Source of the DNA: an uncultured Candidatus Saccharibacteria bacterium
Lineage (GTDB): Bacteria; Patescibacteriota; Minisyncoccia; 2-02-FULL-40-12; GWA2-44-9
Assembly (NCBI GenBank): GCA_964491455.1
Contig: CAZBFM010000001.1
Location: 215,229-279,228 of the forward strand
Length of the DNA: 64,000 nt
Reading direction: 5' to 3'
The notes below the pieces were generated by a model. That model worked only from the letters and a program-made list of their open reading frames with translations, searched no databases and was not told where the DNA came from. Below are positions 1 through 64,000 of the stretch, piece after piece; position 1 is the first letter of the stretch; each line of letters opens with the position of its first letter. Position numbers and translations under genes: made by a program.

Positions 1-127
1 TAACGAACATCTTGTAGTAGATCTCGGCAATGCAAGCTATCGCATCCTCGAGCTTGATACTCGTGGTGGAGTGAATGTTATCAAGCTCTGAGGTTGCGTG
101 ATATACTTATAACACTGTCGCAACGGT

Positions 128-1189
128 ATGAATCCTACAGCTACTCTTCATCGATTATTGGCAGCGGCCGTTCAGCGTGAGGCCAGTGATCTTCATATCG
201 CGGTAAAGCGACGACCAATCATACGAGTCGCTGGTGAGTTAATTCAGCTTGAGGATGAGGAGGCGCTCAATGAGGAAAGCGCGCAGGCGATAATTTCAGA
301 GTTAATGAATCCGGATCAGCGCGAGCGTTTCATTCGAGAGCATCAGCTGGATTTTGCATATGCCTTATCTGATAATACGCGCTTTCGTGTCAATGCATAT
401 ATACAGCAAAATAGCTGGTCAGCTGCATTGCGACTCGTGCCAGCAAAAATTAGAACGATTGATGAGCTAGGTCTTCCCGCGGTCATACACGAGTTCGCAA
501 AAATGCACCAGGGATTTGTGTTGCTTGTCGGTCCTGCGGGTCACGGAAAATCCACAACTACCGCAGCCATTCTCGACGAGATTAATCGGGAGAGAAGCGC
601 GCACATCATCACGATAGAGGATCCTATCGAATACATATTCAATCAAGGACGCGGCATCGTGTCGCAGCGAGAGGTCGGTAGCGATACCGCGTCGTTCGCG
701 GATGGCTTGAAAACTGTCTTGCGTCAGGATCCAGATGTTGTGATGGTCGGAGAAATGCGCGACTCGGAATCGATTGCAGCTGCCATGACGGCTGCCGAAA
801 CGGGGCACTTGGTATTCTCCACACTTCACACAAATTCTGCATCGCAAACAATTGATCGCATCATTGACTCCTTTCCACCAGCGCAACAACAGCAAGTCAT
901 TACACAAATTGCCACAACGCTAGTCGCTATTATTTCGGTACGGCTCATTCCTAGTTTACAAGGAGGGCGCGTGTTGGCTTCTGAGGTAATGATTATGAAC
1001 CCAGCAATTAGGAATCTCATTCGAGAGCGCAAAGTGTATTCCATTGATTCGGTGATTCAAATGAGCGCCGATGAGCATATGATTACTCTTAATCATTCGC
1101 TTGCAAAACTCATTCTGGAAAAAAGGATTTCGCTTGAGCACGGTGAGATATACTCCCCGAATGCAGTCGAACTAAGAAAGTTGTTGTAA
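128..1189 (+). CDS. pilT: Type IV pilus retraction ATPase PilT (twitching motility)
   Basis: 353 aa; Walker A GPAGHGKST, PilT/GspE secretion-ATPase core (IITIEDPIEY, Asp and His boxes); ends at hairpin terminator. Confidence 0.85.
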   Translation: MNPTATLHRLLAAAVQREASDLHIAVKRRPIIRVAGELIQLEDEEALNEESAQAIISELMNPDQRERFIREHQLDFAYALSDNTRFRVNAYIQQNSWSAALRLVPAKIRTIDELGLPAVIHEFAKMHQGFVLLVGPAGHGKSTTTAAILDEINRERSAHIITIEDPIEYIFNQGRGIVSQREVGSDTASFADGLKTVLRQDPDVVMVGEMRDSESIAAAMTAAETGHLVFSTLHTNSASQTIDRIIDSFPPAQQQQVITQIATTLVAIISVRLIPSLQGGRVLASEVMIMNPAIRNLIRERKVYSIDSVIQMSADEHMITLNHSLAKLILEKRISLEHGEIYSPNAVELRKLL

Positions 1190-1193
1190 ATAG

Positions 1194-1227
1194 AAAACCC
1201 TCGCCAATTGAGACGAGGGTTTTCTTT
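1194..1227. terminator. Bidirectional intrinsic terminator between pilT and rpsI
   Basis: Stem AAAACCCTCG / CGAGGGTTTT with 10-nt loop, T-run after. Confidence 0.5.
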
Positions 1228-1238
1228 GCAGCTGCTTA

Positions 1239-1817
1239 CTATCGTTTTGCCCAGCGTGGACCTTTGCGAGACTTCTTAAGTCCAGGCATCTTGCGCTCGA
1301 CACGTCGTGAATCACGAGTGAGGAAGCCAGCCTTTTTGAGTTTCTTCCTAAAGTTTGCATCGAACAATTCGAGTGTTCGCGAGATACCATGTCGAACAGC
1401 ATCGGCTTGACCCGCGATACCACCACCGTTTACTAGAACCGAAACCTTGAATCGTGAAAGAGACTTCAAGCGTCTGAGTGGTGTTTCAACTCGCATCATT
1501 AAATTCTTATCCAAAAAATAATCCGAATAGTCCTTACCATTGACGGTCATAAGGGCTGCGTCTTCAGTGAGCTTATCACCCGCCTTACGCGTCATGAGTC
1601 GTACGCGCGCGATTGATCGCTTGCGGCGACCCACTGCCTCGTAATATTTCTCCTTCGCTCCATCGGCGAGTTCCTCCAATACGATTGGCGCAGCGTCTAT
1701 GTCCTCGTCTTCACGAGACACGGTATCAACGAATGAGGTTGGCATAGAGACTATCGGCTCTTCGAGCGCCTTTGTCATGGTACGTGATCCGGATTTTGAT
1801 GCAGTCTTTGTTGCCAT
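1239..1817 (-). CDS. rpsI: 30S ribosomal protein S9 with N-terminal extension
   Basis: C-terminal GGGIAGQADAVRHGISRTL...KKSRKGPRWAKR matches the S9 signature; extended acidic N-terminus. Confidence 0.9.
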   Translation of the reverse strand: MATKTASKSGSRTMTKALEEPIVSMPTSFVDTVSREDEDIDAAPIVLEELADGAKEKYYEAVGRRKRSIARVRLMTRKAGDKLTEDAALMTVNGKDYSDYFLDKNLMMRVETPLRRLKSLSRFKVSVLVNGGGIAGQADAVRHGISRTLELFDANFRKKLKKAGFLTRDSRRVERKMPGLKKSRKGPRWAKR

Positions 1818-1818
1818 A

Positions 1819-2181
1819 TTATTTGATGACGATATGATTCAATAAAATATCTCGCTGTCTGTTCTCTGGAAGCATGCCACGAACTACTTTTCGTAGAACC
1901 TGGTTCTTATCACGAGACCACGCCTCTTCAAGAGTCCTCTCTTTCATACCGCCAGGAAAGCCTGAGTGCGTGTAATACACCTTCGACGCCGCCTTCGTAC
2001 CTTTAAAAATGATTTTATCCAAATTGTGAACAACTATCTGAATGTCAGGGATAATATTCGGCGTCCAGGAAGCTGCGTCCTTTCCACGCAGAACCATAGC
2101 AATCTTCGTTGCCATGCGACCCAATGACTGATTTGTAGCGTCGATTTCAATTACTTTCATAGTATTATGCAACAAATTCAA
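1819..2181 (-). CDS. rplM: 50S ribosomal protein L13
   Basis: IEIDATNQSLGRMATKIAMVLRGK aligns to the L13 N-terminus; classic rplM-rpsI pair; alternative start at 2160. Confidence 0.9.
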   Translation of the reverse strand: MNLLHNTMKVIEIDATNQSLGRMATKIAMVLRGKDAASWTPNIIPDIQIVVHNLDKIIFKGTKAASKVYYTHSGFPGGMKERTLEEAWSRDKNQVLRKVVRGMLPENRQRDILLNHIVIK

Positions 2182-2512
2182 CTATTGCAACTGGTGAGCC
2201 GTCAGAGCTGCGTCGACCGAGCTTGATCACTCTTGTATAGCCGCCAGCGCGATCAGCAAACTTCGGAGCAATTTCCTTGGCCAGCTTTTCTGCAGCCGCA
2301 GATCCTACCGAACGAAGAAGCAATCTACGCGACGCAAGAGACCCGCGCTTAGCCTGCGTTACTGCTTTGTCGGCGATGGTCTTCAATGTCTTTGCCCTGG
2401 CAGTTGTGGTGCGAATCTTGCCATGAGATACGAGCGAAGTTAAGAGACCTTTCAGAAAGGCTTTACGCTGCTGCAGCTCTCTGCCAAATGTTCTCTTATT
2501 GCCTCGTTTCAT
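2165..2512 (-). CDS. rplQ: 50S ribosomal protein L17
   Basis: 115 aa; KGLLTSLVSHGKIRTTTARAK... is an L17 family match; directly downstream of rpoA as in the canonical alpha operon. Confidence 0.9.
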   Translation of the reverse strand: MKRGNKRTFGRELQQRKAFLKGLLTSLVSHGKIRTTTARAKTLKTIADKAVTQAKRGSLASRRLLLRSVGSAAAEKLAKEIAPKFADRAGGYTRVIKLGRRSSDGSPVAIVEFVA

Positions 2513-2552
2513 GGGATTCAGATAATATCACAGTTACTACGTTGCGTCCAGT

Positions 2553-3287
2553 TTATTCGGTTTTACTTTTCTTTATCTTCTTCGGAGCCTTAGCACTCTC
2601 TTCGGGAGCCGCAATAGCAGATACCATGCTGAAGTGATCCATGAGAATCTGCCCCGCTTGCTTCATTGCGAGCTCAGGTTGCATAGAACCATCCGTTTCC
2701 ACCTCCATTGTTATGCGATTGAAGTCGATTCTCTGACCCACGCGGACATCATCAACTGTAAAATTTACCATGCGCACCGGCGAGAAAGCAGCATCAACAG
2801 AAATAACACCAATCGGTAGTTTCTCTTTCTGTCTCGTCTCGACTGCGACATATCCTCGTCCCTTCGAAATAGTCAGCTCGATTTCAAGCTCAGTTTTCTT
2901 GTCAGTGATTGTGCAAATTCTTTGCGCAGCATTCACAAGTTCGATGTCGGACGAGAGTTGAATGTCAGCGCCCGTCACCTCGTGCTCGCCTTTCACTTTG
3001 AGGGTGACAACCACCGGCTCCTCAGAGAAGCTGCGAAAACGGAGACGCTTCAAGTTTAGAAGTACTTCAATGACGTCCTCTTGCACTCCCGCGATCGCTC
3101 CAAACTCATGTTCAACGCCATGGATCTTGAGTGACGTAATGGCGGCACCTTCGAGCGAAGAGAGTAATACTCTACGAAGAGGGTTTGCAATAGTCGCTCC
3201 ATACCCTGGCATAAGAGGACCGATTTCGAAAATCGCTTTGTTGCCCTCTTTCTTTACTACTTTTACTTCCTCTGGGAGCTGGATCAT
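2553..3287 (-). CDS. rpoA: DNA-directed RNA polymerase alpha subunit, N-terminal domain only (no alpha-CTD)
   Basis: 244 aa; strong alpha-NTD similarity (GPLMPGYGATIANPLRRVLLSSLEGAAITSLKI); ends in Lys-rich tail APKKIKKSKTE; rplQ follows immediately, so there is no room for a CTD. Confidence 0.85.
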   Translation of the reverse strand: MIQLPEEVKVVKKEGNKAIFEIGPLMPGYGATIANPLRRVLLSSLEGAAITSLKIHGVEHEFGAIAGVQEDVIEVLLNLKRLRFRSFSEEPVVVTLKVKGEHEVTGADIQLSSDIELVNAAQRICTITDKKTELEIELTISKGRGYVAVETRQKEKLPIGVISVDAAFSPVRMVNFTVDDVRVGQRIDFNRITMEVETDGSMQPELAMKQAGQILMDHFSMVSAIAAPEESAKAPKKIKKSKTE

Positions 3288-3379
3288 TACAGTTAATCGC
3301 GAACGTAGCGGTATTATACGAGGTTAGGAGGAGGGGTGGTCGGTGGCTCGTAGGATACGCGGCGTAAGCAATGGGTTAA

Positions 3380-4024
3380 TTAGCGTGAATAGTATTCAAT
3401 AATTGCCTGCAAATCGACGGTCTGTATTCCGCTCTCCTCTACCGTCGGCAACGACTTAACAGTGGCAGTGAGCTTCTTTTTATCAACCTCAAGCCAGGAA
3501 GGCGCGGTTGTCGCTTCCATCCAGCGAGGCATCAATGTTGCAAAGTACGGAGATGCTTTTGAAATTTCGCGCACACCTATTACATCACCGACCTTAACCA
3601 CAATTGATGGAGTCTTTGCTCGTTTTCCATTGAGAGTGACATGACCGTGGCCAACAATCTGTCTCGCCTGATCTCGTGACTGTGCCAAGCCCATACGAAA
3701 AGCGACGTTGTCGAGGCGTGTCTCAAGGCTGCGAATTACAGCAATATAAGGAGATTCACGCTTCGCATTTTCAAGAGAACGTTTTACATATGTCTTGAAA
3801 GGCTTTTCGAGAAGCCGGTAGACATTACGTACCTTCTGCTTTGAACGTAGCTGCGTTCCAAATTCAGAAAGCTTTCGAGGTCTGCGTCCCGATCCGTGCT
3901 GACCAGGTGGAAATGGTCGCCGCACTATCGCTGACTTTGGTGAGTTTGAACGCTCACCCTTTAAGGAGAGGTTTTCTCCAATACGTCGCTCAATTTTTCC
4001 TCGTGGTCCAGTATATCTTGCCAT
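3380..4024 (-). CDS. rpsD: 30S ribosomal protein S4
   Basis: MARYTGPRGKIERRIGENLSLKGERS N-terminus, S4 family. Confidence 0.9.
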   Translation of the reverse strand: MARYTGPRGKIERRIGENLSLKGERSNSPKSAIVRRPFPPGQHGSGRRPRKLSEFGTQLRSKQKVRNVYRLLEKPFKTYVKRSLENAKRESPYIAVIRSLETRLDNVAFRMGLAQSRDQARQIVGHGHVTLNGKRAKTPSIVVKVGDVIGVREISKASPYFATLMPRWMEATTAPSWLEVDKKKLTATVKSLPTVEESGIQTVDLQAIIEYYSR

Positions 4025-4042
4025 AGTAGATGAGTGTAGCTA

Positions 4043-4534
4043 TTAGATGCGTCGTGGCTTCGGAGATTTAACCCCATTGTGAGGCACTGGCGTCTTGTCC
4101 ATAATTGAAGTTACATTGAGACCGGTTCCAGCAATACCGCGTACTGCTGCTTCACGGGCTGGACCAACGCCTTTTACCACGATACGTACATTCATAAGGC
4201 CAAACCGCTTTGCCTTCTCGACCGCATCTTTTGCTACAAGATTGGCTGCGTAGGGAGTTGACTTCTTGGAGCCCTTAAAGCCCAAAAGTCCAGCGCTAGA
4301 AAATGTGAGAACATTTCCTCCGAGATCACTAATCGCAATAAGTGTGTTGTTGTATGAAATGTTGATATTTACGACACCGTTCAGTACGAGCTTCTTAGAG
4401 CTCTTCTTTGATGAGATGGCCTCACCCGCGGAAACTTCGGCAACACTCGCTGATGCGACGTCTTTTACTGGTGAAACCTCAGGCTTTGCCTTTGTTGAAG
4501 TAACCGTCTTTTTTTTCTTTAGATCGTCAGTCAT
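4043..4534 (-). CDS. rpsK: 30S ribosomal protein S11 (Lys/Ser-rich N-terminal extension)
   Basis: Core GFKGSKKSTPYAA...VKGVGPAREAAVRGI...TPVPHNG matches S11; start chosen at MTDDLKKKK, 4 nt after the rpsM stop. Confidence 0.85.
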   Translation of the reverse strand: MTDDLKKKKTVTSTKAKPEVSPVKDVASASVAEVSAGEAISSKKSSKKLVLNGVVNINISYNNTLIAISDLGGNVLTFSSAGLLGFKGSKKSTPYAANLVAKDAVEKAKRFGLMNVRIVVKGVGPAREAAVRGIAGTGLNVTSIMDKTPVPHNGVKSPKPRRI

Positions 4535-4538
4535 AGTA

Positions 4539-4925
4539 TCAAGTCTTTTCAGATGATTTTGCTCTTCCAGAGCCCATAGTCTTTCGAACGTTTCCACGAG
4601 TTGTTCTGCTGTTCGTCTTAGAACGCCCCTTTACTGGAAGTCGCCGAGAAAGGCGCGAGCCCTTCCATGTGCCGGTCTCCTTCTGGTGCTTCTGATTTTG
4701 GCCGACTTCTTTACGCAAATCACCCTCAATTTTATAGGCGCGTTCAATGATTTTCTGAATTTTACCGAGCTCCTCACCAGTTAAGTCCGATGCCTTCTTA
4801 TCAAAATCAATCCCGGCGCTCTTTAGAATAATAGCAGCAGTTGTCGGGCCGATACCGTACAAATACGGCAAAGAAAACAGTATCTTTTTGTTATCCGGGA
4901 TTGTAACACCAAAAATACGTGGCAT
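4539..4925 (-). CDS. rpsM: 30S ribosomal protein S13
   Basis: MPRIFGVTIPDNKKI...YGIGPTTA aligns to the S13 N-terminus; start at internal Met of the listed ORF. Confidence 0.85.
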   Translation of the reverse strand: MPRIFGVTIPDNKKILFSLPYLYGIGPTTAAIILKSAGIDFDKKASDLTGEELGKIQKIIERAYKIEGDLRKEVGQNQKHQKETGTWKGSRLSRRLPVKGRSKTNSRTTRGNVRKTMGSGRAKSSEKT

Positions 4926-4941
4926 AAATAGTATAATCGAA

Positions 4942-5055
4942 TTAGCCCTGACGCTGCTTGTGCTTGGCAATTTTGCAAACACAATACAAACGCTTCTTGC
5001 GTCGTACTAGTTTGCAGTTGTTGCACATTGGTTTTACAGATGCTTGAACCTTCAT
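4942..5055 (-). CDS. rpmJ: 50S ribosomal protein L36
   Basis: Hand-translated 37-aa [40 protein letters not shown] with the C-x2-C...C...H zinc ribbon of L36; sits between infA and rpsM as expected. Confidence 0.8.
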
Positions 5056-5097
5056 TATTGATAAAATGATAACCTTCCCGTCCCGGTCAGTACTGCG

Positions 5098-5310
5098 CTA
5101 ATTGCGGTACACGATCCTACCACGAGAGCCGTCAGGAGTCACCTCCATGGAGACTTTATCCCCTACCATAACTTTGATATGCCGCAGTCTCATCCTGCCC
5201 GCTAAATAAGCAAGCACAACAGTGCCATCTTCTAGCTGGACACGGAATGTAGTGTCAGGGAGTGCCTCAATGACGCTACCGGTGACTTTTTGCTTTTTCT
5301 GGTCGATCAA
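5098..5310 (-). CDS. infA: Translation initiation factor IF-1
   Basis: 70 aa; S1-like OB fold sequence GSVIEALPDTTFRVQLEDGTVVLAYLAGRMR. Confidence 0.9.
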   Translation of the reverse strand: MIDQKKQKVTGSVIEALPDTTFRVQLEDGTVVLAYLAGRMRLRHIKVMVGDKVSMEVTPDGSRGRIVYRN

Positions 5311-5381
5311 GGGTGCTGTGCTTAGCGCTCAATGAGTGAGCTTGTAAAGCCCATATATACTAGCAGATGGTACCTGCGCTG

Positions 5382-7346
5382 TCAACGGCCGTTGAGCTCT
5401 TCCGCAGAGTGCTTGATTTCAAGCTTGATTTTACCTGCGTCTCGTGGAGCTGAACGCACCCAAAAGGGTGAAAAAAACACGGATGCTGAAGTAATATCTT
5501 CACGTGCCTTGAAATAATTGGAAATTCCAGCGCTCGACAAACCTCGAATGTCTTGCGTGATGGCGAATGCATCTATCGGCGCGTAACCCGCACCCTTCAT
5601 CGCGACTTTAAAACTCAACGTCGCCAAGTCCTTGTTGTATGCAATTTCCTTGAACGTCACTGATAGATCGTCGGCCTCTGCTGATACATGCTCATTTCTT
5701 AAAATTATGCGCTCCAGTAAGTCCATAAGATCTGCTTTACGAAATGCAATAGTTTTAATGGTTCCCGTAGCTGAAACCGTAACTGAATCACCTGCGTCAT
5801 CAGCGTTCGCTGAACTTGTGAGGCTTGAAATCACGAGAGAATCCGGGTTCAAGACCTGTAGATCCGATCCCTGAGCGGAAATGGCAGTCTGTATTTGCTC
5901 CTTTACGAGCGCTAGTGCAGTGCTTTTCGCCTCATCATAATTGGCCTGCGTGATGACAGATGAGGGCCCCGATGCTCCACCAGACATCGCAGCGTCAGAC
6001 TTGCCATAGATGGCAGCTGCCCTGCTCGTATCTCCCTTTTCTTTGAATGCGACAATAACGAAGTCCGATGGCGGAATGTTGTAGTTGGCTCCTGGAGCAT
6101 CGGCTATCACATCAACGACAACTTTGCCTGGTATGGTAGCGCCAGCGACCATCGTACTACCAGGAACAACAATAGACTGTAATGTTCGAAATAGCTTGCC
6201 ATCCGACGTGGCAAGTCTTGTGTTTGTAACGAGCGGCTGCCCCGTCGACGAATATGCGTTGTAGAGCGTAATCTTACCTCTTGCCTTCGATGCAACATCA
6301 CGACGACCTGTTGCAGGCACTGTATGTTCCGCGGTCTTCGAAACTTCTATTAATTGTCCGGGAAGCTTTGCAAATGCCTCGTCTATGGTTGAAAAAACAT
6401 CCGACGACTGAATTGATATCGTAGTATCAATTTGCTTTGAAACGGGTACTATCGCAATACGAACCGATCCAGTCATGAGATACACAGCGCTAGCCAATAC
6501 GACCGCTGCAGTCACGACCATACTGATTGCGACGCGCTTAGATATACGAGCACTGGATGAAACTCTTGAAACGCTCGAAAATGTCCTCTGCAATGGGGAC
6601 GTGTTTGTTTTCATCCCCCTCCAAACCGTGTCGATATAATCCGATCCTGCTGCAAGTGCGGCTTCCTCCGCAGACAAGCCACGCTGAACAGGAATCTTCG
6701 CTGGCTTTTCGGGTTTTGCTATTGGGGTGAAAGTTCTTGATGGCACTCCGATGCGTACTCCATCCACCGCGCTCATTATCGGTGTTCTCTGGCTATTCGA
6801 CTTAGATGCGGCAGCAAGAGTGGCTGTCGCAAGCACCTCATCCCCAAGTGAATCCTCCATGCCGGTTGCTTCCTTCTCATCGACAATATTTCCCTCGTCG
6901 TCTTCGATGTGCATGTTTCGCAGCGGATCCTCTTCATCATAATCGTCTCCGGTGCTACCCGTGGTTTGGTCAGAGGTTAGCGGGACATCACCTAGATCAG
7001 CTGCGTCGTCAAAATTCGGTATGTCAAAATCCGTAGGAACCATCGCTGCGGCTGCTGTAGCCCTGGGCTGAGACGACTTCGAGGAGCGCTCACTGCCCGT
7101 TGACATCACATTAAATCCGTATTTCTTTGCGAGCGAAGCGGTGGAAGTGACAGAAGTGAGAATTGAAATCGACTTCTTTGAACCGAGCGCCTCTGACGCG
7201 AACGCTGCAAAATGATCCTCATTTCTAAATAACTTTCCGACTTTAGGAAGGACTAAAATGACCTCATCTGCTGTTGTGTCTCGAAATAGCTCGAGAATAT
7301 CGTTGAATGAGTCGTCCTTTAGGACATTGATTATTTTAACGCTCAT
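5382..7346 (-). CDS. Hypothetical single-pass membrane protein with acidic low-complexity linker and large extracytoplasmic C-terminal region
   Basis: 654 aa; one predicted TM (VAISMVVTAAVVLASAVYLM); D/E-rich segment before it; no recognised family; tightly packed with flanking genes. Confidence 0.5.
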   Translation of the reverse strand: MSVKIINVLKDDSFNDILELFRDTTADEVILVLPKVGKLFRNEDHFAAFASEALGSKKSISILTSVTSTASLAKKYGFNVMSTGSERSSKSSQPRATAAAAMVPTDFDIPNFDDAADLGDVPLTSDQTTGSTGDDYDEEDPLRNMHIEDDEGNIVDEKEATGMEDSLGDEVLATATLAAASKSNSQRTPIMSAVDGVRIGVPSRTFTPIAKPEKPAKIPVQRGLSAEEAALAAGSDYIDTVWRGMKTNTSPLQRTFSSVSRVSSSARISKRVAISMVVTAAVVLASAVYLMTGSVRIAIVPVSKQIDTTISIQSSDVFSTIDEAFAKLPGQLIEVSKTAEHTVPATGRRDVASKARGKITLYNAYSSTGQPLVTNTRLATSDGKLFRTLQSIVVPGSTMVAGATIPGKVVVDVIADAPGANYNIPPSDFVIVAFKEKGDTSRAAAIYGKSDAAMSGGASGPSSVITQANYDEAKSTALALVKEQIQTAISAQGSDLQVLNPDSLVISSLTSSANADDAGDSVTVSATGTIKTIAFRKADLMDLLERIILRNEHVSAEADDLSVTFKEIAYNKDLATLSFKVAMKGAGYAPIDAFAITQDIRGLSSAGISNYFKAREDITSASVFFSPFWVRSAPRDAGKIKLEIKHSAEELNGR

Positions 7347-7413
7347 CGAGTTTGCTGTGAGTTCAAACCTAAGTATACCCCCGAATCACGCCTGCGTACA
7401 TCACTCATGTGGA

Positions 7414-10410
7414 CTAGTGGTGCAACTGCAAGGCGCGCAGTTCGCAATAGCTACACTCCGAATCATTGCATCGTTGATTCCAAAATGAAAGAGCTTGAAT
7501 TTCCTTGGCGACTCTGACGATGTCCGCTGCAAGCACAGTAGCCATTTCAGGAGTCACCGCAAATCGCTCGCGATGCCACTTCCCCTTAGCGTCCGGTTCA
7601 ACAAAATCAATCACTCCTTCGCTCATGCGATACTTCCCTCCCTGGAAGCGATCGAGTAGCAGTTTGTAGAATATGAGTTGGCGCATGTAGTTGCCATCTC
7701 CATCTTTCACTGCACCGATAATCTGATTTCTTGTTTTTGGCTTGCCGGTTTTATAATCTACAACAATTACACTTCCTGATGCGTCAATCAGCTCCACTTT
7801 GTCTATCTTTCCATTAATGAGCACACCCTCCGTAAGTTCAACGGCAGGGACACGAAGTTGATTCAGCACGGTGGGTTTCCATGTAGCACTATACGTATCA
7901 TAGTAGCCTTCCAGCGCTGCGCGCCCCCTCGAAAGTGCAACGTCGAGCTGTGGCTTTTGAAGCGGCTGATGCCGAATAAAGTCTTCGAAAAGCGCTACAA
8001 GACTTTCGCGAGTGCCAGTCATGCCACTCGCGAAGCGGTTAAAGAACTCTTCAAGAGCTCGATCGACGGCATTACCATACATGAGGGCGAACGCGGGAGC
8101 TTCAGGTATCCGAAGTAAATTGGTGTAAAAATATTTCCAGGGACACTTTAAATAGTTATTGAGCGCCGTCACAGACAAGCCGTGTCGCGCAAATAACTCA
8201 TTCAGAAACTCCTTGTCGGCTCCCAGCGGTATGGTCGGGGGTGACGCCTGATACCGTATTGCCCCCTCCTCAAGCCAACGACCCTCAATCTCTGCGGTAT
8301 CAATGTATGCGAGAAGTCCTGGATTAATATCGGCTATGTATTGTGTTGGGAGCGACTCTGATCCCGCACTGTCGCGAAGGCTATACGAAAGCACTATCTG
8401 TTTTCTCGCACGGGTGAGGGCGACATAAAAGATATTTCGCTCTTCGTCGTCATTGATAGAACTTGGCGGGGTGTCGAAGCGTTGTTTTTGGAAAAGTGCC
8501 ACGGGAAGACGAAGAAGCTCTCGACGCTGTCGCGAACCCCAATGACCATCGATAGCGTCTATAATATAGACATAATCGAACTCCATGCCCTTGCTCTTAT
8601 GAGCGGTCATGACGCGAACACGACCCGGGAGGGATGTGCCAGTATGCGACGAGAGGGCAATACCGTGTTCGCGTAGGAAATCAATGTGCTCCGCAAATTG
8701 CCGAAGTGTGATAGTGCGGTCGCGCTGTATTCTTGAACGGAGCAAATCATACAGATCGTGAAGCCTCGCGAGCGTGTCTGGTGCTCGAGCACTCGAAATG
8801 ATCCCTCCCAGTAATCCGGTTTCGCGAATAATTCGCTCGAGAGTCTGCGCCGCCTCTGGTTGTTCGGCGTCTCGCGACCATGACGCAAAATAGGCTGATA
8901 GCTTTGTCAGTGTTTCGATTCCTTCGATGCCCGCGTCACGAAGTAACATGCTTGAGCGAATAACATCGTATGGATTGCGCCCTTGCCGACAAAACTCGGT
9001 GAGTTTGTAGATGTCGAGTGGGTCCACGCCAAGCGTCGGAGCGTGAAGCGCAACCAGGAGGGGTCCAGGAGAGCCAAAATTTCGAATTGCATCGATGATG
9101 CGAATGAGCTGGTGAAGATATGGATCTGCCAACAGATCCTGTTGCGTAGAGAGCGTATAAGGAACTGAAAGCTTCTGCAAGAATTCACTCATTGCGACGG
9201 CATCCGAATTATCTCGAGTCAGTATGGCGATTGACTCAGGTTTCACGCCTGCTTGCAGTCGAGATCGAATATGTTCGGCTATGCTCCAATATTCGACATC
9301 TGGTCCACTCAATGCAAGCACGTGAACCAAGGCATTATCATGACCAGCCTGCGCCGTAAGAGCTCCGTCTTCACCTGGGCGAATCCCCTCAGCAGCATCC
9401 AAAATAAGCTGGCTTGAGCGATAGTTATCTCGTAGCGCAATAAGCTTCACATCTGGATACAAGGATTTAAAATAGAGGAAGTTCTCAAGTGATGCTCCCT
9501 GGAAGCGATAAATTGCTTGCTTTGCATCTCCCACAACGAACAGATTCGGACGTTGCCAAAATGAAGCAAGAAGTTCGATGATGCGATTTTGCGCATTATT
9601 CGTATCCTGATGCTCATCGACGAGTAAATACTGATGCTTCTCTTGCAGAATCAAGCGAAGCTCTTCATTCGTATCGAGTGCGCGGGCAACTTCCATTATC
9701 ATATCATTGAAGTCATACAGGCGCTGCACTCGAAGCATCTTCTGATATGCCTCGTAGAGAATCGCGAGTTCTCGTAGCTTCAAAATCTGCTTGAGCTGCT
9801 CTTGATATGCGCCCTTCATCTTTCCTTTGTGAGCTCCTTTTTCGTGATACAAATCAACCGCGTTTACGATCGCGCTCTCCTCGCTGGCAGCCACCGCTAC
9901 CACACGATCGCACCCCACTCCTTCCCGCTTGAGTCTATTTATGGAGCTGATAACTGCTTTGAGATACAAATCTGGAGCATTGACAGGTCGTAAGAGCTCA
10001 ATACCTGCAGTCGTATTAATCAGTTCCTGTAGTAGTACCGCCTGATCAGACTCAGTAATCGATGCCGCGCCTGCAAGCACGCTCAGCGCTTCGGGGTACT
10101 CTTGAATAACTGAATTACAATACGCGTGGAACGTCGTCACTGAAACGCGATACGCGTCAGTGCCTATTATAGCGGCCAAACGACCTCTCATCTCAGCCAC
10201 CCCCGACTCCGTAAACGTCAATGCCAAAATCGCTTCAGGGGGCGTATCCGTTCTAAGTAGAATCGCAGCAATGCGAAGTGTGAGGATTTTTGTTTTGCCC
10301 GTTCCAGGTCCCGCAATTACCATGACTGGACCATCGATAACATCGACAGCCTCGCGTTGGCGATCATTTAATTGAGCGTAGAGTGCGTCAAATGCATCAG
10401 TTCTCGACAT
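7414..10410 (-). CDS. UvrD/PcrA-family helicase fused to a C-terminal PD-(D/E)XK nuclease with Cys cluster (AddA/AddB-like single-chain helicase-nuclease)
   Basis: 998 aa; Walker A AGPGTGKTK, UvrD motifs; C-terminus has DYKTGKP (E/D-x-K) and CNDSECSYCELRAL cysteines. Confidence 0.8.
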   Translation of the reverse strand: MSRTDAFDALYAQLNDRQREAVDVIDGPVMVIAGPGTGKTKILTLRIAAILLRTDTPPEAILALTFTESGVAEMRGRLAAIIGTDAYRVSVTTFHAYCNSVIQEYPEALSVLAGAASITESDQAVLLQELINTTAGIELLRPVNAPDLYLKAVISSINRLKREGVGCDRVVAVAASEESAIVNAVDLYHEKGAHKGKMKGAYQEQLKQILKLRELAILYEAYQKMLRVQRLYDFNDMIMEVARALDTNEELRLILQEKHQYLLVDEHQDTNNAQNRIIELLASFWQRPNLFVVGDAKQAIYRFQGASLENFLYFKSLYPDVKLIALRDNYRSSQLILDAAEGIRPGEDGALTAQAGHDNALVHVLALSGPDVEYWSIAEHIRSRLQAGVKPESIAILTRDNSDAVAMSEFLQKLSVPYTLSTQQDLLADPYLHQLIRIIDAIRNFGSPGPLLVALHAPTLGVDPLDIYKLTEFCRQGRNPYDVIRSSMLLRDAGIEGIETLTKLSAYFASWSRDAEQPEAAQTLERIIRETGLLGGIISSARAPDTLARLHDLYDLLRSRIQRDRTITLRQFAEHIDFLREHGIALSSHTGTSLPGRVRVMTAHKSKGMEFDYVYIIDAIDGHWGSRQRRELLRLPVALFQKQRFDTPPSSINDDEERNIFYVALTRARKQIVLSYSLRDSAGSESLPTQYIADINPGLLAYIDTAEIEGRWLEEGAIRYQASPPTIPLGADKEFLNELFARHGLSVTALNNYLKCPWKYFYTNLLRIPEAPAFALMYGNAVDRALEEFFNRFASGMTGTRESLVALFEDFIRHQPLQKPQLDVALSRGRAALEGYYDTYSATWKPTVLNQLRVPAVELTEGVLINGKIDKVELIDASGSVIVVDYKTGKPKTRNQIIGAVKDGDGNYMRQLIFYKLLLDRFQGGKYRMSEGVIDFVEPDAKGKWHRERFAVTPEMATVLAADIVRVAKEIQALSFWNQRCNDSECSYCELRALQLHH

Positions 10411-10492
10411 ATGCTCAATTGTACATATTTATATACATCAACGCGAACGCGCCGTACGTTGCGTATCAGAGGAGTCGAGAGCGAGGCGTGTG

Positions 10493-11491
10493 CTAGAGGT
10501 GCTCACTGGTATCGGTGCGCGATGCGTCGAGCGTTTCATTGCTCAGGTAGCGCTCAACGATGAGTCGGGTTTCATGTGCTGTTTTTGATTCCATTAACTT
10601 CGCGCGCAGATTTGCCGCACCTGGCCAGCCTGACGCATACACTTTGTAGAATTTCTTCATCAGATCAAATGACTTAATGCCGTCCCACTGCGCAATCCAT
10701 GCGTCCGTGTGAGCGAGGAGTAAGTACAGACGTTCTCGAGGTGTCCGCGCTTGATTATCGAGCGCATGAAATAGCCAGGGATCGTGAAATATACCACGCC
10801 CGACCATGTATCCATCGACGCCATACTGCTCAGCTAAACACCTGCCCTGCTTCGCTGACAACACATCGCCGTTGCCGACGCAGAGGATGTTAGCGTCATG
10901 CGCCATCACAGCTGCACGTCCGATATAATCCCAATGCGCAGGAACTTTACTCATCTCCTTTACCGTGCGTCCGTGGACAATCAGTACATCGGGGTGTGCT
11001 TTGAGAATGGAAGGTATCCATGTGTCCATCTCACCAAGATCATGCATGCCAAGACGAGTCTTAACCGCAACGGGCAAATCAATCGCCCCCTCCCTTGTTG
11101 CCGCTATAAGATCCTGCGCTAGCGAGGGATTGCGAATAAGTGCCGCACCGGCTCCTTGTTTTAGTATCGACCGGACGGGACAGCCCATGTTTAGATCAAC
11201 ACCATCGAAACCTAGTTGTCTCGCAAGAGTACCTGCCTGAAATAGGTGCTCGGGATTTGTTCCAAAAAACTGCGCGACAATGGGACGTTCATTTTCAGAT
11301 CGAGCAAGATCAAGCAAGAGACGCGAGCGACCTTCTGAGGCTAACCCATGAGCAGACACGAACTCGGTGTAGAATACGTCGGGTCGTCCACAGCGCGAGA
11401 CAATGGAGCGAAACGCCTTATCAGTGACATCCGCCATTGGGGCTAAAACTGAAAATGGCTTCCGAAGATCTTTCCAAAAATGCTCCGTCAT
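10493..11491 (-). CDS. dus: tRNA-dihydrouridine synthase
   Basis: TIM-barrel Dus family: LAPMADVTDKAFR, GVDLNMGCP, catalytic-loop similarity; start taken at MTEHFWKDL. Confidence 0.85.
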   Translation of the reverse strand: MTEHFWKDLRKPFSVLAPMADVTDKAFRSIVSRCGRPDVFYTEFVSAHGLASEGRSRLLLDLARSENERPIVAQFFGTNPEHLFQAGTLARQLGFDGVDLNMGCPVRSILKQGAGAALIRNPSLAQDLIAATREGAIDLPVAVKTRLGMHDLGEMDTWIPSILKAHPDVLIVHGRTVKEMSKVPAHWDYIGRAAVMAHDANILCVGNGDVLSAKQGRCLAEQYGVDGYMVGRGIFHDPWLFHALDNQARTPRERLYLLLAHTDAWIAQWDGIKSFDLMKKFYKVYASGWPGAANLRAKLMESKTAHETRLIVERYLSNETLDASRTDTSEHL

Positions 11492-11492
11492 A

Positions 11493-11903
11493 TTAGGCAA
11501 GATGAGGACCACGACCGTTCCCTGAGATAGCATTCGGCTGAAGCTGAATGCGTCGCGAACCCAGAGCTACCCCGTCGAGCGATGCGTGAAAGGAGTATGC
11601 CCCATATGCAGTAAATTTGACCTGTTCGAAGTTTGCGATGATCTGCCAGTTACCAGATGTGGTACGCACAGGAAGCTCTGCATGTGTCACCAGGACATTA
11701 TTGGGGTCGCGGATATCCGCCTGAAGAATATGCTCGCCAGACACGTCGATGTCGAAGTTTACGACGATAGCAAAGCGTGGATACACGAATGGAAGCGCTG
11801 CCGCATTTAGATGCGTAAAAATACCAATTAAGTTTAAGTTATTCGTCCCCTCCTGTAGAAATGCCTCACGACACACAATGATAAATTGGGGAACTACAGT
11901 CAT
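11493..11903 (-). CDS. Hypothetical protein
   Basis: 136 aa; no recognisable family; exactly fills the gap between alaS and dus (2-4 nt junctions), which supports that it is translated. Confidence 0.4.
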   Translation of the reverse strand: MTVVPQFIIVCREAFLQEGTNNLNLIGIFTHLNAAALPFVYPRFAIVVNFDIDVSGEHILQADIRDPNNVLVTHAELPVRTTSGNWQIIANFEQVKFTAYGAYSFHASLDGVALGSRRIQLQPNAISGNGRGPHLA

Positions 11904-13663
11904 GCTTCAATGACGGCTTTAATTCTTCGAATGCCAGATGAAACCGCCTCCTCTTTCGTGATTTTAAAATGACCGATGGCACCAGTGTGAGTAACATGTG
12001 GTCCACCACAAAACTCCCTGCTGATAACCAATCCCGATTGAGGATCTTCCACGGTGTACACCGACACAGTGTCGCCGTACTTCTCACCAAACGCACCTAG
12101 TGCTCCGAGATCCAGTGCGCGCTGCTTGGGCATCATTTCGTGATTGACTGGCAAATCACGAGCAATCCATCCATTCACGAGCTCCTCCACGTGAGCCAAC
12201 TCCTCGATCGTCATTTTGGTCGTATGCGAAAAATCGAATCGAGTGCGTTCTGCATTAATATTACTACCCTTCTGAATAACGTGCGCTCCCAAGACGTCGC
12301 GTAGCGCCTTGTGTAGTAAGTGAGTGGCAGTGTGATATCGAACGACGATTTCAGAGTGATCCGCAAGGCCGCCCTTAAAAGTTCCAGCTGATGACGTCCT
12401 CGAAAGATCTTTGTGCTTTGTGAAGGCAAGCTCAAATTGAGCACGATCCGGGTGCTTATCATTGTTGCGTGCAAGCTCATAGGTTAATTCCCATGGAAAC
12501 CCAAACGTCTGATAGAGATTGAACGCTGCCTCACCGTCGACAATCTCCAGTTTTGCAAATTCACGGAGTCCTTTCTCAAGTGTGGCTATAAATTTCTGCG
12601 CTTCCGCTGCGATGATGCGTCGAATGGTCTCTTCGCTCGCTTGCAATTCAGGGTATGCATCGCCCATGCACTCGACACAAGCGGATAGCACTGCAACGTG
12701 CCAATCCGCATGCATCCCTAGCTGGCGCCCGAAAACAAGTGCGCGGCGCAGCAATCGGCGTAGTACATATCCACGATCCTTGTTTGCGGGTTCAACACCA
12801 TCGGCAATAATAAATGCGCTCGAACGAATGTGGTCCACAATGACACGTAGCATTTTTTCCGTATCAGAATGTTGTATCATCACGTGCTGCCGCGCAACTT
12901 GTAATAGAGGCACAAAAAGCTCAGTCTCAAATACTGATTGCTTTCCGGTCAATACGGTCAATGTGCGTTCAAGTCCCATCCCGGTATCAACATTTGGTTT
13001 GGATAGTTTTTCGTAGGAGCCAGTTTCTGTTTTGCGATACTGCATAAACACGTCATTCCAAATTTCTACCCATCGGGAATCCGCTGGGTCAAACTGTTCG
13101 GGTACGGGGGTTTGATGATCAATCCAATAGAACATCTCCGTGTCAGGACCGCAGGGTCCAGTTTGTCCCGCTGGACCCCACCAGTTGTTCTCTCGTGGAA
13201 GAAATGCAATGCGGCTAGCAGAAACACCCAAGGATTTCCAGATATTCGCAGACTCCTCGTCTTTTGGAGCCGTCTCATCTCCCGCAAAACATGAAAAAGC
13301 TAATCTCTCCTGGGGTATTCCAAGCCACTGCGGCGACGTTAGGAATTCGAAACTCCAGCGAATCGCGTCTTCCTTAAAATAGTCGCCGAGCGACCAGTTG
13401 CCCATCATCTCAAAAAAGGTCAAATGGGTTGCATCGCCAACTTCATCGATATCACCCGTTCGTATGCACTTCTGCACATTCACTATCCGCGTTCCCGCTG
13501 GGTGGGGTTCGCCCAATAAGTACGGAACGAGTGGGTGCATGCCGGCGGTAGTAAAGAGCACCGTAGGATCGTTCACGGGTACAAGAGGTGCCGAAGGAAC
13601 CACAGTGTGACCTTTGGAGACGAAGAAGTCGAGGTAGAGTTTTCGAAGCTCTGCATGTGTCAT
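11900..13663 (-). CDS. alaS: Alanine--tRNA ligase, short form (catalytic + editing core, no C-Ala domain)
   Basis: 587 aa; class II aaRS AlaRS N-terminus (LRKLYLDFF...TTAGMHP), editing-domain H-x-x-x-H and CGGPHV motifs present; ends about 290 aa earlier than canonical AlaS. Confidence 0.9.
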   Translation of the reverse strand: MTHAELRKLYLDFFVSKGHTVVPSAPLVPVNDPTVLFTTAGMHPLVPYLLGEPHPAGTRIVNVQKCIRTGDIDEVGDATHLTFFEMMGNWSLGDYFKEDAIRWSFEFLTSPQWLGIPQERLAFSCFAGDETAPKDEESANIWKSLGVSASRIAFLPRENNWWGPAGQTGPCGPDTEMFYWIDHQTPVPEQFDPADSRWVEIWNDVFMQYRKTETGSYEKLSKPNVDTGMGLERTLTVLTGKQSVFETELFVPLLQVARQHVMIQHSDTEKMLRVIVDHIRSSAFIIADGVEPANKDRGYVLRRLLRRALVFGRQLGMHADWHVAVLSACVECMGDAYPELQASEETIRRIIAAEAQKFIATLEKGLREFAKLEIVDGEAAFNLYQTFGFPWELTYELARNNDKHPDRAQFELAFTKHKDLSRTSSAGTFKGGLADHSEIVVRYHTATHLLHKALRDVLGAHVIQKGSNINAERTRFDFSHTTKMTIEELAHVEELVNGWIARDLPVNHEMMPKQRALDLGALGAFGEKYGDTVSVYTVEDPQSGLVISREFCGGPHVTHTGAIGHFKITKEEAVSSGIRRIKAVIEA

Positions 13664-13720
13664 GGAGCGTATCGTACAACAAAAAACTCCCTCCGGCTAG
13701 AGAGAGTATGCACGACCCAC

Positions 13721-14275
13721 TTAGATTCTGATGATGCTGCCACGACTAGTCCCAGCGTACTCGACGGACCTGCCGATGAACCTACCCCATAACTTCCATG
13801 TAATCATACGAACATACGTATGACTACAGTTATCCTTAATCCGTGCCTGCCCTCGCCACGGAGTCACGTCCGCCCAAACGGTTACTCTGCGCAATCCCGG
13901 GAAACGCTCCATTGTTGCGTAGAGGGAGTGCGCGTATTTGTCTGAGCCATCGCAGGTGACCAGGCTGTTCGCTTTCCGCACGTTTCGAAGTACGTACGTA
14001 GGGTATCGCATCGTGCACGCATCACAGCCAAACGCCCGTGAATGAATGCGCAGATGATTACTCCAAGCATTCCGCATCGCCGCGAGGCCGCGCTTACCGT
14101 ATCCGTCAACTCGGGAAAGGAAGTGATATCGCAGCGCGCCTCGTGCATCTCCCATGGTGGCGGTGACGGGAACGGATTTCGCTTTGTACTCCTCGCAGAT
14201 ATCCTCAATATCCTCCTTGCAAGCAAACGGATTGAAATACGTCATCACTAAACGAATCCAATAGTGCAGTGGCAC
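13721..14275 (-). CDS. Hypothetical Cys/His-rich protein
   Basis: 184 aa; several C/H pairs (CDAC, CDGS, H-x-H); no family recognised. Confidence 0.35.
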   Translation of the reverse strand: MPLHYWIRLVMTYFNPFACKEDIEDICEEYKAKSVPVTATMGDARGALRYHFLSRVDGYGKRGLAAMRNAWSNHLRIHSRAFGCDACTMRYPTYVLRNVRKANSLVTCDGSDKYAHSLYATMERFPGLRRVTVWADVTPWRGQARIKDNCSHTYVRMITWKLWGRFIGRSVEYAGTSRGSIIRI

Positions 14276-14308
14276 GGGTAACGCTCCTTCTAAAATACGT
14301 TACCGCAA

Positions 14309-14608
14309 TTATGACTTCTGGTCAAGCTTGTCCAGACCAAGCAGATGCACCCCAATATAGACAACGGCGGATACGACGACAAAATCGATGCTCACCGAAA
14401 CGAAATCTCCCCACTTAATTATCGCGGAACCCAACGACCAAGTTGCATCTTTGAGATCACCAACCTTGTTGAGCAAAATACCCAAGATCGGGTTTACAAT
14501 ATCCACGACCAAAGCACTTACAAACTTGGATACAGCACCTCCAAGAATAAAACCAACAGCAAGTCCGACAACTCCTTGTTTTCTGACGAATTCAATAAAT
14601 CCATTCAT
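14309..14608 (-). CDS. mscL: Large-conductance mechanosensitive channel MscL
   Basis: MNGFIEFVRKQGVVGLAVGFILGGAVSKFVSALVVDIVNPILG matches the MscL TM1 signature; start at internal Met. Confidence 0.85.
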   Translation of the reverse strand: MNGFIEFVRKQGVVGLAVGFILGGAVSKFVSALVVDIVNPILGILLNKVGDLKDATWSLGSAIIKWGDFVSVSIDFVVVSAVVYIGVHLLGLDKLDQKS

Positions 14609-14743
14609 AGTGATAGTTATGGGAGGTTCGAAGACACGACGCCCCATAGCCAGTGTAACACGAAGACCCAGCAAGTGATTGCGGAGGTGAATATGAATAT
14701 CCAAAACCGCGCAAATTTCTTTTCATCATCGGCGAGTGCCATA

Positions 14744-15208
14744 TCAGCGACTGTACCAATCGTACGGTAAAATACCAGTCGTCGTGGACTTGGGCGTCAC
14801 TTCGACCGATATACGGGAGTGATCCGTGCAATGCGCAGCCAGCCCACAGGTGACGTAGTTCGAATAGTAGGCACGATAGTCGCCGAGGTCACTACCAAGC
14901 GACTGCGGATCACGGACGCGAGCGTACACGTAATACTCCCCTTCAGGGACGCTAAGGCTCCATTGCGGAATGAGCTCTTCTGCATCGCCCGCCGAGACGG
15001 TGACGCATGTTTGCTTATTCGAACCAATTGCTTCGGCGCACACTATTTGCTCCGGAATGTATTCGCCCGGATAATTTGTCGATCCCTCAATGACGCCCAT
15101 CGAGCTTGATATATTTGGAACGGTCGACAGACCATACCACAGCATGCACCCCACCACGACAATACCAAGTGACACCTTGAGAGAATATGTAAGGAGTTCT
15201 GGAGTCAT
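14744..15208 (-). CDS. Hypothetical N-terminally anchored/secreted protein
   Basis: 154 aa; N-terminal hydrophobic helix then Cys-containing soluble domain. Confidence 0.4.
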   Translation of the reverse strand: MTPELLTYSLKVSLGIVVVGCMLWYGLSTVPNISSSMGVIEGSTNYPGEYIPEQIVCAEAIGSNKQTCVTVSAGDAEELIPQWSLSVPEGEYYVYARVRDPQSLGSDLGDYRAYYSNYVTCGLAAHCTDHSRISVEVTPKSTTTGILPYDWYSR

Positions 15209-15261
15209 TGCGAAGATGAAGGAATTCTGTTATAATTTCAGTGGATTAGCAAGCTTTACAT

Positions 15262-15335
15262 GGGGATTATGGTGAAGCGGTTATCACAGCGCTCTGTGGC
15301 AGCGCGGTCACGGGTTCGATTCCCGTTAATCCCCC
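15262..15335 (+). tRNA. tRNA-His (GTG) with encoded G-1 and 8-bp acceptor stem
   Basis: Hand-folded cloverleaf: acceptor GGGGATTA/TAATCCCC, D stem GTGA/TCAC, anticodon stem GCGCT/AGCGC, loop CTGTGGC, T arm ACGGG-TTCGATT-CCCGT; no CCA encoded. Confidence 0.75.
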
Positions 15336-15342
15336 ACAAGTA

Positions 15343-16437
15343 TTAGTTCAGGTCACGTCCTACTGCTTCCCCAATGGATGCATAGCCGTCACGGTGCAGA
15401 AGCTCAACAAGACCATAGTTCAGCTGACCGACAAGCTGCGGCCCTCGATAGACCATGCCGGTGATGAGTTGAACCAGGGAAGCACCATGACAAATCTTTT
15501 TGTACGCATCCTCTGCTGTAAATACGCCCCCAACGCCAATGAGCACTTTTTCGCCGCGAGTTATGCGAGCGATACGTTCTAGTTGTGCGTCGGCGAGGGG
15601 CCGGACGATCTTCCCTGATACTCCGCCTCTACCCGGAGTGCTCCCTTTGTAAGCTTTCGTCAGATTGGTGCAGATAAAACCAGTAACACCCTTTCCTGAA
15701 GAGCGCTCGATGAGCTGCTCTAATTCTCGGCCATCAAGATCTGGGGAAAGCTTTACAAATACGGGCTGGCGCAAGTCTAGGTCATCAGCAGCAGAGAGCA
15801 GCTCCGAAAAAAGTACCGGGTCCGTAAATGGCTGCCCGCCAAATGCATTCGGGCAACTGATATTCAGCGTAAAGTATGCGGCTGAATCACGAAACGCATG
15901 TAATACCTTGCAATAATCCGCGATAGCATCCTCACGTGATACTACGAACGGACTATTGGTCTTCGCGGCGCTGATGCCAAGGGCAATGCGTTGTTGCACG
16001 CCGGCGAATCGCGGCGCAATCTCATCAGCCCCATCATTCATAAGTCCATAATGCACCTGCAACGCCTGCTCCTTTGGCATGCGCCACAGTCGAGGCTTGC
16101 TATTGCCAGCACATTGCTGACCAGTAATCGATCCGATCTCCGCAAATCCGAACCCGACATCGGGAAGGATGTTGCACAAGAGAGCATTTTTATCGAAGCC
16201 GGCAGCGAGACCAATTGGATTCCTAAAATTGATACCTGCGATAGTTGAGCGGAGGGCTGGGTGGTCGAAGGAGAATGCACATCGTGTTACGAATCTCCCA
16301 AGACGATACTCGCCAAGAAGCGATCCAAGCCTTGTCGCCGCGTCATGGACGTCCTCTGGATTACGACGAAATGCTATCGGCTTTAGTATGCGTCGGTAGA
16401 GTTGAGCGCAAAGCAATGAATGATTGCCGTAAGCCAT
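15343..16437 (-). CDS. pyrD: Dihydroorotate dehydrogenase (quinone), class 2
   Basis: 364 aa; FMN TIM-barrel motifs GLAAGFDKN, GFGFAEIGSIT, VGGV...; class-2 N-terminal extension. Confidence 0.85.
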   Translation of the reverse strand: MAYGNHSLLCAQLYRRILKPIAFRRNPEDVHDAATRLGSLLGEYRLGRFVTRCAFSFDHPALRSTIAGINFRNPIGLAAGFDKNALLCNILPDVGFGFAEIGSITGQQCAGNSKPRLWRMPKEQALQVHYGLMNDGADEIAPRFAGVQQRIALGISAAKTNSPFVVSREDAIADYCKVLHAFRDSAAYFTLNISCPNAFGGQPFTDPVLFSELLSAADDLDLRQPVFVKLSPDLDGRELEQLIERSSGKGVTGFICTNLTKAYKGSTPGRGGVSGKIVRPLADAQLERIARITRGEKVLIGVGGVFTAEDAYKKICHGASLVQLITGMVYRGPQLVGQLNYGLVELLHRDGYASIGEAVGRDLN

Positions 16438-16449
16438 ATGAAAATGCCA

Positions 16450-17310
16450 TCAGCCAAGCCAACGCGTAAATATACCCGTAGATATCATGCGGCCGCTCTT
16501 CTGCTGCAAGCACAACTGTCCAGCTTCGAGATTGCCAGCGCGAGATTGTATTGCATCTTCCAAGAGATTGTAGATGGCAAGCTCTGAAGTGTTTGTGGCA
16601 TACGCGTTGATAATCAGAAATTTTGCATTCGGTGATAGGAGTGAAACGCAATCTTGAATGAGCGCCGGCATATGTTCATTAAATTTCCAAATTTTGCCGG
16701 TTGGCGAATGCCCAAATGCCGGTGGATCCATAACGATGCCTTCGTATTGAGCGCCGCGTTTCACTTCATTCTTAACGAATTTTGCCGCATCCTCCAGCAT
16801 CCATCGAATGGAGTCGGGAGCGAGTCCGTTGAGCTCTTGGTTGTCTTTCGCCCACCCGATAGCAGGACGCGATGCATCGACATGTGTCACAAACGCACCC
16901 TGTTGCGTAAGCCACACCGACGCGGCGCCTGTATATGCAAAGAGGTTGAGTACTTTTGGCTTATCGAGACCTCGTAGCTGCTCGGACATGAGCTTCCAAT
17001 GAAATGCCTGCTCGGGAAATACCCCTGTATGTTTAAAGTTCATTGGCCTCACACGGAGCTTCATGGTTTCAAATGCGAGATCCCAGTGTTCAGGTAATTC
17101 ATCCTTCACCTGCCACGCGTCATCACGAAAGATCGCATTTGCACTCTCCCAGAGTTTCTCAGACTCCGAACGCATCCAAAAAGTTTGAGGATCGGGGCGT
17201 GCTAAAAGATAGGAATCCCATCGTTCAAGTCGGTAGCCGTCTCCCGAATCGAGCAGTTCAAAATCATGAAAACCCTGAGCACCATTCGTATACATATCCG
17301 TAGTGTACAT
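16450..17310 (-). CDS. Class I SAM-dependent RNA methyltransferase (RlmI/YccW-like)
   Basis: 286 aa; SAM-binding LNLFAYTGAASV and catalytic DPPAFG motifs. Confidence 0.7.
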   Translation of the reverse strand: MYTTDMYTNGAQGFHDFELLDSGDGYRLERWDSYLLARPDPQTFWMRSESEKLWESANAIFRDDAWQVKDELPEHWDLAFETMKLRVRPMNFKHTGVFPEQAFHWKLMSEQLRGLDKPKVLNLFAYTGAASVWLTQQGAFVTHVDASRPAIGWAKDNQELNGLAPDSIRWMLEDAAKFVKNEVKRGAQYEGIVMDPPAFGHSPTGKIWKFNEHMPALIQDCVSLLSPNAKFLIINAYATNTSELAIYNLLEDAIQSRAGNLEAGQLCLQQKSGRMISTGIFTRWLG

Positions 17311-17327
17311 GAGCTACCCCATTCTTG

Positions 17328-19307
17328 CTACCCACGAGACAGCAGTGAAGCAAGAAATGCCTCCGACGATGGCTCACGTCCGAGAAAATCACGGACGAGC
17401 GTTAGCTCATCTCGACTTGCTCCTGGCGCGAGAAGGCGAGTCTTGAGCTGCTTTCCAATAACTACATTAAGTGGGTCGCTTTGGAATCGAGAAAAAAGAT
17501 CGAGAGCATAGACCTTACTCCAGAGATAACCATAGTATCCCGCATCATAATCGCTCATATGTCCCCATCCAGCCGGGAAGAGCGACGAATCGGGAAGCTC
17601 AATTGTTTCGTGTTGCAGCTTGAGCGCCCGATATGTGTCCGCAAGTGCCTGCGGAGCTTGAATCGTGTCTGTTGGCTGCGAGTGAATCTGCAAGTCATAT
17701 AATGCATGCGTTGCCTGTTGAAGGTATTGCGTGGCATTCATGTGGTAGCGCGCTGCTAGCAAGGACGCCAGCATAGATTCTGGCATGGACTCACCTGTTT
17801 TGTAATGAGCACTTAAGCGCGAAAGAACACGCGCATCCCACGCCCACTCTTCAAAGAGTTGGCTTGGTGTCTCCACAAAATCCAGAGCGACACCGAAGCC
17901 ATTTTGTCGCTGCCATCGACCAGAGGAGAGTAATGCATGTATGACGTGACCAAATTCATGCAGAAGGGTTTCGACTTCTTCGTGTGACAATAGCGAGGGT
18001 GCGTCGGGTGTGCTCTTAGGGAAATTACATACAAGGGCGACGAAGCCATGCAGCTGAGCACCCGCATCATCAACGCGCCCTAGGGTGACCGGGAAAGCAG
18101 CAGCATGTCCATACTTCCCACTTCGTGGATGAAGATCGAGCGCGAAGTGCCCGCAGGGAGACCCCTCGTTGGTAACCTCGTACAGCACGGCATCTTCATG
18201 CCAGAGTGATGCATTTGTAATGCGAGTAAACTGCAAACCCAATACTTCTTGATACATAGCGAGCATACGATCCACAACAATGAGTAGCGGAAAATATTCC
18301 TTCACCTTCTCTTCGTCTAGGCTGTAGCGCTCTTGAAGCAACTGATAACTGAAGTACCCCATCTCATAAAATTGTATGGGCGATCGCTTCTCCAAGTGTA
18401 GCTGTTTCTTTTTTATTTCTATGAGGTCGATGAATTCAGATCGGGATGCTGATTGCAGCTTTGTTAAGATTCCCTCGATGAACGCGGTTGCGGCAGCACC
18501 GCTTTTTGCCATGCGAACTTCGGTAACGTAATCCGCGTGAGTTGCATATCCTAACAGGCGCGCATGAGCTTGTCGGAGCTCTAGTATGCGAGCAAGCCTC
18601 TCGAGATTCTCGCGACCACCCTTTTGCCAATTTTTCGTTGCGAGCTCGCGACGAGCTACACCATCGTGCGCCATGCGCATAAATGGGAAATAGTCTGGGT
18701 ACGCTAAGGTAACTCGATACCCGTCACCATCACGTGCCAATCCCGATATATAGCGCTCCGGGAGACCAGCTAGCTGATCGCGTGCCACCACAATTCCATC
18801 CTCCCACTCGTTAATTGCGACTTCAAACGCCGTCGCGAGATTCTTGAGATCGGTAACGATCACCTTTAACTGACGAAAATCGTCGTCTTTCAACTCAAAT
18901 CCCATGCGTCTCATATCCCGAATAGTATCTTCTGCGAGCTTTGCATCGACAGCATCGAGCTGCTCATTTCGTTTCTGCCACTCCACAACAGCAGCCCACA
19001 AGCGCCTGTCGTACTCCATGATGACGTCAGCGCCTTCGATTTGATGCGACGACTTCTGGGCTATCTCCCGAAAAGCAGCGTCTGGATGCACCGCAAGTAA
19101 GAACTCCAACCGTTGCTGCAGATCAGCGAGCTCGTCTCCCGCCCGGGCAAGCGCAGCAATAGTATTTTCAAATGTGCGCTCTTGCTCTGAAATTCCGATA
19201 ACCCCCTCGAGCATTGCGCTTTTCCTTGCCAAAACAGCCTCAACAACGTTTTGAAGTTCTCCTGCGTTCCATCTCAACCATGAAAGTTCTAGTGTTTGCA
19301 TTCGCAC
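17328..19307 (-). CDS. M3-family zinc metallo-oligopeptidase (oligopeptidase A/thimet-like)
   Basis: 659 aa; HEFGH zinc motif and downstream Glu; M3 family length and architecture. Confidence 0.85.
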   Translation of the reverse strand: MRMQTLELSWLRWNAGELQNVVEAVLARKSAMLEGVIGISEQERTFENTIAALARAGDELADLQQRLEFLLAVHPDAAFREIAQKSSHQIEGADVIMEYDRRLWAAVVEWQKRNEQLDAVDAKLAEDTIRDMRRMGFELKDDDFRQLKVIVTDLKNLATAFEVAINEWEDGIVVARDQLAGLPERYISGLARDGDGYRVTLAYPDYFPFMRMAHDGVARRELATKNWQKGGRENLERLARILELRQAHARLLGYATHADYVTEVRMAKSGAAATAFIEGILTKLQSASRSEFIDLIEIKKKQLHLEKRSPIQFYEMGYFSYQLLQERYSLDEEKVKEYFPLLIVVDRMLAMYQEVLGLQFTRITNASLWHEDAVLYEVTNEGSPCGHFALDLHPRSGKYGHAAAFPVTLGRVDDAGAQLHGFVALVCNFPKSTPDAPSLLSHEEVETLLHEFGHVIHALLSSGRWQRQNGFGVALDFVETPSQLFEEWAWDARVLSRLSAHYKTGESMPESMLASLLAARYHMNATQYLQQATHALYDLQIHSQPTDTIQAPQALADTYRALKLQHETIELPDSSLFPAGWGHMSDYDAGYYGYLWSKVYALDLFSRFQSDPLNVVIGKQLKTRLLAPGASRDELTLVRDFLGREPSSEAFLASLLSRG

Positions 19308-19339
19308 GTACTATAGCATCATAGACCACGTTCTGAATA

Positions 19340-19367
19340 TTGACATTCAATATTATCTTGCTATAAT
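19340..19367 (+). promoter_or_regulatory. Sigma70-type consensus promoter upstream of the 19398 ORF
   Basis: TTGACA - 16 nt - TATAAT read directly; about 30 nt upstream of the ATG. Confidence 0.4.
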
Positions 19368-19397
19368 CTTTTTTCGTACTTTACCATGAGGTGATAC

Positions 19398-19871
19398 ATG
19401 CTGATTCCGAAGGATATACAGGATTTCCTGGACTCAATTCCTGCAGACTATGAGACTTCGTACAAGCTCGTTGCCATGAAACCGAATGAGGAGCTGCTGG
19501 GACCCACTCCCCAAGAGGTCACCCAACTGCTTCGAGCAGGCGACTTCGAATTTACCCGTTTTAATGCAAAACGGATTGCTCATAATGAACTTCATCCTGA
19601 AGATGAGTCGCTCGTTGTTGAGTCGCTCGACAATAAGATTGCCTGCGCAGAGTTCGAAAAGGAAATCGAAAGAGTGGACGCTCTACTCTCGGATCTCAAG
19701 AAGCTAGTTACTTCAATCCTCGAAGAGGTGTATCCCGAGTCGAAGATTACTTCGATGGCGATTCGGATTGAAGGCGTTGTACTGCTTCCTCCTGATCCTT
19801 TTGCGGAATTCGTCGCGGCGCTCGAGGCCAACGGCATTCGCGTCGTGACCGTCCCCCTCCCTCGCAATTAA
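19398..19871 (+). CDS. Hypothetical acidic protein
   Basis: 157 aa; own consensus promoter and downstream terminator; no recognised domain. Confidence 0.45.
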   Translation: MLIPKDIQDFLDSIPADYETSYKLVAMKPNEELLGPTPQEVTQLLRAGDFEFTRFNAKRIAHNELHPEDESLVVESLDNKIACAEFEKEIERVDALLSDLKKLVTSILEEVYPESKITSMAIRIEGVVLLPPDPFAEFVAALEANGIRVVTVPLPRN

Positions 19872-19875
19872 TCGG

Positions 19876-19903
19876 AGTTGAACCGCCGGATGCTTCATTG
19901 CAT
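19876..19903. terminator. Bidirectional intrinsic terminator
   Basis: CCGGATGC-TTCATT-GCATCCGG followed by TTTTTT; lies between convergent 19398 ORF and corA. Confidence 0.6.
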
Positions 19904-19914
19904 CCGGTTTTTTC

Positions 19915-20832
19915 TTAGAGTAATTTCTTCACCCACAGATACCGCAGTAGGCCGACGATAACCATAATCGTCACTCCAACAACCATGAAAAAAGCGTACG
20001 GCTCATCACTCAGTGGCAGTTTCACATTCATGCCGTACAGCCCCGAAACGACCATCGGAACGGTGAGTACTACAGTCACGAGAGTAAGGAGCTTGATAAC
20101 GCGATTGAGGTCGTTGGTCGCCAACACTGAATATGCCTCCCGCATATTGATCGTGGTACGCAATTGTGCACGTCCAGATTCAAGCACCTGCGTGTTACCA
20201 AGGAGAGCGTCTTCCATGAGGTCTTTATCCTCGTCATACAACTTCATATATTTCCCCGCGAGTACATTAGAAAGTATGGTATTCATCGGTTGAATTCCTG
20301 CCAAAAAATCATTCAAAATCCCCTCATAGGCCACCAAACGCAAGATATCAGCATTGCTGACGCTTTGGTTCGGACCGATATTGCCTCGCACTCGACGAGC
20401 AATATCAGTAATAGCTGCTGCGTACCGCGCATTAAGCTCTAAAAGTATTCTCCAGACGAGCTGACTTCTCCATTGCGTGCTATACGGGGACGTTCCGTGC
20501 AAAAAATGCTCCAGCCAGTGAAACGATTGGCGAGATACCGTGATCACGAACGTCGGTGAAATAGCAATCAACAACGGCACCGTGTGGGCAGCATCCCCGG
20601 AGCCGACCGGAGCGCGAACAAAAAAATACGTGACCCCATGCTCCTGCTGAACGCGTGGAACTTCGTTCGGGTCAATGGCATCCTGCAATAAATCACGCTC
20701 AAGCCCGTTAACGCGTACAAGCTCGTCAAGCTCATGATCGCTTGGATCTGTAACGTACACCCACGAGTCCAATAGCTGCTCTGTCTCGCGCACGCTTGAA
20801 GACTGATTTGTTCTAAAGTAGTACTTAATCAT
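19915..20832 (-). CDS. corA: Magnesium/cobalt transporter CorA
   Basis: 305 aa; two C-terminal TM helices with YGMN(V) signature (GLYGMNVKLP). Confidence 0.85.
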   Translation of the reverse strand: MIKYYFRTNQSSSVRETEQLLDSWVYVTDPSDHELDELVRVNGLERDLLQDAIDPNEVPRVQQEHGVTYFFVRAPVGSGDAAHTVPLLIAISPTFVITVSRQSFHWLEHFLHGTSPYSTQWRSQLVWRILLELNARYAAAITDIARRVRGNIGPNQSVSNADILRLVAYEGILNDFLAGIQPMNTILSNVLAGKYMKLYDEDKDLMEDALLGNTQVLESGRAQLRTTINMREAYSVLATNDLNRVIKLLTLVTVVLTVPMVVSGLYGMNVKLPLSDEPYAFFMVVGVTIMVIVGLLRYLWVKKLL

Positions 20833-20839
20833 AACGATG

Positions 20840-20911
20840 TGGCCTCGCCAGGAATCGGACCTGGATCAAGAGCTTAGAAGTCTCCTGTTCTATCCATTGA
20901 ACTACGAGGCC
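20840..20911 (-). tRNA. tRNA-Arg (TCT)
   Basis: Reverse-complement folds as acceptor GGCCTCG/CGAGGCC, D stem GTTC/GAAC, anticodon loop CTTCTAA, T arm CCAGG-TCCGATT-CCTGG; one mismatch at the loop-closing pair of the anticodon stem. Confidence 0.65.
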
Positions 20912-20979
20912 GGGGATATTTTACCACGGAATTCAGCTACTGGCGAATCTTCTTTGTGTGTGCTACTATAAAGAAACTA

Positions 20980-21050
20980 CGGGCCGTCGTATACCGGTAG
21001 TACACGTGTTTTGGGTACACGTTGACCCAGTTCGATTCTGGGCGGCCCGA
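20980..21050 (+). tRNA. tRNA-Pro (TGG)
   Basis: Acceptor CGGGCCG/CGGCCCG, anticodon stem CGTGT/ACACG, loop TTTGGGT, T arm CCCAG-TTCGATT-CTGGG; short 3-bp D stem; no CCA. Confidence 0.75.
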
Positions 21051-21107
21051 CAATTTAGTGATATACCACTCTCAACGAGTTCCTTAAGAACTTAGGAGGT
21101 ATCCAGC

Positions 21108-23573
21108 GTGATCCCGTATTGGTATCAGCTTGTCATCGGAATATGGTCGGCCGTTATGGCGCTTGTTGCTGCATCACTGTGCGGCGTCTTCATTCTCGTA
21201 GCCCTTCGAGCATTTGCTCGTCATGGCATCCCCTTTGTATTTGCGGTGTTTCATCAGATGGCGCTACTTGCTCGCGATGTACTCGCGCGCGCGTGGGGAT
21301 TTCGGAGGCCGGTCTTGGTCGCCATCTCTCTTATCTCACTCGTCATTCTGGCAATTGGATGCCAGTGGTATTTCTTTTGGGATACCGAGGATATCCCCGA
21401 CGTCATGGAGCTCGTTCGGTATGCGCCACCACAAATCGGATACGTCTACGACAGTCGTGGACAAGTCATGGTTGAGCTGGCGAATGTCTTTCGTAAGCCA
21501 CTCGCCTATGAAGAGTTAAGCCTCCCAATCGAGCAGGCAACTATTGCGGCCGAAGACAAAGACTTCTATGAGCATGATGGCATTCCGATCCTATGCCTCA
21601 CCCTGCCATTTATCGAAGGCCAATCGTGCCTGCCACTACCAGTGGAGCTTGCATGGCGATGGATGTCGGGGAAAGGTGGTAGCACATTGACGATGCAGCT
21701 AGCCCGCAATCACTACCTCACGGATATCCTCAAGCAAGAACGCACAACCGCGCTTATAGTCGATAACCCAGTCACGCGACTTCTTGCCTCACTGAAGAGT
21801 CCTCAATGGGTAAATCGTCGAATGCGCAAATTACGCGAGATGAAATATGCGCTACACATCGAGCGTCAAATGCGTGAGTTTGCGCAACGCAGTATTGCCA
21901 GCGAGATGAAGGCTAAGGGATTCTGGTGGCCACAGCGCTTGTATCAATCACATGCACTAGCGAAACGACGCTCGAAGGAGATTTTGCTGGCTCGCTACTT
22001 GAGTACCGTGTACTACGGTTACAGCATGTATGGTCCTGATAGTGCAGCTCGATTCTACTTCAATTCCTCTGTTCACGAGTTAACAGCGCCTCAAGCCGCA
22101 ACATTAGCGAGCTTTGAGCCAGCGCCAAGCGTCTTCGCGCAGGTACATGCATCACCCATGGTTCGAGCACAGCAGGTAACCCGTCGCAACCGCGTTCTTG
22201 AACGAATGGGGACAAAGGGTTTTCTGTATACCGCGTTTGATTGCGGTCGTCCCGAAACATATTGGGATAGTTTGCGGTGGTTTTTCAAGGCTGAGCTACC
22301 TCGAGGCGATTGCAAAGATGAGGTGGCCGCATATAGCGCACTTCCCATTCGCTTTGTCGGTCGTGTACCCGGTGGACGCACAGAAGCGGGCGCCAGCGTG
22401 CTAACGGCACTCGAAGAAGTCGTCACACTTGGGTTCCCACATCGTAAGCTCTTTGATGGGATGATACGCCTTCACACGACTGTAGACATGCGCATTCAGG
22501 ACATTGTTAATTCTGCAGCCCGTGATGGATTACATGCGTACACGGAAAAGTTCGGCAACGCAAGAGGGACGCCGCAAATGGCCATTGCAGTGCTTCGCAA
22601 TCGTGACGCCGCAATTCTCGCTCAGTTTGGAGGGTTCACGAGTGACACTCCAAATAGCTGGACAAACCTGGATAGAACAAGAAAGAGCCTTCGACAACCG
22701 GGATCAATCTTCAAAATCTTTGTGTATCTTGCAGCATTAGAAAGCGGCAACTATACACCAGATTCGCTCGTGAGCGATAGTGGGCCCTATCCAATTCGCA
22801 TGGGCGGTGGATGGATTCATTACGTGCACAATTACACGAGTGACTATCGCGGCTGGATGCCGTTTCGTGAAGCGCTCGCCCAGTCTCGCAATGTACCAGC
22901 GATGCACATTGGCATCGAATACACATCTCTCGATACAATCATCCGCCTTGCGCACGACATTGGCATTACCAGCCCCATTCGCGATGAGGCCGCAATCATT
23001 CTGGGCGCAGGTGACGTCTCTCTCATGGACCTCACCAACGCGTTTAGAACCATTGCGTCTGGCGGCATCATCGCAAAGCCGCATGCGCTCGAGCGAGTAG
23101 CGAATTCGTTCGGCGAAGAGCTAGAGCGAGTCATCCCGTTTCAAAAAAGGTATAGTGGCTCCAAAGACACCATTACTGCCATGCAGGAGCTACTTCGTGG
23201 TTCGGTGCGACTGCCATCCGGTACCGCGCGATCCATGAACGTGCTTACGCATATACCCCTCCTGTGCAAAACAGGAACAAGCAATCGCTTCGCAGATGCA
23301 CGAGCGACATGCTCAACGTATGGACCCGATGGCGTCACGGTTGGCATCTGGATGGGCTTCGATGAGTCAACGCAGAGTCTTGGCGAAGGCGCCTCAGGGG
23401 GACGCCTCGCTCTTGTATCAGCTCGCTCAATCTTTGCTCATCTCTATTCGGATAATAGCTCGATTCCAACCCTATCTCCACTGGGCGCAGCTCCTTCAAT
23501 TCCCGAGGAAATGGAGACGCGAATTTCCAACTATATTGCATCCGCGTATCCTCAGCTGAGAAAGAGTAAGTAA
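21108..23573 (+). CDS. Class A penicillin-binding protein (bifunctional glycosyltransferase/transpeptidase, PBP1A-like)
   Basis: 821 aa, GTG start after AGGAGG; GT51 motifs EDKDFYEHDGI and GGSTLTMQ; transpeptidase SIFK, SxN-like and KTGTS motifs; N-terminal TM. Confidence 0.9.
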   Translation: MIPYWYQLVIGIWSAVMALVAASLCGVFILVALRAFARHGIPFVFAVFHQMALLARDVLARAWGFRRPVLVAISLISLVILAIGCQWYFFWDTEDIPDVMELVRYAPPQIGYVYDSRGQVMVELANVFRKPLAYEELSLPIEQATIAAEDKDFYEHDGIPILCLTLPFIEGQSCLPLPVELAWRWMSGKGGSTLTMQLARNHYLTDILKQERTTALIVDNPVTRLLASLKSPQWVNRRMRKLREMKYALHIERQMREFAQRSIASEMKAKGFWWPQRLYQSHALAKRRSKEILLARYLSTVYYGYSMYGPDSAARFYFNSSVHELTAPQAATLASFEPAPSVFAQVHASPMVRAQQVTRRNRVLERMGTKGFLYTAFDCGRPETYWDSLRWFFKAELPRGDCKDEVAAYSALPIRFVGRVPGGRTEAGASVLTALEEVVTLGFPHRKLFDGMIRLHTTVDMRIQDIVNSAARDGLHAYTEKFGNARGTPQMAIAVLRNRDAAILAQFGGFTSDTPNSWTNLDRTRKSLRQPGSIFKIFVYLAALESGNYTPDSLVSDSGPYPIRMGGGWIHYVHNYTSDYRGWMPFREALAQSRNVPAMHIGIEYTSLDTIIRLAHDIGITSPIRDEAAIILGAGDVSLMDLTNAFRTIASGGIIAKPHALERVANSFGEELERVIPFQKRYSGSKDTITAMQELLRGSVRLPSGTARSMNVLTHIPLLCKTGTSNRFADARATCSTYGPDGVTVGIWMGFDESTQSLGEGASGGRLALVSARSIFAHLYSDNSSIPTLSPLGAAPSIPEEMETRISNYIASAYPQLRKSK

Positions 23574-23580
23574 ACTCTAG

Positions 23581-23605
23581 AGACCCGTGAGATCGGGTCT
23601 CTTTT
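23581..23605 (+). terminator. Intrinsic terminator after PBP gene
   Basis: AGACCCG-TGAGAT-CGGGTCT then CTTTTC. Confidence 0.55.
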
Positions 23606-23657
23606 CATTGGAATCTATTGTCTGTTCAGCTTTTTTAGGGTAAACTATGCTTCAATT

Positions 23658-23728
23658 GCGGGGTTGGTCTAATGGTATGACGCGACCCTTCCAAGGTCGA
23701 CGCACGGGTTCGATTCCCGTACCCCGCT
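23658..23728 (+). tRNA. tRNA-Gly (TCC)
   Basis: Acceptor GCGGGGT/ACCCCGC, anticodon stem CGACC/GGTCG, loop CTTCCAA, T arm ACGGG-TTCGATT-CCCGT. Confidence 0.8.
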
Positions 23729-23746
23729 CACGTTGCTGCACCGCAC

Positions 23747-24088
23747 ATGCATCAATTTCGCACTACATTGTTCTTTCTTCTCCATGCCGCGGTTATTGTT
23801 TTTGTGTATACATCACCCCTCCTGGTGTCATGGAGTACGATTATATGGTTGATTGCTCTGTACTATGTACAGCTCATCCTTATCGGATGTTGCGTTCTTA
23901 CGATGCTCGAATTTGGCACCCTGACACCACCCTCGTCGTTTCACCATCATTACCTTGAGCGCTTAGGGATTACAATATCGCAACAACGCTTATCATTTAT
24001 TCTTGATTTTATCATCCCCTGGATTATCCTCTCCCTTGCAATCATCTGGCAGGAGTCTCTCGGTCACACTCCTCTGCTTGGCTTTTAA
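23747..24088 (+). CDS. Hypothetical small polytopic membrane protein
   Basis: 113 aa; three hydrophobic helices; followed by bidirectional terminator; start uncertain (overlaps end of tRNA region). Confidence 0.35.
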   Translation: MHQFRTTLFFLLHAAVIVFVYTSPLLVSWSTIIWLIALYYVQLILIGCCVLTMLEFGTLTPPSSFHHHYLERLGITISQQRLSFILDFIIPWIILSLAIIWQESLGHTPLLGF

Positions 24089-24103
24089 GAATTGCCACAT
24101 CAT

Positions 24104-24125
24104 AAAACCGCCGGAAGGCGGTTTT
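24104..24125. terminator. Bidirectional intrinsic terminator
   Basis: AAAACCGCC-GGAA-GGCGGTTTT; between the 23747 ORF (+) and hup (-). Confidence 0.55.
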
Positions 24126-24160
24126 ATGATTGGTTCTAGAACCACGAAGTATCCGTAAGA

Positions 24161-24445
24161 CTACTTGTTCATTACTGCTTCCTTGAGAACCTTGGAAGGA
24201 GTAAAGCGAAGCTTCTTGGATGCTTTGATCTGGATGGTCTCTCCGGTGCGAGGATTGCGTCCTTCGCGTGCCTTACGGTCGGCTACCTTAAAGATACCGA
24301 GGCCAGTGATGTTGATCTTCTCGCCTTTGCGTAGAAGGCCGGTAAGGGTTTCCACGAAAGCATCGAGTTGTGCTGACTGGTCTTTCTTTGAAAGGCCAGA
24401 CTTGTCAGCCAACATCTGAATTAACTGTGTTTTCTTGATTGTCAT
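24161..24445 (-). CDS. hup: Nucleoid-associated DNA-binding protein HU
   Basis: 94 aa; HU/IHF fold signature GFGKF-like arm (GLGIFKVADRKAREGRNPRTGE). Confidence 0.9.
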   Translation of the reverse strand: MTIKKTQLIQMLADKSGLSKKDQSAQLDAFVETLTGLLRKGEKINITGLGIFKVADRKAREGRNPRTGETIQIKASKKLRFTPSKVLKEAVMNK

Positions 24446-24622
24446 GCGGGCACCCCCATTCTATGGAAGTCCGCATGAAACGGCGGTCTCGTTGCGGTCA
24501 TGTGTGAAGTATCGGCCTATTATGCGGGTTTTGCAATAGCCCTGTGGAAAACTCTAGGTTTTACGCCAAAGTTGACAATACACAATATTTTGTGTTATAC
24601 TTATTTAAAGGAGCCTTAACAA

Positions 24623-24856
24623 ATGACCAACGAGAAGAAGAGCCTCATATCCGCCCTCGTTTGGATGATTGTCTTCGCACTCGTCACCGTCTGGACGACA
24701 ATTATCCTCGTCTTGGAACACGGAATGAGCGAATACCTCGGGCCGCTCGTCGCCTTGGCAATCGGATGCTCACTCGGAGCAACCGGCGGAGCCGTCGCAT
24801 TCTTAATTGCTCGGGTCGCTCTCAAGGCGGTCCCTACCACCCAGGAGATTAAATGA
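24623..24856 (+). CDS. Hypothetical small membrane protein (2 TM)
   Basis: 77 aa; strong RBS AAAGGAG 8 nt upstream; TTGACA-N17-TTATAC promoter at about 24572; ATGA overlap with next ORF. Confidence 0.45.
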   Translation: MTNEKKSLISALVWMIVFALVTVWTTIILVLEHGMSEYLGPLVALAIGCSLGATGGAVAFLIARVALKAVPTTQEIK

Positions 24857-25278
24857 CCTCAACTGAACGGAGGTTCGCATTGGACAGCGAAAAGCGAAGG
24901 AGGATCTCCTTCATCGCTGCCGGATTTGTCTACGTCGTAGGGTTTGCCATCACGTTTCTCTACCTTATATCGCATGGCTGGGCCGATAATCTCGACCCGA
25001 TTGGTGCGATGATCGGTGGTGCTGTCGTCGGCATCGTGCCCGGTGGGATCACGTTTCTTGCGATGACCACTATGCTCGCCTTGATCTTAGGCACTGACGG
25101 CGAATCATTGCTGGCGATGGAGAGAATCGTGACGAATCTTTGCGCACTCATGGTGAGCATAGTTGCGGGAGCGGTTAGCGAAAGTATCGCGATTGGTTGT
25201 GTGGTTTTCGCAATCGCGACACTTCTCATTGTGCGGCTAAGCAAGTATCTCGAGCCAAGAAGTTTTACGAGCAGCTAA
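24853..25278 (+). CDS. Hypothetical polytopic membrane protein
   Basis: 141 aa, four hydrophobic segments; translationally coupled to 24623 ORF. Confidence 0.45.
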   Translation: MTSTERRFALDSEKRRRISFIAAGFVYVVGFAITFLYLISHGWADNLDPIGAMIGGAVVGIVPGGITFLAMTTMLALILGTDGESLLAMERIVTNLCALMVSIVAGAVSESIAIGCVVFAIATLLIVRLSKYLEPRSFTSS

Positions 25279-25288
25279 CGCGAGCACA

Positions 25289-25317
25289 AGGCCCCTCATG
25301 AGAGGGGCCTTTTTTTG
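25289..25317. terminator. Bidirectional intrinsic terminator
   Basis: AGGCCCCTC-ATGA-GAGGGGCCT then TTTTTTT; abuts the rny stop on the other strand. Confidence 0.6.
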
Positions 25318-25318
25318 C

Positions 25319-26836
25319 TTAGCGAGCGTATTCGACGGAGCGGGTTTCCCGGATGACATTGACCTTGATTTCACCGGGGTACTTCATTTCCGCTTCAATG
25401 CGCTGTGCAATATCACGTGCGAGCTGGAGTGCAGCCAGATCATCGATCTTGTTGGGCGTCACAAAGACACGCACCTCACGGCCGGCCTGAATCGCATATG
25501 ACTTTTCAACGCCATCAAAGGAGTTACAGATGCGCTCCAAGTCTTCGAGGCGCTTGAGGTAAATCTCGACAGTATCACGGCGTGCGCCTGGACGTGCACC
25601 TGATATAGCGTCCGCTGCCTGCACGATTCGACTCTCCAGTGAGCTATAGGGGTACTCTTCGTGGTGTGCCTCCATTGCCTTTACCACTTTGTCATCCATG
25701 CCAAATTTGGCCAAGATTTTGCGACCGATTTCGACGTGCGTGCCCTGAACTTCATGGTCGACTGCCTTTCCAATATCGTGAAAGAGTGCGCCTTTCTTAG
25801 AGACCATCACATCCGCTCCTAGCTCGGCAGCGAGCATGCCTGAGACGTGTGCCATCTCAACGGAGTGGATGAGCACGTTCTGTCCAAAGCTAGTTCTGAA
25901 GGCAAGACGACCCAAGAGATACACCAGCTTCGGATCAACCATTCCCACGCCGCACTCTATCAATGCAGCCTCACCTGCCTGACGGATTTTTTCATTAATT
26001 TCAACGCGTGCTTTCTCCACGCTTTCTTCAATCTTCGTCGGGTGGATGCGCCCATCGGCGATGAGTTTCTCAAGGGCAATTTTCGCAATTTGACGACGAA
26101 CCGGATCAAACCCTGAGATAACCATCGTGCCCGGTGTATCATCGATAATCACGTCGACGCCAGTGAGTCGTTCAAGAGTTTTGATGTTGCGACCTTCTTT
26201 ACCGATAATCTTTCCCTTGAGCTCATCTGAAGGCAGCGACACCACCGTCGTTGTCGCGTCCGCAATATGCGAGCCAGCATAGCGCTGAATAGCCAACGTC
26301 ATAATCTCACGCGCTTTCTTTTCGAGTTCCTCGCGGTTATCGGAATCGAGCTTTTTGAGCTGACGATAGAGATCTTCGCGATATTCTTCTTGGACCTTGG
26401 CGAGCATCTGATCGCGTGCTTGTTCACGCCCGAGACCGCTCACTCGCTCTAGTTCAGCCAATTGCTGCGTTCGCACCGTATCAAGTTCTGCTTTGACCAG
26501 GGTCACCTCATCATTCTTTTGCTTCAATGCATCGCGCTCTCGTGCGACGTCTTTTGTTCGTTCATCAAGATCCGTCTCCTTCTTTGTGAGAAGGTTTTCG
26601 ATGCGATCGAGCTGCTTACGACGATCTGCTTCCTCCGATTTCGCATCCTCGAGTATTTTCAGTGCTCTATTATTGGAATCTAAAAGCACATCCTGCGCTT
26701 TGCTTTTTGCATCATTGAGGATGGTTTGCGCGCGCTCCTCAGCCTGCGCTGCTTTACGACCGGCGAGAAACTTCCTGAGAAAGAATCCTATGAGAAACCC
26801 GACCGCAATTGCCGGAATTGATAGTGTCAATGACAT
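25319..26836 (-). CDS. rny: Ribonuclease Y
   Basis: 505 aa; N-terminal TM, coiled coil, KH domain (KGKIIGKEGRNIK), HD domain (HSVEMAHV...HDIGK). Confidence 0.9.
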   Translation of the reverse strand: MSLTLSIPAIAVGFLIGFFLRKFLAGRKAAQAEERAQTILNDAKSKAQDVLLDSNNRALKILEDAKSEEADRRKQLDRIENLLTKKETDLDERTKDVARERDALKQKNDEVTLVKAELDTVRTQQLAELERVSGLGREQARDQMLAKVQEEYREDLYRQLKKLDSDNREELEKKAREIMTLAIQRYAGSHIADATTTVVSLPSDELKGKIIGKEGRNIKTLERLTGVDVIIDDTPGTMVISGFDPVRRQIAKIALEKLIADGRIHPTKIEESVEKARVEINEKIRQAGEAALIECGVGMVDPKLVYLLGRLAFRTSFGQNVLIHSVEMAHVSGMLAAELGADVMVSKKGALFHDIGKAVDHEVQGTHVEIGRKILAKFGMDDKVVKAMEAHHEEYPYSSLESRIVQAADAISGARPGARRDTVEIYLKRLEDLERICNSFDGVEKSYAIQAGREVRVFVTPNKIDDLAALQLARDIAQRIEAEMKYPGEIKVNVIRETRSVEYAR

Positions 26837-26980
26837 GCATTATGTGCGCAGAAAAACCTACGCTGGTGATCACGCGCTCGATGACTGGAAATAATGGTGC
26901 GTGCGTGAGGATCATTGGCTCTTCTGTGACTAGTTACATTACTGGTCGCAACTATACCAGAGTAATGATTGACAGGCAAC

Positions 26981-28033
26981 CTAGCACAGGATGGCACCGC
27001 CCAGCACCCGTGTACCCTGATAGAAGACAATGGATTGCCCCGCAGTTACCGACTTCATAGGACGTGAGAAGCGGATGCCGTTTTTTTCAATAACCACGTT
27101 CACAGTTGGTGTTCGATATCGAATTTTCGCTCGCAACGGCGCGCCAGCGGCAGGTGGCTCCGTAATCCAATGAATCGAGCGAATAGCGGCAGTCGTGGCA
27201 AGTAAATCACGCTCGCTTCCGACAATAATGACGTTTGTACGAATATTCTTTCGAATAACGAAATACGGACCACTTCCATCTTTGATATCCAACCCATGTC
27301 GCTGCCCTATAGTATAGTAGGCCGCGCCATCATGCGTTCCGAGCACGCGACCGTCCGCATGTTTGATTACTCCTTTTTTTGATGCAACTTGCGAAAGAAG
27401 AAATGATTTCATATCAAGGGGCCCCACGAAGCAAACACCTTGGCTATCCTTTTTATCCGCTGTGATAATCCCCTGCTCTCGAGCAATGCGACGTACTTCC
27501 GTTTTCTGCAACCCACCCAAAGGAAAGAGAATGTGCGAAAGGTGCGCCCCTGAAAGGCCCCAAAGAAAATATGTTTGGTCCTTCGACGTGTCCACTGCAG
27601 TTATGAGTCGGTCCACCCCATGCGTACGACGAATGCGCGCGTAGTGCCCAGTCGCAATAAAGTCGGCTCCTCTCTTTCGTGCTTCGCGGTAAAAATAGCC
27701 AAACTTAATATGACGATTACACTCGACATCAGGATTCGGAGTAATACCACGTCGATAATCACGTACCATGGGACCCGACACAAGACGTTCGTACTCATGT
27801 GAGAAATCCCACGTTTCAAATGGGATATCAAGTTGCGTAGCTACTCGAAGCGCATCAGACCGGTCCTGCTCCCACAAGCACGGAAAACCTTCAGGCTGCC
27901 ACGGGCGCATGTATACGCCAACAAGGTCAAAACCCTGCTTTTTCAGCAAGTGAGCGGCGACGGATGAATCCACGCCTCCCGACATCGCTATGAATACTTT
28001 TTTCTGCTTCGTTCCTCTCGTCATAAGACGCAT
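26981..28033 (-). CDS. mnmA: tRNA-specific 2-thiouridylase MnmA
   Basis: PP-loop SGGVDSS, MnmA catalytic Cys context; start may be the third Met (28024). Confidence 0.9.
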   Translation of the reverse strand: MRLMTRGTKQKKVFIAMSGGVDSSVAAHLLKKQGFDLVGVYMRPWQPEGFPCLWEQDRSDALRVATQLDIPFETWDFSHEYERLVSGPMVRDYRRGITPNPDVECNRHIKFGYFYREARKRGADFIATGHYARIRRTHGVDRLITAVDTSKDQTYFLWGLSGAHLSHILFPLGGLQKTEVRRIAREQGIITADKKDSQGVCFVGPLDMKSFLLSQVASKKGVIKHADGRVLGTHDGAAYYTIGQRHGLDIKDGSGPYFVIRKNIRTNVIIVGSERDLLATTAAIRSIHWITEPPAAGAPLRAKIRYRTPTVNVVIEKNGIRFSRPMKSVTAGQSIVFYQGTRVLGGAILC

Positions 28034-28108
28034 ATTATGTCACAGTTCTGTAATTTCGACAATGATTGCAATGCACTGGACTCGAGCGTACGATGCGGCA
28101 ACGACACT

Positions 28109-28912
28109 ATGAACACACGCACCAAACGCACGACGTCCCGCCCGCTCAAAATTGCGATTTTCGATATCGATGGCACCATCTTTCGCTCCAGCCTTCTCAT
28201 TGAGCTATTCAATGAGCTCCTGCGCCGCGGCGTGTTTCCCGAAACCGCGCGATATGATGTCGACCGAAAATACATTGCCTGGCTGAACCGCAAGGGCCAT
28301 TACAACGACTACATGATCAGCGTCGTAAATATTTTTTACGACAACCTCGCTGGTTGCTCGGTGCATAAAATCGAGCCTGCCATTCGCGCTGTCATTCGAC
28401 GGCAAAAGGATCGGGTGCATAGATACCCCCGTCACCTAATTCAAGAGCTGCGCAAGAAAGGCTATTTCATTATGGCGATTTCGAACTCACCAGAGCCGAT
28501 GGTCAAACGCTTTGCTACCATGATGAAATTCGACACCGCCATTGGCCACATCCTCGAAGTAGTCGACGATGTGTACACGGGCAACAGCCTCTTAAACGGA
28601 AAGAAGCGTCCTGGTCGAGCATGGATGGATAAAATTAAAATCTTGCAACGGTTTGCTGAAGAAAGCGGACTGAATATTGATTTAGAAAACTCGGTGATGA
28701 TTGGGGACAGTGAAGGCGATCTCCCACTATTATCAATCGTTGGTAATCCCATCGCATTCAATCCTTCACTTCCCCTCGCGCTCGAGGCGCGCTCAAAGGG
28801 TTGGCGAATTATCGTTGAAAGAAAGGATGTGATCTATGACATCCGCGATGCGGAGATCATCCAACTTCGAGGACAGGCGCCGCATGTTCCCTACGGAAAT
28901 CGAAAAAAGTAG
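28109..28912 (+). CDS. HAD-superfamily (subfamily IB-like) phosphatase
   Basis: HAD motif I IAIFDIDGTI, motif IV GDSEGD; start taken at MNTRTKR (divergent from mnmA). Confidence 0.7.
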   Translation: MNTRTKRTTSRPLKIAIFDIDGTIFRSSLLIELFNELLRRGVFPETARYDVDRKYIAWLNRKGHYNDYMISVVNIFYDNLAGCSVHKIEPAIRAVIRRQKDRVHRYPRHLIQELRKKGYFIMAISNSPEPMVKRFATMMKFDTAIGHILEVVDDVYTGNSLLNGKKRPGRAWMDKIKILQRFAEESGLNIDLENSVMIGDSEGDLPLLSIVGNPIAFNPSLPLALEARSKGWRIIVERKDVIYDIRDAEIIQLRGQAPHVPYGNRKK

Positions 28913-28926
28913 GATATACTCATACC

Positions 28927-29556
28927 ATGTTTGATCTTGTAGCACTCATTAAGAGCGCAAGCTATGCAGGCGTGTTTGGGATCGTTTATGCGGAAACCGG
29001 TCTCCTGATAGGATTGTTCTTGCCTGGTGACTCTCTCCTATTTACCGCGGGCTTCTTAGCCTCTCAGGGATACCTCGATATTGCCACATTGTGTTGTGCC
29101 ACTGGAATTGCCGCAATGCTTGGAGATAACACGGGGTACTGGCTCGGACGAACGTTCGGAAGTTCGGTTTTTTCGAAAAAGGGTTCATTCTTACTCGATC
29201 CCCAGCATCTTACTCGTGCAGAGCGATACTTCGCAGTGTATGGCTCAAAAACTCTACTCCTGGCACGTTTTATACCCGTCATACGCACTCTTGCACCTAC
29301 CATGGCGGGCGTAGGTCGCATGCACTATCGAACATTTTTTATGTATAGCGTTTTGAGCGCCGTATTGTGGGGGCTTGGCTTGCCACTCACTGGATACTTT
29401 CTTGGTAGCAGAATTCCTGGTATCGATGCATATCTCATTCCGATTGTGCTGATTATCATAATTGCATCTATTGGTCCGGGTATCTATCATCTCCTTCGCG
29501 ACCCTTCAACTCGCGCGCAACTCATCGCCGCAATCAAGCGTCGTCGCACGTCATAG
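28927..29556 (+). CDS. DedA/SNARE-associated (TVP38/TMEM64) family membrane protein
   Basis: 209 aa; DedA signature around GDSLLFTAGFLA...R(F/L)IPVIRT. Confidence 0.8.
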   Translation: MFDLVALIKSASYAGVFGIVYAETGLLIGLFLPGDSLLFTAGFLASQGYLDIATLCCATGIAAMLGDNTGYWLGRTFGSSVFSKKGSFLLDPQHLTRAERYFAVYGSKTLLLARFIPVIRTLAPTMAGVGRMHYRTFFMYSVLSAVLWGLGLPLTGYFLGSRIPGIDAYLIPIVLIIIIASIGPGIYHLLRDPSTRAQLIAAIKRRRTS

Positions 29557-29557
29557 T

Positions 29558-29773
29558 ATGCGAATCACGGTTATCGCAAAAACAAATAGCGCACCTTCCC
29601 TTCGAATGCTTGAAGAGAATCGTTACGCGATATCGGTGCGAGAAAAACCGGAACACGGAAAAGCAAACGAGGCAATTCGGAAATCATTGTCAAAACATTT
29701 TAAAATTTCGACGTCACGCATCTCACTTGTCATGGGAGCAACATCACGCACAAAATTATTTGTTCTTTCGTAA
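29558..29773 (+). CDS. DUF167 (YggU-like) family protein
   Basis: 71 aa from MRITVIAKTNSAP...GKANEAIRKSLSKHF...VMGATSRTKLF; starts 2 nt after the DedA stop. Confidence 0.6.
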   Translation: MRITVIAKTNSAPSLRMLEENRYAISVREKPEHGKANEAIRKSLSKHFKISTSRISLVMGATSRTKLFVLS

Positions 29774-29973
29774 ACAGTTATCCACTTTTTTTCTATGCAA
29801 GCATCGCATACGAATCTATAATGTACGTAGTTAGTCATTCACATTGGTATCGATGACGGATACACAGAAATTTATTTTTGTGGGTCGCCCGTCATTTTAC
29901 AACCATAAGGAGGAATTCGAGTCAGTGAGTATGCACCGCGGTGCCTACACATTGGTTCGCCGACCATCCAGAC

Positions 29974-30042
29974 ATGGCAAAGAAAGCAAAGAAAGCAGCC
30001 CCAAAGAAGAAAAAGGCTGCAGCAAAGAAGAAGAAGAGGTAA
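29974..30042 (+). CDS. Candidate 22-aa lysine-rich micro-ORF (MAKKAKKAAPKKKKAAAKKKKR)
   Basis: Hand-translated; lies between a TATAAT box (about 29813) and a hairpin terminator 17 nt after its stop; no SD of its own; an AGGAGG serves the overlapping longer frame. Confidence 0.25.
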   Translation: MAKKAKKAAPKKKKAAAKKKKR

Positions 30043-30058
30043 GCTCGTCTTCTGCCGA

Positions 30059-30088
30059 AAGAAGCCCTACGGGGCTTCTTTCATTTTT
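30059..30088 (+). terminator. Intrinsic terminator
   Basis: AAGAAGCCC-TACG-GGGCTTCTT then TCATTTTT. Confidence 0.55.
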
Positions 30089-30115
30089 ATCATGCAGGTA
30101 AGAAAAACCCCAGAC

Positions 30116-31465
30116 CTAGTTGTCTGGGGTTTCGGGTATCACCTGCGCTAACGGAACTTTCATCCACTGATCTCGCAGGTACCGCAACTTCGCAATGTAC
30201 CCTTTTGTTTCTGGAAGCAACGCAGTAGCTTTCTTTGTGCCTTTGCCATCAGTCCAGTCAAGCAAGTCTTTATTCTTCGCTATAGTAACAACCGAGAGTA
30301 CACGACCAATGCCAGTATTGTAGGCGGCTGCAAGGTACTCCTCCAAATTCGGATCAGAAAGAATCTCTTCGCCAAACACTGAAACGAGTCGCGACGCATT
30401 GTAGTCGTGCAAAAGCGTAGCCGCTTTCATCGCATTGAACTGATCGCGTGCACCCGCATCAAAATCTGGATTAATTTCGGCACGCGGATAAAGTTTGCGG
30501 ATAAAATCATACGTGCCCTTGGTATACTGCATAAGACCGCACGCGCTCGCCTTACTGCACGTATACGTTGCACTTGCGTCTCCATTGACGCCAATGACTA
30601 CGTGAATTCTGTCCGAGGTCCACGCCGGATCAAGCAAAAACTCCGTGAGATCCATATGCTCGATCGGAGCAAGTCGCATGACATACTCCATCTTCAACGC
30701 AGAAACATCGGCAACTAGACTATCGGGTACCGCCAGCGATACAACACCACGCTCTTTCAAGTCAGCGTATGCCCGCGCTGCAAGCTGAGACAGATAGCCA
30801 ATTCCACCCTGAACGATTTCGGGCGTATGCAGTTGCCGGCTATACGGAGTGTAGAAAATCGGGACGACTACATTCTTTGTGTCGTACACGATACGCGATT
30901 TCTTTCCACGCACTGCAATCGTTCTCGCTACGCGCTCTTCTCGTACATACGGATACTTCAGCAGAATAACTACCCGCTGGAGTGGAGCACGAATCGCAAA
31001 TTCAGTAGCCCAGTTATTCCACTGAATGCCATTACTTCTCGCGATCGGCTCGATGTCATAGCCCGTCTCCGCGATGAGCTGATTACCGCGTTTTGTTATG
31101 AGCGTTGTTTCAATGGCACACGTTTGCAAATCCATGAGCGCCAAAGCAATAGTCTTTTCTGGATCACGAAAAGTGATCATTAAGCCCGCACGGCGCTCTG
31201 TGTAGCGGTATATATCACTGCTGATGGCAAGGGGAACGCTCTCCAGTAATACTCTCGCTTCTTTTTGCTTACCGGCGATGTCACAGGCCATAGAAGTCGA
31301 GTTCACAGCTCTACCAGCGCCTTGCTCTTGAACAATGCGCATGATCTGATCGAGATACAGCGGTACAAATCGATAGCCCGAAACATCGGTTGCCATGTTT
31401 TGTGCGGACACCGAAGGTGGCACCGCAGCAACAAACAGTAGTAGTATAAACGTGAAGTTCTTCAT
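30116..31465 (-). CDS. Secreted protein with C-terminal SLT-type (family 1) lytic transglycosylase domain
   Basis: 449 aa; signal peptide; CGLMQYTKGTYDFI and AAAYNTGIGRV resemble the SLT GLMQ / AYNxG motifs (catalytic Glu position not obvious). Confidence 0.65.
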   Translation of the reverse strand: MKNFTFILLLFVAAVPPSVSAQNMATDVSGYRFVPLYLDQIMRIVQEQGAGRAVNSTSMACDIAGKQKEARVLLESVPLAISSDIYRYTERRAGLMITFRDPEKTIALALMDLQTCAIETTLITKRGNQLIAETGYDIEPIARSNGIQWNNWATEFAIRAPLQRVVILLKYPYVREERVARTIAVRGKKSRIVYDTKNVVVPIFYTPYSRQLHTPEIVQGGIGYLSQLAARAYADLKERGVVSLAVPDSLVADVSALKMEYVMRLAPIEHMDLTEFLLDPAWTSDRIHVVIGVNGDASATYTCSKASACGLMQYTKGTYDFIRKLYPRAEINPDFDAGARDQFNAMKAATLLHDYNASRLVSVFGEEILSDPNLEEYLAAAYNTGIGRVLSVVTIAKNKDLLDWTDGKGTKKATALLPETKGYIAKLRYLRDQWMKVPLAQVIPETPDN

Positions 31466-31523
31466 AGGATCACTCCATTGCTAAGGCACTCCCTAGAGAA
31501 TACCACTCACATACGTAAAGTCA

Positions 31524-32861
31524 TCAGAGGTTCTGCTCTATTGCTGCCGCTTTCTGTTGAATGGTATTGGCATATGAGATACAAATCGCCTGACTACAAT
31601 TCGGACTCCCACCTATGTATGCCTTTGCAGCAGCAACCTCGCCTGCCTTTGTCTTACTGGAAGCGCCTCCTCGCGCAAGCTTGATAGCTGCGGCAGTAAA
31701 CGCATCTTGCGTATTCCATGGGTTTGCCGTCGAACGGCCTGTCTGCGCGATAACTGCGGGCGCATAGGAAAGCCACGTAGATGGGATGAATTGCGCAGGG
31801 CCCATCGCGCCGCCACAGCCGTACGATGGCTCTTTGGAAACCTTGACCGTATTCGGGTCGACACCCAACGAGGATGTAATCGCAATGAAAGCATTCTTTT
31901 CAGTCTCGGCACGCTTGAGCAACGTATCACGGCGTGCTGTGGTGGTCGCTAGCTTGGACAGACGAACGTAACATTGAACCATGTCATCTTGCCAGTTACC
32001 CGTACCAACATTTTGACCGAGTCGCGACTCTACCTCCAGCAATGCCAATAGAAAAGCTGGACGTATTCCTGTACCCAGAGCCGCAAGTTCAGCATACTTC
32101 ACCGCATCTTCTACGGTGATGCCATTCTTTTGAAGATAAAAGATCTGCTCCTTGATACGGTCGAGATCTTGCTTTGTTTTCTTGATGAGCTCCTGGTATT
32201 TTGCCTCCTTGCCTTGTGTAACCTTCAGGACAGTGCTTTTCTCACCTTTCGCTGATGCGAGCTCGCGTTGCTGGAGAGCAGTAAGCGATCTCATTTTTTC
32301 CAACTGGTTCTTTTTTCCCTCGAGCTCTTCGCGTTTATCACCGAGCTCATTTTGTAATGCTCGTATATCAGAAATGGATTGACGCAACTTATCCTGCGTA
32401 ACCTGAATTTGATGTACGTAGTCGTAAAATTGAGAAAATGCATTATTTCGAAGAATGATCTCCGAAAGACTCTCTTGGTCCGTACTATTGGTCGATCGTA
32501 TATATTCCGATAGGGCCTCTTGATGTAATGCGACTTTTCGCTCCGCTTCAGTGATACCTGACACCGTAACGCCTATCTCCAACCCTGTTTGATCGATTGA
32601 CGTATTAAGCTGCTTGATTTGCGCATTAATTTGCCCTATTTGAGCGTTCAATTTCGCGATCTCGCCCTGTAACGTTTTGGATTGCTGTCCCACTTCTTGT
32701 TGCTGCTGCTGATACACATCGATTTGCCGTTGAAGCTCTTCAATTTGATGCTGCTTTGCAACAATATCATCCGCAATACTTGCTCGTGTAGAAATAGGAA
32801 AACACAACACGCCAAGAGCAATCGAGACAGCTATTGGCCGCCATATCAGCCGGAAGATCAT
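31524..32861 (-). CDS. Secreted coiled-coil protein with C-terminal MltB-like (family 3) lytic transglycosylase domain
   Basis: 445 aa; N-terminal anchor, about 230 aa Q/E-rich coiled coil, then LLEVESRLGQN ... GAMGPAQFIPSTW (MltB-type motifs). Confidence 0.65.
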   Translation of the reverse strand: MIFRLIWRPIAVSIALGVLCFPISTRASIADDIVAKQHQIEELQRQIDVYQQQQQEVGQQSKTLQGEIAKLNAQIGQINAQIKQLNTSIDQTGLEIGVTVSGITEAERKVALHQEALSEYIRSTNSTDQESLSEIILRNNAFSQFYDYVHQIQVTQDKLRQSISDIRALQNELGDKREELEGKKNQLEKMRSLTALQQRELASAKGEKSTVLKVTQGKEAKYQELIKKTKQDLDRIKEQIFYLQKNGITVEDAVKYAELAALGTGIRPAFLLALLEVESRLGQNVGTGNWQDDMVQCYVRLSKLATTTARRDTLLKRAETEKNAFIAITSSLGVDPNTVKVSKEPSYGCGGAMGPAQFIPSTWLSYAPAVIAQTGRSTANPWNTQDAFTAAAIKLARGGASSKTKAGEVAAAKAYIGGSPNCSQAICISYANTIQQKAAAIEQNL

Positions 32862-32948
32862 AGATATAAGTATACCAAATGCCGTCTATCGCGACAGTAG
32901 TACACAACTCGATATTAGAGTTCATACTATTCGGTGTATACTATCGGT

Positions 32949-33404
32949 ATGAATCGCCCACTAAAGATTTTAATTGTATCGCTAGCCCTTCTTTCCATCG
33001 CCTCGCATGCGCTGGCCACTTCGCAACTTGAACCCGTGCCGCTTGGCGAACAAACAGCGCTACTGTATCAGTACGCGCTTCGTGTCGCAGGCATTTCTGT
33101 ATTCATTATGTTTGTGCTTGCTGGACTCGCGAAGATGGTGCCGTTCATAAAAGGATATGTCGGGGACCCAACGGAAATCATAAAAAATGCGATCATCGGT
33201 CTTATCATTTTGGTGTCGGCCTATGCCATCCTCAACTCCATAAGCGGCGACCTTGTACGAGGAGGTGCCACAAACACCTCTGGCGCTGCAACGAACCGTT
33301 CTGGCTTATTCAGCGGCGCAAGAACGCCTTCGCCAACCCCGCCCACTCCATTTCAAGGTGGTGGCGGTTCTTTTGGAGGCGGCGGGGCTTCAGGTGACTT
33401 CTAA
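32949..33404 (+). CDS. Candidate VirB2/TrbC-like pilin-fold protein
   Basis: Signal peptide (MNRPLKILIVSLALLSIASHALA), two hydrophobic helices separated by a short loop, Gly-rich C-terminal tail; topology-based call only; ORF listed from GTG 32934. Confidence 0.4.
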   Translation: MNRPLKILIVSLALLSIASHALATSQLEPVPLGEQTALLYQYALRVAGISVFIMFVLAGLAKMVPFIKGYVGDPTEIIKNAIIGLIILVSAYAILNSISGDLVRGGATNTSGAATNRSGLFSGARTPSPTPPTPFQGGGGSFGGGGASGDF

Positions 33405-33405
33405 T

Positions 33406-33645
33406 ATGATCAAATTAGTTCTGCTTATACTCGTAGTCGCGACGATAGCTGTGTGGCAATCACCGTATCGTGACGCTGCGCGAGATACGATTCTCTCGCA
33501 GCGATCGGATGTTCAGCAATTCGCATCTTACTACACAGCGTCTGCGCTCAACGCGTTGAGCAACCTCTCGGACCGTGCCCGTCAAAAACTAATGCAACTC
33601 CTGCGAGAGGAGTTGCATTCAACCATCGATACGAACGTACGTTAG
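33406..33645 (+). CDS. Hypothetical small N-terminally anchored protein
   Basis: 79 aa (MIKLVLLILVVATIAVW...), ATG 2 nt after the upstream stop (TAATATG), i.e. coupled to the VirB2-like ORF. Confidence 0.35.
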   Translation: MIKLVLLILVVATIAVWQSPYRDAARDTILSQRSDVQQFASYYTASALNALSNLSDRARQKLMQLLREELHSTIDTNVR

Positions 33646-34379
33646 AGCTCGGAATCAATAAGGGCTTTGAATTTCTCAAATGGCTGAGCCCCAACTAGCT
33701 GTTTTCCATTTACAAAGAAGCTTGGCGTACCAGAAACCCCATACTTCGCTCCATCGGCCATGTCGGCGTCAACTTTCGACGCATATTTCGAATTGTCGAG
33801 ACACGAGTTGAATTTTGAAGCGGTCAAGCCGATCTCTGCTGCCCACTGTTTGAGCTCGGTGGTGCCATACGAAATGGTGCCCGTTCCCTTTTTTGCTTGC
33901 TCAAGGAACATCTTGTCATGCAACTGCCAGAACTTACCCTGCTCAGCGGCGCACTCCGCTGCAAGAGCCGAGGGACGAGCAGCGCTATGAAATGGAAGTG
34001 GATAATGACGAAACGCAACCTTCACCTTTCCGGTATCTATATATTCTTTCTTTATCTGCGCGTATGCACCCTCAAAAAAGCTTCTGCAAAACGGACACTG
34101 GAAATCGCTAAATTCGACAATGGTCACTGGGGCAGAATTACTCCCGAGAACCGCGTCTTTGCCGCTCAGAAGCACGCCAGGATCTTTAATCTCGGCAACC
34201 GGTGCAGCCACCTGCGTATCGTTTGCTTTTGCGTCCGATATTGTCGCCGTTGGTGATGCTCCGAATCCTGAATACAATATGGATCCCGATATCATTGCTG
34301 CGGCTACGAGAATCGCAAAGGGAGTGCTCGTGACGAGAGATGCTGCTGATTGCTGTGCTGGGGGTAATTCATTGTCCAT
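33642..34379 (-). CDS. DsbA-family thiol:disulfide oxidoreductase (membrane-anchored)
   Basis: 245 aa; N-terminal anchor; thioredoxin fold with CPFC active site (FSDFQCPFCRSF). Confidence 0.8.
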   Translation of the reverse strand: MDNELPPAQQSAASLVTSTPFAILVAAAMISGSILYSGFGASPTATISDAKANDTQVAAPVAEIKDPGVLLSGKDAVLGSNSAPVTIVEFSDFQCPFCRSFFEGAYAQIKKEYIDTGKVKVAFRHYPLPFHSAARPSALAAECAAEQGKFWQLHDKMFLEQAKKGTGTISYGTTELKQWAAEIGLTASKFNSCLDNSKYASKVDADMADGAKYGVSGTPSFFVNGKQLVGAQPFEKFKALIDSEL

Positions 34380-34394
34380 AGTAGATAGTATATA

Positions 34395-34658
34395 TTATTT
34401 CGTCTCGTGCGTTGCCCACGACTTGAGTGCGTCATAGCCCACCTCTCCGCAGAGCGTAGCTCCCGTTTCCGTGTTAATAAAAAATGGAACACCCCCACAA
34501 ACGCCTTGATCATACTGTTGCCGCTTTGCCTCATTTTCTTCATTATGCCACGTCTCTATTTTCTCAACAGAAACACCCGTCTCCTTCTCAAGGCGCTCAA
34601 CCAACGGATTCATTGCCAAACAATGGCCGCACTCTGTACCGTAGAATTCTAAAAGCAT
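34395..34658 (-). CDS. Small thioredoxin/glutaredoxin-like protein
   Basis: 87 aa; CGHC active site at N-terminus (FYGTECGHCLAM). Confidence 0.7.
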   Translation of the reverse strand: MLLEFYGTECGHCLAMNPLVERLEKETGVSVEKIETWHNEENEAKRQQYDQGVCGGVPFFINTETGATLCGEVGYDALKSWATHETK

Positions 34659-34667
34659 CGAAGTAAA

Positions 34668-35096
34668 TTAATCAATACACATACTACGAATCGCACACAC
34701 GAATAGTATGCCAGTTGAAACTGCAGATGCCAAACAGTAGTAGCACCATGCATGCAGTATAAATGCCTGAACGAATACAAAGTAGAGTGTGCCGAGCATT
34801 CCGAGACATATCACCCACGCGGCACCATGGAGCGCCGTACGCGAGCCCGTATCTGCATGGGCGATCAGCAAAAGGATAATCGTACCGTAGTAGATCATGC
34901 CGAACGCAGCAACCGGCACCCCTGCAACACTTGCATATGCGCTCGTGAGTACAGTGTCGCACTGCGAACTCGTCCCACACGGAGGGATTACGCCACGCAC
35001 ATGCTCGGCCGTCAGAAATGCACTATCAGCAAAGCCAATCAATGCAAACACAATACACACCGCAAATAAAGTGCGACTAATTCGCATCGAGCGCAT
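34668..35096 (-). CDS. Vitamin K epoxide reductase (VKOR) family protein
   Basis: 142 aa, 4 TM; loop cysteine pair (PPCGTSSQCD) and C-terminal CYYC redox motif in TM4. Confidence 0.8.
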   Translation of the reverse strand: MRSMRISRTLFAVCIVFALIGFADSAFLTAEHVRGVIPPCGTSSQCDTVLTSAYASVAGVPVAAFGMIYYGTIILLLIAHADTGSRTALHGAAWVICLGMLGTLYFVFVQAFILHAWCYYCLASAVSTGILFVCAIRSMCID

Positions 35097-35829
35097 TCAT
35101 TACATACTGCTTAAACGCATCGTAACTGTTTGGTTGCGGCATTTTTTTGCCATTCACATAAAACGAAGGTGTCGAGTTGACGCCAGCGCTCACTCCAGAC
35201 GCCACCTGTTCTTTCACACGTGAGATAACAGCGCTGGAATCGATATCGCGCTTGAACTTCTCAACATCGAGATTTTCAGCGTTCGCATACTCAAGAAATG
35301 CTCCACGCGCTCCGGTCTCTGATAGGCCCGCCCAGGATTGCTGCTGCTCGAACAACCGGTCGTGAAATTGCCAGAATTTGCCTTGCATTGCTGCAGCTTC
35401 TGCGGCTTGCGCTGCAAGCTGTGCATTCTTATGAATCGCAGTAAGAGGGAAAGATCGATACGCGAAGCGAATAGCATCTTTCAGCTCAGGCTCCTCGAGG
35501 AGCTGCTTTACGATTGGATAAAATGCCGCGCATGCCGGGCACTGAAAATCGCTATACTCAACCAATGTTATCTTGGCATTCTCAGGACCCGTTTCATGGT
35601 CGAGCTGCGATACGGGAACGGTAAGCGATCCGTCTTTCGTGGGCAAAACAACATTGGAGGAAAGCTGAATCATTCCCCACGCAACGAGCGCCAGAACAAC
35701 GAGAACCCCGCCCCACAGCATGAATCGGCGTCGCATGCGCGAACTTCCCTGCGATGACTGCCTATCAACGAGACGCTGCTTCTTCCGACTCTCATAGTCC
35801 AATGATGTGCCGATGTGTGTGTCATCCAT
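35077..35829 (-). CDS. DsbA-family thiol:disulfide oxidoreductase (second copy)
   Basis: CPAC active site (YSDFQCPACAAF), N-terminal TM; start taken at MDDTHIG. Confidence 0.8.
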   Translation of the reverse strand: MDDTHIGTSLDYESRKKQRLVDRQSSQGSSRMRRRFMLWGGVLVVLALVAWGMIQLSSNVVLPTKDGSLTVPVSQLDHETGPENAKITLVEYSDFQCPACAAFYPIVKQLLEEPELKDAIRFAYRSFPLTAIHKNAQLAAQAAEAAAMQGKFWQFHDRLFEQQQSWAGLSETGARGAFLEYANAENLDVEKFKRDIDSSAVISRVKEQVASGVSAGVNSTPSFYVNGKKMPQPNSYDAFKQYVMNALDAN

Positions 35830-35912
35830 AGAAAAATTGTAGCACGCGTACTTGTTCCAACAAGAGCACTGTGTGTATTCCAATACCACCGCAATGGAGC
35901 TATACTAGTGGT

Positions 35913-36914
35913 ATGAAGATTGTGTTTTTCGAAATAATGCCCGGCGAGAAAGACTCGCTTGTATCGTTACTCCCCCACGACCATACGTATGAATTTCACG
36001 AAGAGGCACTCAGTGAATCCACGGCACACCTCGCTGCGGGAGCTCACATAGTATCTGTCTTTGTAAAATCTCTCGTCGACGCATCGGTTCTGTCGCGACT
36101 CTCTACGGTCAAGCTTATTACCACGCGCTCGATGGGAGTTGATCATATTGATATCGCCGCGGCAAACGCTCGGGGTGTTCACGTACGCAATGTAACCACC
36201 TATGCATCGCACCCGGTGGCAGAATTCACCTTTGCGCTCCTGCTCGCAGTAACGCGTCGCCTATACCATGCATATAATCAACTCCGCGACGGATCTAATT
36301 TTGATATTCGGGGGTTAAAAGGCTATACGCTTTTTGGTAAAAAGATTGGCGTTCTAGGAACGGGCCGCATCGGCAAAAATGTCATCTCGATTGCTCGGGG
36401 GTTTGGCATGGACGTGCTCGCATTTGACGAACACCCCGATCTCTCGTTGGAGCACGATGGTGCAATTCATTACGCTCCATTGGCTGACGTGGTCGCCATG
36501 AGCGATATCCTCACACTTCACGTACCATACACGCCGACGACGCATCACCTTATCAACAAGGAGACATTTGCAATTATGAAACGAGGTGTGATCCTCGTTA
36601 ATACCTCTCGCGGTGAAGTGATCGATACCCACGCCCTTGTCGCCGCTCTGCGAGACGGCACGGTTTGGGGAGCTGGACTCGATGTGCTTGAAGGAGAGCG
36701 ACAATTGCATGACGAGGCCACAGCGGTCGGACCTGACGCACAGAACATTGACTACTCCCTCTTGGCGGCTAATCACGTGCTCATCGATATGCCCAATGTC
36801 ATCGTCACTCCGCATATCGCTTTTGAAACCGTCGAAGCAGTTCGCGAGATTGATCGCGCTACCGCTGAATCCATTACCAACTTTATCGATCACAAAGAAC
36901 AAACATATCTATGA
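35913..36914 (+). CDS. D-isomer-specific 2-hydroxyacid dehydrogenase (D-lactate dehydrogenase-like)
   Basis: NAD-binding GVLGTGRIG, catalytic R/E/H arrangement typical of D-2-hydroxyacid dehydrogenases; start at MKIVFFEI. Confidence 0.85.
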   Translation: MKIVFFEIMPGEKDSLVSLLPHDHTYEFHEEALSESTAHLAAGAHIVSVFVKSLVDASVLSRLSTVKLITTRSMGVDHIDIAAANARGVHVRNVTTYASHPVAEFTFALLLAVTRRLYHAYNQLRDGSNFDIRGLKGYTLFGKKIGVLGTGRIGKNVISIARGFGMDVLAFDEHPDLSLEHDGAIHYAPLADVVAMSDILTLHVPYTPTTHHLINKETFAIMKRGVILVNTSRGEVIDTHALVAALRDGTVWGAGLDVLEGERQLHDEATAVGPDAQNIDYSLLAANHVLIDMPNVIVTPHIAFETVEAVREIDRATAESITNFIDHKEQTYL

Positions 36915-38182
36915 CCCATCGTATTCGCAACTATGAAGTTCACGCTCGAACACCATCACGACGCGACGCTATGGATATTATTGAGGCTGGCCTTGCGGCC
37001 ATCGATACACAAGCAATCATGCATGAAAAAGTACGCCTGGACGGCGAAATACTTACCGTTGCGCACCAATCGTACAATCTAGCCGATTACGAACACATTC
37101 ATGTTATTGGCTTTGGAAAGGCTTCCTGCCAAGCATCATCAGCCCTCGAACAAATTCTGGGAAATCGCATCGCCTCAGGGATCGCGCTGACGAATAAACG
37201 CAGCGCAAGTGCAGTGTGCTCTACGGTGAAGATTTGCGAATCGACACACCCATTACCCACCGACAAAAATGTTGCCAATACTCAATCGTTAGTTGATGAG
37301 TGCGGAACGATTTCCGCCAATGACCTGGTGATTGTTCTCGTGTCGGGTGGAGGCTCCGCAATGCTCTGTTGGCCTGCGAGTGAGTGCGAGCAAGGTGTAC
37401 GCCTCTATCACGCCGCCAACAAAAAGGGGCTCACCATCCAGCAGCTCAATATCATTCGAAAGCACATTTCCGCACTCAAGGGTGGTGGACTTGCTAAGAT
37501 GCTGTACCCCGCAAAAGTGATTGGTATCGTTTTCTCGGACGTTCCTGGAGATGCACCTGACATGGTGGCATCGGGCCCCACCTATCCTGATGCAAGCACC
37601 GTGGCTGAAGCGCAATCGATTATTGATACTTTTGAATTGGGATCATTTGATCTTCTCGAAACACCGAAAGAGCCGAAGTGGTTTGAGAACGTGGATAATT
37701 TTGTCTTGGTCTCCAATGAAGCGTCGTTGCAAGCTATGGCAAAGACAGCCCAACATCTTGGGTATGGCTCGGAAATCATTGCATCCGATATGTACGACGA
37801 GCCCGAGGTCATCGCTCAACGATTCCTAAGCAGATCAGCTCCCCATACTGTTATTCTTGGCGGAGGCGAGTCTCGGCTCACCATTACAACGCCGGGAGGA
37901 GATGGTGGCCGCAATCAGCACGTGGCCCTCACTGCTGCCACGCACATCACCGGAGATCAACTATTTGCGTCAATTGCATCTGATGGTTTGGACAACGGCG
38001 AAAGCGCTGGCGCTCTTGTTGATGCGACGACCGTTGTGCGTGCGCGTGCTGCTGGCATCGACACCGCGAGCACGCTGCAAGCGTTCAATGAGCATCCTCT
38101 TCTTACCGCTACCGACGACTTAGTCGTCACAGGCCCGACAGGTGCGAACGTGAGCGACCTTATGTTCTTATTAATACCGTAG
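36911..38182 (+). CDS. Glycerate kinase, MOFRL family (glycerate 2-kinase/hydroxypyruvate reductase-like)
   Basis: 423 aa; DUF4147-like N-terminus and MOFRL C-terminus (VILGGGESRLTITTPGGDGGRNQH). Confidence 0.75.
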   Translation: MTHRIRNYEVHARTPSRRDAMDIIEAGLAAIDTQAIMHEKVRLDGEILTVAHQSYNLADYEHIHVIGFGKASCQASSALEQILGNRIASGIALTNKRSASAVCSTVKICESTHPLPTDKNVANTQSLVDECGTISANDLVIVLVSGGGSAMLCWPASECEQGVRLYHAANKKGLTIQQLNIIRKHISALKGGGLAKMLYPAKVIGIVFSDVPGDAPDMVASGPTYPDASTVAEAQSIIDTFELGSFDLLETPKEPKWFENVDNFVLVSNEASLQAMAKTAQHLGYGSEIIASDMYDEPEVIAQRFLSRSAPHTVILGGGESRLTITTPGGDGGRNQHVALTAATHITGDQLFASIASDGLDNGESAGALVDATTVVRARAAGIDTASTLQAFNEHPLLTATDDLVVTGPTGANVSDLMFLLIP

Positions 38183-38203
38183 CAATTATAATCATCTACA
38201 ACC

Positions 38204-39238
38204 ATGGAACGACGCCACATTGAACCACTCTTCTTCACCGCAATACTCATCGGCACCCTTGCAATTGTATTCATGCTCTTTCGACCGTTTCTCTACATTC
38301 TCGCGCTCGCAGGCATTTTGGCGTACCTGACGTCCAGCATCTATGGCATAGTACTCAGAAAACTACGCTCACCCTCACTGACCGCGCTCTTCATGACTCT
38401 CTTGGTACTCCTTACGCTTCTGGTGCCATTCACCCTGGTGGGACTTCGTATCACGTACGAAGCATCGGGAATGTACTCTTACATCAGCGACGCAACAACG
38501 CAGACAAGCATCACTGAAAGTCTCACGCAGCTTCAATCCGCGCTTGATCGCTACTTCCCCGGAGTACAGATTGATTCAGCGAGCATCACACAGCGGCTGG
38601 GATCTGTATTTGCGTGGCTGGTGAGCAATCTCGGCACCGCTTTAGGAAGCTTCGCTTCGCTGGTGCTCAACTTCCTCCTCTTATTGCTCTTCTACTTCTA
38701 TCTGGTGCGTGATGGCGAATCAATGTACGAGCGCCTCAAGACAATTTCTCCGATGGCCAGTAGCCAAGAAGACAAAATTGCGGCACGCATCGGAAAGGCA
38801 ATATCCTCAACCGTTCGAGGTTCGTTTGTCATGGCACTCCTACAGGGACTCGTGTCGGGAATAGGGTTTATGCTCTTCGGTATTCCAAATCCAGCTCTCT
38901 GGGGTTCGATTGTCGTGTTAGCTGCGTTCATCCCAACCGTTGGCACGTCGCTTATTCAGGTACCAGCAGTGCTCTTTCTGGCACTATCCGGTCACACGAC
39001 TGCTGCGCTCGGTGCGGCGCTCTGGGCGACGCTCGCGGTGGGTATGCTCGACAATTTCTTGGGCCCCAAACTTATGGCACGCGGCATGCACATGCACCCC
39101 TTGATTATGCTCTTGGGAATTTTGGGTGGTGTATCTTTTTACGGACCCATGGGAGTACTGCTGGGTCCCATCACGGTCTCGCTCTTGTACGCACTCTTGG
39201 ATATCTACGCTGAACTCACGCAAGCAAAAACAAGCTAA
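38204..39238 (+). CDS. AI-2E family transporter (PerM/UPF0118)
   Basis: 344 aa, 8 predicted TM; AI-2E family signature in the C-terminal half (FIPTVGTSLIQVPAVLF). Confidence 0.8.
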   Translation: MERRHIEPLFFTAILIGTLAIVFMLFRPFLYILALAGILAYLTSSIYGIVLRKLRSPSLTALFMTLLVLLTLLVPFTLVGLRITYEASGMYSYISDATTQTSITESLTQLQSALDRYFPGVQIDSASITQRLGSVFAWLVSNLGTALGSFASLVLNFLLLLLFYFYLVRDGESMYERLKTISPMASSQEDKIAARIGKAISSTVRGSFVMALLQGLVSGIGFMLFGIPNPALWGSIVVLAAFIPTVGTSLIQVPAVLFLALSGHTTAALGAALWATLAVGMLDNFLGPKLMARGMHMHPLIMLLGILGGVSFYGPMGVLLGPITVSLLYALLDIYAELTQAKTS

Positions 39239-39546
39239 CGCAGGAACCGTACGCCACGCACGCCAGCGAACAGCATCGCAAGCATCGCTACTTTTGCAAC
39301 CACGCCGCCATGAGTATCGAGCACCATAACCGTGAGTGGCGTTGGTGTTTGTACGGCGATGTGCGCTAGCACACTCACTGGCACGGTAAACCACAGTAGA
39401 CTTTCGCGCGTAATCCCAATATTGATTCGCGCAAACGCCCGCTGCACATAGGGCGCGACAACATACACCACGATGAGTGATGCCGCAAAATCAAACAGAC
39501 TAAAGGGTCCTAGTTTGTACTGACGAAGGAGTGAGACAACATTCAT
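39235..39546 (-). CDS. Hypothetical small membrane protein
   Basis: 103 aa; 3 hydrophobic segments. Confidence 0.4.
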   Translation of the reverse strand: MNVVSLLRQYKLGPFSLFDFAASLIVVYVVAPYVQRAFARINIGITRESLLWFTVPVSVLAHIAVQTPTPLTVMVLDTHGGVVAKVAMLAMLFAGVRGVRFLR

Positions 39547-39561
39547 ACTTCAAGTATACTC

Positions 39562-40005
39562 CTATTTTCGCTTGGCGATCTTTTTGATTACTGCATCGAT
39601 AGCTGGCACCTTCGATTGAGCATCTTTGACTGCGAGTTCGAGAAGTATTTTATCGAGCTTGCCCTGAATCTTTGAAATACTATGAATGATCTCATCGATT
39701 CTGTGGTCGGGCTTCTGTTCAACCACGCGAGTGGCCGGGATCGCTGCCGGCATAGGTTGTGGCGCTCGCCAACGAGGTGCGCTTTGGTATGGCATCGACG
39801 TTTGTGGACGTCGAACATCGCTCGTCGCGTTTACGCCTCGAAAGCAATCTCGGCAATACACCGGTCGCTGCCCGTTTGGCCGAAAAGGAACGTCGCACGC
39901 CTTGCCGCATTGCGCGCACGTTGCTTGAAAGACCTGGCCCTGTGGTCGCGCAAATCCGCCAGATCGCTTACCGCCAAACCGAGGTGTTCGTTGAAAATCG
40001 TTCAT
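39562..40005 (-). CDS. CxxC-x17-CxxC zinc-ribbon protein
   Basis: 147 aa; ATCAQCGKACDVPFRPNGQRPVYCRDCF four-Cys ribbon near N-terminus, Lys-rich C-terminal helix. Confidence 0.55.
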   Translation of the reverse strand: MNDFQRTPRFGGKRSGGFARPQGQVFQATCAQCGKACDVPFRPNGQRPVYCRDCFRGVNATSDVRRPQTSMPYQSAPRWRAPQPMPAAIPATRVVEQKPDHRIDEIIHSISKIQGKLDKILLELAVKDAQSKVPAIDAVIKKIAKRK

Positions 40006-40044
40006 GAGATATATTACGTACTACTAAGTATGCATTATTTCATG

Positions 40045-41292
40045 TTATTTGTCAATATTCCCAACGTGGTTGCCAGCAACAAACCCAGTCGTCCAACATA
40101 ACTGCAATGAGTACCCTCCTGACGGTCTGCGAATATGCAGCAAGTCCCCCGTTACATAGAGATTGCGTATTTTTTTCGATTGCATCGTACGCATGTCGAT
40201 TTCATCTAACAGCACACCTCCGTCAGCGATCACCGCCTTCTCGTACCCCATCAATCCCTGAATAGTCACTGGAAGCGCCTTTAAGAGATCCACGATACTC
40301 CTGCGCTGTTCCTTGGTAATACTGTGTACTTTTTCTTCAGGCGATAGACCCGTGAGCAACCCCGGCAACGCTGCCCCGCTGCCCAATGGCGCTATCTCAT
40401 TCCACACATTCTTGAGCAATTTGTTTTTGTTGGCGTCGAAGACGCTTACTATTCTTGTATCAAGTGCTCCGATATCCTCTGCGGGATATGCATCTATCTG
40501 AGCCGTGACCACCCCCTCGTGGAGCAAGTCGGAAACCATACCCGCTTGATTAAGAATCAACGGACCCGACATACCAACATGCGTACAGAGTATGTCACCT
40601 CGAACACTGTTCTTCTTTTCTCCGTTAAGAAAGAACGAAATGCGAGCATCACGTAGCGTGGTGCCCGCCATAGCATGCACCCAGGCATCATCAACCACGA
40701 GTGGCGCGAGCGTAGGCGTCGGAGCATGTACACGATGACCCAGCATACTGAGCCATGAAAAACCATCACCAGTGGATCCCGTTTCAGGATGTGAGAAGCC
40801 ACCCGTAGCCAACACATACGATGTCGCTGTCACGCGCTTCCCACCAGCACTGACCGCGGTTATAACACCGTCAATGATATGGATATGCTCAACCGCTCGG
40901 CCGCACCAAATGTCGACGTGATGCGTCTGTAAATACTGATCTAATACCCGCACAACATCTTCGGCATTCTCACTCTCAGGGAAGACGCGACGATGCGCTT
41001 GTTCACGAAGCGGCAGACCACGCTGTTCAAAAAAGGAAAATGTGTCACGTACGCCAAACTGAGCAAAAGAAGAATATAAAAAAGGCTTTGCATCGCCGTA
41101 ATGATCGAGTAGTCGATGCTCATCGGGCTCTCCATTGGTGATATTGCAGCGCCCACCACCAGTGATCGATAATTTACGCCCAAGGTGTGTATTTTTTTCG
41201 ATGAGGAGAACGCGAAGACCACGCTCTGCAGCGCGCCCAGCAGCCATCATGCCGGATGCTCCTCCACCAATAACGAGTACGTCGTAATCCAT
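40045..41292 (-). CDS. HI0933-family NAD(P)/FAD-dependent flavoprotein
   Basis: 415 aa; dinucleotide fold VLVIGGGASGMMAA and the TGGGRCN hallmark of HI0933/YhiN proteins. Confidence 0.8.
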   Translation of the reverse strand: MDYDVLVIGGGASGMMAAGRAAERGLRVLLIEKNTHLGRKLSITGGGRCNITNGEPDEHRLLDHYGDAKPFLYSSFAQFGVRDTFSFFEQRGLPLREQAHRRVFPESENAEDVVRVLDQYLQTHHVDIWCGRAVEHIHIIDGVITAVSAGGKRVTATSYVLATGGFSHPETGSTGDGFSWLSMLGHRVHAPTPTLAPLVVDDAWVHAMAGTTLRDARISFFLNGEKKNSVRGDILCTHVGMSGPLILNQAGMVSDLLHEGVVTAQIDAYPAEDIGALDTRIVSVFDANKNKLLKNVWNEIAPLGSGAALPGLLTGLSPEEKVHSITKEQRRSIVDLLKALPVTIQGLMGYEKAVIADGGVLLDEIDMRTMQSKKIRNLYVTGDLLHIRRPSGGYSLQLCWTTGFVAGNHVGNIDK

Positions 41293-41353
41293 GTGTTATG
41301 TTGTATGCCAAGAGGCGGCTTTCACCGCCCCTTGGCTGCCGACGGCGCAATCG

Positions 41354-41566
41354 TTACGCCTTTTTGACGTTGACTGCGTTCATGCCGCGACCCTTGGAAT
41401 CTTCCTGGGTGTCGAAGGTAACATTGTCGCCTTCATTGAGACCATCGAATCCTGCTGGGTCGGTAACCTCATTTCGGTGAAAGAAGAAATCCTTATCCTT
41501 GCCTGGCATCGAAATGAAGCCGAAATCCTTACCCTCCATCTTCTTCTTGATAACGCCTGTGTTCAT
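41354..41566 (-). CDS. Cold-shock domain protein (CspA family)
   Basis: 70 aa; RNP1-like GKDFGFI and FFHRNEV motifs. Confidence 0.8.
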   Translation of the reverse strand: MNTGVIKKKMEGKDFGFISMPGKDKDFFFHRNEVTDPAGFDGLNEGDNVTFDTQEDSKGRGMNAVNVKKA

Positions 41567-41684
41567 GTTGTGGTTGTATTAGTTTACCGCGCTATTACAC
41601 AGGGTGAAGCTCGACGAGTCTTCATAGGTGCAATCTTTCTAGTGAGTATCGTACAGCTATTTCAGCTATCTGTATACACCACCA

Positions 41685-43133
41685 CTACGAGAGTTCGAGC
41701 ACCTCATCAATGCGAATTTGTTCGACAAATTCCGGCACGTGACTCACGAGAATCATCGCTCCCCGATATTCGTTGAGCGCCGCAGCAATCACTGGAAGAT
41801 GGCGAAAGTTTATGTGATTTGTTGGCTCATCGAGGATGAGTAGTCCGGGACGCTGCAACACCAGTCGGGCAAATGCAACTAATCCCTTTTGTCCCTCCGA
41901 CAGGCTGCCGATTTTTGTACCAAATGAATCTTTTTCAATGAGGAAACTAGCCGCAATCGAACGCAACTGCTGCTCGTCGTGCTCAGGAGCAGCCGACTTC
42001 AACGATGCATATACCGTATCATCGAAGTCTAATGTAGAAAAATCCTGCCGATAGTACCCAATCGTGACCCCTGGCGTTACCTTCGCCCCGGGCGCTGTTT
42101 GAGTTGCCAATGATTCTAGGAGTGTACTCTTACCAATACCGTTGGGGCCAGCAAGGAGCAGGTGTCGATTCTTTTGAAGAATGATCTTTACCGCTTGCTG
42201 TCGAGGCGTGTGATTCCGAATAACTTGCACTGAGGTGAGTCGGAGTACGTCGCCAATAATCCCCTCCTGCGCCGGGATCGTGAAGGATCGGATCGTCTTA
42301 TCTTCTTTACGTACATCCACCTGTTCACTCTCCATCTCTTCCGCATCTTCACGCATACGCTTTGCCAGCAAACGCAGTCGGCCACCTTTCATCGCAAAGA
42401 AGTTGGCTTTCTCCTTTTTCTCGATGGCCTCCTTGGCTAGACGTGCGTTTTTACTATTTTCCTTTTCGATACGAGCAGCGATCTGATCTACTACATCAAA
42501 ATAGTTTCCCTGATACTGCTCAATCGCTCGCGTGCGCTGATCCAAGTAGAGCACGCCCTGTGTGAAGGCATTCAAAAAGTCCGCATCGTGCGATATCACG
42601 ATACACGTCTTGCGATATCCAATGAGAAACGTGCGCAGATGCGCAATACCTTCTGCGTCGAGATTATTGGTTGGCTCATCAAGAAGCACCACATCAGCAT
42701 CCTGAATAAGTGCAGACGCCAAAAGTAGTCTCGCCTGCTGCCCACCCGAGAACGAGCGAACGATTCTATCGTGCGGCGCATGGAGATTGACCACCTCAAG
42801 CACGGCGTCGATGCGAGGATCAATGTCGTATACCTTTTGTGTAAAACACGCCTCAAAGAATTCGCGCACCGTCAGGTCCAACTGCGTGCGAGGAATGACC
42901 TGACGCGCAATAGCGATACGAAGATTCGCCGCTCGATGTATCTGCCCCGACTCAGGCGCTAGATCGCCAGTGATGAGTTGGAACAAGGTGCTCTTGCCTG
43001 CACCATTTTGACCCATGATCGTGAGCTTCGCGCCGCGTCGTATCGAAAAGCTCACCTCCGTTAGGATGGGCTTGGCGTGTCCAAACTCAAACGACACATC
43101 TTCAAAGCGAATGATAGATTCTCCGGGTGCCAT
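41685..43133 (-). CDS. ABC-F family ATPase (two tandem ABC domains, no TM; short form)
   Basis: 482 aa; two Walker A (GQNGAGKST, GPNGIGKST), two LSGG signature motifs (FSGGQQ, LSEGQK), linker between. Confidence 0.8.
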   Translation of the reverse strand: MAPGESIIRFEDVSFEFGHAKPILTEVSFSIRRGAKLTIMGQNGAGKSTLFQLITGDLAPESGQIHRAANLRIAIARQVIPRTQLDLTVREFFEACFTQKVYDIDPRIDAVLEVVNLHAPHDRIVRSFSGGQQARLLLASALIQDADVVLLDEPTNNLDAEGIAHLRTFLIGYRKTCIVISHDADFLNAFTQGVLYLDQRTRAIEQYQGNYFDVVDQIAARIEKENSKNARLAKEAIEKKEKANFFAMKGGRLRLLAKRMREDAEEMESEQVDVRKEDKTIRSFTIPAQEGIIGDVLRLTSVQVIRNHTPRQQAVKIILQKNRHLLLAGPNGIGKSTLLESLATQTAPGAKVTPGVTIGYYRQDFSTLDFDDTVYASLKSAAPEHDEQQLRSIAASFLIEKDSFGTKIGSLSEGQKGLVAFARLVLQRPGLLILDEPTNHINFRHLPVIAAALNEYRGAMILVSHVPEFVEQIRIDEVLELS

Positions 43134-43186
43134 CGTGCAATCAAAAAGAGAGTAACTATAGCACGAATTTTGTATCTCGTACAGAT

Positions 43187-43765
43187 TTACTGCAGCGCCG
43201 CGTCAAACACACCAAGGAGCTCACGGATACCCTTCTCGTGCGTCGTTGAGCACGCAACTACCGTCGCCCCTTGAGCGCTGGCAGTGATGACAGTGAGCTG
43301 GTGCGAGAGATCTTTCTGGTTGAGCTTATCGATCTTATTTGCCGCTATCACAAACGGCTGCTGCTGATCTCGCAGCACCTGCATCATCTCCTGATCAAAC
43401 TCCGTGCACCCCACGCGAGCATCAAGGACAATCACCACCAAACTCGGATGCGCTCCCGATTCCATCACGTACCAGAGCATGCGCTTGCGAATTTTTTCGC
43501 GCTCGACGGGTGCCAGCTGCGCATAGCCATATCCCGGAAGGTCCACAAAATAGAACGTCGAATTAATCAAAAAGAAATTGATCTCGGTGGTCTTGCCGGG
43601 CTTCTTTCCCACCTTCACCAAATCATCTTGCCCCGTGAGAGCGTTGATGAGACTTGATTTGCCCACATTTGATCGCCCCACAAAAGCGATCTGGCGCTTG
43701 CCATCGTAGATGATGTCGTCGGTACCGATAATACCGCGGGCAAATGTAGCCGATGTTATGTTCAT
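43187..43765 (-). CDS. engB: Ribosome biogenesis GTPase YihA/YsxC (EngB)
   Basis: 192 aa; G1 GRSNVGKSS, G3 DLPGYG, G4 NKID. Confidence 0.85.
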   Translation of the reverse strand: MNITSATFARGIIGTDDIIYDGKRQIAFVGRSNVGKSSLINALTGQDDLVKVGKKPGKTTEINFFLINSTFYFVDLPGYGYAQLAPVEREKIRKRMLWYVMESGAHPSLVVIVLDARVGCTEFDQEMMQVLRDQQQPFVIAANKIDKLNQKDLSHQLTVITASAQGATVVACSTTHEKGIRELLGVFDAALQ

Positions 43766-44853
43766 GCGTGTTTTATAAATGCTTGATATCTCTCGACGAC
43801 ACTCGGGATACCGCGCTCAACGCTACTCGATAGCTGCTCAAACGGAGTTACGATGATGGGCTTGTCTGATTTCTTGACCGCCTTCTTCCACGTACCCACG
43901 AGATGGCCGTGATCAACCACAACAGCACCCAACATACCATTTGCTCCCGGATTGACCAACGGAGCATGCGCAAGATCCATACAATCGGATCGATCTTTAT
44001 ATCCCACGACGTATTCATCAAATGGCGGGAGTAGTAGCGTCGAGGGCATGGGGCCCACCGATGGCATGGGGCAGTGATAGAATACGCGCTCCTTGTGGGT
44101 AAACGATTCTAGCTCGCTGGACGCCAACGTGATTGCGCGTCGCGCATCGCCCAAGCTCAGCCCCGCCCACCACGATAAATCCTGCGCCTGTGCAGGCCCG
44201 TGACCGCGTAGATAGCGCATTGCAATGTCATGGAGCCCTTCGTCGCGCGTTTTGGTAGGTGCACTGGGGATCCACGCATCAAAGGCAGCATACGTTGGCT
44301 GGCTGCCTCTCCGTGGACCTCCACAAATGACCTGCTCGAGCGCCATGCGACCAATAATATGCAGCCCCAAGCTATTGGCAGTTGCAATGCCGCCTCGCTC
44401 CAAAACAGCATAGAGCTCCTCGCGTGTGCGCAAACCTCCGGACTGAAATTCTTTTTCAAATAGTTTGCGTGCCTTTGCGTAGACATCCTGCGTGATGCCG
44501 TGGTAACGCATACGATAGCCGTACGCTGAAAGCACCCGTGGCGTAAGCAACGTCAGCATCCAACGCGCGTCGGTTGCTGCGATGATATGGAGTGTGCCTC
44601 GCATCGGCCACGTGCGCACGATCTGTCCGCGCTCAAACGCATCCGCCACATCATCAACGTGCCCCTTGGGAAGACGCGCACCGATGGCCCACATTGACCC
44701 CGCATAGTCTTGCGCTTGCATGGCGCCCATCCACGTCACGACATCCAAACAGGTCGTCAACGTGTGGCTCGATAAGAGCTGGCTGGTGAGGCGCAGTTGT
44801 GTGATGTCATGCTTAGACATGTGCCTCCATGTCGCGAAGCACCTCCTGCGCAT
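43762..44853 (-). CDS. Winged-helix DNA-binding protein of the YcaQ/AlkZ-like family (putative DNA glycosylase)
   Basis: 363 aa; family assignment from overall length/sequence pattern only. Confidence 0.5.
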   Translation of the reverse strand: MRRRCFATWRHMSKHDITQLRLTSQLLSSHTLTTCLDVVTWMGAMQAQDYAGSMWAIGARLPKGHVDDVADAFERGQIVRTWPMRGTLHIIAATDARWMLTLLTPRVLSAYGYRMRYHGITQDVYAKARKLFEKEFQSGGLRTREELYAVLERGGIATANSLGLHIIGRMALEQVICGGPRRGSQPTYAAFDAWIPSAPTKTRDEGLHDIAMRYLRGHGPAQAQDLSWWAGLSLGDARRAITLASSELESFTHKERVFYHCPMPSVGPMPSTLLLPPFDEYVVGYKDRSDCMDLAHAPLVNPGANGMLGAVVVDHGHLVGTWKKAVKKSDKPIIVTPFEQLSSSVERGIPSVVERYQAFIKHA

Positions 44854-45286
44854 GGAGGGTAGGCTTCACACCTTCGTAGATCTTTGCGATGACACCAGCA
44901 GGATCGATGAGAAACGATGTGCGTTGCACCCCCAAGAACTCACGTCCCATAAATTTCTTGGGTGCCCAGACGCCATATGCCCGTACGACTTCTTTCTCGG
45001 TGTCAGCGAGTAGATTGAATGGCAGTGTATACCTTTCTGCGAATTTCTTATGCGATCCAACTGAATCGGTGCTAATCCCCAACACCGTCACCTTGCTCTT
45101 TGAAAAATCGGGAAACGAGTCGCGAATACCACACGCCTGCTGGGTACAGCCGGGCGTGTTGTCGCGGGGATAAAAATAAATGAGCACCCACGATCCACGA
45201 TACGATGAGAGTCGGCACTCAACGCCATCTTGATTGGGAAGCGCAAAATCCGGAGCTTGCTGTCCTACAGTAAGTAAAGAAGTCAT
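44813..45286 (-). CDS. bcp: Thiol peroxidase Bcp (peroxiredoxin Q)
   Basis: 157 aa; peroxidatic-Cys motif TPGCT and downstream resolving Cys. Confidence 0.85.
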   Translation of the reverse strand: MTSLLTVGQQAPDFALPNQDGVECRLSSYRGSWVLIYFYPRDNTPGCTQQACGIRDSFPDFSKSKVTVLGISTDSVGSHKKFAERYTLPFNLLADTEKEVVRAYGVWAPKKFMGREFLGVQRTSFLIDPAGVIAKIYEGVKPTLHAQEVLRDMEAHV

Positions 45287-45299
45287 AGCGGGTATCCTA

Positions 45300-45848
45300 T
45301 CATGATTTGCTCATGTACCGAACTACAATGCGCTCGCATAGCACTATCACAAGGATCACCGAACAGGCGACAGCGATCACCACGATGGGATGTGAAGGGT
45401 AATTGATCTCGTGGCTCACATGACTATGGAGCCAACCGATGATGATGGCGCCCCACCAACCTACTTGGGACACCATCGTGGTAAGTGCGATACGCACCTG
45501 AAGACGCAGCGGCACATCATTGCCCCGCACTCGCGAGAGCGCGCCCTTGAGCATGTGCAGAGCAATGCCATTGAGTCCCAGTGCAGCGACGAGCGCAATC
45601 TTGATCATCGTCAGCTCGTCGACGTATCCCTTTTGCAACAAGAGAGCTGTGCCAGATACCACCGAACCCGTCCAACCGAGCCAGATCAATTTTTGTGTCA
45701 CCTCTGCGACGCGCATCACAAATGCGAGCTCAGCGCGCCGCACCAGCCAGAGTAGACCAAACGTATCAACGACAAGCACGGCACCCATACCGACCACCAT
45801 GGAAATGATATGGACTACGAGTAATTGTGCGTACAGTGGCACGATCAT
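45300..45848 (-). CDS. Hypothetical polytopic membrane protein
   Basis: 182 aa; 5-6 hydrophobic helices. Confidence 0.4.
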   Translation of the reverse strand: MIVPLYAQLLVVHIISMVVGMGAVLVVDTFGLLWLVRRAELAFVMRVAEVTQKLIWLGWTGSVVSGTALLLQKGYVDELTMIKIALVAALGLNGIALHMLKGALSRVRGNDVPLRLQVRIALTTMVSQVGWWGAIIIGWLHSHVSHEINYPSHPIVVIAVACSVILVIVLCERIVVRYMSKS

Positions 45849-45859
45849 AGAAATAACAG

Positions 45860-46111
45860 TTATTGACGGAGCGCGCCTGCAAATGTTTGCGCCATGACCT
45901 TTTGAAGCTTTTCACGTGCCTCACGCATGAGCGCGAGCACGACCGATGATTGCGTTGCGACGTCGAGTGATTCGCTCAGCTGAAGACTTGTCACTTCAAA
46001 ATCCCCTCGCATCGTCAGCGACACGCCCTGACGATCAACCGATACCGTGTGGCTCTTGATCTGCTCCTGCATCTTCTTCATCTCCATCAACTGCTTGATT
46101 TGGTCGAACAT
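45860..46111 (-). CDS. ybaB: Nucleoid-associated protein YbaB/EbfC
   Basis: 83 aa; MFDQ...MKKMQEQ N-terminus typical of the family. Confidence 0.8.
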   Translation of the reverse strand: MFDQIKQLMEMKKMQEQIKSHTVSVDRQGVSLTMRGDFEVTSLQLSESLDVATQSSVVLALMREAREKLQKVMAQTFAGALRQ

Positions 46112-46118
46112 ATGCGAA

Positions 46119-46571
46119 TTAGGATGTTATTTTTACTGCCAACTCCGACAGTTTCGTATCGTCTGCACGAGCTGAGTCATGCGATGAGAGGTATCCCTCG
46201 TAGGCAGTGAAGTACGTTGAGACATTGGAATGATGCGGCTTCCAATCGGGTGATTTTGTACCGTGCATCGGCACGAGCTTTGCATGCACGTGATCGACAC
46301 CGAACCCCTCAAATATCATCCCCGTGCGTCCGACGTCATCAAGCTTCGCGTCGAGCAGAGTTCCCACCTTCTTGGCGGCTAGCACCAAATCCGCGAGCAC
46401 AGCATCAGGCAGCGCAAATGCGTAGCTCGGATAGTGCTCTTTTGGTATGACCACCGTAAATCCCTCCGTATTCGGAAAGATAGACAAGAACGCCAGATGC
46501 TTCTCATCCTGCCAGATGATGTGCGCTGACGACTCGCCGTAGACAATGCTGCAGAAAATACAATCAGCCAT
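46119..46571 (-). CDS. HIT-family hydrolase
   Basis: 150 aa; histidine triad HVHAKL. Confidence 0.8.
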   Translation of the reverse strand: MADCIFCSIVYGESSAHIIWQDEKHLAFLSIFPNTEGFTVVIPKEHYPSYAFALPDAVLADLVLAAKKVGTLLDAKLDDVGRTGMIFEGFGVDHVHAKLVPMHGTKSPDWKPHHSNVSTYFTAYEGYLSSHDSARADDTKLSELAVKITS

Positions 46572-46736
46572 TTACCCCAAGAAACTCAACAAGCCGTACA
46601 CGAGAAAGGCAGGCCATACAAGTGCCTTCAAAAAACCGACTACACCGGCACCAAACGTCGCTGCTTGCTGAATATAAAATACCGCTGCTCCGACCATACC
46701 CACTCCGTAGACGCCACCGGATGTTGATTTGTGCAT
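46572..46736 (-). CDS. Candidate 54-aa small membrane protein
   Basis: Hand-translated (MHKSTSGGVYGVGMVGAAVFYIQQAATFGAGVVGFLKALVWPAFLVYGLLSFLG); its stop abuts the HIT start codon, suggesting an operon. Confidence 0.35.
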   Translation of the reverse strand: MHKSTSGGVYGVGMVGAAVFYIQQAATFGAGVVGFLKALVWPAFLVYGLLSFLG

Positions 46737-46754
46737 TGCAATATAATTACGATA

Positions 46755-47039
46755 CTACTCCTTCTGCTGACCCCACTGCCATCGTGGACGCTCACCCTTC
46801 GCAAAACAAAGACCGATCAAGAGAAATGTCGCAACCACGATACGCGCAATGAATGCACCCGTTGAGACCGTATCGCCCGCCGAAAACGAGCGCGCCTCAA
46901 GTGTAATTGCAACGATGTAGAGCGCCACCGCAAGCCATCCCTGCCACGTGGCGGGTGTCCACCCCCATCCGTAGAGCTTCCGCTTAAACCAAAGACGTTG
47001 TGGGTTATCACGGAGATGCGCGATGTATTCTTTGATCAT
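46755..47039 (-). CDS. Hypothetical small membrane protein
   Basis: 94 aa; two hydrophobic helices, Trp-rich. Confidence 0.35.
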   Translation of the reverse strand: MIKEYIAHLRDNPQRLWFKRKLYGWGWTPATWQGWLAVALYIVAITLEARSFSAGDTVSTGAFIARIVVATFLLIGLCFAKGERPRWQWGQQKE

Positions 47040-47051
47040 ACGCGTATTATC

Positions 47052-47864
47052 TCACTCTTGTTCCACTTGTCCACGTGCATGTGTATAGGCGCACCAGTCA
47101 CACGATGGTCCCGACGCAGGCATCTCATCACCCTCGAGGCACTCCTTGATCTGTCCCAATACTCCATCCACCCACCCGTCGCTTCCCGTGTACGCAATGA
47201 GATGCACATCAAAATCAATCCGTTTATCAAATGCCTGTCGATCCATCTTGCCGGTGCAGTACACAAAGTAGCCCGTATCCGATACGGTGAGACCATTGCG
47301 ACGCAGGAGCCACTGATAGATCTCCATCTGTCGTTTGTATCCATCGTGCCATGCATTATCGAGCGAGGTCACGGGCTGCTCCTTGGCGGTTGCCTTGTAG
47401 TCGACCACGATGTACTCCTGCTTGCCGTTGATCCACAAATCATCGATGGCGCCCGACACCAGCAGTCCCGTGGGCTCATGACGATGCGTGATACCGCCAA
47501 AATTGCGCCGCCACTCATCAAGTTCATCGTGCGCCATGGGACGGGAATCGATGCCATACTCAATCTGGAGCGGGTGCTGCTCGCCACGCACGCGATAGCC
47601 ATCAAACTCTTGTTTCAGGAGATGATCGACAGCGCTATTGATGTTGAATGGAAATCCTGGCACACGCTTGATCCCAAGCTTGTTGTCGATATAGAAACAG
47701 CGCGCGCACGACATGAACAGATCAATTTTCGATCGACTCAGCTTCCAATTGGCTCCCCCGTAGTTCCACGCACTTCCCCGCTTTGCAGAATAGAATTCAG
47801 ACATAGATATCTTCATCGTACCCGAATCAGCATCAATCGCAACTCCCCACATCTGAATCGACAA
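47052..47864 (-). CDS. Stand-alone PD-(D/E)XK RecB-family nuclease with Cys cluster (Cas4-like fold)
   Basis: 270 aa; motif II IDDLW, motif III VDYK, QhxxY (QMEIYQWLL), N-terminal CARC and C-terminal CDWC cysteines. Confidence 0.7.
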   Translation of the reverse strand: MSIQMWGVAIDADSGTMKISMSEFYSAKRGSAWNYGGANWKLSRSKIDLFMSCARCFYIDNKLGIKRVPGFPFNINSAVDHLLKQEFDGYRVRGEQHPLQIEYGIDSRPMAHDELDEWRRNFGGITHRHEPTGLLVSGAIDDLWINGKQEYIVVDYKATAKEQPVTSLDNAWHDGYKRQMEIYQWLLRRNGLTVSDTGYFVYCTGKMDRQAFDKRIDFDVHLIAYTGSDGWVDGVLGQIKECLEGDEMPASGPSCDWCAYTHARGQVEQE

Positions 47865-47908
47865 AAGACCTCTTCTGCCGTATAGTAATCACGTCTTTGC
47901 GGTTCTAT

Positions 47909-47979
47909 TGCGGGGTCGTCTAATGGTAGGACAGCGGCCTTTGAAGCCGTTTATTCTGGTTCGAGTCCAGACCCCGCAG
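47909..47979 (+). tRNA. tRNA-Gln (TTG)
   Basis: Acceptor TGCGGGG/CCCCGCA, anticodon stem GCGGC/GCCGT, loop CTTTGAA, T arm TCTGG-TTCGAGT-CCAGA; 3-bp D stem GTC/GAC as in tRNA-Pro/Gly. Confidence 0.75.
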
Positions 47980-48044
47980 CAATCGTGGATTTTGTGAGTA
48001 GAGAATTTGTTATAAAATGGCAGGATATTCAGGTTGGCTTGTTA

Positions 48045-48073
48045 TTTGACATATATGCGTGTTTTTGGTATAA
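48045..48073 (+). promoter_or_regulatory. Perfect sigma70 consensus promoter (TTGACA-N17-TATAAT)
   Basis: Read directly in an AT-rich tract about 65 nt after tRNA-Gln; drives the GC-rich ORF through a roughly 135-nt leader. Confidence 0.45.
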
Positions 48074-48213
48074 TGTATCACTAGTTCATTCCCATTGTTT
48101 CAGGCATTGAGGCGAACGTTTTTGACACCACTACTGGCTTCAAGAATGTTCGTCTCAATCCGAGATGCACCGCGCCCGAGCGTATCGGGTAGCAACGTAC
48201 GTGGAGGTATGCG

Positions 48214-48978
48214 ATGTCCAAGGACATTGTGAGCCCCAGAACGCTGTCAGTGCACAAAGAGCACGAGCTCCTGGGAAAATTGGAAGCCGCTGGTCTGGGC
48301 AATGCCGAGGCACAACTCGTCATCGACTCCAAGAGCAACGAGCTTGCCCGTAAGCTGGTGACGTTCATCCGTACGGGCGGCTACGAGCCGACGGTGAGCC
48401 AGAAGACGGCCCGTGCCATCCTGGGCCCCAACTACATCGGGGTCGACAAGTCCATCGAGTATCTGAAGGTCACGCCGTCCAAGGCCGACCTCAAGGTTCT
48501 CGAGGAAGTCCCGTTCAGCGACGCCGTGCTCGAGGCGTGCAAGGACACCCACGTCCTGGTCGCCGTGCTCCCGATGTCCGTGATGGGCCTCTGGGAGCGC
48601 ACCAAGCATCTGTTCTACGCCAAGGACGACGCCTGGTATCGCAACCAGGCGTTCGCCAAGGACAAGGGACAGGCGGGCTGGCATCTCGTCCGCAAGGACA
48701 TCGTGCCGAACACGACGTCCAAGACGTGGCAGGAACAGCAAGCCCTGCTCGGCAAGGACGACGAGACCCCGACGGCCCGCGTGCTCATCTACACGGTCAT
48801 CCTGACCTTCCTGGCGACGGGTCTGAAGCTCCTGCCGAACATCTACGCGAGGGTCAGCGACGTGGCCTCGGACGGTGACCGTGTCTACGTCGGCGACTTC
48901 GATGACAACGGTCTCCACGTCCGCTACTACTGGGATGACTACCGCAACGACAGCATCGGCGTCTCGTCCTCTTCATAG
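48214..48978 (+). CDS. Hypothetical protein encoded by a compositionally foreign (high-GC, GC3-saturated) gene
   Basis: 254 aa; GGAGG RBS; from about codon 25 onward nearly every third position is G/C, about 60-65% GC versus about 50% in flanks; no family recognised. Confidence 0.6.
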   Translation: MSKDIVSPRTLSVHKEHELLGKLEAAGLGNAEAQLVIDSKSNELARKLVTFIRTGGYEPTVSQKTARAILGPNYIGVDKSIEYLKVTPSKADLKVLEEVPFSDAVLEACKDTHVLVAVLPMSVMGLWERTKHLFYAKDDAWYRNQAFAKDKGQAGWHLVRKDIVPNTTSKTWQEQQALLGKDDETPTARVLIYTVILTFLATGLKLLPNIYARVSDVASDGDRVYVGDFDDNGLHVRYYWDDYRNDSIGVSSSS

Positions 48979-49048
48979 ACGAGTCGGGCAACTTCGACTT
49001 CTCACCTTCGGCTACGGCACTGTGCGTGCAGAGAAAGAGAGTATAGCC

Positions 49049-49411
49049 ATGGATAGTGAGCCCAACGAATCTGGCACTGACGCGCGACGAATCAAAATCG
49101 ATTTACGCGACATGACGCCTGACGAAGTGGTAGCGATTCTCCAAGAGAACGGATTTCAAAACGTCTCGCACGCTCTCGAGCCAGGGTGGGGCGAGGTTTC
49201 AATCTTCAACCTGCAACCAACACAAGCAGACAGAGACCAAGTCGTTCGACGCATTGCGATTCAAGAAGTCGAAGCCCCGCTACTGACCGTCGTTGTTCAT
49301 GATGGCTCAGAGCACACGCTCAAGCCAGGCCATGATCTCCGTTACTTCGAGCAACATGGCGATCGTCAGGCTGGCTGGGGCTGGGCGCGAACATCGTATC
49401 TCTACAAGTAA
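49049..49411 (+). CDS. Hypothetical protein (second gene of the tRNA-Gln-proximal pair)
   Basis: 121 aa from internal ATG with weak purine-rich RBS; normal composition; terminator immediately downstream. Confidence 0.4.
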   Translation: MDSEPNESGTDARRIKIDLRDMTPDEVVAILQENGFQNVSHALEPGWGEVSIFNLQPTQADRDQVVRRIAIQEVEAPLLTVVVHDGSEHTLKPGHDLRYFEQHGDRQAGWGWARTSYLYK

Positions 49412-49433
49412 GCGGTCACCGACAGCGCACTCT

Positions 49434-49461
49434 CCGCACCATCACCGGTGCGGATTTTTTT
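49434..49461 (+). terminator. Intrinsic terminator
   Basis: CCGCACC-ATCACC-GGTGCGG then ATTTTTTT. Confidence 0.55.
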
Positions 49462-49518
49462 ATGGATACAAGGTGTTGTATCCGGATGTTGACATTATCG
49501 CGCATTTAGACGTATAAT
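49462..49518 (+). promoter_or_regulatory. Palindrome (GGATACAA-N4-TTGTATCC) abutting a TTGACA-N18-TATAAT promoter
   Basis: Perfect 8-bp inverted repeat ends 7 nt before the -35 hexamer; promoter about 30 nt upstream of the 49547 ORF, which has an AAAGGAG RBS. Confidence 0.4.
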
Positions 49519-49546
49519 ATGGATTGCCATTTCAAAAGGAGCTTTC

Positions 49547-49831
49547 ATGGACGTCGCGCAGGCGGATAAGCAATACAATTTTCAGACTGAGTTTCTGAAG
49601 ATTCGAAGCGAATGCGTACGGAAATACGCCGACTGGCTCAAGCGCATCGTAGCCGAGGGCATCCACTTCGACATTGTTGTGGTGTCGGAGTTTGAAGCTA
49701 CCTCAGCCAAGCGCTACCTCGATGACATCGGCGTGGGCGCCAGTAATCCTCACGTGACCGTTGCCTTCTGGCACGAAGCAGAATTGAACAGACACAGTCG
49801 GTTGCGATTCCCTTTCAATCTACTCCGATAG
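49547..49831 (+). CDS. Hypothetical small protein
   Basis: 94 aa; good RBS; contains one H-x-T-x-like element (PHVTVAFW) but no confident family. Confidence 0.45.
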   Translation: MDVAQADKQYNFQTEFLKIRSECVRKYADWLKRIVAEGIHFDIVVVSEFEATSAKRYLDDIGVGASNPHVTVAFWHEAELNRHSRLRFPFNLLR

Positions 49832-49846
49832 CCAGCCACCCCTCAT

Positions 49847-49875
49847 CCCTCACGTGCACCGTGAGGGATTTTTTT
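49847..49875 (+). terminator. Intrinsic terminator
   Basis: CCCTCACG-TGCAC-CGTGAGGG then ATTTTTTT. Confidence 0.55.
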
Positions 49876-49936
49876 CAACACACCACAGACCATTTGAGTA
49901 GATGAATTCAACTTCACTATTTGGTACTATAGCTCC

Positions 49937-50320
49937 ATGCCTGATACACCCAAGCGACAGTCGGTTCGCGATTACATTGCATCCTGCCCCAAGGATGTAC
50001 AGCCTCTGCTGAATGCAATGAGAGCTGCCATTAAAAAGGCTGCACCTTCTGCGAGGGAGCGCATGGATTATTTTGATATGCCCGGCTATTCGCTCGATCA
50101 TGGCTACAACTATGACGGTATGTTTGCCTGGTTTAGTTATAAAAAACCATGTGTTCGGTTGCACGTTCGGCCGCCAGCGATCCAAGATTTCGCCGACGAC
50201 GTGGCAGGGTATCGAACGACCAAGTCGATTATTAGCTTTTCAATGACCGAGAAATTACCACTAGGTTTGATACGCAAACTTATTACACGAAGCATCGCAC
50301 TCATGAAGAGCTCCTCATAG
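49937..50320 (+). CDS. DUF1801 (YdhG-like) domain protein
   Basis: 127 aa; VRDYIASCPKDVQPLLNAMRAAIKKAAP...FSY pattern of the DUF1801 family. Confidence 0.6.
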   Translation: MPDTPKRQSVRDYIASCPKDVQPLLNAMRAAIKKAAPSARERMDYFDMPGYSLDHGYNYDGMFAWFSYKKPCVRLHVRPPAIQDFADDVAGYRTTKSIISFSMTEKLPLGLIRKLITRSIALMKSSS

Positions 50321-50375
50321 ATAGTGCCTCCTGTATACTGCAATTAGCTAACGTAGTAACTATAACCACATCACC

Positions 50376-50804
50376 ATGATCGCACTGAGCCCTTGGATCA
50401 ACTTTAATGGAAATACCGAAGAAGCCTTTACCTTTTATAAATCTGTTTTTGGCGGCGACTTTACGAGTATCATTCGACTCAAAGATCTTGCAAGCCCAGA
50501 ATTTCCCGTTGCTCAAGAGGACGCCGAAAAAATCATGCAAATTATTCTCCCCATCTCCGGCGCCAATACGCTCATCGGCAATGATGTGCCTTCATTCATG
50601 GGAGTTGTGAACGAGCAGGAGAACCGCAGTAAGATCCACGTCACCGCAGACAACACGCAAGAAGCCGACAGGCTGTTCGAGGGTCTCTCACATGGAGGGC
50701 AGGTAGAAGCACCTATGAGCGACAGTGCGTGGGGAACCTATTTCGGCATGTTTCGAGATCGATATGGCATCGAATGGGTTATTGAATCCAAGAAAAGCGC
50801 GTAA
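50376..50804 (+). CDS. VOC (glyoxalase/PhnB-like) family protein
   Basis: 142 aa; INFNGNTEEAFTFYKSVFGG and YFGMFRDRYGIEWVI characteristic of PhnB-like VOC proteins. Confidence 0.7.
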   Translation: MIALSPWINFNGNTEEAFTFYKSVFGGDFTSIIRLKDLASPEFPVAQEDAEKIMQIILPISGANTLIGNDVPSFMGVVNEQENRSKIHVTADNTQEADRLFEGLSHGGQVEAPMSDSAWGTYFGMFRDRYGIEWVIESKKSA

Positions 50805-50846
50805 CCCTCACGCTCGTAGGTTTAAGCATTCTTCTGTTGGTAAGTA

Positions 50847-50875
50847 TTGACATATACGATCTTCTGTGCTATAAT
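50847..50875 (+). promoter_or_regulatory. Perfect sigma70 consensus promoter (TTGACA-N17-TATAAT)
   Basis: Read directly; 30 nt upstream of AGGAGAG RBS and the ATG at 50907. Confidence 0.45.
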
Positions 50876-50906
50876 AGTACTGCACATTTATCAACTCAGG
50901 AGAGAG

Positions 50907-51311
50907 ATGTTTAACCCAAAAGGCATCCTCATGGTTGAGCCTTCGAAGTGGACTTCAGCAGCTCCGCACATCGATTCGGCCACCAGGATGATGACAGCCG
51001 CATGGCGACGACGACGGGTGTCCGAATCGGCATGTCGCGGAACACATCTGTGTCGCTGCGGCGTTGCTAGCGACAACCGGATCCACTTCGTCGGGAGCGC
51101 CGACATAAAGACGAATTCTCTATGCATCCACTATCTTGCCTTCCATCGGGATGAGATTCCGCAGGAAGAGCTCGACAAGGTGTATGCACTTGGATTCGAA
51201 GAGGAGGCTCCAACCATGGAGGAGCTCCGCCTGCCAATCGCACTCCTTCCGGAAACTACCTCGCTGTTGATCACGATGTCGCACTCCGCAGCGATCCCGC
51301 GCAACACCTAG
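50907..51311 (+). CDS. Hypothetical protein
   Basis: 134 aa from the ATG after the AGGAGAG RBS (listed ORF starts further upstream at 50847); locally elevated GC; no family. Confidence 0.4.
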   Translation: MFNPKGILMVEPSKWTSAAPHIDSATRMMTAAWRRRRVSESACRGTHLCRCGVASDNRIHFVGSADIKTNSLCIHYLAFHRDEIPQEELDKVYALGFEEEAPTMEELRLPIALLPETTSLLITMSHSAAIPRNT

Positions 51312-51328
51312 TTCCTCGCCCCGCACCG

Positions 51329-51355
51329 CGCCCACCTCTCACGAGGTGGGCTTTT
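51329..51355 (+). terminator. Intrinsic terminator
   Basis: GCCCACCTC-TCAC-GAGGTGGGC then TTTTT. Confidence 0.6.
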
Positions 51356-51422
51356 TGCGCATCTCACGCCTCCTTCTATACATGCATGGAATCCTGTAGA
51401 ATATCCTCAATCAATTCAGCGC

Positions 51423-52565
51423 ATGTATCACAAGATCGCACTCATTTCAGTCATTCTCTTTGCAGCTAGCTTCAGCGCCACGCATGCTGAGACTGACGTC
51501 ATTATCACGCTTGGCAAAATCGTGCAAATTGCCTCGCAACGCATAGAAGTGGTCGAGGGAACAACGCTCAGTTCAACAATTCAAGAACTGGACGTTCGTA
51601 TCCTTGAAGGCGCATGGAAAGGTACGACGGTGCGAGTGCAAAACGATATCTCCCCCTTAGAAGTCGGCGACCGCGTCAACATCGCACTATCTACCGATGA
51701 ATCAGGCCAGCCACTCATCACTGGAATTGGCTTTGCGGGAGTGTATCGACTTCCAGCTCTTGGCATGCTACTTGGCCTCTTTATTGTGCTCGTAGTCCTC
51801 TTCGGGGGTATGCCTGGCCTTCGCGGTCTCGCGAGTCTCGCCGGAAGCCTTGTGCTCATCATCTTCGTTCTTCTGCCAGGAATTCTCAATAGCGTATCCG
51901 CGCTCGGCTTGAGCATTGCCGTCTCGGCAGTCATCATCATTTTTGGATCATTTATTACGCACGGATTCAATCGCACCACGCTCGCTGCTGTTGTGGGAAT
52001 GATCGTAACCGTTATCCTCGTTGGCCTATTCGCCTCCTATGCAGTTTCTATGGCACGGCTCACCGGTTTCGAAAGTGAAGAAGTCTTATACCTCACATCC
52101 AGTGCCTCAGGCGCAGCCATCGATATCGCGGGATTACTGCTCGGTGGTATTTTGATCGGTCTTCTCGGTATTCTGTATGATATCGCCATCAGCCAGGCGA
52201 TATCCGTTGAAGAACTCCGACGAGCTTCACCGTCGATGTCGACGCGAGAGCTCCTCACCCGAGCAAATCGCATCGGTCGAGAGCACATTGGAGCACTCGT
52301 CAATACGCTGGCAATTGCGTATGCAGGCTCGTCGCTGCCGCTTCTCCTTCTTTTCTATTCACAAAACGCAAGCATCGCTGAGACACTTAATTCAGAGGTC
52401 ATCGCGACTGAAATTGTGCGCATTCTTGTGGCAAGTATTGGCCTGGTCATCGCATCACCTATCACAACCCTACTAGCTGTCGCTATACTCAAGAATCATA
52501 CCTTTGATAGTTCCTCGCGCGACAAGAGTGAGTACTCGTCGCATCACGTTCATGAAACCAATTGA
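51423..52565 (+). CDS. YibE/F-family polytopic membrane protein
   Basis: 380 aa; signal/anchor, soluble N-domain, then about 7 TM helices in YibE/F arrangement. Confidence 0.65.
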   Translation: MYHKIALISVILFAASFSATHAETDVIITLGKIVQIASQRIEVVEGTTLSSTIQELDVRILEGAWKGTTVRVQNDISPLEVGDRVNIALSTDESGQPLITGIGFAGVYRLPALGMLLGLFIVLVVLFGGMPGLRGLASLAGSLVLIIFVLLPGILNSVSALGLSIAVSAVIIIFGSFITHGFNRTTLAAVVGMIVTVILVGLFASYAVSMARLTGFESEEVLYLTSSASGAAIDIAGLLLGGILIGLLGILYDIAISQAISVEELRRASPSMSTRELLTRANRIGREHIGALVNTLAIAYAGSSLPLLLLFYSQNASIAETLNSEVIATEIVRILVASIGLVIASPITTLLAVAILKNHTFDSSSRDKSEYSSHHVHETN

Positions 52566-52899
52566 CGCCTATATCGCTCGCTACCCAGCAAACGTCAAAC
52601 GATACCTGAAGCAGCTGCGCGCTCTCATCACGGCAACTGCTCCAGCCGCGGAAGAGGCAATGCGCTATGGTATTCCGACGTTTCGCTATATGAAGAAGAA
52701 TCTTGTCCACTTCGGTGGCTTCAAAGATCATGTGAGCTTTTTCCCAGGCGCGGCTGGCATTTCTGCATTTGTTAGTGAGCTCACACGATTTAAAGTGTCC
52801 AAGGGGACCATTCAATTCTCACTCGATGCAAAGCTGCCCACTGCGCTCATTCGTCGCATCGTTCGTTTCCGAATACAGCAATGCGAGACAAAGAAATGA
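52552..52899 (+). CDS. DUF1801 (YdhG-like) domain protein, second paralog
   Basis: 115 aa from MKPIDAYIARYPANVKRYLKQLRALI...; overlaps the end of the YibE/F gene by 14 nt. Confidence 0.6.
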   Translation: MKPIDAYIARYPANVKRYLKQLRALITATAPAAEEAMRYGIPTFRYMKKNLVHFGGFKDHVSFFPGAAGISAFVSELTRFKVSKGTIQFSLDAKLPTALIRRIVRFRIQQCETKK

Positions 52900-53576
52900 A
52901 GGTTTTACTCTACGGAAAAGAGACCGAAGTGATTGTATCTGCCGTGCAAGCGGCGGGTTTTCATATCGTTGAGCGCGATCCAGATTTCGTTATTAGCTAT
53001 GGTGGCGATGGTACGCTGATTCACTCCGAATATAGCCATCCCGGCATTCCAAAGATTGTGCTGAAAAATAGTCAGATCTGCAAGCGTTGCTCACATCTTC
53101 CCAACGCCGAAGTTCTCCGTCGCGTAGCATCGGGAGCATACACTATCGAGAAACTCATCAAACTCGAGGTCGAAGTGGCCGGTCGTACCCTGACGGCAAT
53201 CAACGACATCACCGTACACAATCAGGATCCTCGTCATGCGATTCGGTATTCACTTGCCGTCAACGATCGCCCCATTGGACAAACGATCATTGGCGATGGC
53301 GTAGTGGTTGCGACACCATTTGGATCAACGGCATACTATCGAAGCATCACCGATAGCTACTTCGAGGTTGGCATTGGTCTGGCGTTCAACAACAGCACCG
53401 AACAATCCGATCACATCGTACTCCGTGATGACAGCACCATTACAGTTATTCTCTCGCGCGGTACTGCTGTTATCTATGCAGATAATCAAGACGACGCGCT
53501 TACGGTTGGTCCTGATGAACGGATTGTAATTCGGAAAGCAGCAACGCAGTGCTTGCTCGTCGTACCAAAGCAATAA
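52896..53576 (+). CDS. nadK: NAD kinase
   Basis: GGDGT motif (VISYGGDGTLIH), NE/D and DGxxxxTPxGSTAY motifs (VVVATPFGSTAYYRS); start at MKVLLYG. Confidence 0.8.
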   Translation: MKVLLYGKETEVIVSAVQAAGFHIVERDPDFVISYGGDGTLIHSEYSHPGIPKIVLKNSQICKRCSHLPNAEVLRRVASGAYTIEKLIKLEVEVAGRTLTAINDITVHNQDPRHAIRYSLAVNDRPIGQTIIGDGVVVATPFGSTAYYRSITDSYFEVGIGLAFNNSTEQSDHIVLRDDSTITVILSRGTAVIYADNQDDALTVGPDERIVIRKAATQCLLVVPKQ

Positions 53577-53593
53577 TACTAATATACGTAATC

Positions 53594-54127
53594 ATGAACT
53601 CAAGCGAATTACTCACTATTCTAAAGTCTCGATTTGAAAATAACATGCATCGCCATCGCGGTGTTGCGTGGGGCGCCATAACCAAGCTCATTGAAGCAAA
53701 TCCTGATCTTGCACGCTCACTGCAGGCAATGGAGTCAACTGGAGGAGAGCCTGATGTGATCGCCATTGACTCCAATCTCGTTTACATAGATTGCTCTCAG
53801 GAAAGCCCCAAGGGTCGCCGCAGCCTGTGCTACGATCAAAATGCACGGACATCCCGAAAAGCCAACGCTCCTGCCAGCAGCGCGATGGAGGCTGCGCATG
53901 CGATGGGCATCACGTTGGCCACCGAAGCACAGTATCGAGCTCTGCAGGCCTACGACGCCGTTGATACCACTACCTCTAGCTGGCTACTGACACCACCGAA
54001 CATTCGCGAACGTGGCGGCGCTCTATTTGGCGACCGTCGATACGATGCTGTCTTTGTCTACCACAATGGCGTTCAATCGTACTACGCCGCTCGAGGGTTT
54101 CGTGGAGCGATACTACTGTCACGGTGA
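53594..54127 (+). CDS. DUF4256 domain protein
   Basis: 177 aa from MNSSELLTILKSRFE...; family-level resemblance only. Confidence 0.55.
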   Translation: MNSSELLTILKSRFENNMHRHRGVAWGAITKLIEANPDLARSLQAMESTGGEPDVIAIDSNLVYIDCSQESPKGRRSLCYDQNARTSRKANAPASSAMEAAHAMGITLATEAQYRALQAYDAVDTTTSSWLLTPPNIRERGGALFGDRRYDAVFVYHNGVQSYYAARGFRGAILLSR

Positions 54128-54131
54128 GATA

Positions 54132-54159
54132 TTGACACTTTAGATTATTGCTGTATTAT
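54132..54159 (+). promoter_or_regulatory. Sigma70-type promoter (TTGACA-N16-TATTAT, TG immediately upstream of -10)
   Basis: Read directly, about 45 nt upstream of the BI-1 gene ATG. Confidence 0.35.
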
Positions 54160-54203
54160 TGCATTGCTGTTTTACAATTTCTACATCTTTCGAGGTGCTA
54201 CCA

Positions 54204-54857
54204 ATGCCAAAGAGTGATTTGTTTGATCGAACCGGATACGACAACATGAACCGTGGCCCGTTCTACCTCATCATAGGATCCATCCTTGCATGGGGTTGCA
54301 TCACCACCTACATCGTGTCGTCGATGACCGCCTTGTGGCGGCCGAGCGCTCTTGAGCTGCTCGTAGTGGGACTCGTAATTCCACTGCTGGGCGTCCTGCT
54401 CAGCATATCCGACAGCGCAGTACTGTCGTTTGTCGGATTCAATCTCGTTGCGATTCCGTTCGGAGCTACACTCGGACCTTTGCTGTACCAGTACAACATC
54501 TCAAAGCCTGGACTCGTCACCGAGTGCGCACTCCTGACCGCCGTCGTTGCCGGCGTGATGGCGGTATCGGGATTTCTCTTTCCGAATTTCTATCGCTCGA
54601 TCGGCGGAGTGCTCTTTGGAGCTCTTACGACGCTGATGGTAGTGCTCATCGTGAGCATGTTCGTACCTCAGATCGCCTCCTTCGGCATTGTGCAGTGGGG
54701 CACAGCGACGATTTTCGCGCTCTACATTGGCTACGACATGTGGCGCGCCAGCGACATTCCCGCAACGCTCGACAACGCCGTCGACGTTGCCCTGTCGCTC
54801 TACTTGGATGTCATTAATTTGTTTTTGTCGCTACTCGACATACTGGACGACGACTAG
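54204..54857 (+). CDS. Bax inhibitor-1/YccA family membrane protein
   Basis: 217 aa; 7 TM with the conserved C-terminal region (YLDVINLFLSLLDIL). Confidence 0.7.
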   Translation: MPKSDLFDRTGYDNMNRGPFYLIIGSILAWGCITTYIVSSMTALWRPSALELLVVGLVIPLLGVLLSISDSAVLSFVGFNLVAIPFGATLGPLLYQYNISKPGLVTECALLTAVVAGVMAVSGFLFPNFYRSIGGVLFGALTTLMVVLIVSMFVPQIASFGIVQWGTATIFALYIGYDMWRASDIPATLDNAVDVALSLYLDVINLFLSLLDILDDD

Positions 54858-54869
54858 ACATCTTCACAA

Positions 54870-54908
54870 CCCGTCTGCATGCTCTCAAGCATCGCCGACG
54901 GGTTTTTA
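54870..54908. terminator. Bidirectional terminator between BI-1 gene and dut
   Basis: CCCGTCTGCATGC...GCATCGCCGACGGG imperfect hairpin followed by TTTTTATTT. Confidence 0.45.
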
Positions 54909-55331
54909 TTTGCCGCTGGAGCCGAAGCCCTTGGAGCCACGCTGGGATGATGCAAGCGTCGAGACGATTTTGATGACGGGATGCTGTACATCTTGGATTA
55001 GCATCTGTGCCACTTTGTTGCCCGCCTCAAACTTGATTGTCTTTTTCCCGAGATTGATAAGGCCAACCATAATCTCGCCCCGATATCCCTCGTCGATCAC
55101 ACCCCCGAGGACTTTGAGTCCATGCTTCGTAGCGAGTCCGCTCTTGTCCCAAATGAGGCCTACCGTGCCTCGTGGGAGCTTACAGGCAATACCAGTGGGC
55201 ACTATGGCGCTTTGCTGTGAACGAAGCGAGATGGCTTGTGTCGTGCAAAGATCCATACCAGCGTCACCCACGTGCGCATAGGATGGAACAGTTGCTGCCG
55301 GGTGGAGCTTTTGAATGTGCACTGTTTTCAT
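54906..55331 (-). CDS. dut: dUTP diphosphatase
   Basis: 141 aa; dUTPase motifs (AGMDL, GLIWDKSGL-like, VIDEGYRGEI, RGSKGFGSSG). Confidence 0.9.
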   Translation of the reverse strand: MKTVHIQKLHPAATVPSYAHVGDAGMDLCTTQAISLRSQQSAIVPTGIACKLPRGTVGLIWDKSGLATKHGLKVLGGVIDEGYRGEIMVGLINLGKKTIKFEAGNKVAQMLIQDVQHPVIKIVSTLASSQRGSKGFGSSGK

Positions 55332-56413
55332 GGTGTTGTAGGTTCCGTTAGTTCGATAACTGTGAGCTCAAGTGGCAACGACGCAATTGGACTGGTTCGG
55401 AGCTGAGTGCGAGCGTTCGTGAATGATTGGATCATCCTGACGAGCAGCTTTCCATCCATCGTCGACACAAACTCATCAAATTTCTTTGCCTGCATATCTG
55501 CCATCGAAAGCTTTGCTTGTTGCTGAACAATAGGGTCAATCTTGGCAATCATAATATGTCGAAGGTATTCTAGTAGACCCTTTGCGAGCTGGTCCATATC
55601 AGCACCTTGCTGCGTCACCGTCGCTAGAAACGCCAACGCGCCCCGACGATCGCCTGATACAAGATGCTGTAAAAACGTGGCATGCCACGACAAGGGTACC
55701 AGGCCCAAAATCGATTGCACTGCTACCGCATCAATCTTCCCCGACGAGCTTGATGCTAGCTTTGTGAGCATCACCTCGGCGTCTCGCAGTGCCCCATCGG
55801 ATGCAGCGCAGATTGCACTCACCGCATCGTCGTCAATGTCCAACTTTTCTGCGGTTGCAATCGTGTGAATCTTTTCGGTGATCTCACTCTGGGTAAGACG
55901 CTTAAAATCAAACCGCTGCACACGTGAGAGTATCGTGGGGATGAGCTTATGCGCCTCGGTAGTCGCCAGGATAAATATGACATGTGCTGGCGGCTCTTCG
56001 AGCATCTTTAAAAACGCGTTCGACGCATCCTTGGTAATCATATGCGCCTCATCAATGAGGTACACCTTATAGGTGGAGGACGTCGGAGCGACACCAATCG
56101 TCTCTTTGAGCTCTCGCATGTCGTCGATAGAGCGATTGGAAGCTGCATCAATCTCAATGAGGTCGAGTGACTGCCCATCGGCGATGCTGGTACAGGATTG
56201 GCACGCGCCACATGGTCGCGCTTTTTTGGATGTACAATTGAGCGCCTTGGCGAAGATACGCGCCAGTGTCGTCTTACCCGTTCCACGAGGCCCCGCAAAC
56301 AAATACGCATGGCCAAACCGCTCTTGCTCCAGAGCTCCCCTGAGTGTCCGCACCACGTGATCTTGTCCAACTACTTCATCCCACGTTGTGGGTCGATACG
56401 TACGATTGAGCAT
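55328..56413 (-). CDS. dnaX: DNA polymerase III subunit gamma/tau, short form
   Basis: 361 aa; AAA+ Walker A GPRGTGKTT, Zn module CGACQSC, SRC motif (ILSRVQRF); lacks tau-specific C-terminal domains. Confidence 0.85.
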   Translation of the reverse strand: MLNRTYRPTTWDEVVGQDHVVRTLRGALEQERFGHAYLFAGPRGTGKTTLARIFAKALNCTSKKARPCGACQSCTSIADGQSLDLIEIDAASNRSIDDMRELKETIGVAPTSSTYKVYLIDEAHMITKDASNAFLKMLEEPPAHVIFILATTEAHKLIPTILSRVQRFDFKRLTQSEITEKIHTIATAEKLDIDDDAVSAICAASDGALRDAEVMLTKLASSSSGKIDAVAVQSILGLVPLSWHATFLQHLVSGDRRGALAFLATVTQQGADMDQLAKGLLEYLRHIMIAKIDPIVQQQAKLSMADMQAKKFDEFVSTMDGKLLVRMIQSFTNARTQLRTSPIASLPLELTVIELTEPTTP

Positions 56414-56422
56414 GCCCGAACT

Positions 56423-57034
56423 CTACACTGTTTTTTTGAAAACGAAAACACGAAATCCGACGAAGCTAAAGATCAGCGAGAGCGCGGATCCCGCAATAGA
56501 TGCAATACCAGCCCATGACTCGACGGCTATCGATGCGGGTTGCACCGCATAGACCATTGACGCGACTGCAACATTCACCAAGAGACCAGATACCGCGACG
56601 CTCAGAAATGATAAAAATTCAGCTTTACCACCCGCCGTTGTCGTCGCCTCAAACGTCCATGTTTTGTTCCAGTAGTAGCTATGAACCGTGGCGAAGGAAA
56701 ATGAAATGGCCTTGAAGAGTGAAAACGCGGCGGCTGCCGTCAAGCCAACCCAAGCGACAAGCGCGTAGAACACGCCGAAATCAACAGCGGCATTCGCAAA
56801 ACCGATGCATGCAAAGCGTCCGAATTGCGTGAATGGCTTCATGAATTGTCCGAGTAGATATCCCAGCTGAACACCGGCAACCCATAAAAACGGTATGATC
56901 AACGGCAACACGATGGGATCGATCCCCATGGGCAAGGTACTACCCAAAAAATCCAATACGCGCCACCCGATAAATCCTGTTGTCGCTCCCGTAATTAGTC
57001 CGGAATAGATGTCCTTTTTTGATACGATACGCAT
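56423..57034 (-). CDS. GtrA-family membrane protein with N-terminal extension
   Basis: 203 aa; GtrA-like core FGRFACIGFANAAVDFGVFYAL and four TM. Confidence 0.6.
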   Translation of the reverse strand: MRIVSKKDIYSGLITGATTGFIGWRVLDFLGSTLPMGIDPIVLPLIIPFLWVAGVQLGYLLGQFMKPFTQFGRFACIGFANAAVDFGVFYALVAWVGLTAAAAFSLFKAISFSFATVHSYYWNKTWTFEATTTAGGKAEFLSFLSVAVSGLLVNVAVASMVYAVQPASIAVESWAGIASIAGSALSLIFSFVGFRVFVFKKTV

Positions 57035-57040
57035 ACGAAT

Positions 57041-59458
57041 TTATTTAGATTTATACCGTTGCTGAATCTCTGATTCAACAGTCGCTCGTGGTGTCCCGTA
57101 GCGAAGTCGACTGATTTCAACAAGTGCATCCCGAACATTCTTCCGCGCTTTTGCGTAAATCTCCTTGGATACAAATATGTTGCATGGTCGAGCGACTTGA
57201 CCGTTGACGAGCATACTCACATACGCGTTTTGATTGTCGATATTTGATGTATCCGCAGGCGAGAACACAGGCTCAAATTTGGTCTTTATAAGTGGGCTCT
57301 CTGCGTCTTCGGGACTCACCCGAAATACCATCATTGTGCCCACATTGCCAAACACTGAATCCTTGGTTTTCTCATCAAGTTGCTTTATGAATTGATGTGC
57401 CATGATGAGTGCCAATTTATACTTGCGAGCCTCAGCCAAAATGACATTGATACTTTTGGTGGTCACATTTTGGAATTCGTCCATGTACACGTAGTGAGGG
57501 GCCAAATCCGTGCGCTTGGTGTCGCGCGCCATCGCGGCCCGACGCAACTTACCAACAATCACCATTCCCAAGAGGTCCGCATTCAAGTCACCAATCTTTC
57601 CCTTTGCGAGGTTCACAACGAGAATCTTCTTGTGTTCAATGACGTCTGCAAAATTAATAACACTCGTCGTCTGATTAATGATTGGTCGAAGGAAATCGTT
57701 TGACGTGAACGCGTCGATCTTTGAGGTCACATATCCAGCAAAGTTTGCTAATGATTGATCACCAGTCGTCTTGGTAGCTTCCTCAATCCAGAACTGCTTT
57801 ACGATTTGATTAGATTCGTGCTCCAGTAAGTCATTGCGGAATGCCTCATCGATAAACACTCGAGACATATCTGCTAGCGTGGGCACTCGTCGATCATAAT
57901 TGTCGAGCAAGAGAAACAGGGCGTTTTTGAAGTACCGCTCAAACTGCGGTCCGCCAGACGTGGTCAAGTCGTAGAGCTTGCTCATGATCTCAAACAGCTC
58001 ATCGATAATGAGCGTTTTTTCTTCCGGATGGGCGGGATCAAATTCGAGCATGTTTAAACCCATGGGAAACTCGGTATCCGATGGATCAAAATAGATAACA
58101 TCATCGACGCGCTCCTTGGGCACATAGGCCAGTGCCTGATCGGCAAGTGAACCATGGGGATCGATGACAGTGACGCCCTCTCCTTTGTGGAGGTCGTCAT
58201 AAATCATATGGTTCATCGTAGTGGATTTACCAGTACCCGTCTGACCGATGATATACATATGACGAAGACGGTCTTCTTTGCTCACGCGTAGTTCAGTTAT
58301 TTTCCCGTGATAATCATTGGTGCCAATAACCACTCCTTCAAGTGGGATGCCTGATGGCGGTTCGGACGTTTTGAAATTCTTATAGCGAACGCGCGGCAAA
58401 ATGGCAGATGAAACAGGAAAATGCCAAATACTGGTGAGCTCTTCACTGGAAAGCTCTATTGATTGCCGCGCGTCAAAAAGACGAAACGCGTAGCGATACG
58501 TAAACTGCTCCAGCTCTCTACCTTGTACCTGATTGTATTTGAATGCATTCAGATCGGGCGCTGCAAATTGCGCAAACGCGCCTACGATGTCAGCAACCAT
58601 GTGACCCGCACGCACTTCATCTGCCGCTGATGCCAAAATTCGAACGTTACATTCGAACAGCGGCTTTGATGCCTTTGTCTGCAGCGCCTTGATGAGCCGA
58701 TTCTCGAATTCTGTTGCTACTTTTGGCGGCTGAATGAGCGTGTCAGGCTCATCTTTCTTTTCTTTCTTTGGAGGATTTTTTGCCAGCTTGAGAGCTTTAA
58801 CGAAATCAACGCCAGACTGCATATGTCGTGCGGTGTCCATCGCCAGCTTTCGCAATCCCTTGTCACTTGATGGCCTCACAATAACCTGCACCGATGCGCC
58901 CTCCCCATCTGCCTCCAGACGCGCAAGGGCACCCGCGATCGAACCAAGCGGATCTGAAGGCAAATCCGTATATGTCTGCAGAGGTAATATAAAATTATCT
59001 TTGAGTGACAAGTATCCGCCCGCTACACTCCCCTTCGGGCTAAAGATAGTGTAATCCTGTGATCGCTCCACGCTCGCATCAGGAAAGATCGCCTGTACCT
59101 GCTTCCCAAAGTTTTGCGCGAACGCAGAAGGCACTGCAATATAGAAATGGATCTGTTCACCTTGATGATGCACCGCCATTTCAAGTGCAACCGACGGATT
59201 TCCGTAGAGGAATTTGTTCCAGCCCTTACTGGTGAGCGTGGCAATTGATGAATACAACTGCTCCATGACGCCGATAAGCTTTTTATCGTCTTGCTGTTGT
59301 CCGCCATGCGAGAATCGTGGCAGCGTGAAGGAGAGTAACGTCAGATCCATTGCGCGATGCACCGAACCTCGTGTTCTGACCGAGTTGAGAACGATAAGCG
59401 CAACCACAACAAGCATCAGGAGTACAACGAGCAGCGCGATAACAACCAAGAAGGTCAT
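57041..59458 (-). CDS. Type IV secretion-system-like ATPase of the FtsK/HerA/VirB4-VirD4 clade
   Basis: 805 aa; N-terminal TM; Walker A IIGQTGTGKST at about residue 400; Walker B-like YMDEFQNV; MAHQF motif; domain order fits VirB4/TraC-like, VirD4-type coupling protein not excluded. Confidence 0.55.
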   Translation of the reverse strand: MTFLVVIALLVVLLMLVVVALIVLNSVRTRGSVHRAMDLTLLSFTLPRFSHGGQQQDDKKLIGVMEQLYSSIATLTSKGWNKFLYGNPSVALEMAVHHQGEQIHFYIAVPSAFAQNFGKQVQAIFPDASVERSQDYTIFSPKGSVAGGYLSLKDNFILPLQTYTDLPSDPLGSIAGALARLEADGEGASVQVIVRPSSDKGLRKLAMDTARHMQSGVDFVKALKLAKNPPKKEKKDEPDTLIQPPKVATEFENRLIKALQTKASKPLFECNVRILASAADEVRAGHMVADIVGAFAQFAAPDLNAFKYNQVQGRELEQFTYRYAFRLFDARQSIELSSEELTSIWHFPVSSAILPRVRYKNFKTSEPPSGIPLEGVVIGTNDYHGKITELRVSKEDRLRHMYIIGQTGTGKSTTMNHMIYDDLHKGEGVTVIDPHGSLADQALAYVPKERVDDVIYFDPSDTEFPMGLNMLEFDPAHPEEKTLIIDELFEIMSKLYDLTTSGGPQFERYFKNALFLLLDNYDRRVPTLADMSRVFIDEAFRNDLLEHESNQIVKQFWIEEATKTTGDQSLANFAGYVTSKIDAFTSNDFLRPIINQTTSVINFADVIEHKKILVVNLAKGKIGDLNADLLGMVIVGKLRRAAMARDTKRTDLAPHYVYMDEFQNVTTKSINVILAEARKYKLALIMAHQFIKQLDEKTKDSVFGNVGTMMVFRVSPEDAESPLIKTKFEPVFSPADTSNIDNQNAYVSMLVNGQVARPCNIFVSKEIYAKARKNVRDALVEISRLRYGTPRATVESEIQQRYKSK

Positions 59459-59464
59459 AGCGAA

Positions 59465-59866
59465 TTAAGGCGTGGAGTTGAGTTTGTTGCGATTGACCAA
59501 TTCGTCGTGGAGTTTATCGGTAAGCACATCATGAAGTGCATCGATGATCGCAGGGTTGCCCGTGCGCACCGCTGCCGCAACCGCGTCTTCGACGGAATGG
59601 GTGGATGGCCCAAACGCCATCGTGACCAGCTCCTGTACTTGATCGGAAATATCAGGTGATTCCCAAATAGGAAGGTCGTCGGAATTTGAAGCAGGCGTCA
59701 GCGCATGTGCCTGCACAGCATCTTCAATCTTAGATCCAATCACCTTCTGCACTTCTTCGCGATCAATAGGCGCGCTCTCCGTTACGCCTAGCGCAGCTCG
59801 CCGCACCTGCAGATCTTTTTCCAACTGTGCGATTTGACCGTCGAGACTAGAAGTTGTTTCAACCAT
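59465..59866 (-). CDS. Hypothetical acidic protein upstream of the T4SS-like ATPase
   Basis: 133 aa; 6-nt gap to the ATPase gene suggests co-transcription. Confidence 0.4.
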   Translation of the reverse strand: MVETTSSLDGQIAQLEKDLQVRRAALGVTESAPIDREEVQKVIGSKIEDAVQAHALTPASNSDDLPIWESPDISDQVQELVTMAFGPSTHSVEDAVAAAVRTGNPAIIDALHDVLTDKLHDELVNRNKLNSTP

Positions 59867-59928
59867 ATGTCCAAGTATACCACAGCGATGCTCATGTGCG
59901 TGTTAATTGCTGTGCTACAATAGTTGAT

Positions 59929-61503
59929 ATGAAACGTACTGAACTATTTATTCTTCTCTCGGTGATTGTGATAGCGACGGTGATGCGTCTGTCTGGATTG
60001 ACGTGGGCACCTCCTGGACTCTACCCCGACGAGGCAATGAACGGCAATAATGCGCTCGAGGCGAATCGCACCGGTGACTACAAAACATTTTATCCTGATA
60101 ACAACGGTCGCGAGGGTCTCTTCATTAACATTCAAGCGCAGTCAATAAAGTTGCTTGGAAACACGCCTTTTGCACTACGCGTTGTTTCTGCATTGATGGG
60201 TATCCTCACTGTCTTGGGGACCTATCTTCTCACGAGAAGGCTATTCGATGATTGGCGCATCGCCGCAATAGCCGCATTCTTTATGGCGACAGGTTTTTGG
60301 CACGTTAACTTTTCCCGTATTGGCTTTCGAGCAATTATGGCGCCCCTTCTCACCACGTGGGGCTTTTATTATATGTACCGGGGCATTGAGACGAATAGAT
60401 TACGCTCGTGGGCTATGGCTGGCGTCGTTTTTGGTCTTGGCTTCCATACCTATATAGCGTATCGCGTGATTCCCGGAGCTATCGCACTCACGCTCATTGC
60501 GCTCTGGCTTTCACTACGCGCGGTGTTTCACCACGAGAAATATGTCATTGCCCGACATCAACAATTAGGTGGCGTCGCATTGATGGTTGGCGTCATGCTC
60601 CTGACAATTATTCCGATGGTTTCGTATTTCTATGCAAATCCTCAGGATTTCACGGGGCGAACCGGCCAGGTCGCCGTTTGGGCAAGTGATCATCCAGCTC
60701 AAGCACTCGCTACGAACGTTGCGAAGACATTGGGTATGTTCTTTGTGAAGGGAGATTCCAATTGGCGCCACAACATGGCTGGCGACCCCGTACTCTTGTG
60801 GCCCGTAGCTGCATTCTTTGCGATGGGACTCCTGCACACTATTTGGCGATTCTTTCACTCGTGGAAGCACCGGGGTCATCCGGGACTCGTACAGACAATG
60901 CTTTTGTCGTGGTTCTTTGTGGGGCTACTCCCTGCATTTCTTTCCACGGAAGGATCACCGCATGCGCTGCGCGCGCTCATTATTGCTCCAGCGGTTTACA
61001 TCATGGCCGCTATTGGGTTGCACTGGTGTTACGTGTGGCTGGAACGATGGTATGGGCGTGACGACCACGCAACGGTGTGTCTTCCCTTGCGCTTCATGCC
61101 GGGCAGCTGGGGTCATCGCGTTTGCGTCGGTCGTAGTACCCTTATCGTAGCCATTGCGGTTCTATCGGTGCTCGGTGCCATCGGCATTGTCGACGCTCGA
61201 AGATATTTTGTTGAGTGGGCACAAAGCTCCGTCGTTGCTGATGAATTCACCGCGCGGTATGTACTGGCCGCACAGAGGCTCATGACCTTACCCCCTTCGG
61301 CACTCAAGTACGTCGTCGTACGCAAGGGAGACATCTTAGTCCGCGGAGTTCCGATGTCGAGTCAAACGGTCATGTATCTCACCGACACATGGATGCCCGC
61401 CCAACAAAAAGAGAAAAACATCTACTACATTACTGCTGACCAATTTGCGAAGCGCCAATACCCGCGTAACGCAGTCGTACTCGATTTAGATCCCATTAAA
61501 TGA
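59929..61503 (+). CDS. ArnT/PMT-type (GT-C fold) membrane glycosyltransferase
   Basis: about 525 aa from MKRTELF; first periplasmic loop YPDEAMNGNNA (DE motif), about 11 TM, ArnT-like. Confidence 0.7.
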   Translation: MKRTELFILLSVIVIATVMRLSGLTWAPPGLYPDEAMNGNNALEANRTGDYKTFYPDNNGREGLFINIQAQSIKLLGNTPFALRVVSALMGILTVLGTYLLTRRLFDDWRIAAIAAFFMATGFWHVNFSRIGFRAIMAPLLTTWGFYYMYRGIETNRLRSWAMAGVVFGLGFHTYIAYRVIPGAIALTLIALWLSLRAVFHHEKYVIARHQQLGGVALMVGVMLLTIIPMVSYFYANPQDFTGRTGQVAVWASDHPAQALATNVAKTLGMFFVKGDSNWRHNMAGDPVLLWPVAAFFAMGLLHTIWRFFHSWKHRGHPGLVQTMLLSWFFVGLLPAFLSTEGSPHALRALIIAPAVYIMAAIGLHWCYVWLERWYGRDDHATVCLPLRFMPGSWGHRVCVGRSTLIVAIAVLSVLGAIGIVDARRYFVEWAQSSVVADEFTARYVLAAQRLMTLPPSALKYVVVRKGDILVRGVPMSSQTVMYLTDTWMPAQQKEKNIYYITADQFAKRQYPRNAVVLDLDPIK

Positions 61504-63293
61504 AATTACCTCAACGCATCGAACTTGTTGCACTGTCGTTGGTACTCATCGCAACGGCGCTTGCCATCAGCAGCTCCATCAATGACGCTCCCATCGTTGA
61601 TGAAGTGCCTCATATTGGAGCCGGATACTCCTATGTCACGCAAGGTGATATGCGACTGAATCCCGAGCACCCACCGCTCATCAAAGACCTAGCTGGCCTT
61701 TCGCTTATCCCACTGCTTGGCTTTTCAAATCCCGCCTTTTCCACGACACCCTGGACGACCGACGTGAATGGTCAGTGGAATTTTGGACGATCCGTGATCT
61801 TCCATTCAGGCGTGAATCCAGATGCGATCAAAATGGCCGCACGCATGCCGATGCTACTCGTGTACCTTGTTGCATGCTGGTGCATATGGAAGTGGGCACG
61901 GGAGCGCTATGGAGACACATCGGCCCTGATCGCGATCATTCTCTTTGCCTTCTCGCCGACTATTCTGGGGCATGGCAGGCTCGTGACGACCGACATGGGG
62001 GCGGCAACTGGTATTTTAGTGTCTACATATTTCTTTATTGCGTATTTGCGCAAACAAACGCGCTCGTCATTCCTGCTCGCATCCCTCACCCTGGGACTCG
62101 CGTTATTGGCAAAATTCAACACGGTCCTTCTAGGACCCTACTTCGTTCTCGTTGCGTTTCTTTTTGGTCTCGACGGAGCGTGGAATCGGAGACACGGATG
62201 GCTTCGTGCTTCAACATTTGTATTCAAAACAGCTCTCGTGGGAGCGGTTGCATTTGTCGGAGTGGTGTGGCCCGTCTACATCCTTCATACCATTTCGTAT
62301 CCGGTAGAGCGCCAGCGTTCCGACACCGCTACTATTCTCAATAGCCATCCATCGTCTATCATCAAATCTTCGATTCTCTGGGCATCTGATAAACCTCTGA
62401 TTCGCGGAGCTGCGCAATGGGCGCTCGGTCTTGCCATGGTGCAGCAGCGCAGCGCTGGGGGCAACACCATCTACTACATGGGAAGCGTTGTCACCGCCGG
62501 CGGACCGGGCTATTTCCCAACTGTCTACTTCCTCAAAGAACCACTTGCGTGGTGGATTCTCTTCTCCATGGCGCTCACTGCCTTGGCGTTTCATCACAAG
62601 CGACGACCGACGGATCATAAGCGGGGCCATTTCTGGAGTGACAATACCGAAGAATGGGCTTGGACCTTGTGGCTTGTCATCTATTGGACGATTAGCATGC
62701 GCAGTACCCTTAATATTGGCGTACGACACCTCCTCCCAATCTATCCATTCACTATCCTGTTTATCGCCGGGAGGCTCGGGGTATTGATCGAATGGTTGCG
62801 CGTCCATGATCGACCACGCCTACAATGGTTCTCCCTGGTAATCGCAGGCCTCCTAGGCTGGTACACCTTTGAATCAGTGCGCGTCTGGCCGTCATATCTC
62901 TCATACTTCAACCAGCTTGCCGGAGGTCCAGCAGGCGGTCACCGATTTGTAGCAGACAGCAATCTGGATTGGGGGCAGGATATCAAACGACTCGGCTTGT
63001 GGATGGATCAAAATGGCATTCCCGCAGTTGCGCTGGATTACTTCGGTTGGTCTGATCCTACGTACTATCTCGGAACGAAATACGTGTACACCACGGGTAG
63101 CTATTGGAAGGATGCGAATGATTTTATCAAACGCAACAAGACCGATGGTTGGATTGCGATCTCAGCAACGTTCTATCAAGAGGCAACCAATCGAGCCGAG
63201 CCAGGCAAAAGCACTTATCGCTGGCTTATGGACTACGAGCCCGTAGCAGCAATTGGGAACTCAATCTTCGTTTGGCATATTACGGCAAATTAA
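61500..63293 (+). CDS. PMT_2/ArnT-family (GT-C) membrane glycosyltransferase, second paralog
   Basis: 597 aa; loop-1 DEVPHIGAGY motif, multiple TM, C-terminal soluble domain; ATGA overlap with upstream paralog. Confidence 0.7.
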   Translation: MKLPQRIELVALSLVLIATALAISSSINDAPIVDEVPHIGAGYSYVTQGDMRLNPEHPPLIKDLAGLSLIPLLGFSNPAFSTTPWTTDVNGQWNFGRSVIFHSGVNPDAIKMAARMPMLLVYLVACWCIWKWARERYGDTSALIAIILFAFSPTILGHGRLVTTDMGAATGILVSTYFFIAYLRKQTRSSFLLASLTLGLALLAKFNTVLLGPYFVLVAFLFGLDGAWNRRHGWLRASTFVFKTALVGAVAFVGVVWPVYILHTISYPVERQRSDTATILNSHPSSIIKSSILWASDKPLIRGAAQWALGLAMVQQRSAGGNTIYYMGSVVTAGGPGYFPTVYFLKEPLAWWILFSMALTALAFHHKRRPTDHKRGHFWSDNTEEWAWTLWLVIYWTISMRSTLNIGVRHLLPIYPFTILFIAGRLGVLIEWLRVHDRPRLQWFSLVIAGLLGWYTFESVRVWPSYLSYFNQLAGGPAGGHRFVADSNLDWGQDIKRLGLWMDQNGIPAVALDYFGWSDPTYYLGTKYVYTTGSYWKDANDFIKRNKTDGWIAISATFYQEATNRAEPGKSTYRWLMDYEPVAAIGNSIFVWHITAN

Positions 63294-63471
63294 AACCCCT
63301 ATGAACTGTTTATAGGGGGAGCTCGGGGCGCGAAACGATCAGCGAGACAATCGCCGTCCCCGAGCACGTCGGCTAAAGAACTACAACGCAGTTGTCACGG
63401 TACTCGCTTTTGTCTACCGTGAAATCCAAGGGCACCTTTTCTGAGGCGAATTGCTGCGTGCAATCCTAGAG

Positions 63472-63849
63472 CCCTGGAATAGACAGATAGTCTGCTATCT
63501 TCCTATTTCAAGTCTCCAGTAAAAAGTCCCGGCGGAAGCAGAGATGCGAGAAGAACTCTGCTCCGCCGGAAAGTCATACTACGACGTGGCAGTCATTACT
63601 GAGCCGCCGTTCGCGGAGAGATTGCATCTCGCACTCACAATCCCATTCAGGACAATCCCTTTTCACTTGCAATAAGTAAAAGCGAGGATAGCATCGCCGC
63701 GGCGCCGATGTAGTTCCGTCCAAGCCCTGACACAAATCAGTACGTGAGAAGTATGGACTTGTGTAAGGGCCGGGGGTGCGTTAACGTTACGCCGTTCGCG
63801 CAGCCCCGGGTACGGCTTATTTTATCATTCTAATGGTACAGCCCCAGGG
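63472..63849 (+). ncRNA. Candidate RNase P RNA (rnpB-like), hand-assigned
   Basis: ORF-free tail. Putative P1 CCCTGG(63472)/CCAGGG(63844); long P3-like hairpin 63529-63569; GGAAAGUCAUAC (63568-63579) resembles CR-I and pairs 8/9 with GUACGGCUU (63811-63819), followed by GGCUUAU like CR-V; AAGUAAAAGCG resembles GGUAAGAGCG. Confidence 0.3.
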
Positions 63850-64000
63850 TAGTTACAGCCTTCACTCGGAAGTCGTTCTGTAAAACGCCCTGGAATAAGC
63901 CAATAATCGAGAAACTGACGCTTGCTTTCGCTGCGAGAGCTGCCGTGTCTTCTTCTAACGCCCCAGATAATTGATTTCATGGGCTGAATGCTGACTTCGA

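Follow-up and report, generated by a model that had tools for sequence, protein, structure and literature searches.

Why should a single gene with GC-saturated third codon positions stand directly behind a tRNA gene, in a region of otherwise ordinary composition? The question is raised by an ORF at 48214..48978 (+) of the window, i.e., of the whole 64,000-nt stretch of DNA that was analysed. The ORF encodes 254 aa and has a GC content of 0.62, with values of 0.60 at first, 0.38 at second and 0.87 at third codon positions (GC3), while GC3 is only 0.41-0.68 in the 68 other window ORFs of at least 80 aa, which places it about 6 sd above the mean. A preliminary description of the locus had noticed the GC-saturated third positions, had put the overall GC content at about 60-65% by eye, and had seen long shadow ORFs on both strands; all of this is borne out by the measurements, and the shadow ORFs include an antisense ORF of 223 aa at 48247..48918. 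It had also placed a switch of codon usage at about codon 25. GC3 is indeed lower at the 5'-end (0.72 over the first 50 codons, 0.88-1.00 in the later 25-codon blocks), but the change is a gradual rise and not abrupt. Likewise, the leader (48005..48213) does have a lower GC content than the gene, but with 44% it does not fall under 40%, as had been estimated. The features of the locus are as follows.

47909..47980 (+): tRNA-Gln(UUG) gene, a neighbour outside the unit (ARAGORN; Rfam tRNA, 63.8 bits)
48005..49009 (+): block common to the window and the relative locus L001, with promoter, leader, target gene and a 38-nt DUF3800 fragment (blastn)
48046..48074 (+): sigma-70-type promoter, TTGACA-17-TATAAT plus TG extension (consensus scan, 12/12)
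48095..48213 (+): structured 5'-leader, conserved in the target-gene family (fold, covariation, covariance model R1)
48214..48978 (+): gene for the target (variable) protein of a CPR DGR family, 254 aa
48863..48972 (+): variable region (VR) at the 3'-end of the target gene, about 110 nt (comparison with the L001 template repeat)
48972..49009 (+): deletion junction and 38-nt DUF3800 remnant (..IDESGNFDF..) (blastn, L001 sequence)
49049..49411 (+): ORF of 120 aa with ordinary composition (ORF list; gene call on contig L086)
49433..49454 (+): intrinsic-terminator-like hairpin and T run (terminator scan)

The distance from the tRNA gene to the ATG of the target ORF is 233 nt, close to the 235 nt given before, and the similarity to L001 begins 25 nt past the 3'-end of the tRNA. 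The perfect consensus promoter that had been described upstream was found again, and it falls within the block conserved in L001. The downstream ORF of normal composition and the terminator are present as well. A Pfam match above threshold was not found for this ORF, but a gene call covers it on L086, a metagenome contig from SRR12404947 with 100% identity. The hairpin at 49433..49454 is the first terminator 3' of the target gene, and the 120-aa ORF is probably co-transcribed with the target, the target's own terminator being deleted. For a neighbouring PD-(D/E)XK nuclease an exact-match look-up gave no record.

A target gene of a CPR DGR family

A gene was regarded as a target of a diversity-generating retroelement (DGR), here in the candidate phyla radiation (CPR, Patescibacteria), when it carries a VR at its 3'-end that is paired with a template repeat (TR) from which it differs almost exclusively at template adenines. 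The key to the window gene is the relative locus L001, which contains a gene whose body is 95% identical to it, together with a reverse transcriptase (RT) and a bAvd gene, identified as RVT_1 and bAvd by Pfam, and a TR. TR and VR of L001 form a 116-nt inverted repeat with 21 mismatches, 20 of which are located at TR adenines. As the L001 gene lies beside an RT, a bAvd and an adenine-biased TR, the family consists of DGR variable proteins, and the ORF at 48214..48978 belongs to it. In 26 of 82 family loci, TR adenines account for 80% or more of the mismatches between TR and VR, and about half of the loci have a DGR-type RT within a few kb. The RTs of the family loci are 35-37% identical to phage DGR RTs.

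The window gene itself carries the traces of this process. Its VR is 86% identical to the TR of L001. The two differ at 15 positions, of which 11 are template adenines and the other four represent third-position drift. AAC codons of the TR appear in the window VR as GAC, TAC, CAC, CGC and AGC. Furthermore, the window VR is nearer to the TR of L001 (86%) than to the VR of L001 (78%). Judged from these sequence comparisons, the VR is best read as the footprint of past adenine-directed diversification. In an intact locus, RT and Avd would copy the TR into cDNA, template adenines would be misread during this synthesis, and the cDNA would substitute for the approximately 110-nt VR at the 3'-end of the target gene. 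About a dozen AAC-derived codons of a ligand-binding domain that is probably C-type-lectin-like would thereby be rewritten.

The protein had been said to match no family, and it is true that nothing was found in Pfam, nor in the PDB by single sequence or profile; however, it does belong to the CPR DGR target family, and a CPR protein family that had been "hypothetical" can now be assigned to DGR targets. Its N-terminal domain (approximately residues 1-110) is helical and extremely conserved; a search with this domain alone yielded only three fragments and no new architectures. The C-terminal domain is predicted to be probably C-type-lectin/FGE-like. The AF2 model of the target has an overall pLDDT of 78.6, with values below 50 at residues 217-254, and Foldseek gave no match. 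The window protein lacks the near-invariant C-terminal Arg-Lys.

An orphaned and recently exchanged copy

In the 64-kb window RT, Avd and TR were not found by tblastn and blastn with the respective L001 sequences, the best E-value of tblastn with RT and Avd being 0.045. A direct repeat of the VR was not found in the window either, and the inverted orientation was covered by two-strand blastn. The comparison with L001 reveals how the copy has been separated. Positions 48005..48972 of the window match L001 7791..8759 with 91.3% identity, and positions 48972..49009 match L001 8936..8973 with 100% identity (both blastn), so that 176 nt of L001 (8760..8935) are absent from the window. What the window lacks comprises the stop codon, the last bases of the TR/VR homology, the start of a DUF3800 gene (L001 8909..9628 by Pfam) and two hairpins, one of which is the terminator; the hairpins were found by DNA folding of the region 8740..8935. 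The deletion fuses the target gene to the DUF3800 remnant.

Mutagenic homing depends on two elements, an intact IMH at the 3'-end of the VR and a hairpin downstream of it. The part of the TR/VR homology that has been lost is presumed to be the IMH, and the loss at the 3'-end would thus abolish homing of the window copy, which is probably frozen and no longer able to diversify. A DGR could be located elsewhere in the genome, beyond the 64 kb.

The block has a history that differs from that of its surroundings. Positions 48005..49009 have a DNA identity of 91% to a contig on which the syntenic NAD kinase shows a protein identity of only 58%. Synonymous divergence (pS) between window and L001 is 0.125 for the target body, versus 0.82 for NADK and 0.77 for YibE, with a saturation expectation of 0.566, and even the non-coding leader is 89% identical. 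Because the block has diverged so little while the two comparable flanking genes are synonymously saturated, we regard the exchange as recent: the block of about 1 kb was exchanged with, or received from, a CPR lineage holding the full cassette. The recent horizontal acquisition that had been proposed before is thus correct as far as its age is concerned, but the partner was another CPR lineage.

Origin of the GC3 excess

GC3 of the targets and of the flanking ORFs (10-kb flanks) was compared for the 82 family loci. The target exceeded its flanks in 95% of them, with a mean excess of +0.25, and was the GC3 maximum of its locus in 87%. The log-odds offset was 1.16 +/- 0.53 over host GC3 values of 0.21-0.76, and the excess persists across genomes with 30-60% GC. 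The other parts of the loci do not share it: GC3 is 0.70-0.72 in the targets versus 0.38 in RT, 0.44 in Avd and 0.41-0.42 in the flanks, and the overall GC content is 0.43 in the leader, 0.425 in the 3'-flank and 0.44 in the whole locus. The excess is uniform along the target gene, and it is also present in paralogous targets with other N-terminal domains. GC3 saturation is therefore a standing, ORF-confined property of the target-gene family. As a consequence, composition-based detectors of horizontal gene transfer will systematically mis-flag CPR DGR target genes.

The excess has a characteristic codon signature. NNC is strongly favoured over NNT in the targets, and the shift from NNT to NNC is the largest of all. 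AGA, AGG, CGA, CGG, GGA, GGG, ATA, CTA and TTA are avoided, while CGT and GGT are kept. At third positions A is reduced to 0.13, compared to 0.26 in the flanks, and T to 0.18, compared to 0.30. Because the excess is ORF-confined, biased towards C-ending codons and poor in rare codons, we infer that it is due to codon-level selection, most likely for strong and robust expression. Such selection would be in keeping with the promoter and the Shine-Dalgarno sequence, both of consensus type, and with the conserved structure of the leader. It is not the ordinary codon dialect of highly expressed genes, as the ribosomal-protein, IF1 and rpoA genes of the window do not share it (GC3 0.41-0.55, no preference for NNC). 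Since the ribosomal-protein genes lack the bias, any translational selection would act on the target but spare the genes that are classically regarded as highly expressed. Nor is the excess general to DGR targets, as it is absent in the phage targets BPP-1 Mtd, BalMu-1 and VP58.5, among which BPP-1 is uninformative, its GC3 being already at the ceiling. Altogether, we consider it probable that the window gene is an orphaned DGR-family target, that its block was exchanged between CPR lineages, and that its GC3 has been shaped by codon-level selection. If the codon excess and the leader hairpin do reflect selection, they would offer a way to learn how strongly, and by what means, CPR cells express hypervariable proteins.

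The leader shows covariation across the target family. It contains a long hairpin at 48106..48159 (about 22 bp) with the base UGAGGCGAAC...GUUCGUCUCA, and conservation extends to the sequence of this base (UGAGACGAG/CUCGUCUCA). Immediately 3' of the long hairpin an alternative pairing of GUCUC with GAGAC may form. Further elements of the leader are a small hairpin (48175..48189) and the Shine-Dalgarno motif GGAGG (48203..48207). The MFE fold of the leader has a z of -3.8. RNAalifold found compensatory changes in 17 of the 24 pairs; in the leader alignment the share of paired cells is 95.9%, compared to 81% in shuffled alignments, with compensatory changes at 20 of 24 pairs. The covariance model R1 has a single match in the window (48095..48216, 100 bits), and in most loci its matches lie directly 5' of targets. 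With Rfam 15 the tRNA alone passed in the region 47800..49600, the remaining matches having E-values of at least 0.4, and no Rfam family was found at the leader of seven related loci. The covarying 5'-UTR hairpin is common even to paralogous targets with different N-terminal domains.

These observations leave some room for a more far-reaching reading, which we put forward tentatively: CPR DGR targets may represent an undescribed self-contained expression module of promoter, leader and codon regime that is tied to hypermutation. The codon regime would then be selected in every host genome, and not just for high abundance. Such a module might buffer the expression of changing variants or shield the ORF from an adenine-mutagenic RT. 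The GC3 offset is somewhat larger with an RT nearby than without (1.33 versus 0.98, p of about 0.02, in a set that is incompletely deduplicated). This may point to a connection with DGR activity, which would not be expected from selection for expression alone.

Two further processes could in principle enrich G and C, and we regard both as improbable, to a similar degree. The first is GC-biased gene conversion, or a regional mutational bias, at a hot spot of recombination or cDNA homing. Recombining bacterial genes tend toward higher GC3, the block was recently exchanged, A and T are both depleted at third positions, and within one cassette (L001 versus L007) pS is lower for the target (0.37) than for the RT (0.85). 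However, the excess ends at the ORF: there is no enrichment in the leader, although it is part of the exchanged block, nor in the 3'-flank and the adjacent Avd gene. A GC gradient away from the VR was not seen, and GC1 and GC2 of the target are ordinary. In addition, GGG, CGG, GCG and AGG are not enriched, whereas CGT is.

The second is a DGR-linked avoidance of adenines, in which selection would strip dispensable adenines, on both strands of the whole ORF, and so limit mutagenesis through occasional copying of the target mRNA by RT and Avd. A is in fact the most depleted third-position base, and the effect is confined to the ORF and restricted to DGR targets, including paralogues, with the somewhat larger offset near an RT pointing in the same direction. 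Yet T is nearly as depleted as A, and the largest shift is that from NNT to NNC. Moreover, A-ending codons are shunned even in four-fold boxes, where a change of A to any base is silent, the offset remains large in copies that have no RT close by, and the three phage targets show no excess.

The explanation favoured in the preliminary description, a recent import from an actinobacterium or another donor of high GC content, possibly the host of an episymbiont, with un-ameliorated GC3 and an in-frame fusion behind a resident promoter, is very improbable. The codons do resemble those of high-GC bacteria (GCC, GGC, GTC, CTC/CTG, CCG, ACG, CGC), and the gene is a strong compositional outlier in the window, adjoins a tRNA gene and belongs to a block that was exchanged recently relative to its flanks. 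However, no actinobacterial homologue is present among 364 proteins and 94 GTDB genome loci. Where a homologue has a source name, this is given as Patescibacteria, and CPR-labelled MAGs account for most of the genome loci; the label is Acidobacteriota on one contig and "Gammaproteobacteria" on several. Composition fails as a donor signature, as homologues show the same excess in their own genomes irrespective of host GC: those at 50-60% identity, which are synonymously saturated, keep the offset over the whole range of host GC3 (0.21-0.76). The composition of RT and Avd from these cassettes follows that of the host. Capture behind a resident promoter does not agree with promoter, leader and first codons all being part of the conserved family unit. 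As for integration at the tRNA, an att-like repeat was not found, i.e., no tRNA-derived direct repeat of at least 11 nt is present in the 16 kb downstream. Finally, the composition of the gene is shared by its orthologues in related genomes, an observation that the preliminary description had itself named as speaking against a recent import. Therefore, a compositional outlier beside a tRNA gene is here neither a sign of cross-phylum transfer nor a clue to the host.

The least credible explanation is that the synonymous sites are constrained by a second gene, which would overlap the target in antisense or in a different frame: the 223-aa antisense ORF spans nearly the whole target and synonymous divergence of the target is low, but the antisense frame is open only at high GC3 and is broken by TTA, CTA and TCA in low-GC members of the family, in which the longest open stretches comprise only 40-80 codons.

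Relation to known systems

The first survey of CPR DGR clade-2 variable proteins is reportedly that of Paul et al. in 2017. CPR targets form DGR clade 2 and lack signal peptides, transmembrane segments and Pfam domains (Roux et al., 2021, PMC8144416). The window protein shares the lack of all three and a cellular, not phage, context. Like other CPR DGR variable proteins it has a C-terminal VR that differs from a TR at adenines, with RT and Avd nearby in its relatives; in contrast to them, the window copy has neither the cassette nor the 3'-end required for homing. Nothing specific on the GC content or the expression of CPR DGR targets was found in the literature, and we found no earlier description in the DGR literature of the excess of GC3 and C-ending codons together with a covarying leader hairpin.

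The likeness extends to TvpA of Treponema denticola (PDB 2Y3C) and to Mtd, in which the variable codons are also AAC-based and diversification likewise affects roughly the final 40 residues of a domain with a CLec/FGE-like fold, a fold that is probable for the window protein. However, sequence similarity to TvpA and Mtd is undetectable, and the helical N-terminal domain is different. The phage targets Mtd (at its GC3 ceiling), BalMu-1 and VP58.5 have no GC3 excess over their own genomes, a comparison that does not extend to TvpA.

With highly expressed bacterial genes the target shares the preference for NNC, the avoidance of rare codons for Arg, Gly, Ile and Leu, and a low synonymous divergence, as well as a consensus promoter and Shine-Dalgarno sequence. 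It departs from their pattern in that the bias does not extend to the ribosomal-protein genes of its own genome.

Remote or orphan DGR targets, decayed DGR loci and lateral movement of DGR components have been described (Wu et al., 2018, PMC5758913). The window gene resembles these orphan targets in having the footprint of a VR without an adjacent RT or TR. It differs in that its decay can be mapped to the base: the disconnection of one target copy from its retroelement can be traced to a deletion of 176 nt.

A GC3 outlier behind tRNA-Gln

The gene downstream of tRNA-Gln derives from a variable-protein gene of a diversity-generating retroelement (DGR) of the candidate phyla radiation (CPR). 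This copy is orphaned and truncated at its 3' end and was recently exchanged between CPR lineages, and its composition is a codon-level trait that is conserved in the family and confined to the ORF. The preliminary description of the locus (GC3 outlier, tRNA-Gln, consensus promoter, shadow ORFs, downstream ORF and terminator) is confirmed by ORF composition and feature coordinates.

Features of the locus (window coordinates)
47909..47980, tRNA-Gln(UUG)
48046..48074, promoter TTGACA-17-TATAAT with TG extension (12/12 consensus match)
48095-48213, leader motif, with counterparts 5' of the target genes of some 60 related loci (L023 3530-3657 and L026 9873-10000 among them)
48106..48159, long hairpin of the leader, base UGAGACGAG...CUCGUCUCA
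48175..48189, short hairpin of the leader
48214..48978 (+), target ORF, 254 aa (GC 0.62, GC1 0.60, GC2 0.38, GC3 0.87)
49049..49411, 120-aa ORF 3' of the target gene
49433..49454, terminator 3' of the 120-aa ORF

The GC3 of the target gene lies about 6 sd over the window mean, and the other ORFs of 80 aa or longer within the 64 kb all range from 0.41 to 0.68. GC3 is 0.72 in codons 1-50 and 0.88-1.00 thereafter. Long shadow ORFs are present on both strands of the gene; the antisense one was considered as a real gene and discarded as a by-product, its frame being closed in low-GC family members.

The true left neighbour of tRNA-Gln is a PD-(D/E)XK nuclease gene (47052-47864, minus strand; Pfam PF12705, E = 2e-11), of which a 295-aa plus-strand ORF (46998-47885) is the shadow. 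Further downstream, a second 12/12 consensus promoter (TTGACA-18-TATAAT, 49489-49518) drives a 94-aa ORF (49547..49831) with no family match, which is followed by a strong terminator (49845..49869) and thus forms a compact, strongly signalled small gene.

Neither a Pfam domain nor a PDB entry related in sequence was found for the target protein. Its 364 detectable homologues are about 255 aa long, and those with a named source are labelled Patescibacteria, Paceibacterota, Giovannonibacteria etc., with 53-60% identity to the window protein. GTDB, scanned with one genome for each species, yielded 94 family loci, mostly in metagenome-assembled genomes labelled as CPR. A high-GC actinobacterial donor, as had been proposed, is not supported, because the homologues with a named source are CPR-named, none of the 94 loci is actinobacterial, and the GC3 excess is family-wide. 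Several loci are labelled 'Gammaproteobacteria', and one contig (DASTCT010000312.1, 181.7 kb; locus L013) that bears the label Candidatus Angelobacter (Acidobacteriota) encodes two family members together with their leaders. Either these Angelobacter and 'uncultured Gammaproteobacteria' contigs are CPR sequences that were mis-binned or given a generic label, or the family is not limited to CPR.

Origin of the window copy

The closest relative with genomic context, P0002 on locus L001 (89% protein identity), adjoins a reverse transcriptase (RT) gene (Pfam RVT_1) and a bAvd accessory gene. A 116-nt inverted repeat connects an intergenic stretch of L001 (7412..7527) with the final 116 nt of P0002, and at 20 of the 21 positions that differ the intergenic copy has an adenine (11 A to G, 5 A to T and 4 A to C changes). 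A template repeat (TR) related in this way to a variable region (VR) is the signature that defines a DGR. Of 82 family loci, 26 have a TR/VR pair in which TR adenines account for 80% or more of the mismatches, and about half of the 82 have a DGR-type RT within a few kb of the target. Target, TR and RT usually follow one another in this order on one strand.

Matches to two known RNA families were observed at family loci. A LOOT RNA (L001 3667-3790; Rfam RF03000, 70.5 bits) immediately precedes two genes that border the DGR cassette, a DNA methylase gene and an NgoFVII-type restriction gene. A cobalamin riboswitch match (L045 9312-9448, minus strand; 36.2 bits versus a gathering score of 31.5) was located on the strand opposite to the target leader, a few hundred nt 5' of it.

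Window positions 48005-48972 are 91% identical to L001 at the DNA level (leader 89%, gene body 95%). Promoter, leader and gene all lie inside this common block, which speaks against the earlier view that the gene was captured behind a resident promoter. The window VR is 78% identical to the L001 VR and 86% to the L001 TR, with 11 of its 15 differences from the latter at TR adenines; the two VRs look as would be expected of two independent diversification products from similar templates. At 48972, 176 nt of L001 (8760..8935) are absent, comprising the last bases of TR/VR homology, the near-invariant C-terminal Arg-Lys codons, the stop codon and two hairpins, one of them the terminator. Beyond the deletion, 38 nt match the interior of the L001 DUF3800 gene with 100% identity (reading IDESGNFDF), and then similarity stops. 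Because of this loss, and because no RT, Avd or TR was found in the 64-kb window, the window copy is an orphaned deletion derivative. Its re-diversification is probably impossible, and the derivative probably now shares a transcript with the 120-aa ORF. This structure is genuine and no artefact of assembly, since L086, an independent metagenome contig, matches 47925..53729 with 100% identity.

The syntenic downstream genes of the window and L001 encode proteins of only 58% (NAD kinase) and 36% (YibE_F) identity, and their synonymous differences are at saturation (pS 0.82 and 0.77), in contrast to a pS of 0.125 in the target body, for which saturation under its own biased codon usage is expected at 0.566 +/- 0.044. 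The identity of 89% in the leader is also that of non-coding sequence. Sharing of the common block is therefore far more recent than that of its surroundings, which implies an exchange between CPR lineages. A tRNA-derived direct repeat was not found downstream of tRNA-Gln. A comparison of the cassettes of L001 (5968-8854) and a further homologue-bearing locus, L007 (7961-10857), revealed a target body far more conserved (90% aa identity, pS 0.37) than the RT (68%, pS 0.85), which could reflect strong synonymous constraint on the target or its exchange independently of its own RT.

The codon regime of the family

In 95% of 82 loci the target GC3 was higher than the mean of the flanking ORFs (mean excess +0.25), and in 87% the target was the top-GC3 ORF of its locus. 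Examples of target versus flank are 0.38 versus 0.26, 0.63 versus 0.27, and 0.84 versus 0.57; in log-odds the offset amounts to 1.16 +/- 0.53 (slope 0.79 against host GC3). The excess is confined to the target gene.

Mean composition of family loci
Target GC3: 0.70-0.72
Flanking ORF GC3: 0.41-0.42
RT GC3: 0.38
Avd GC3: 0.44 (37 loci, host-like)
150-nt leader GC: 0.43
100 nt downstream GC: 0.425
Locus GC: 0.44

A single Avd (L012 8176-8529, minus strand) was itself a GC3 outlier, with 0.79 versus a locus median of 0.54.

Paralogous targets with unrelated N-termini have the excess as well, and it is spread evenly over the gene, without changing with distance from the VR. Targets use NNC in place of NNT (about 0.70 versus 0.35), avoid ATA, CTA, TTA, AGA, AGG, CGA, CGG, GGA and GGG, keep CGT and GGT, and are not enriched in GCG and GGG. 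With moderate confidence, we propose that this regime would result from selection for strong, robust expression. It is not the general dialect of highly expressed genes of the genome, because the ribosomal-protein cluster of the window (1239..5310) has a GC3 of 0.41-0.55 and no NNC preference. This minus-strand cluster, with genes named by reading translations (S9, L13, L17, RpoA, S4, S11, S13, IF1), lies at or below the window mean in GC3, and its S9 and S11 have apparent long N-terminal extensions.

A DGR-linked cause is possible: the offset is 1.33 with an RT nearby versus 0.98 without (p about 0.02, with imperfectly deduplicated loci). None of three phage DGR targets checked had an excess, and therefore it is not a universal property of DGR targets. 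Regional mutation bias and biased gene conversion are disfavoured relative to codon selection, because the excess is ORF-confined and even along the gene and the codon shifts are not blanket G/C. An un-ameliorated donor signature is rejected, since family members are only 50-60% identical and synonymous sites have thus long been at equilibrium.

The leader RNA and comparison with known DGRs

The leader conserved upstream of family targets consists of the long hairpin, the short hairpin and GGAGGUAUGCGAUG, and the evidence for its structure is strong. The apical stem is variable in sequence and always paired, and RNAalifold revealed compensatory changes in 17 of 24 pairs. Among 46 distinct sequences, 20 of the 24 pairs had double changes and 95.9% of cells were paired, with shuffles reaching 81% and slid controls 35-45%. 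A covariance model matched directly 5' of the targets in most loci, paralogous targets included, and once in the window; no Rfam family matched. This conserved, covarying hairpin motif of the 5' UTR is specific to the DGR target genes of CPR bacteria, and a GAGAC repeat immediately 3' of the hairpin could form an alternative pairing with GUCUC.

Second targets at individual loci, with other N-terminal domains (33-53% identity in the C-terminal part), carry the same leader (L013 10922-11056, L022 7523-7686, L025 10945-11069, L044 8780-8948, L028 7000-7127 on the minus strand) and the GC3 excess. Therefore, leader, probable C-type-lectin (CLec)/VR part and codon regime travel together, with exchange of the N-terminal domain.

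What merits follow-up is the codon regime common to the family, together with the leader RNA; this kind of DGR target itself is already known. The RTs of the family loci share 35-37% identity with annotated phage DGR RTs, and the family of the window gene matches the description of a CPR-restricted DGR clade in the targets of which neither transmembrane nor conserved domains can be recognised (Roux et al., 2021; PMC8144416).
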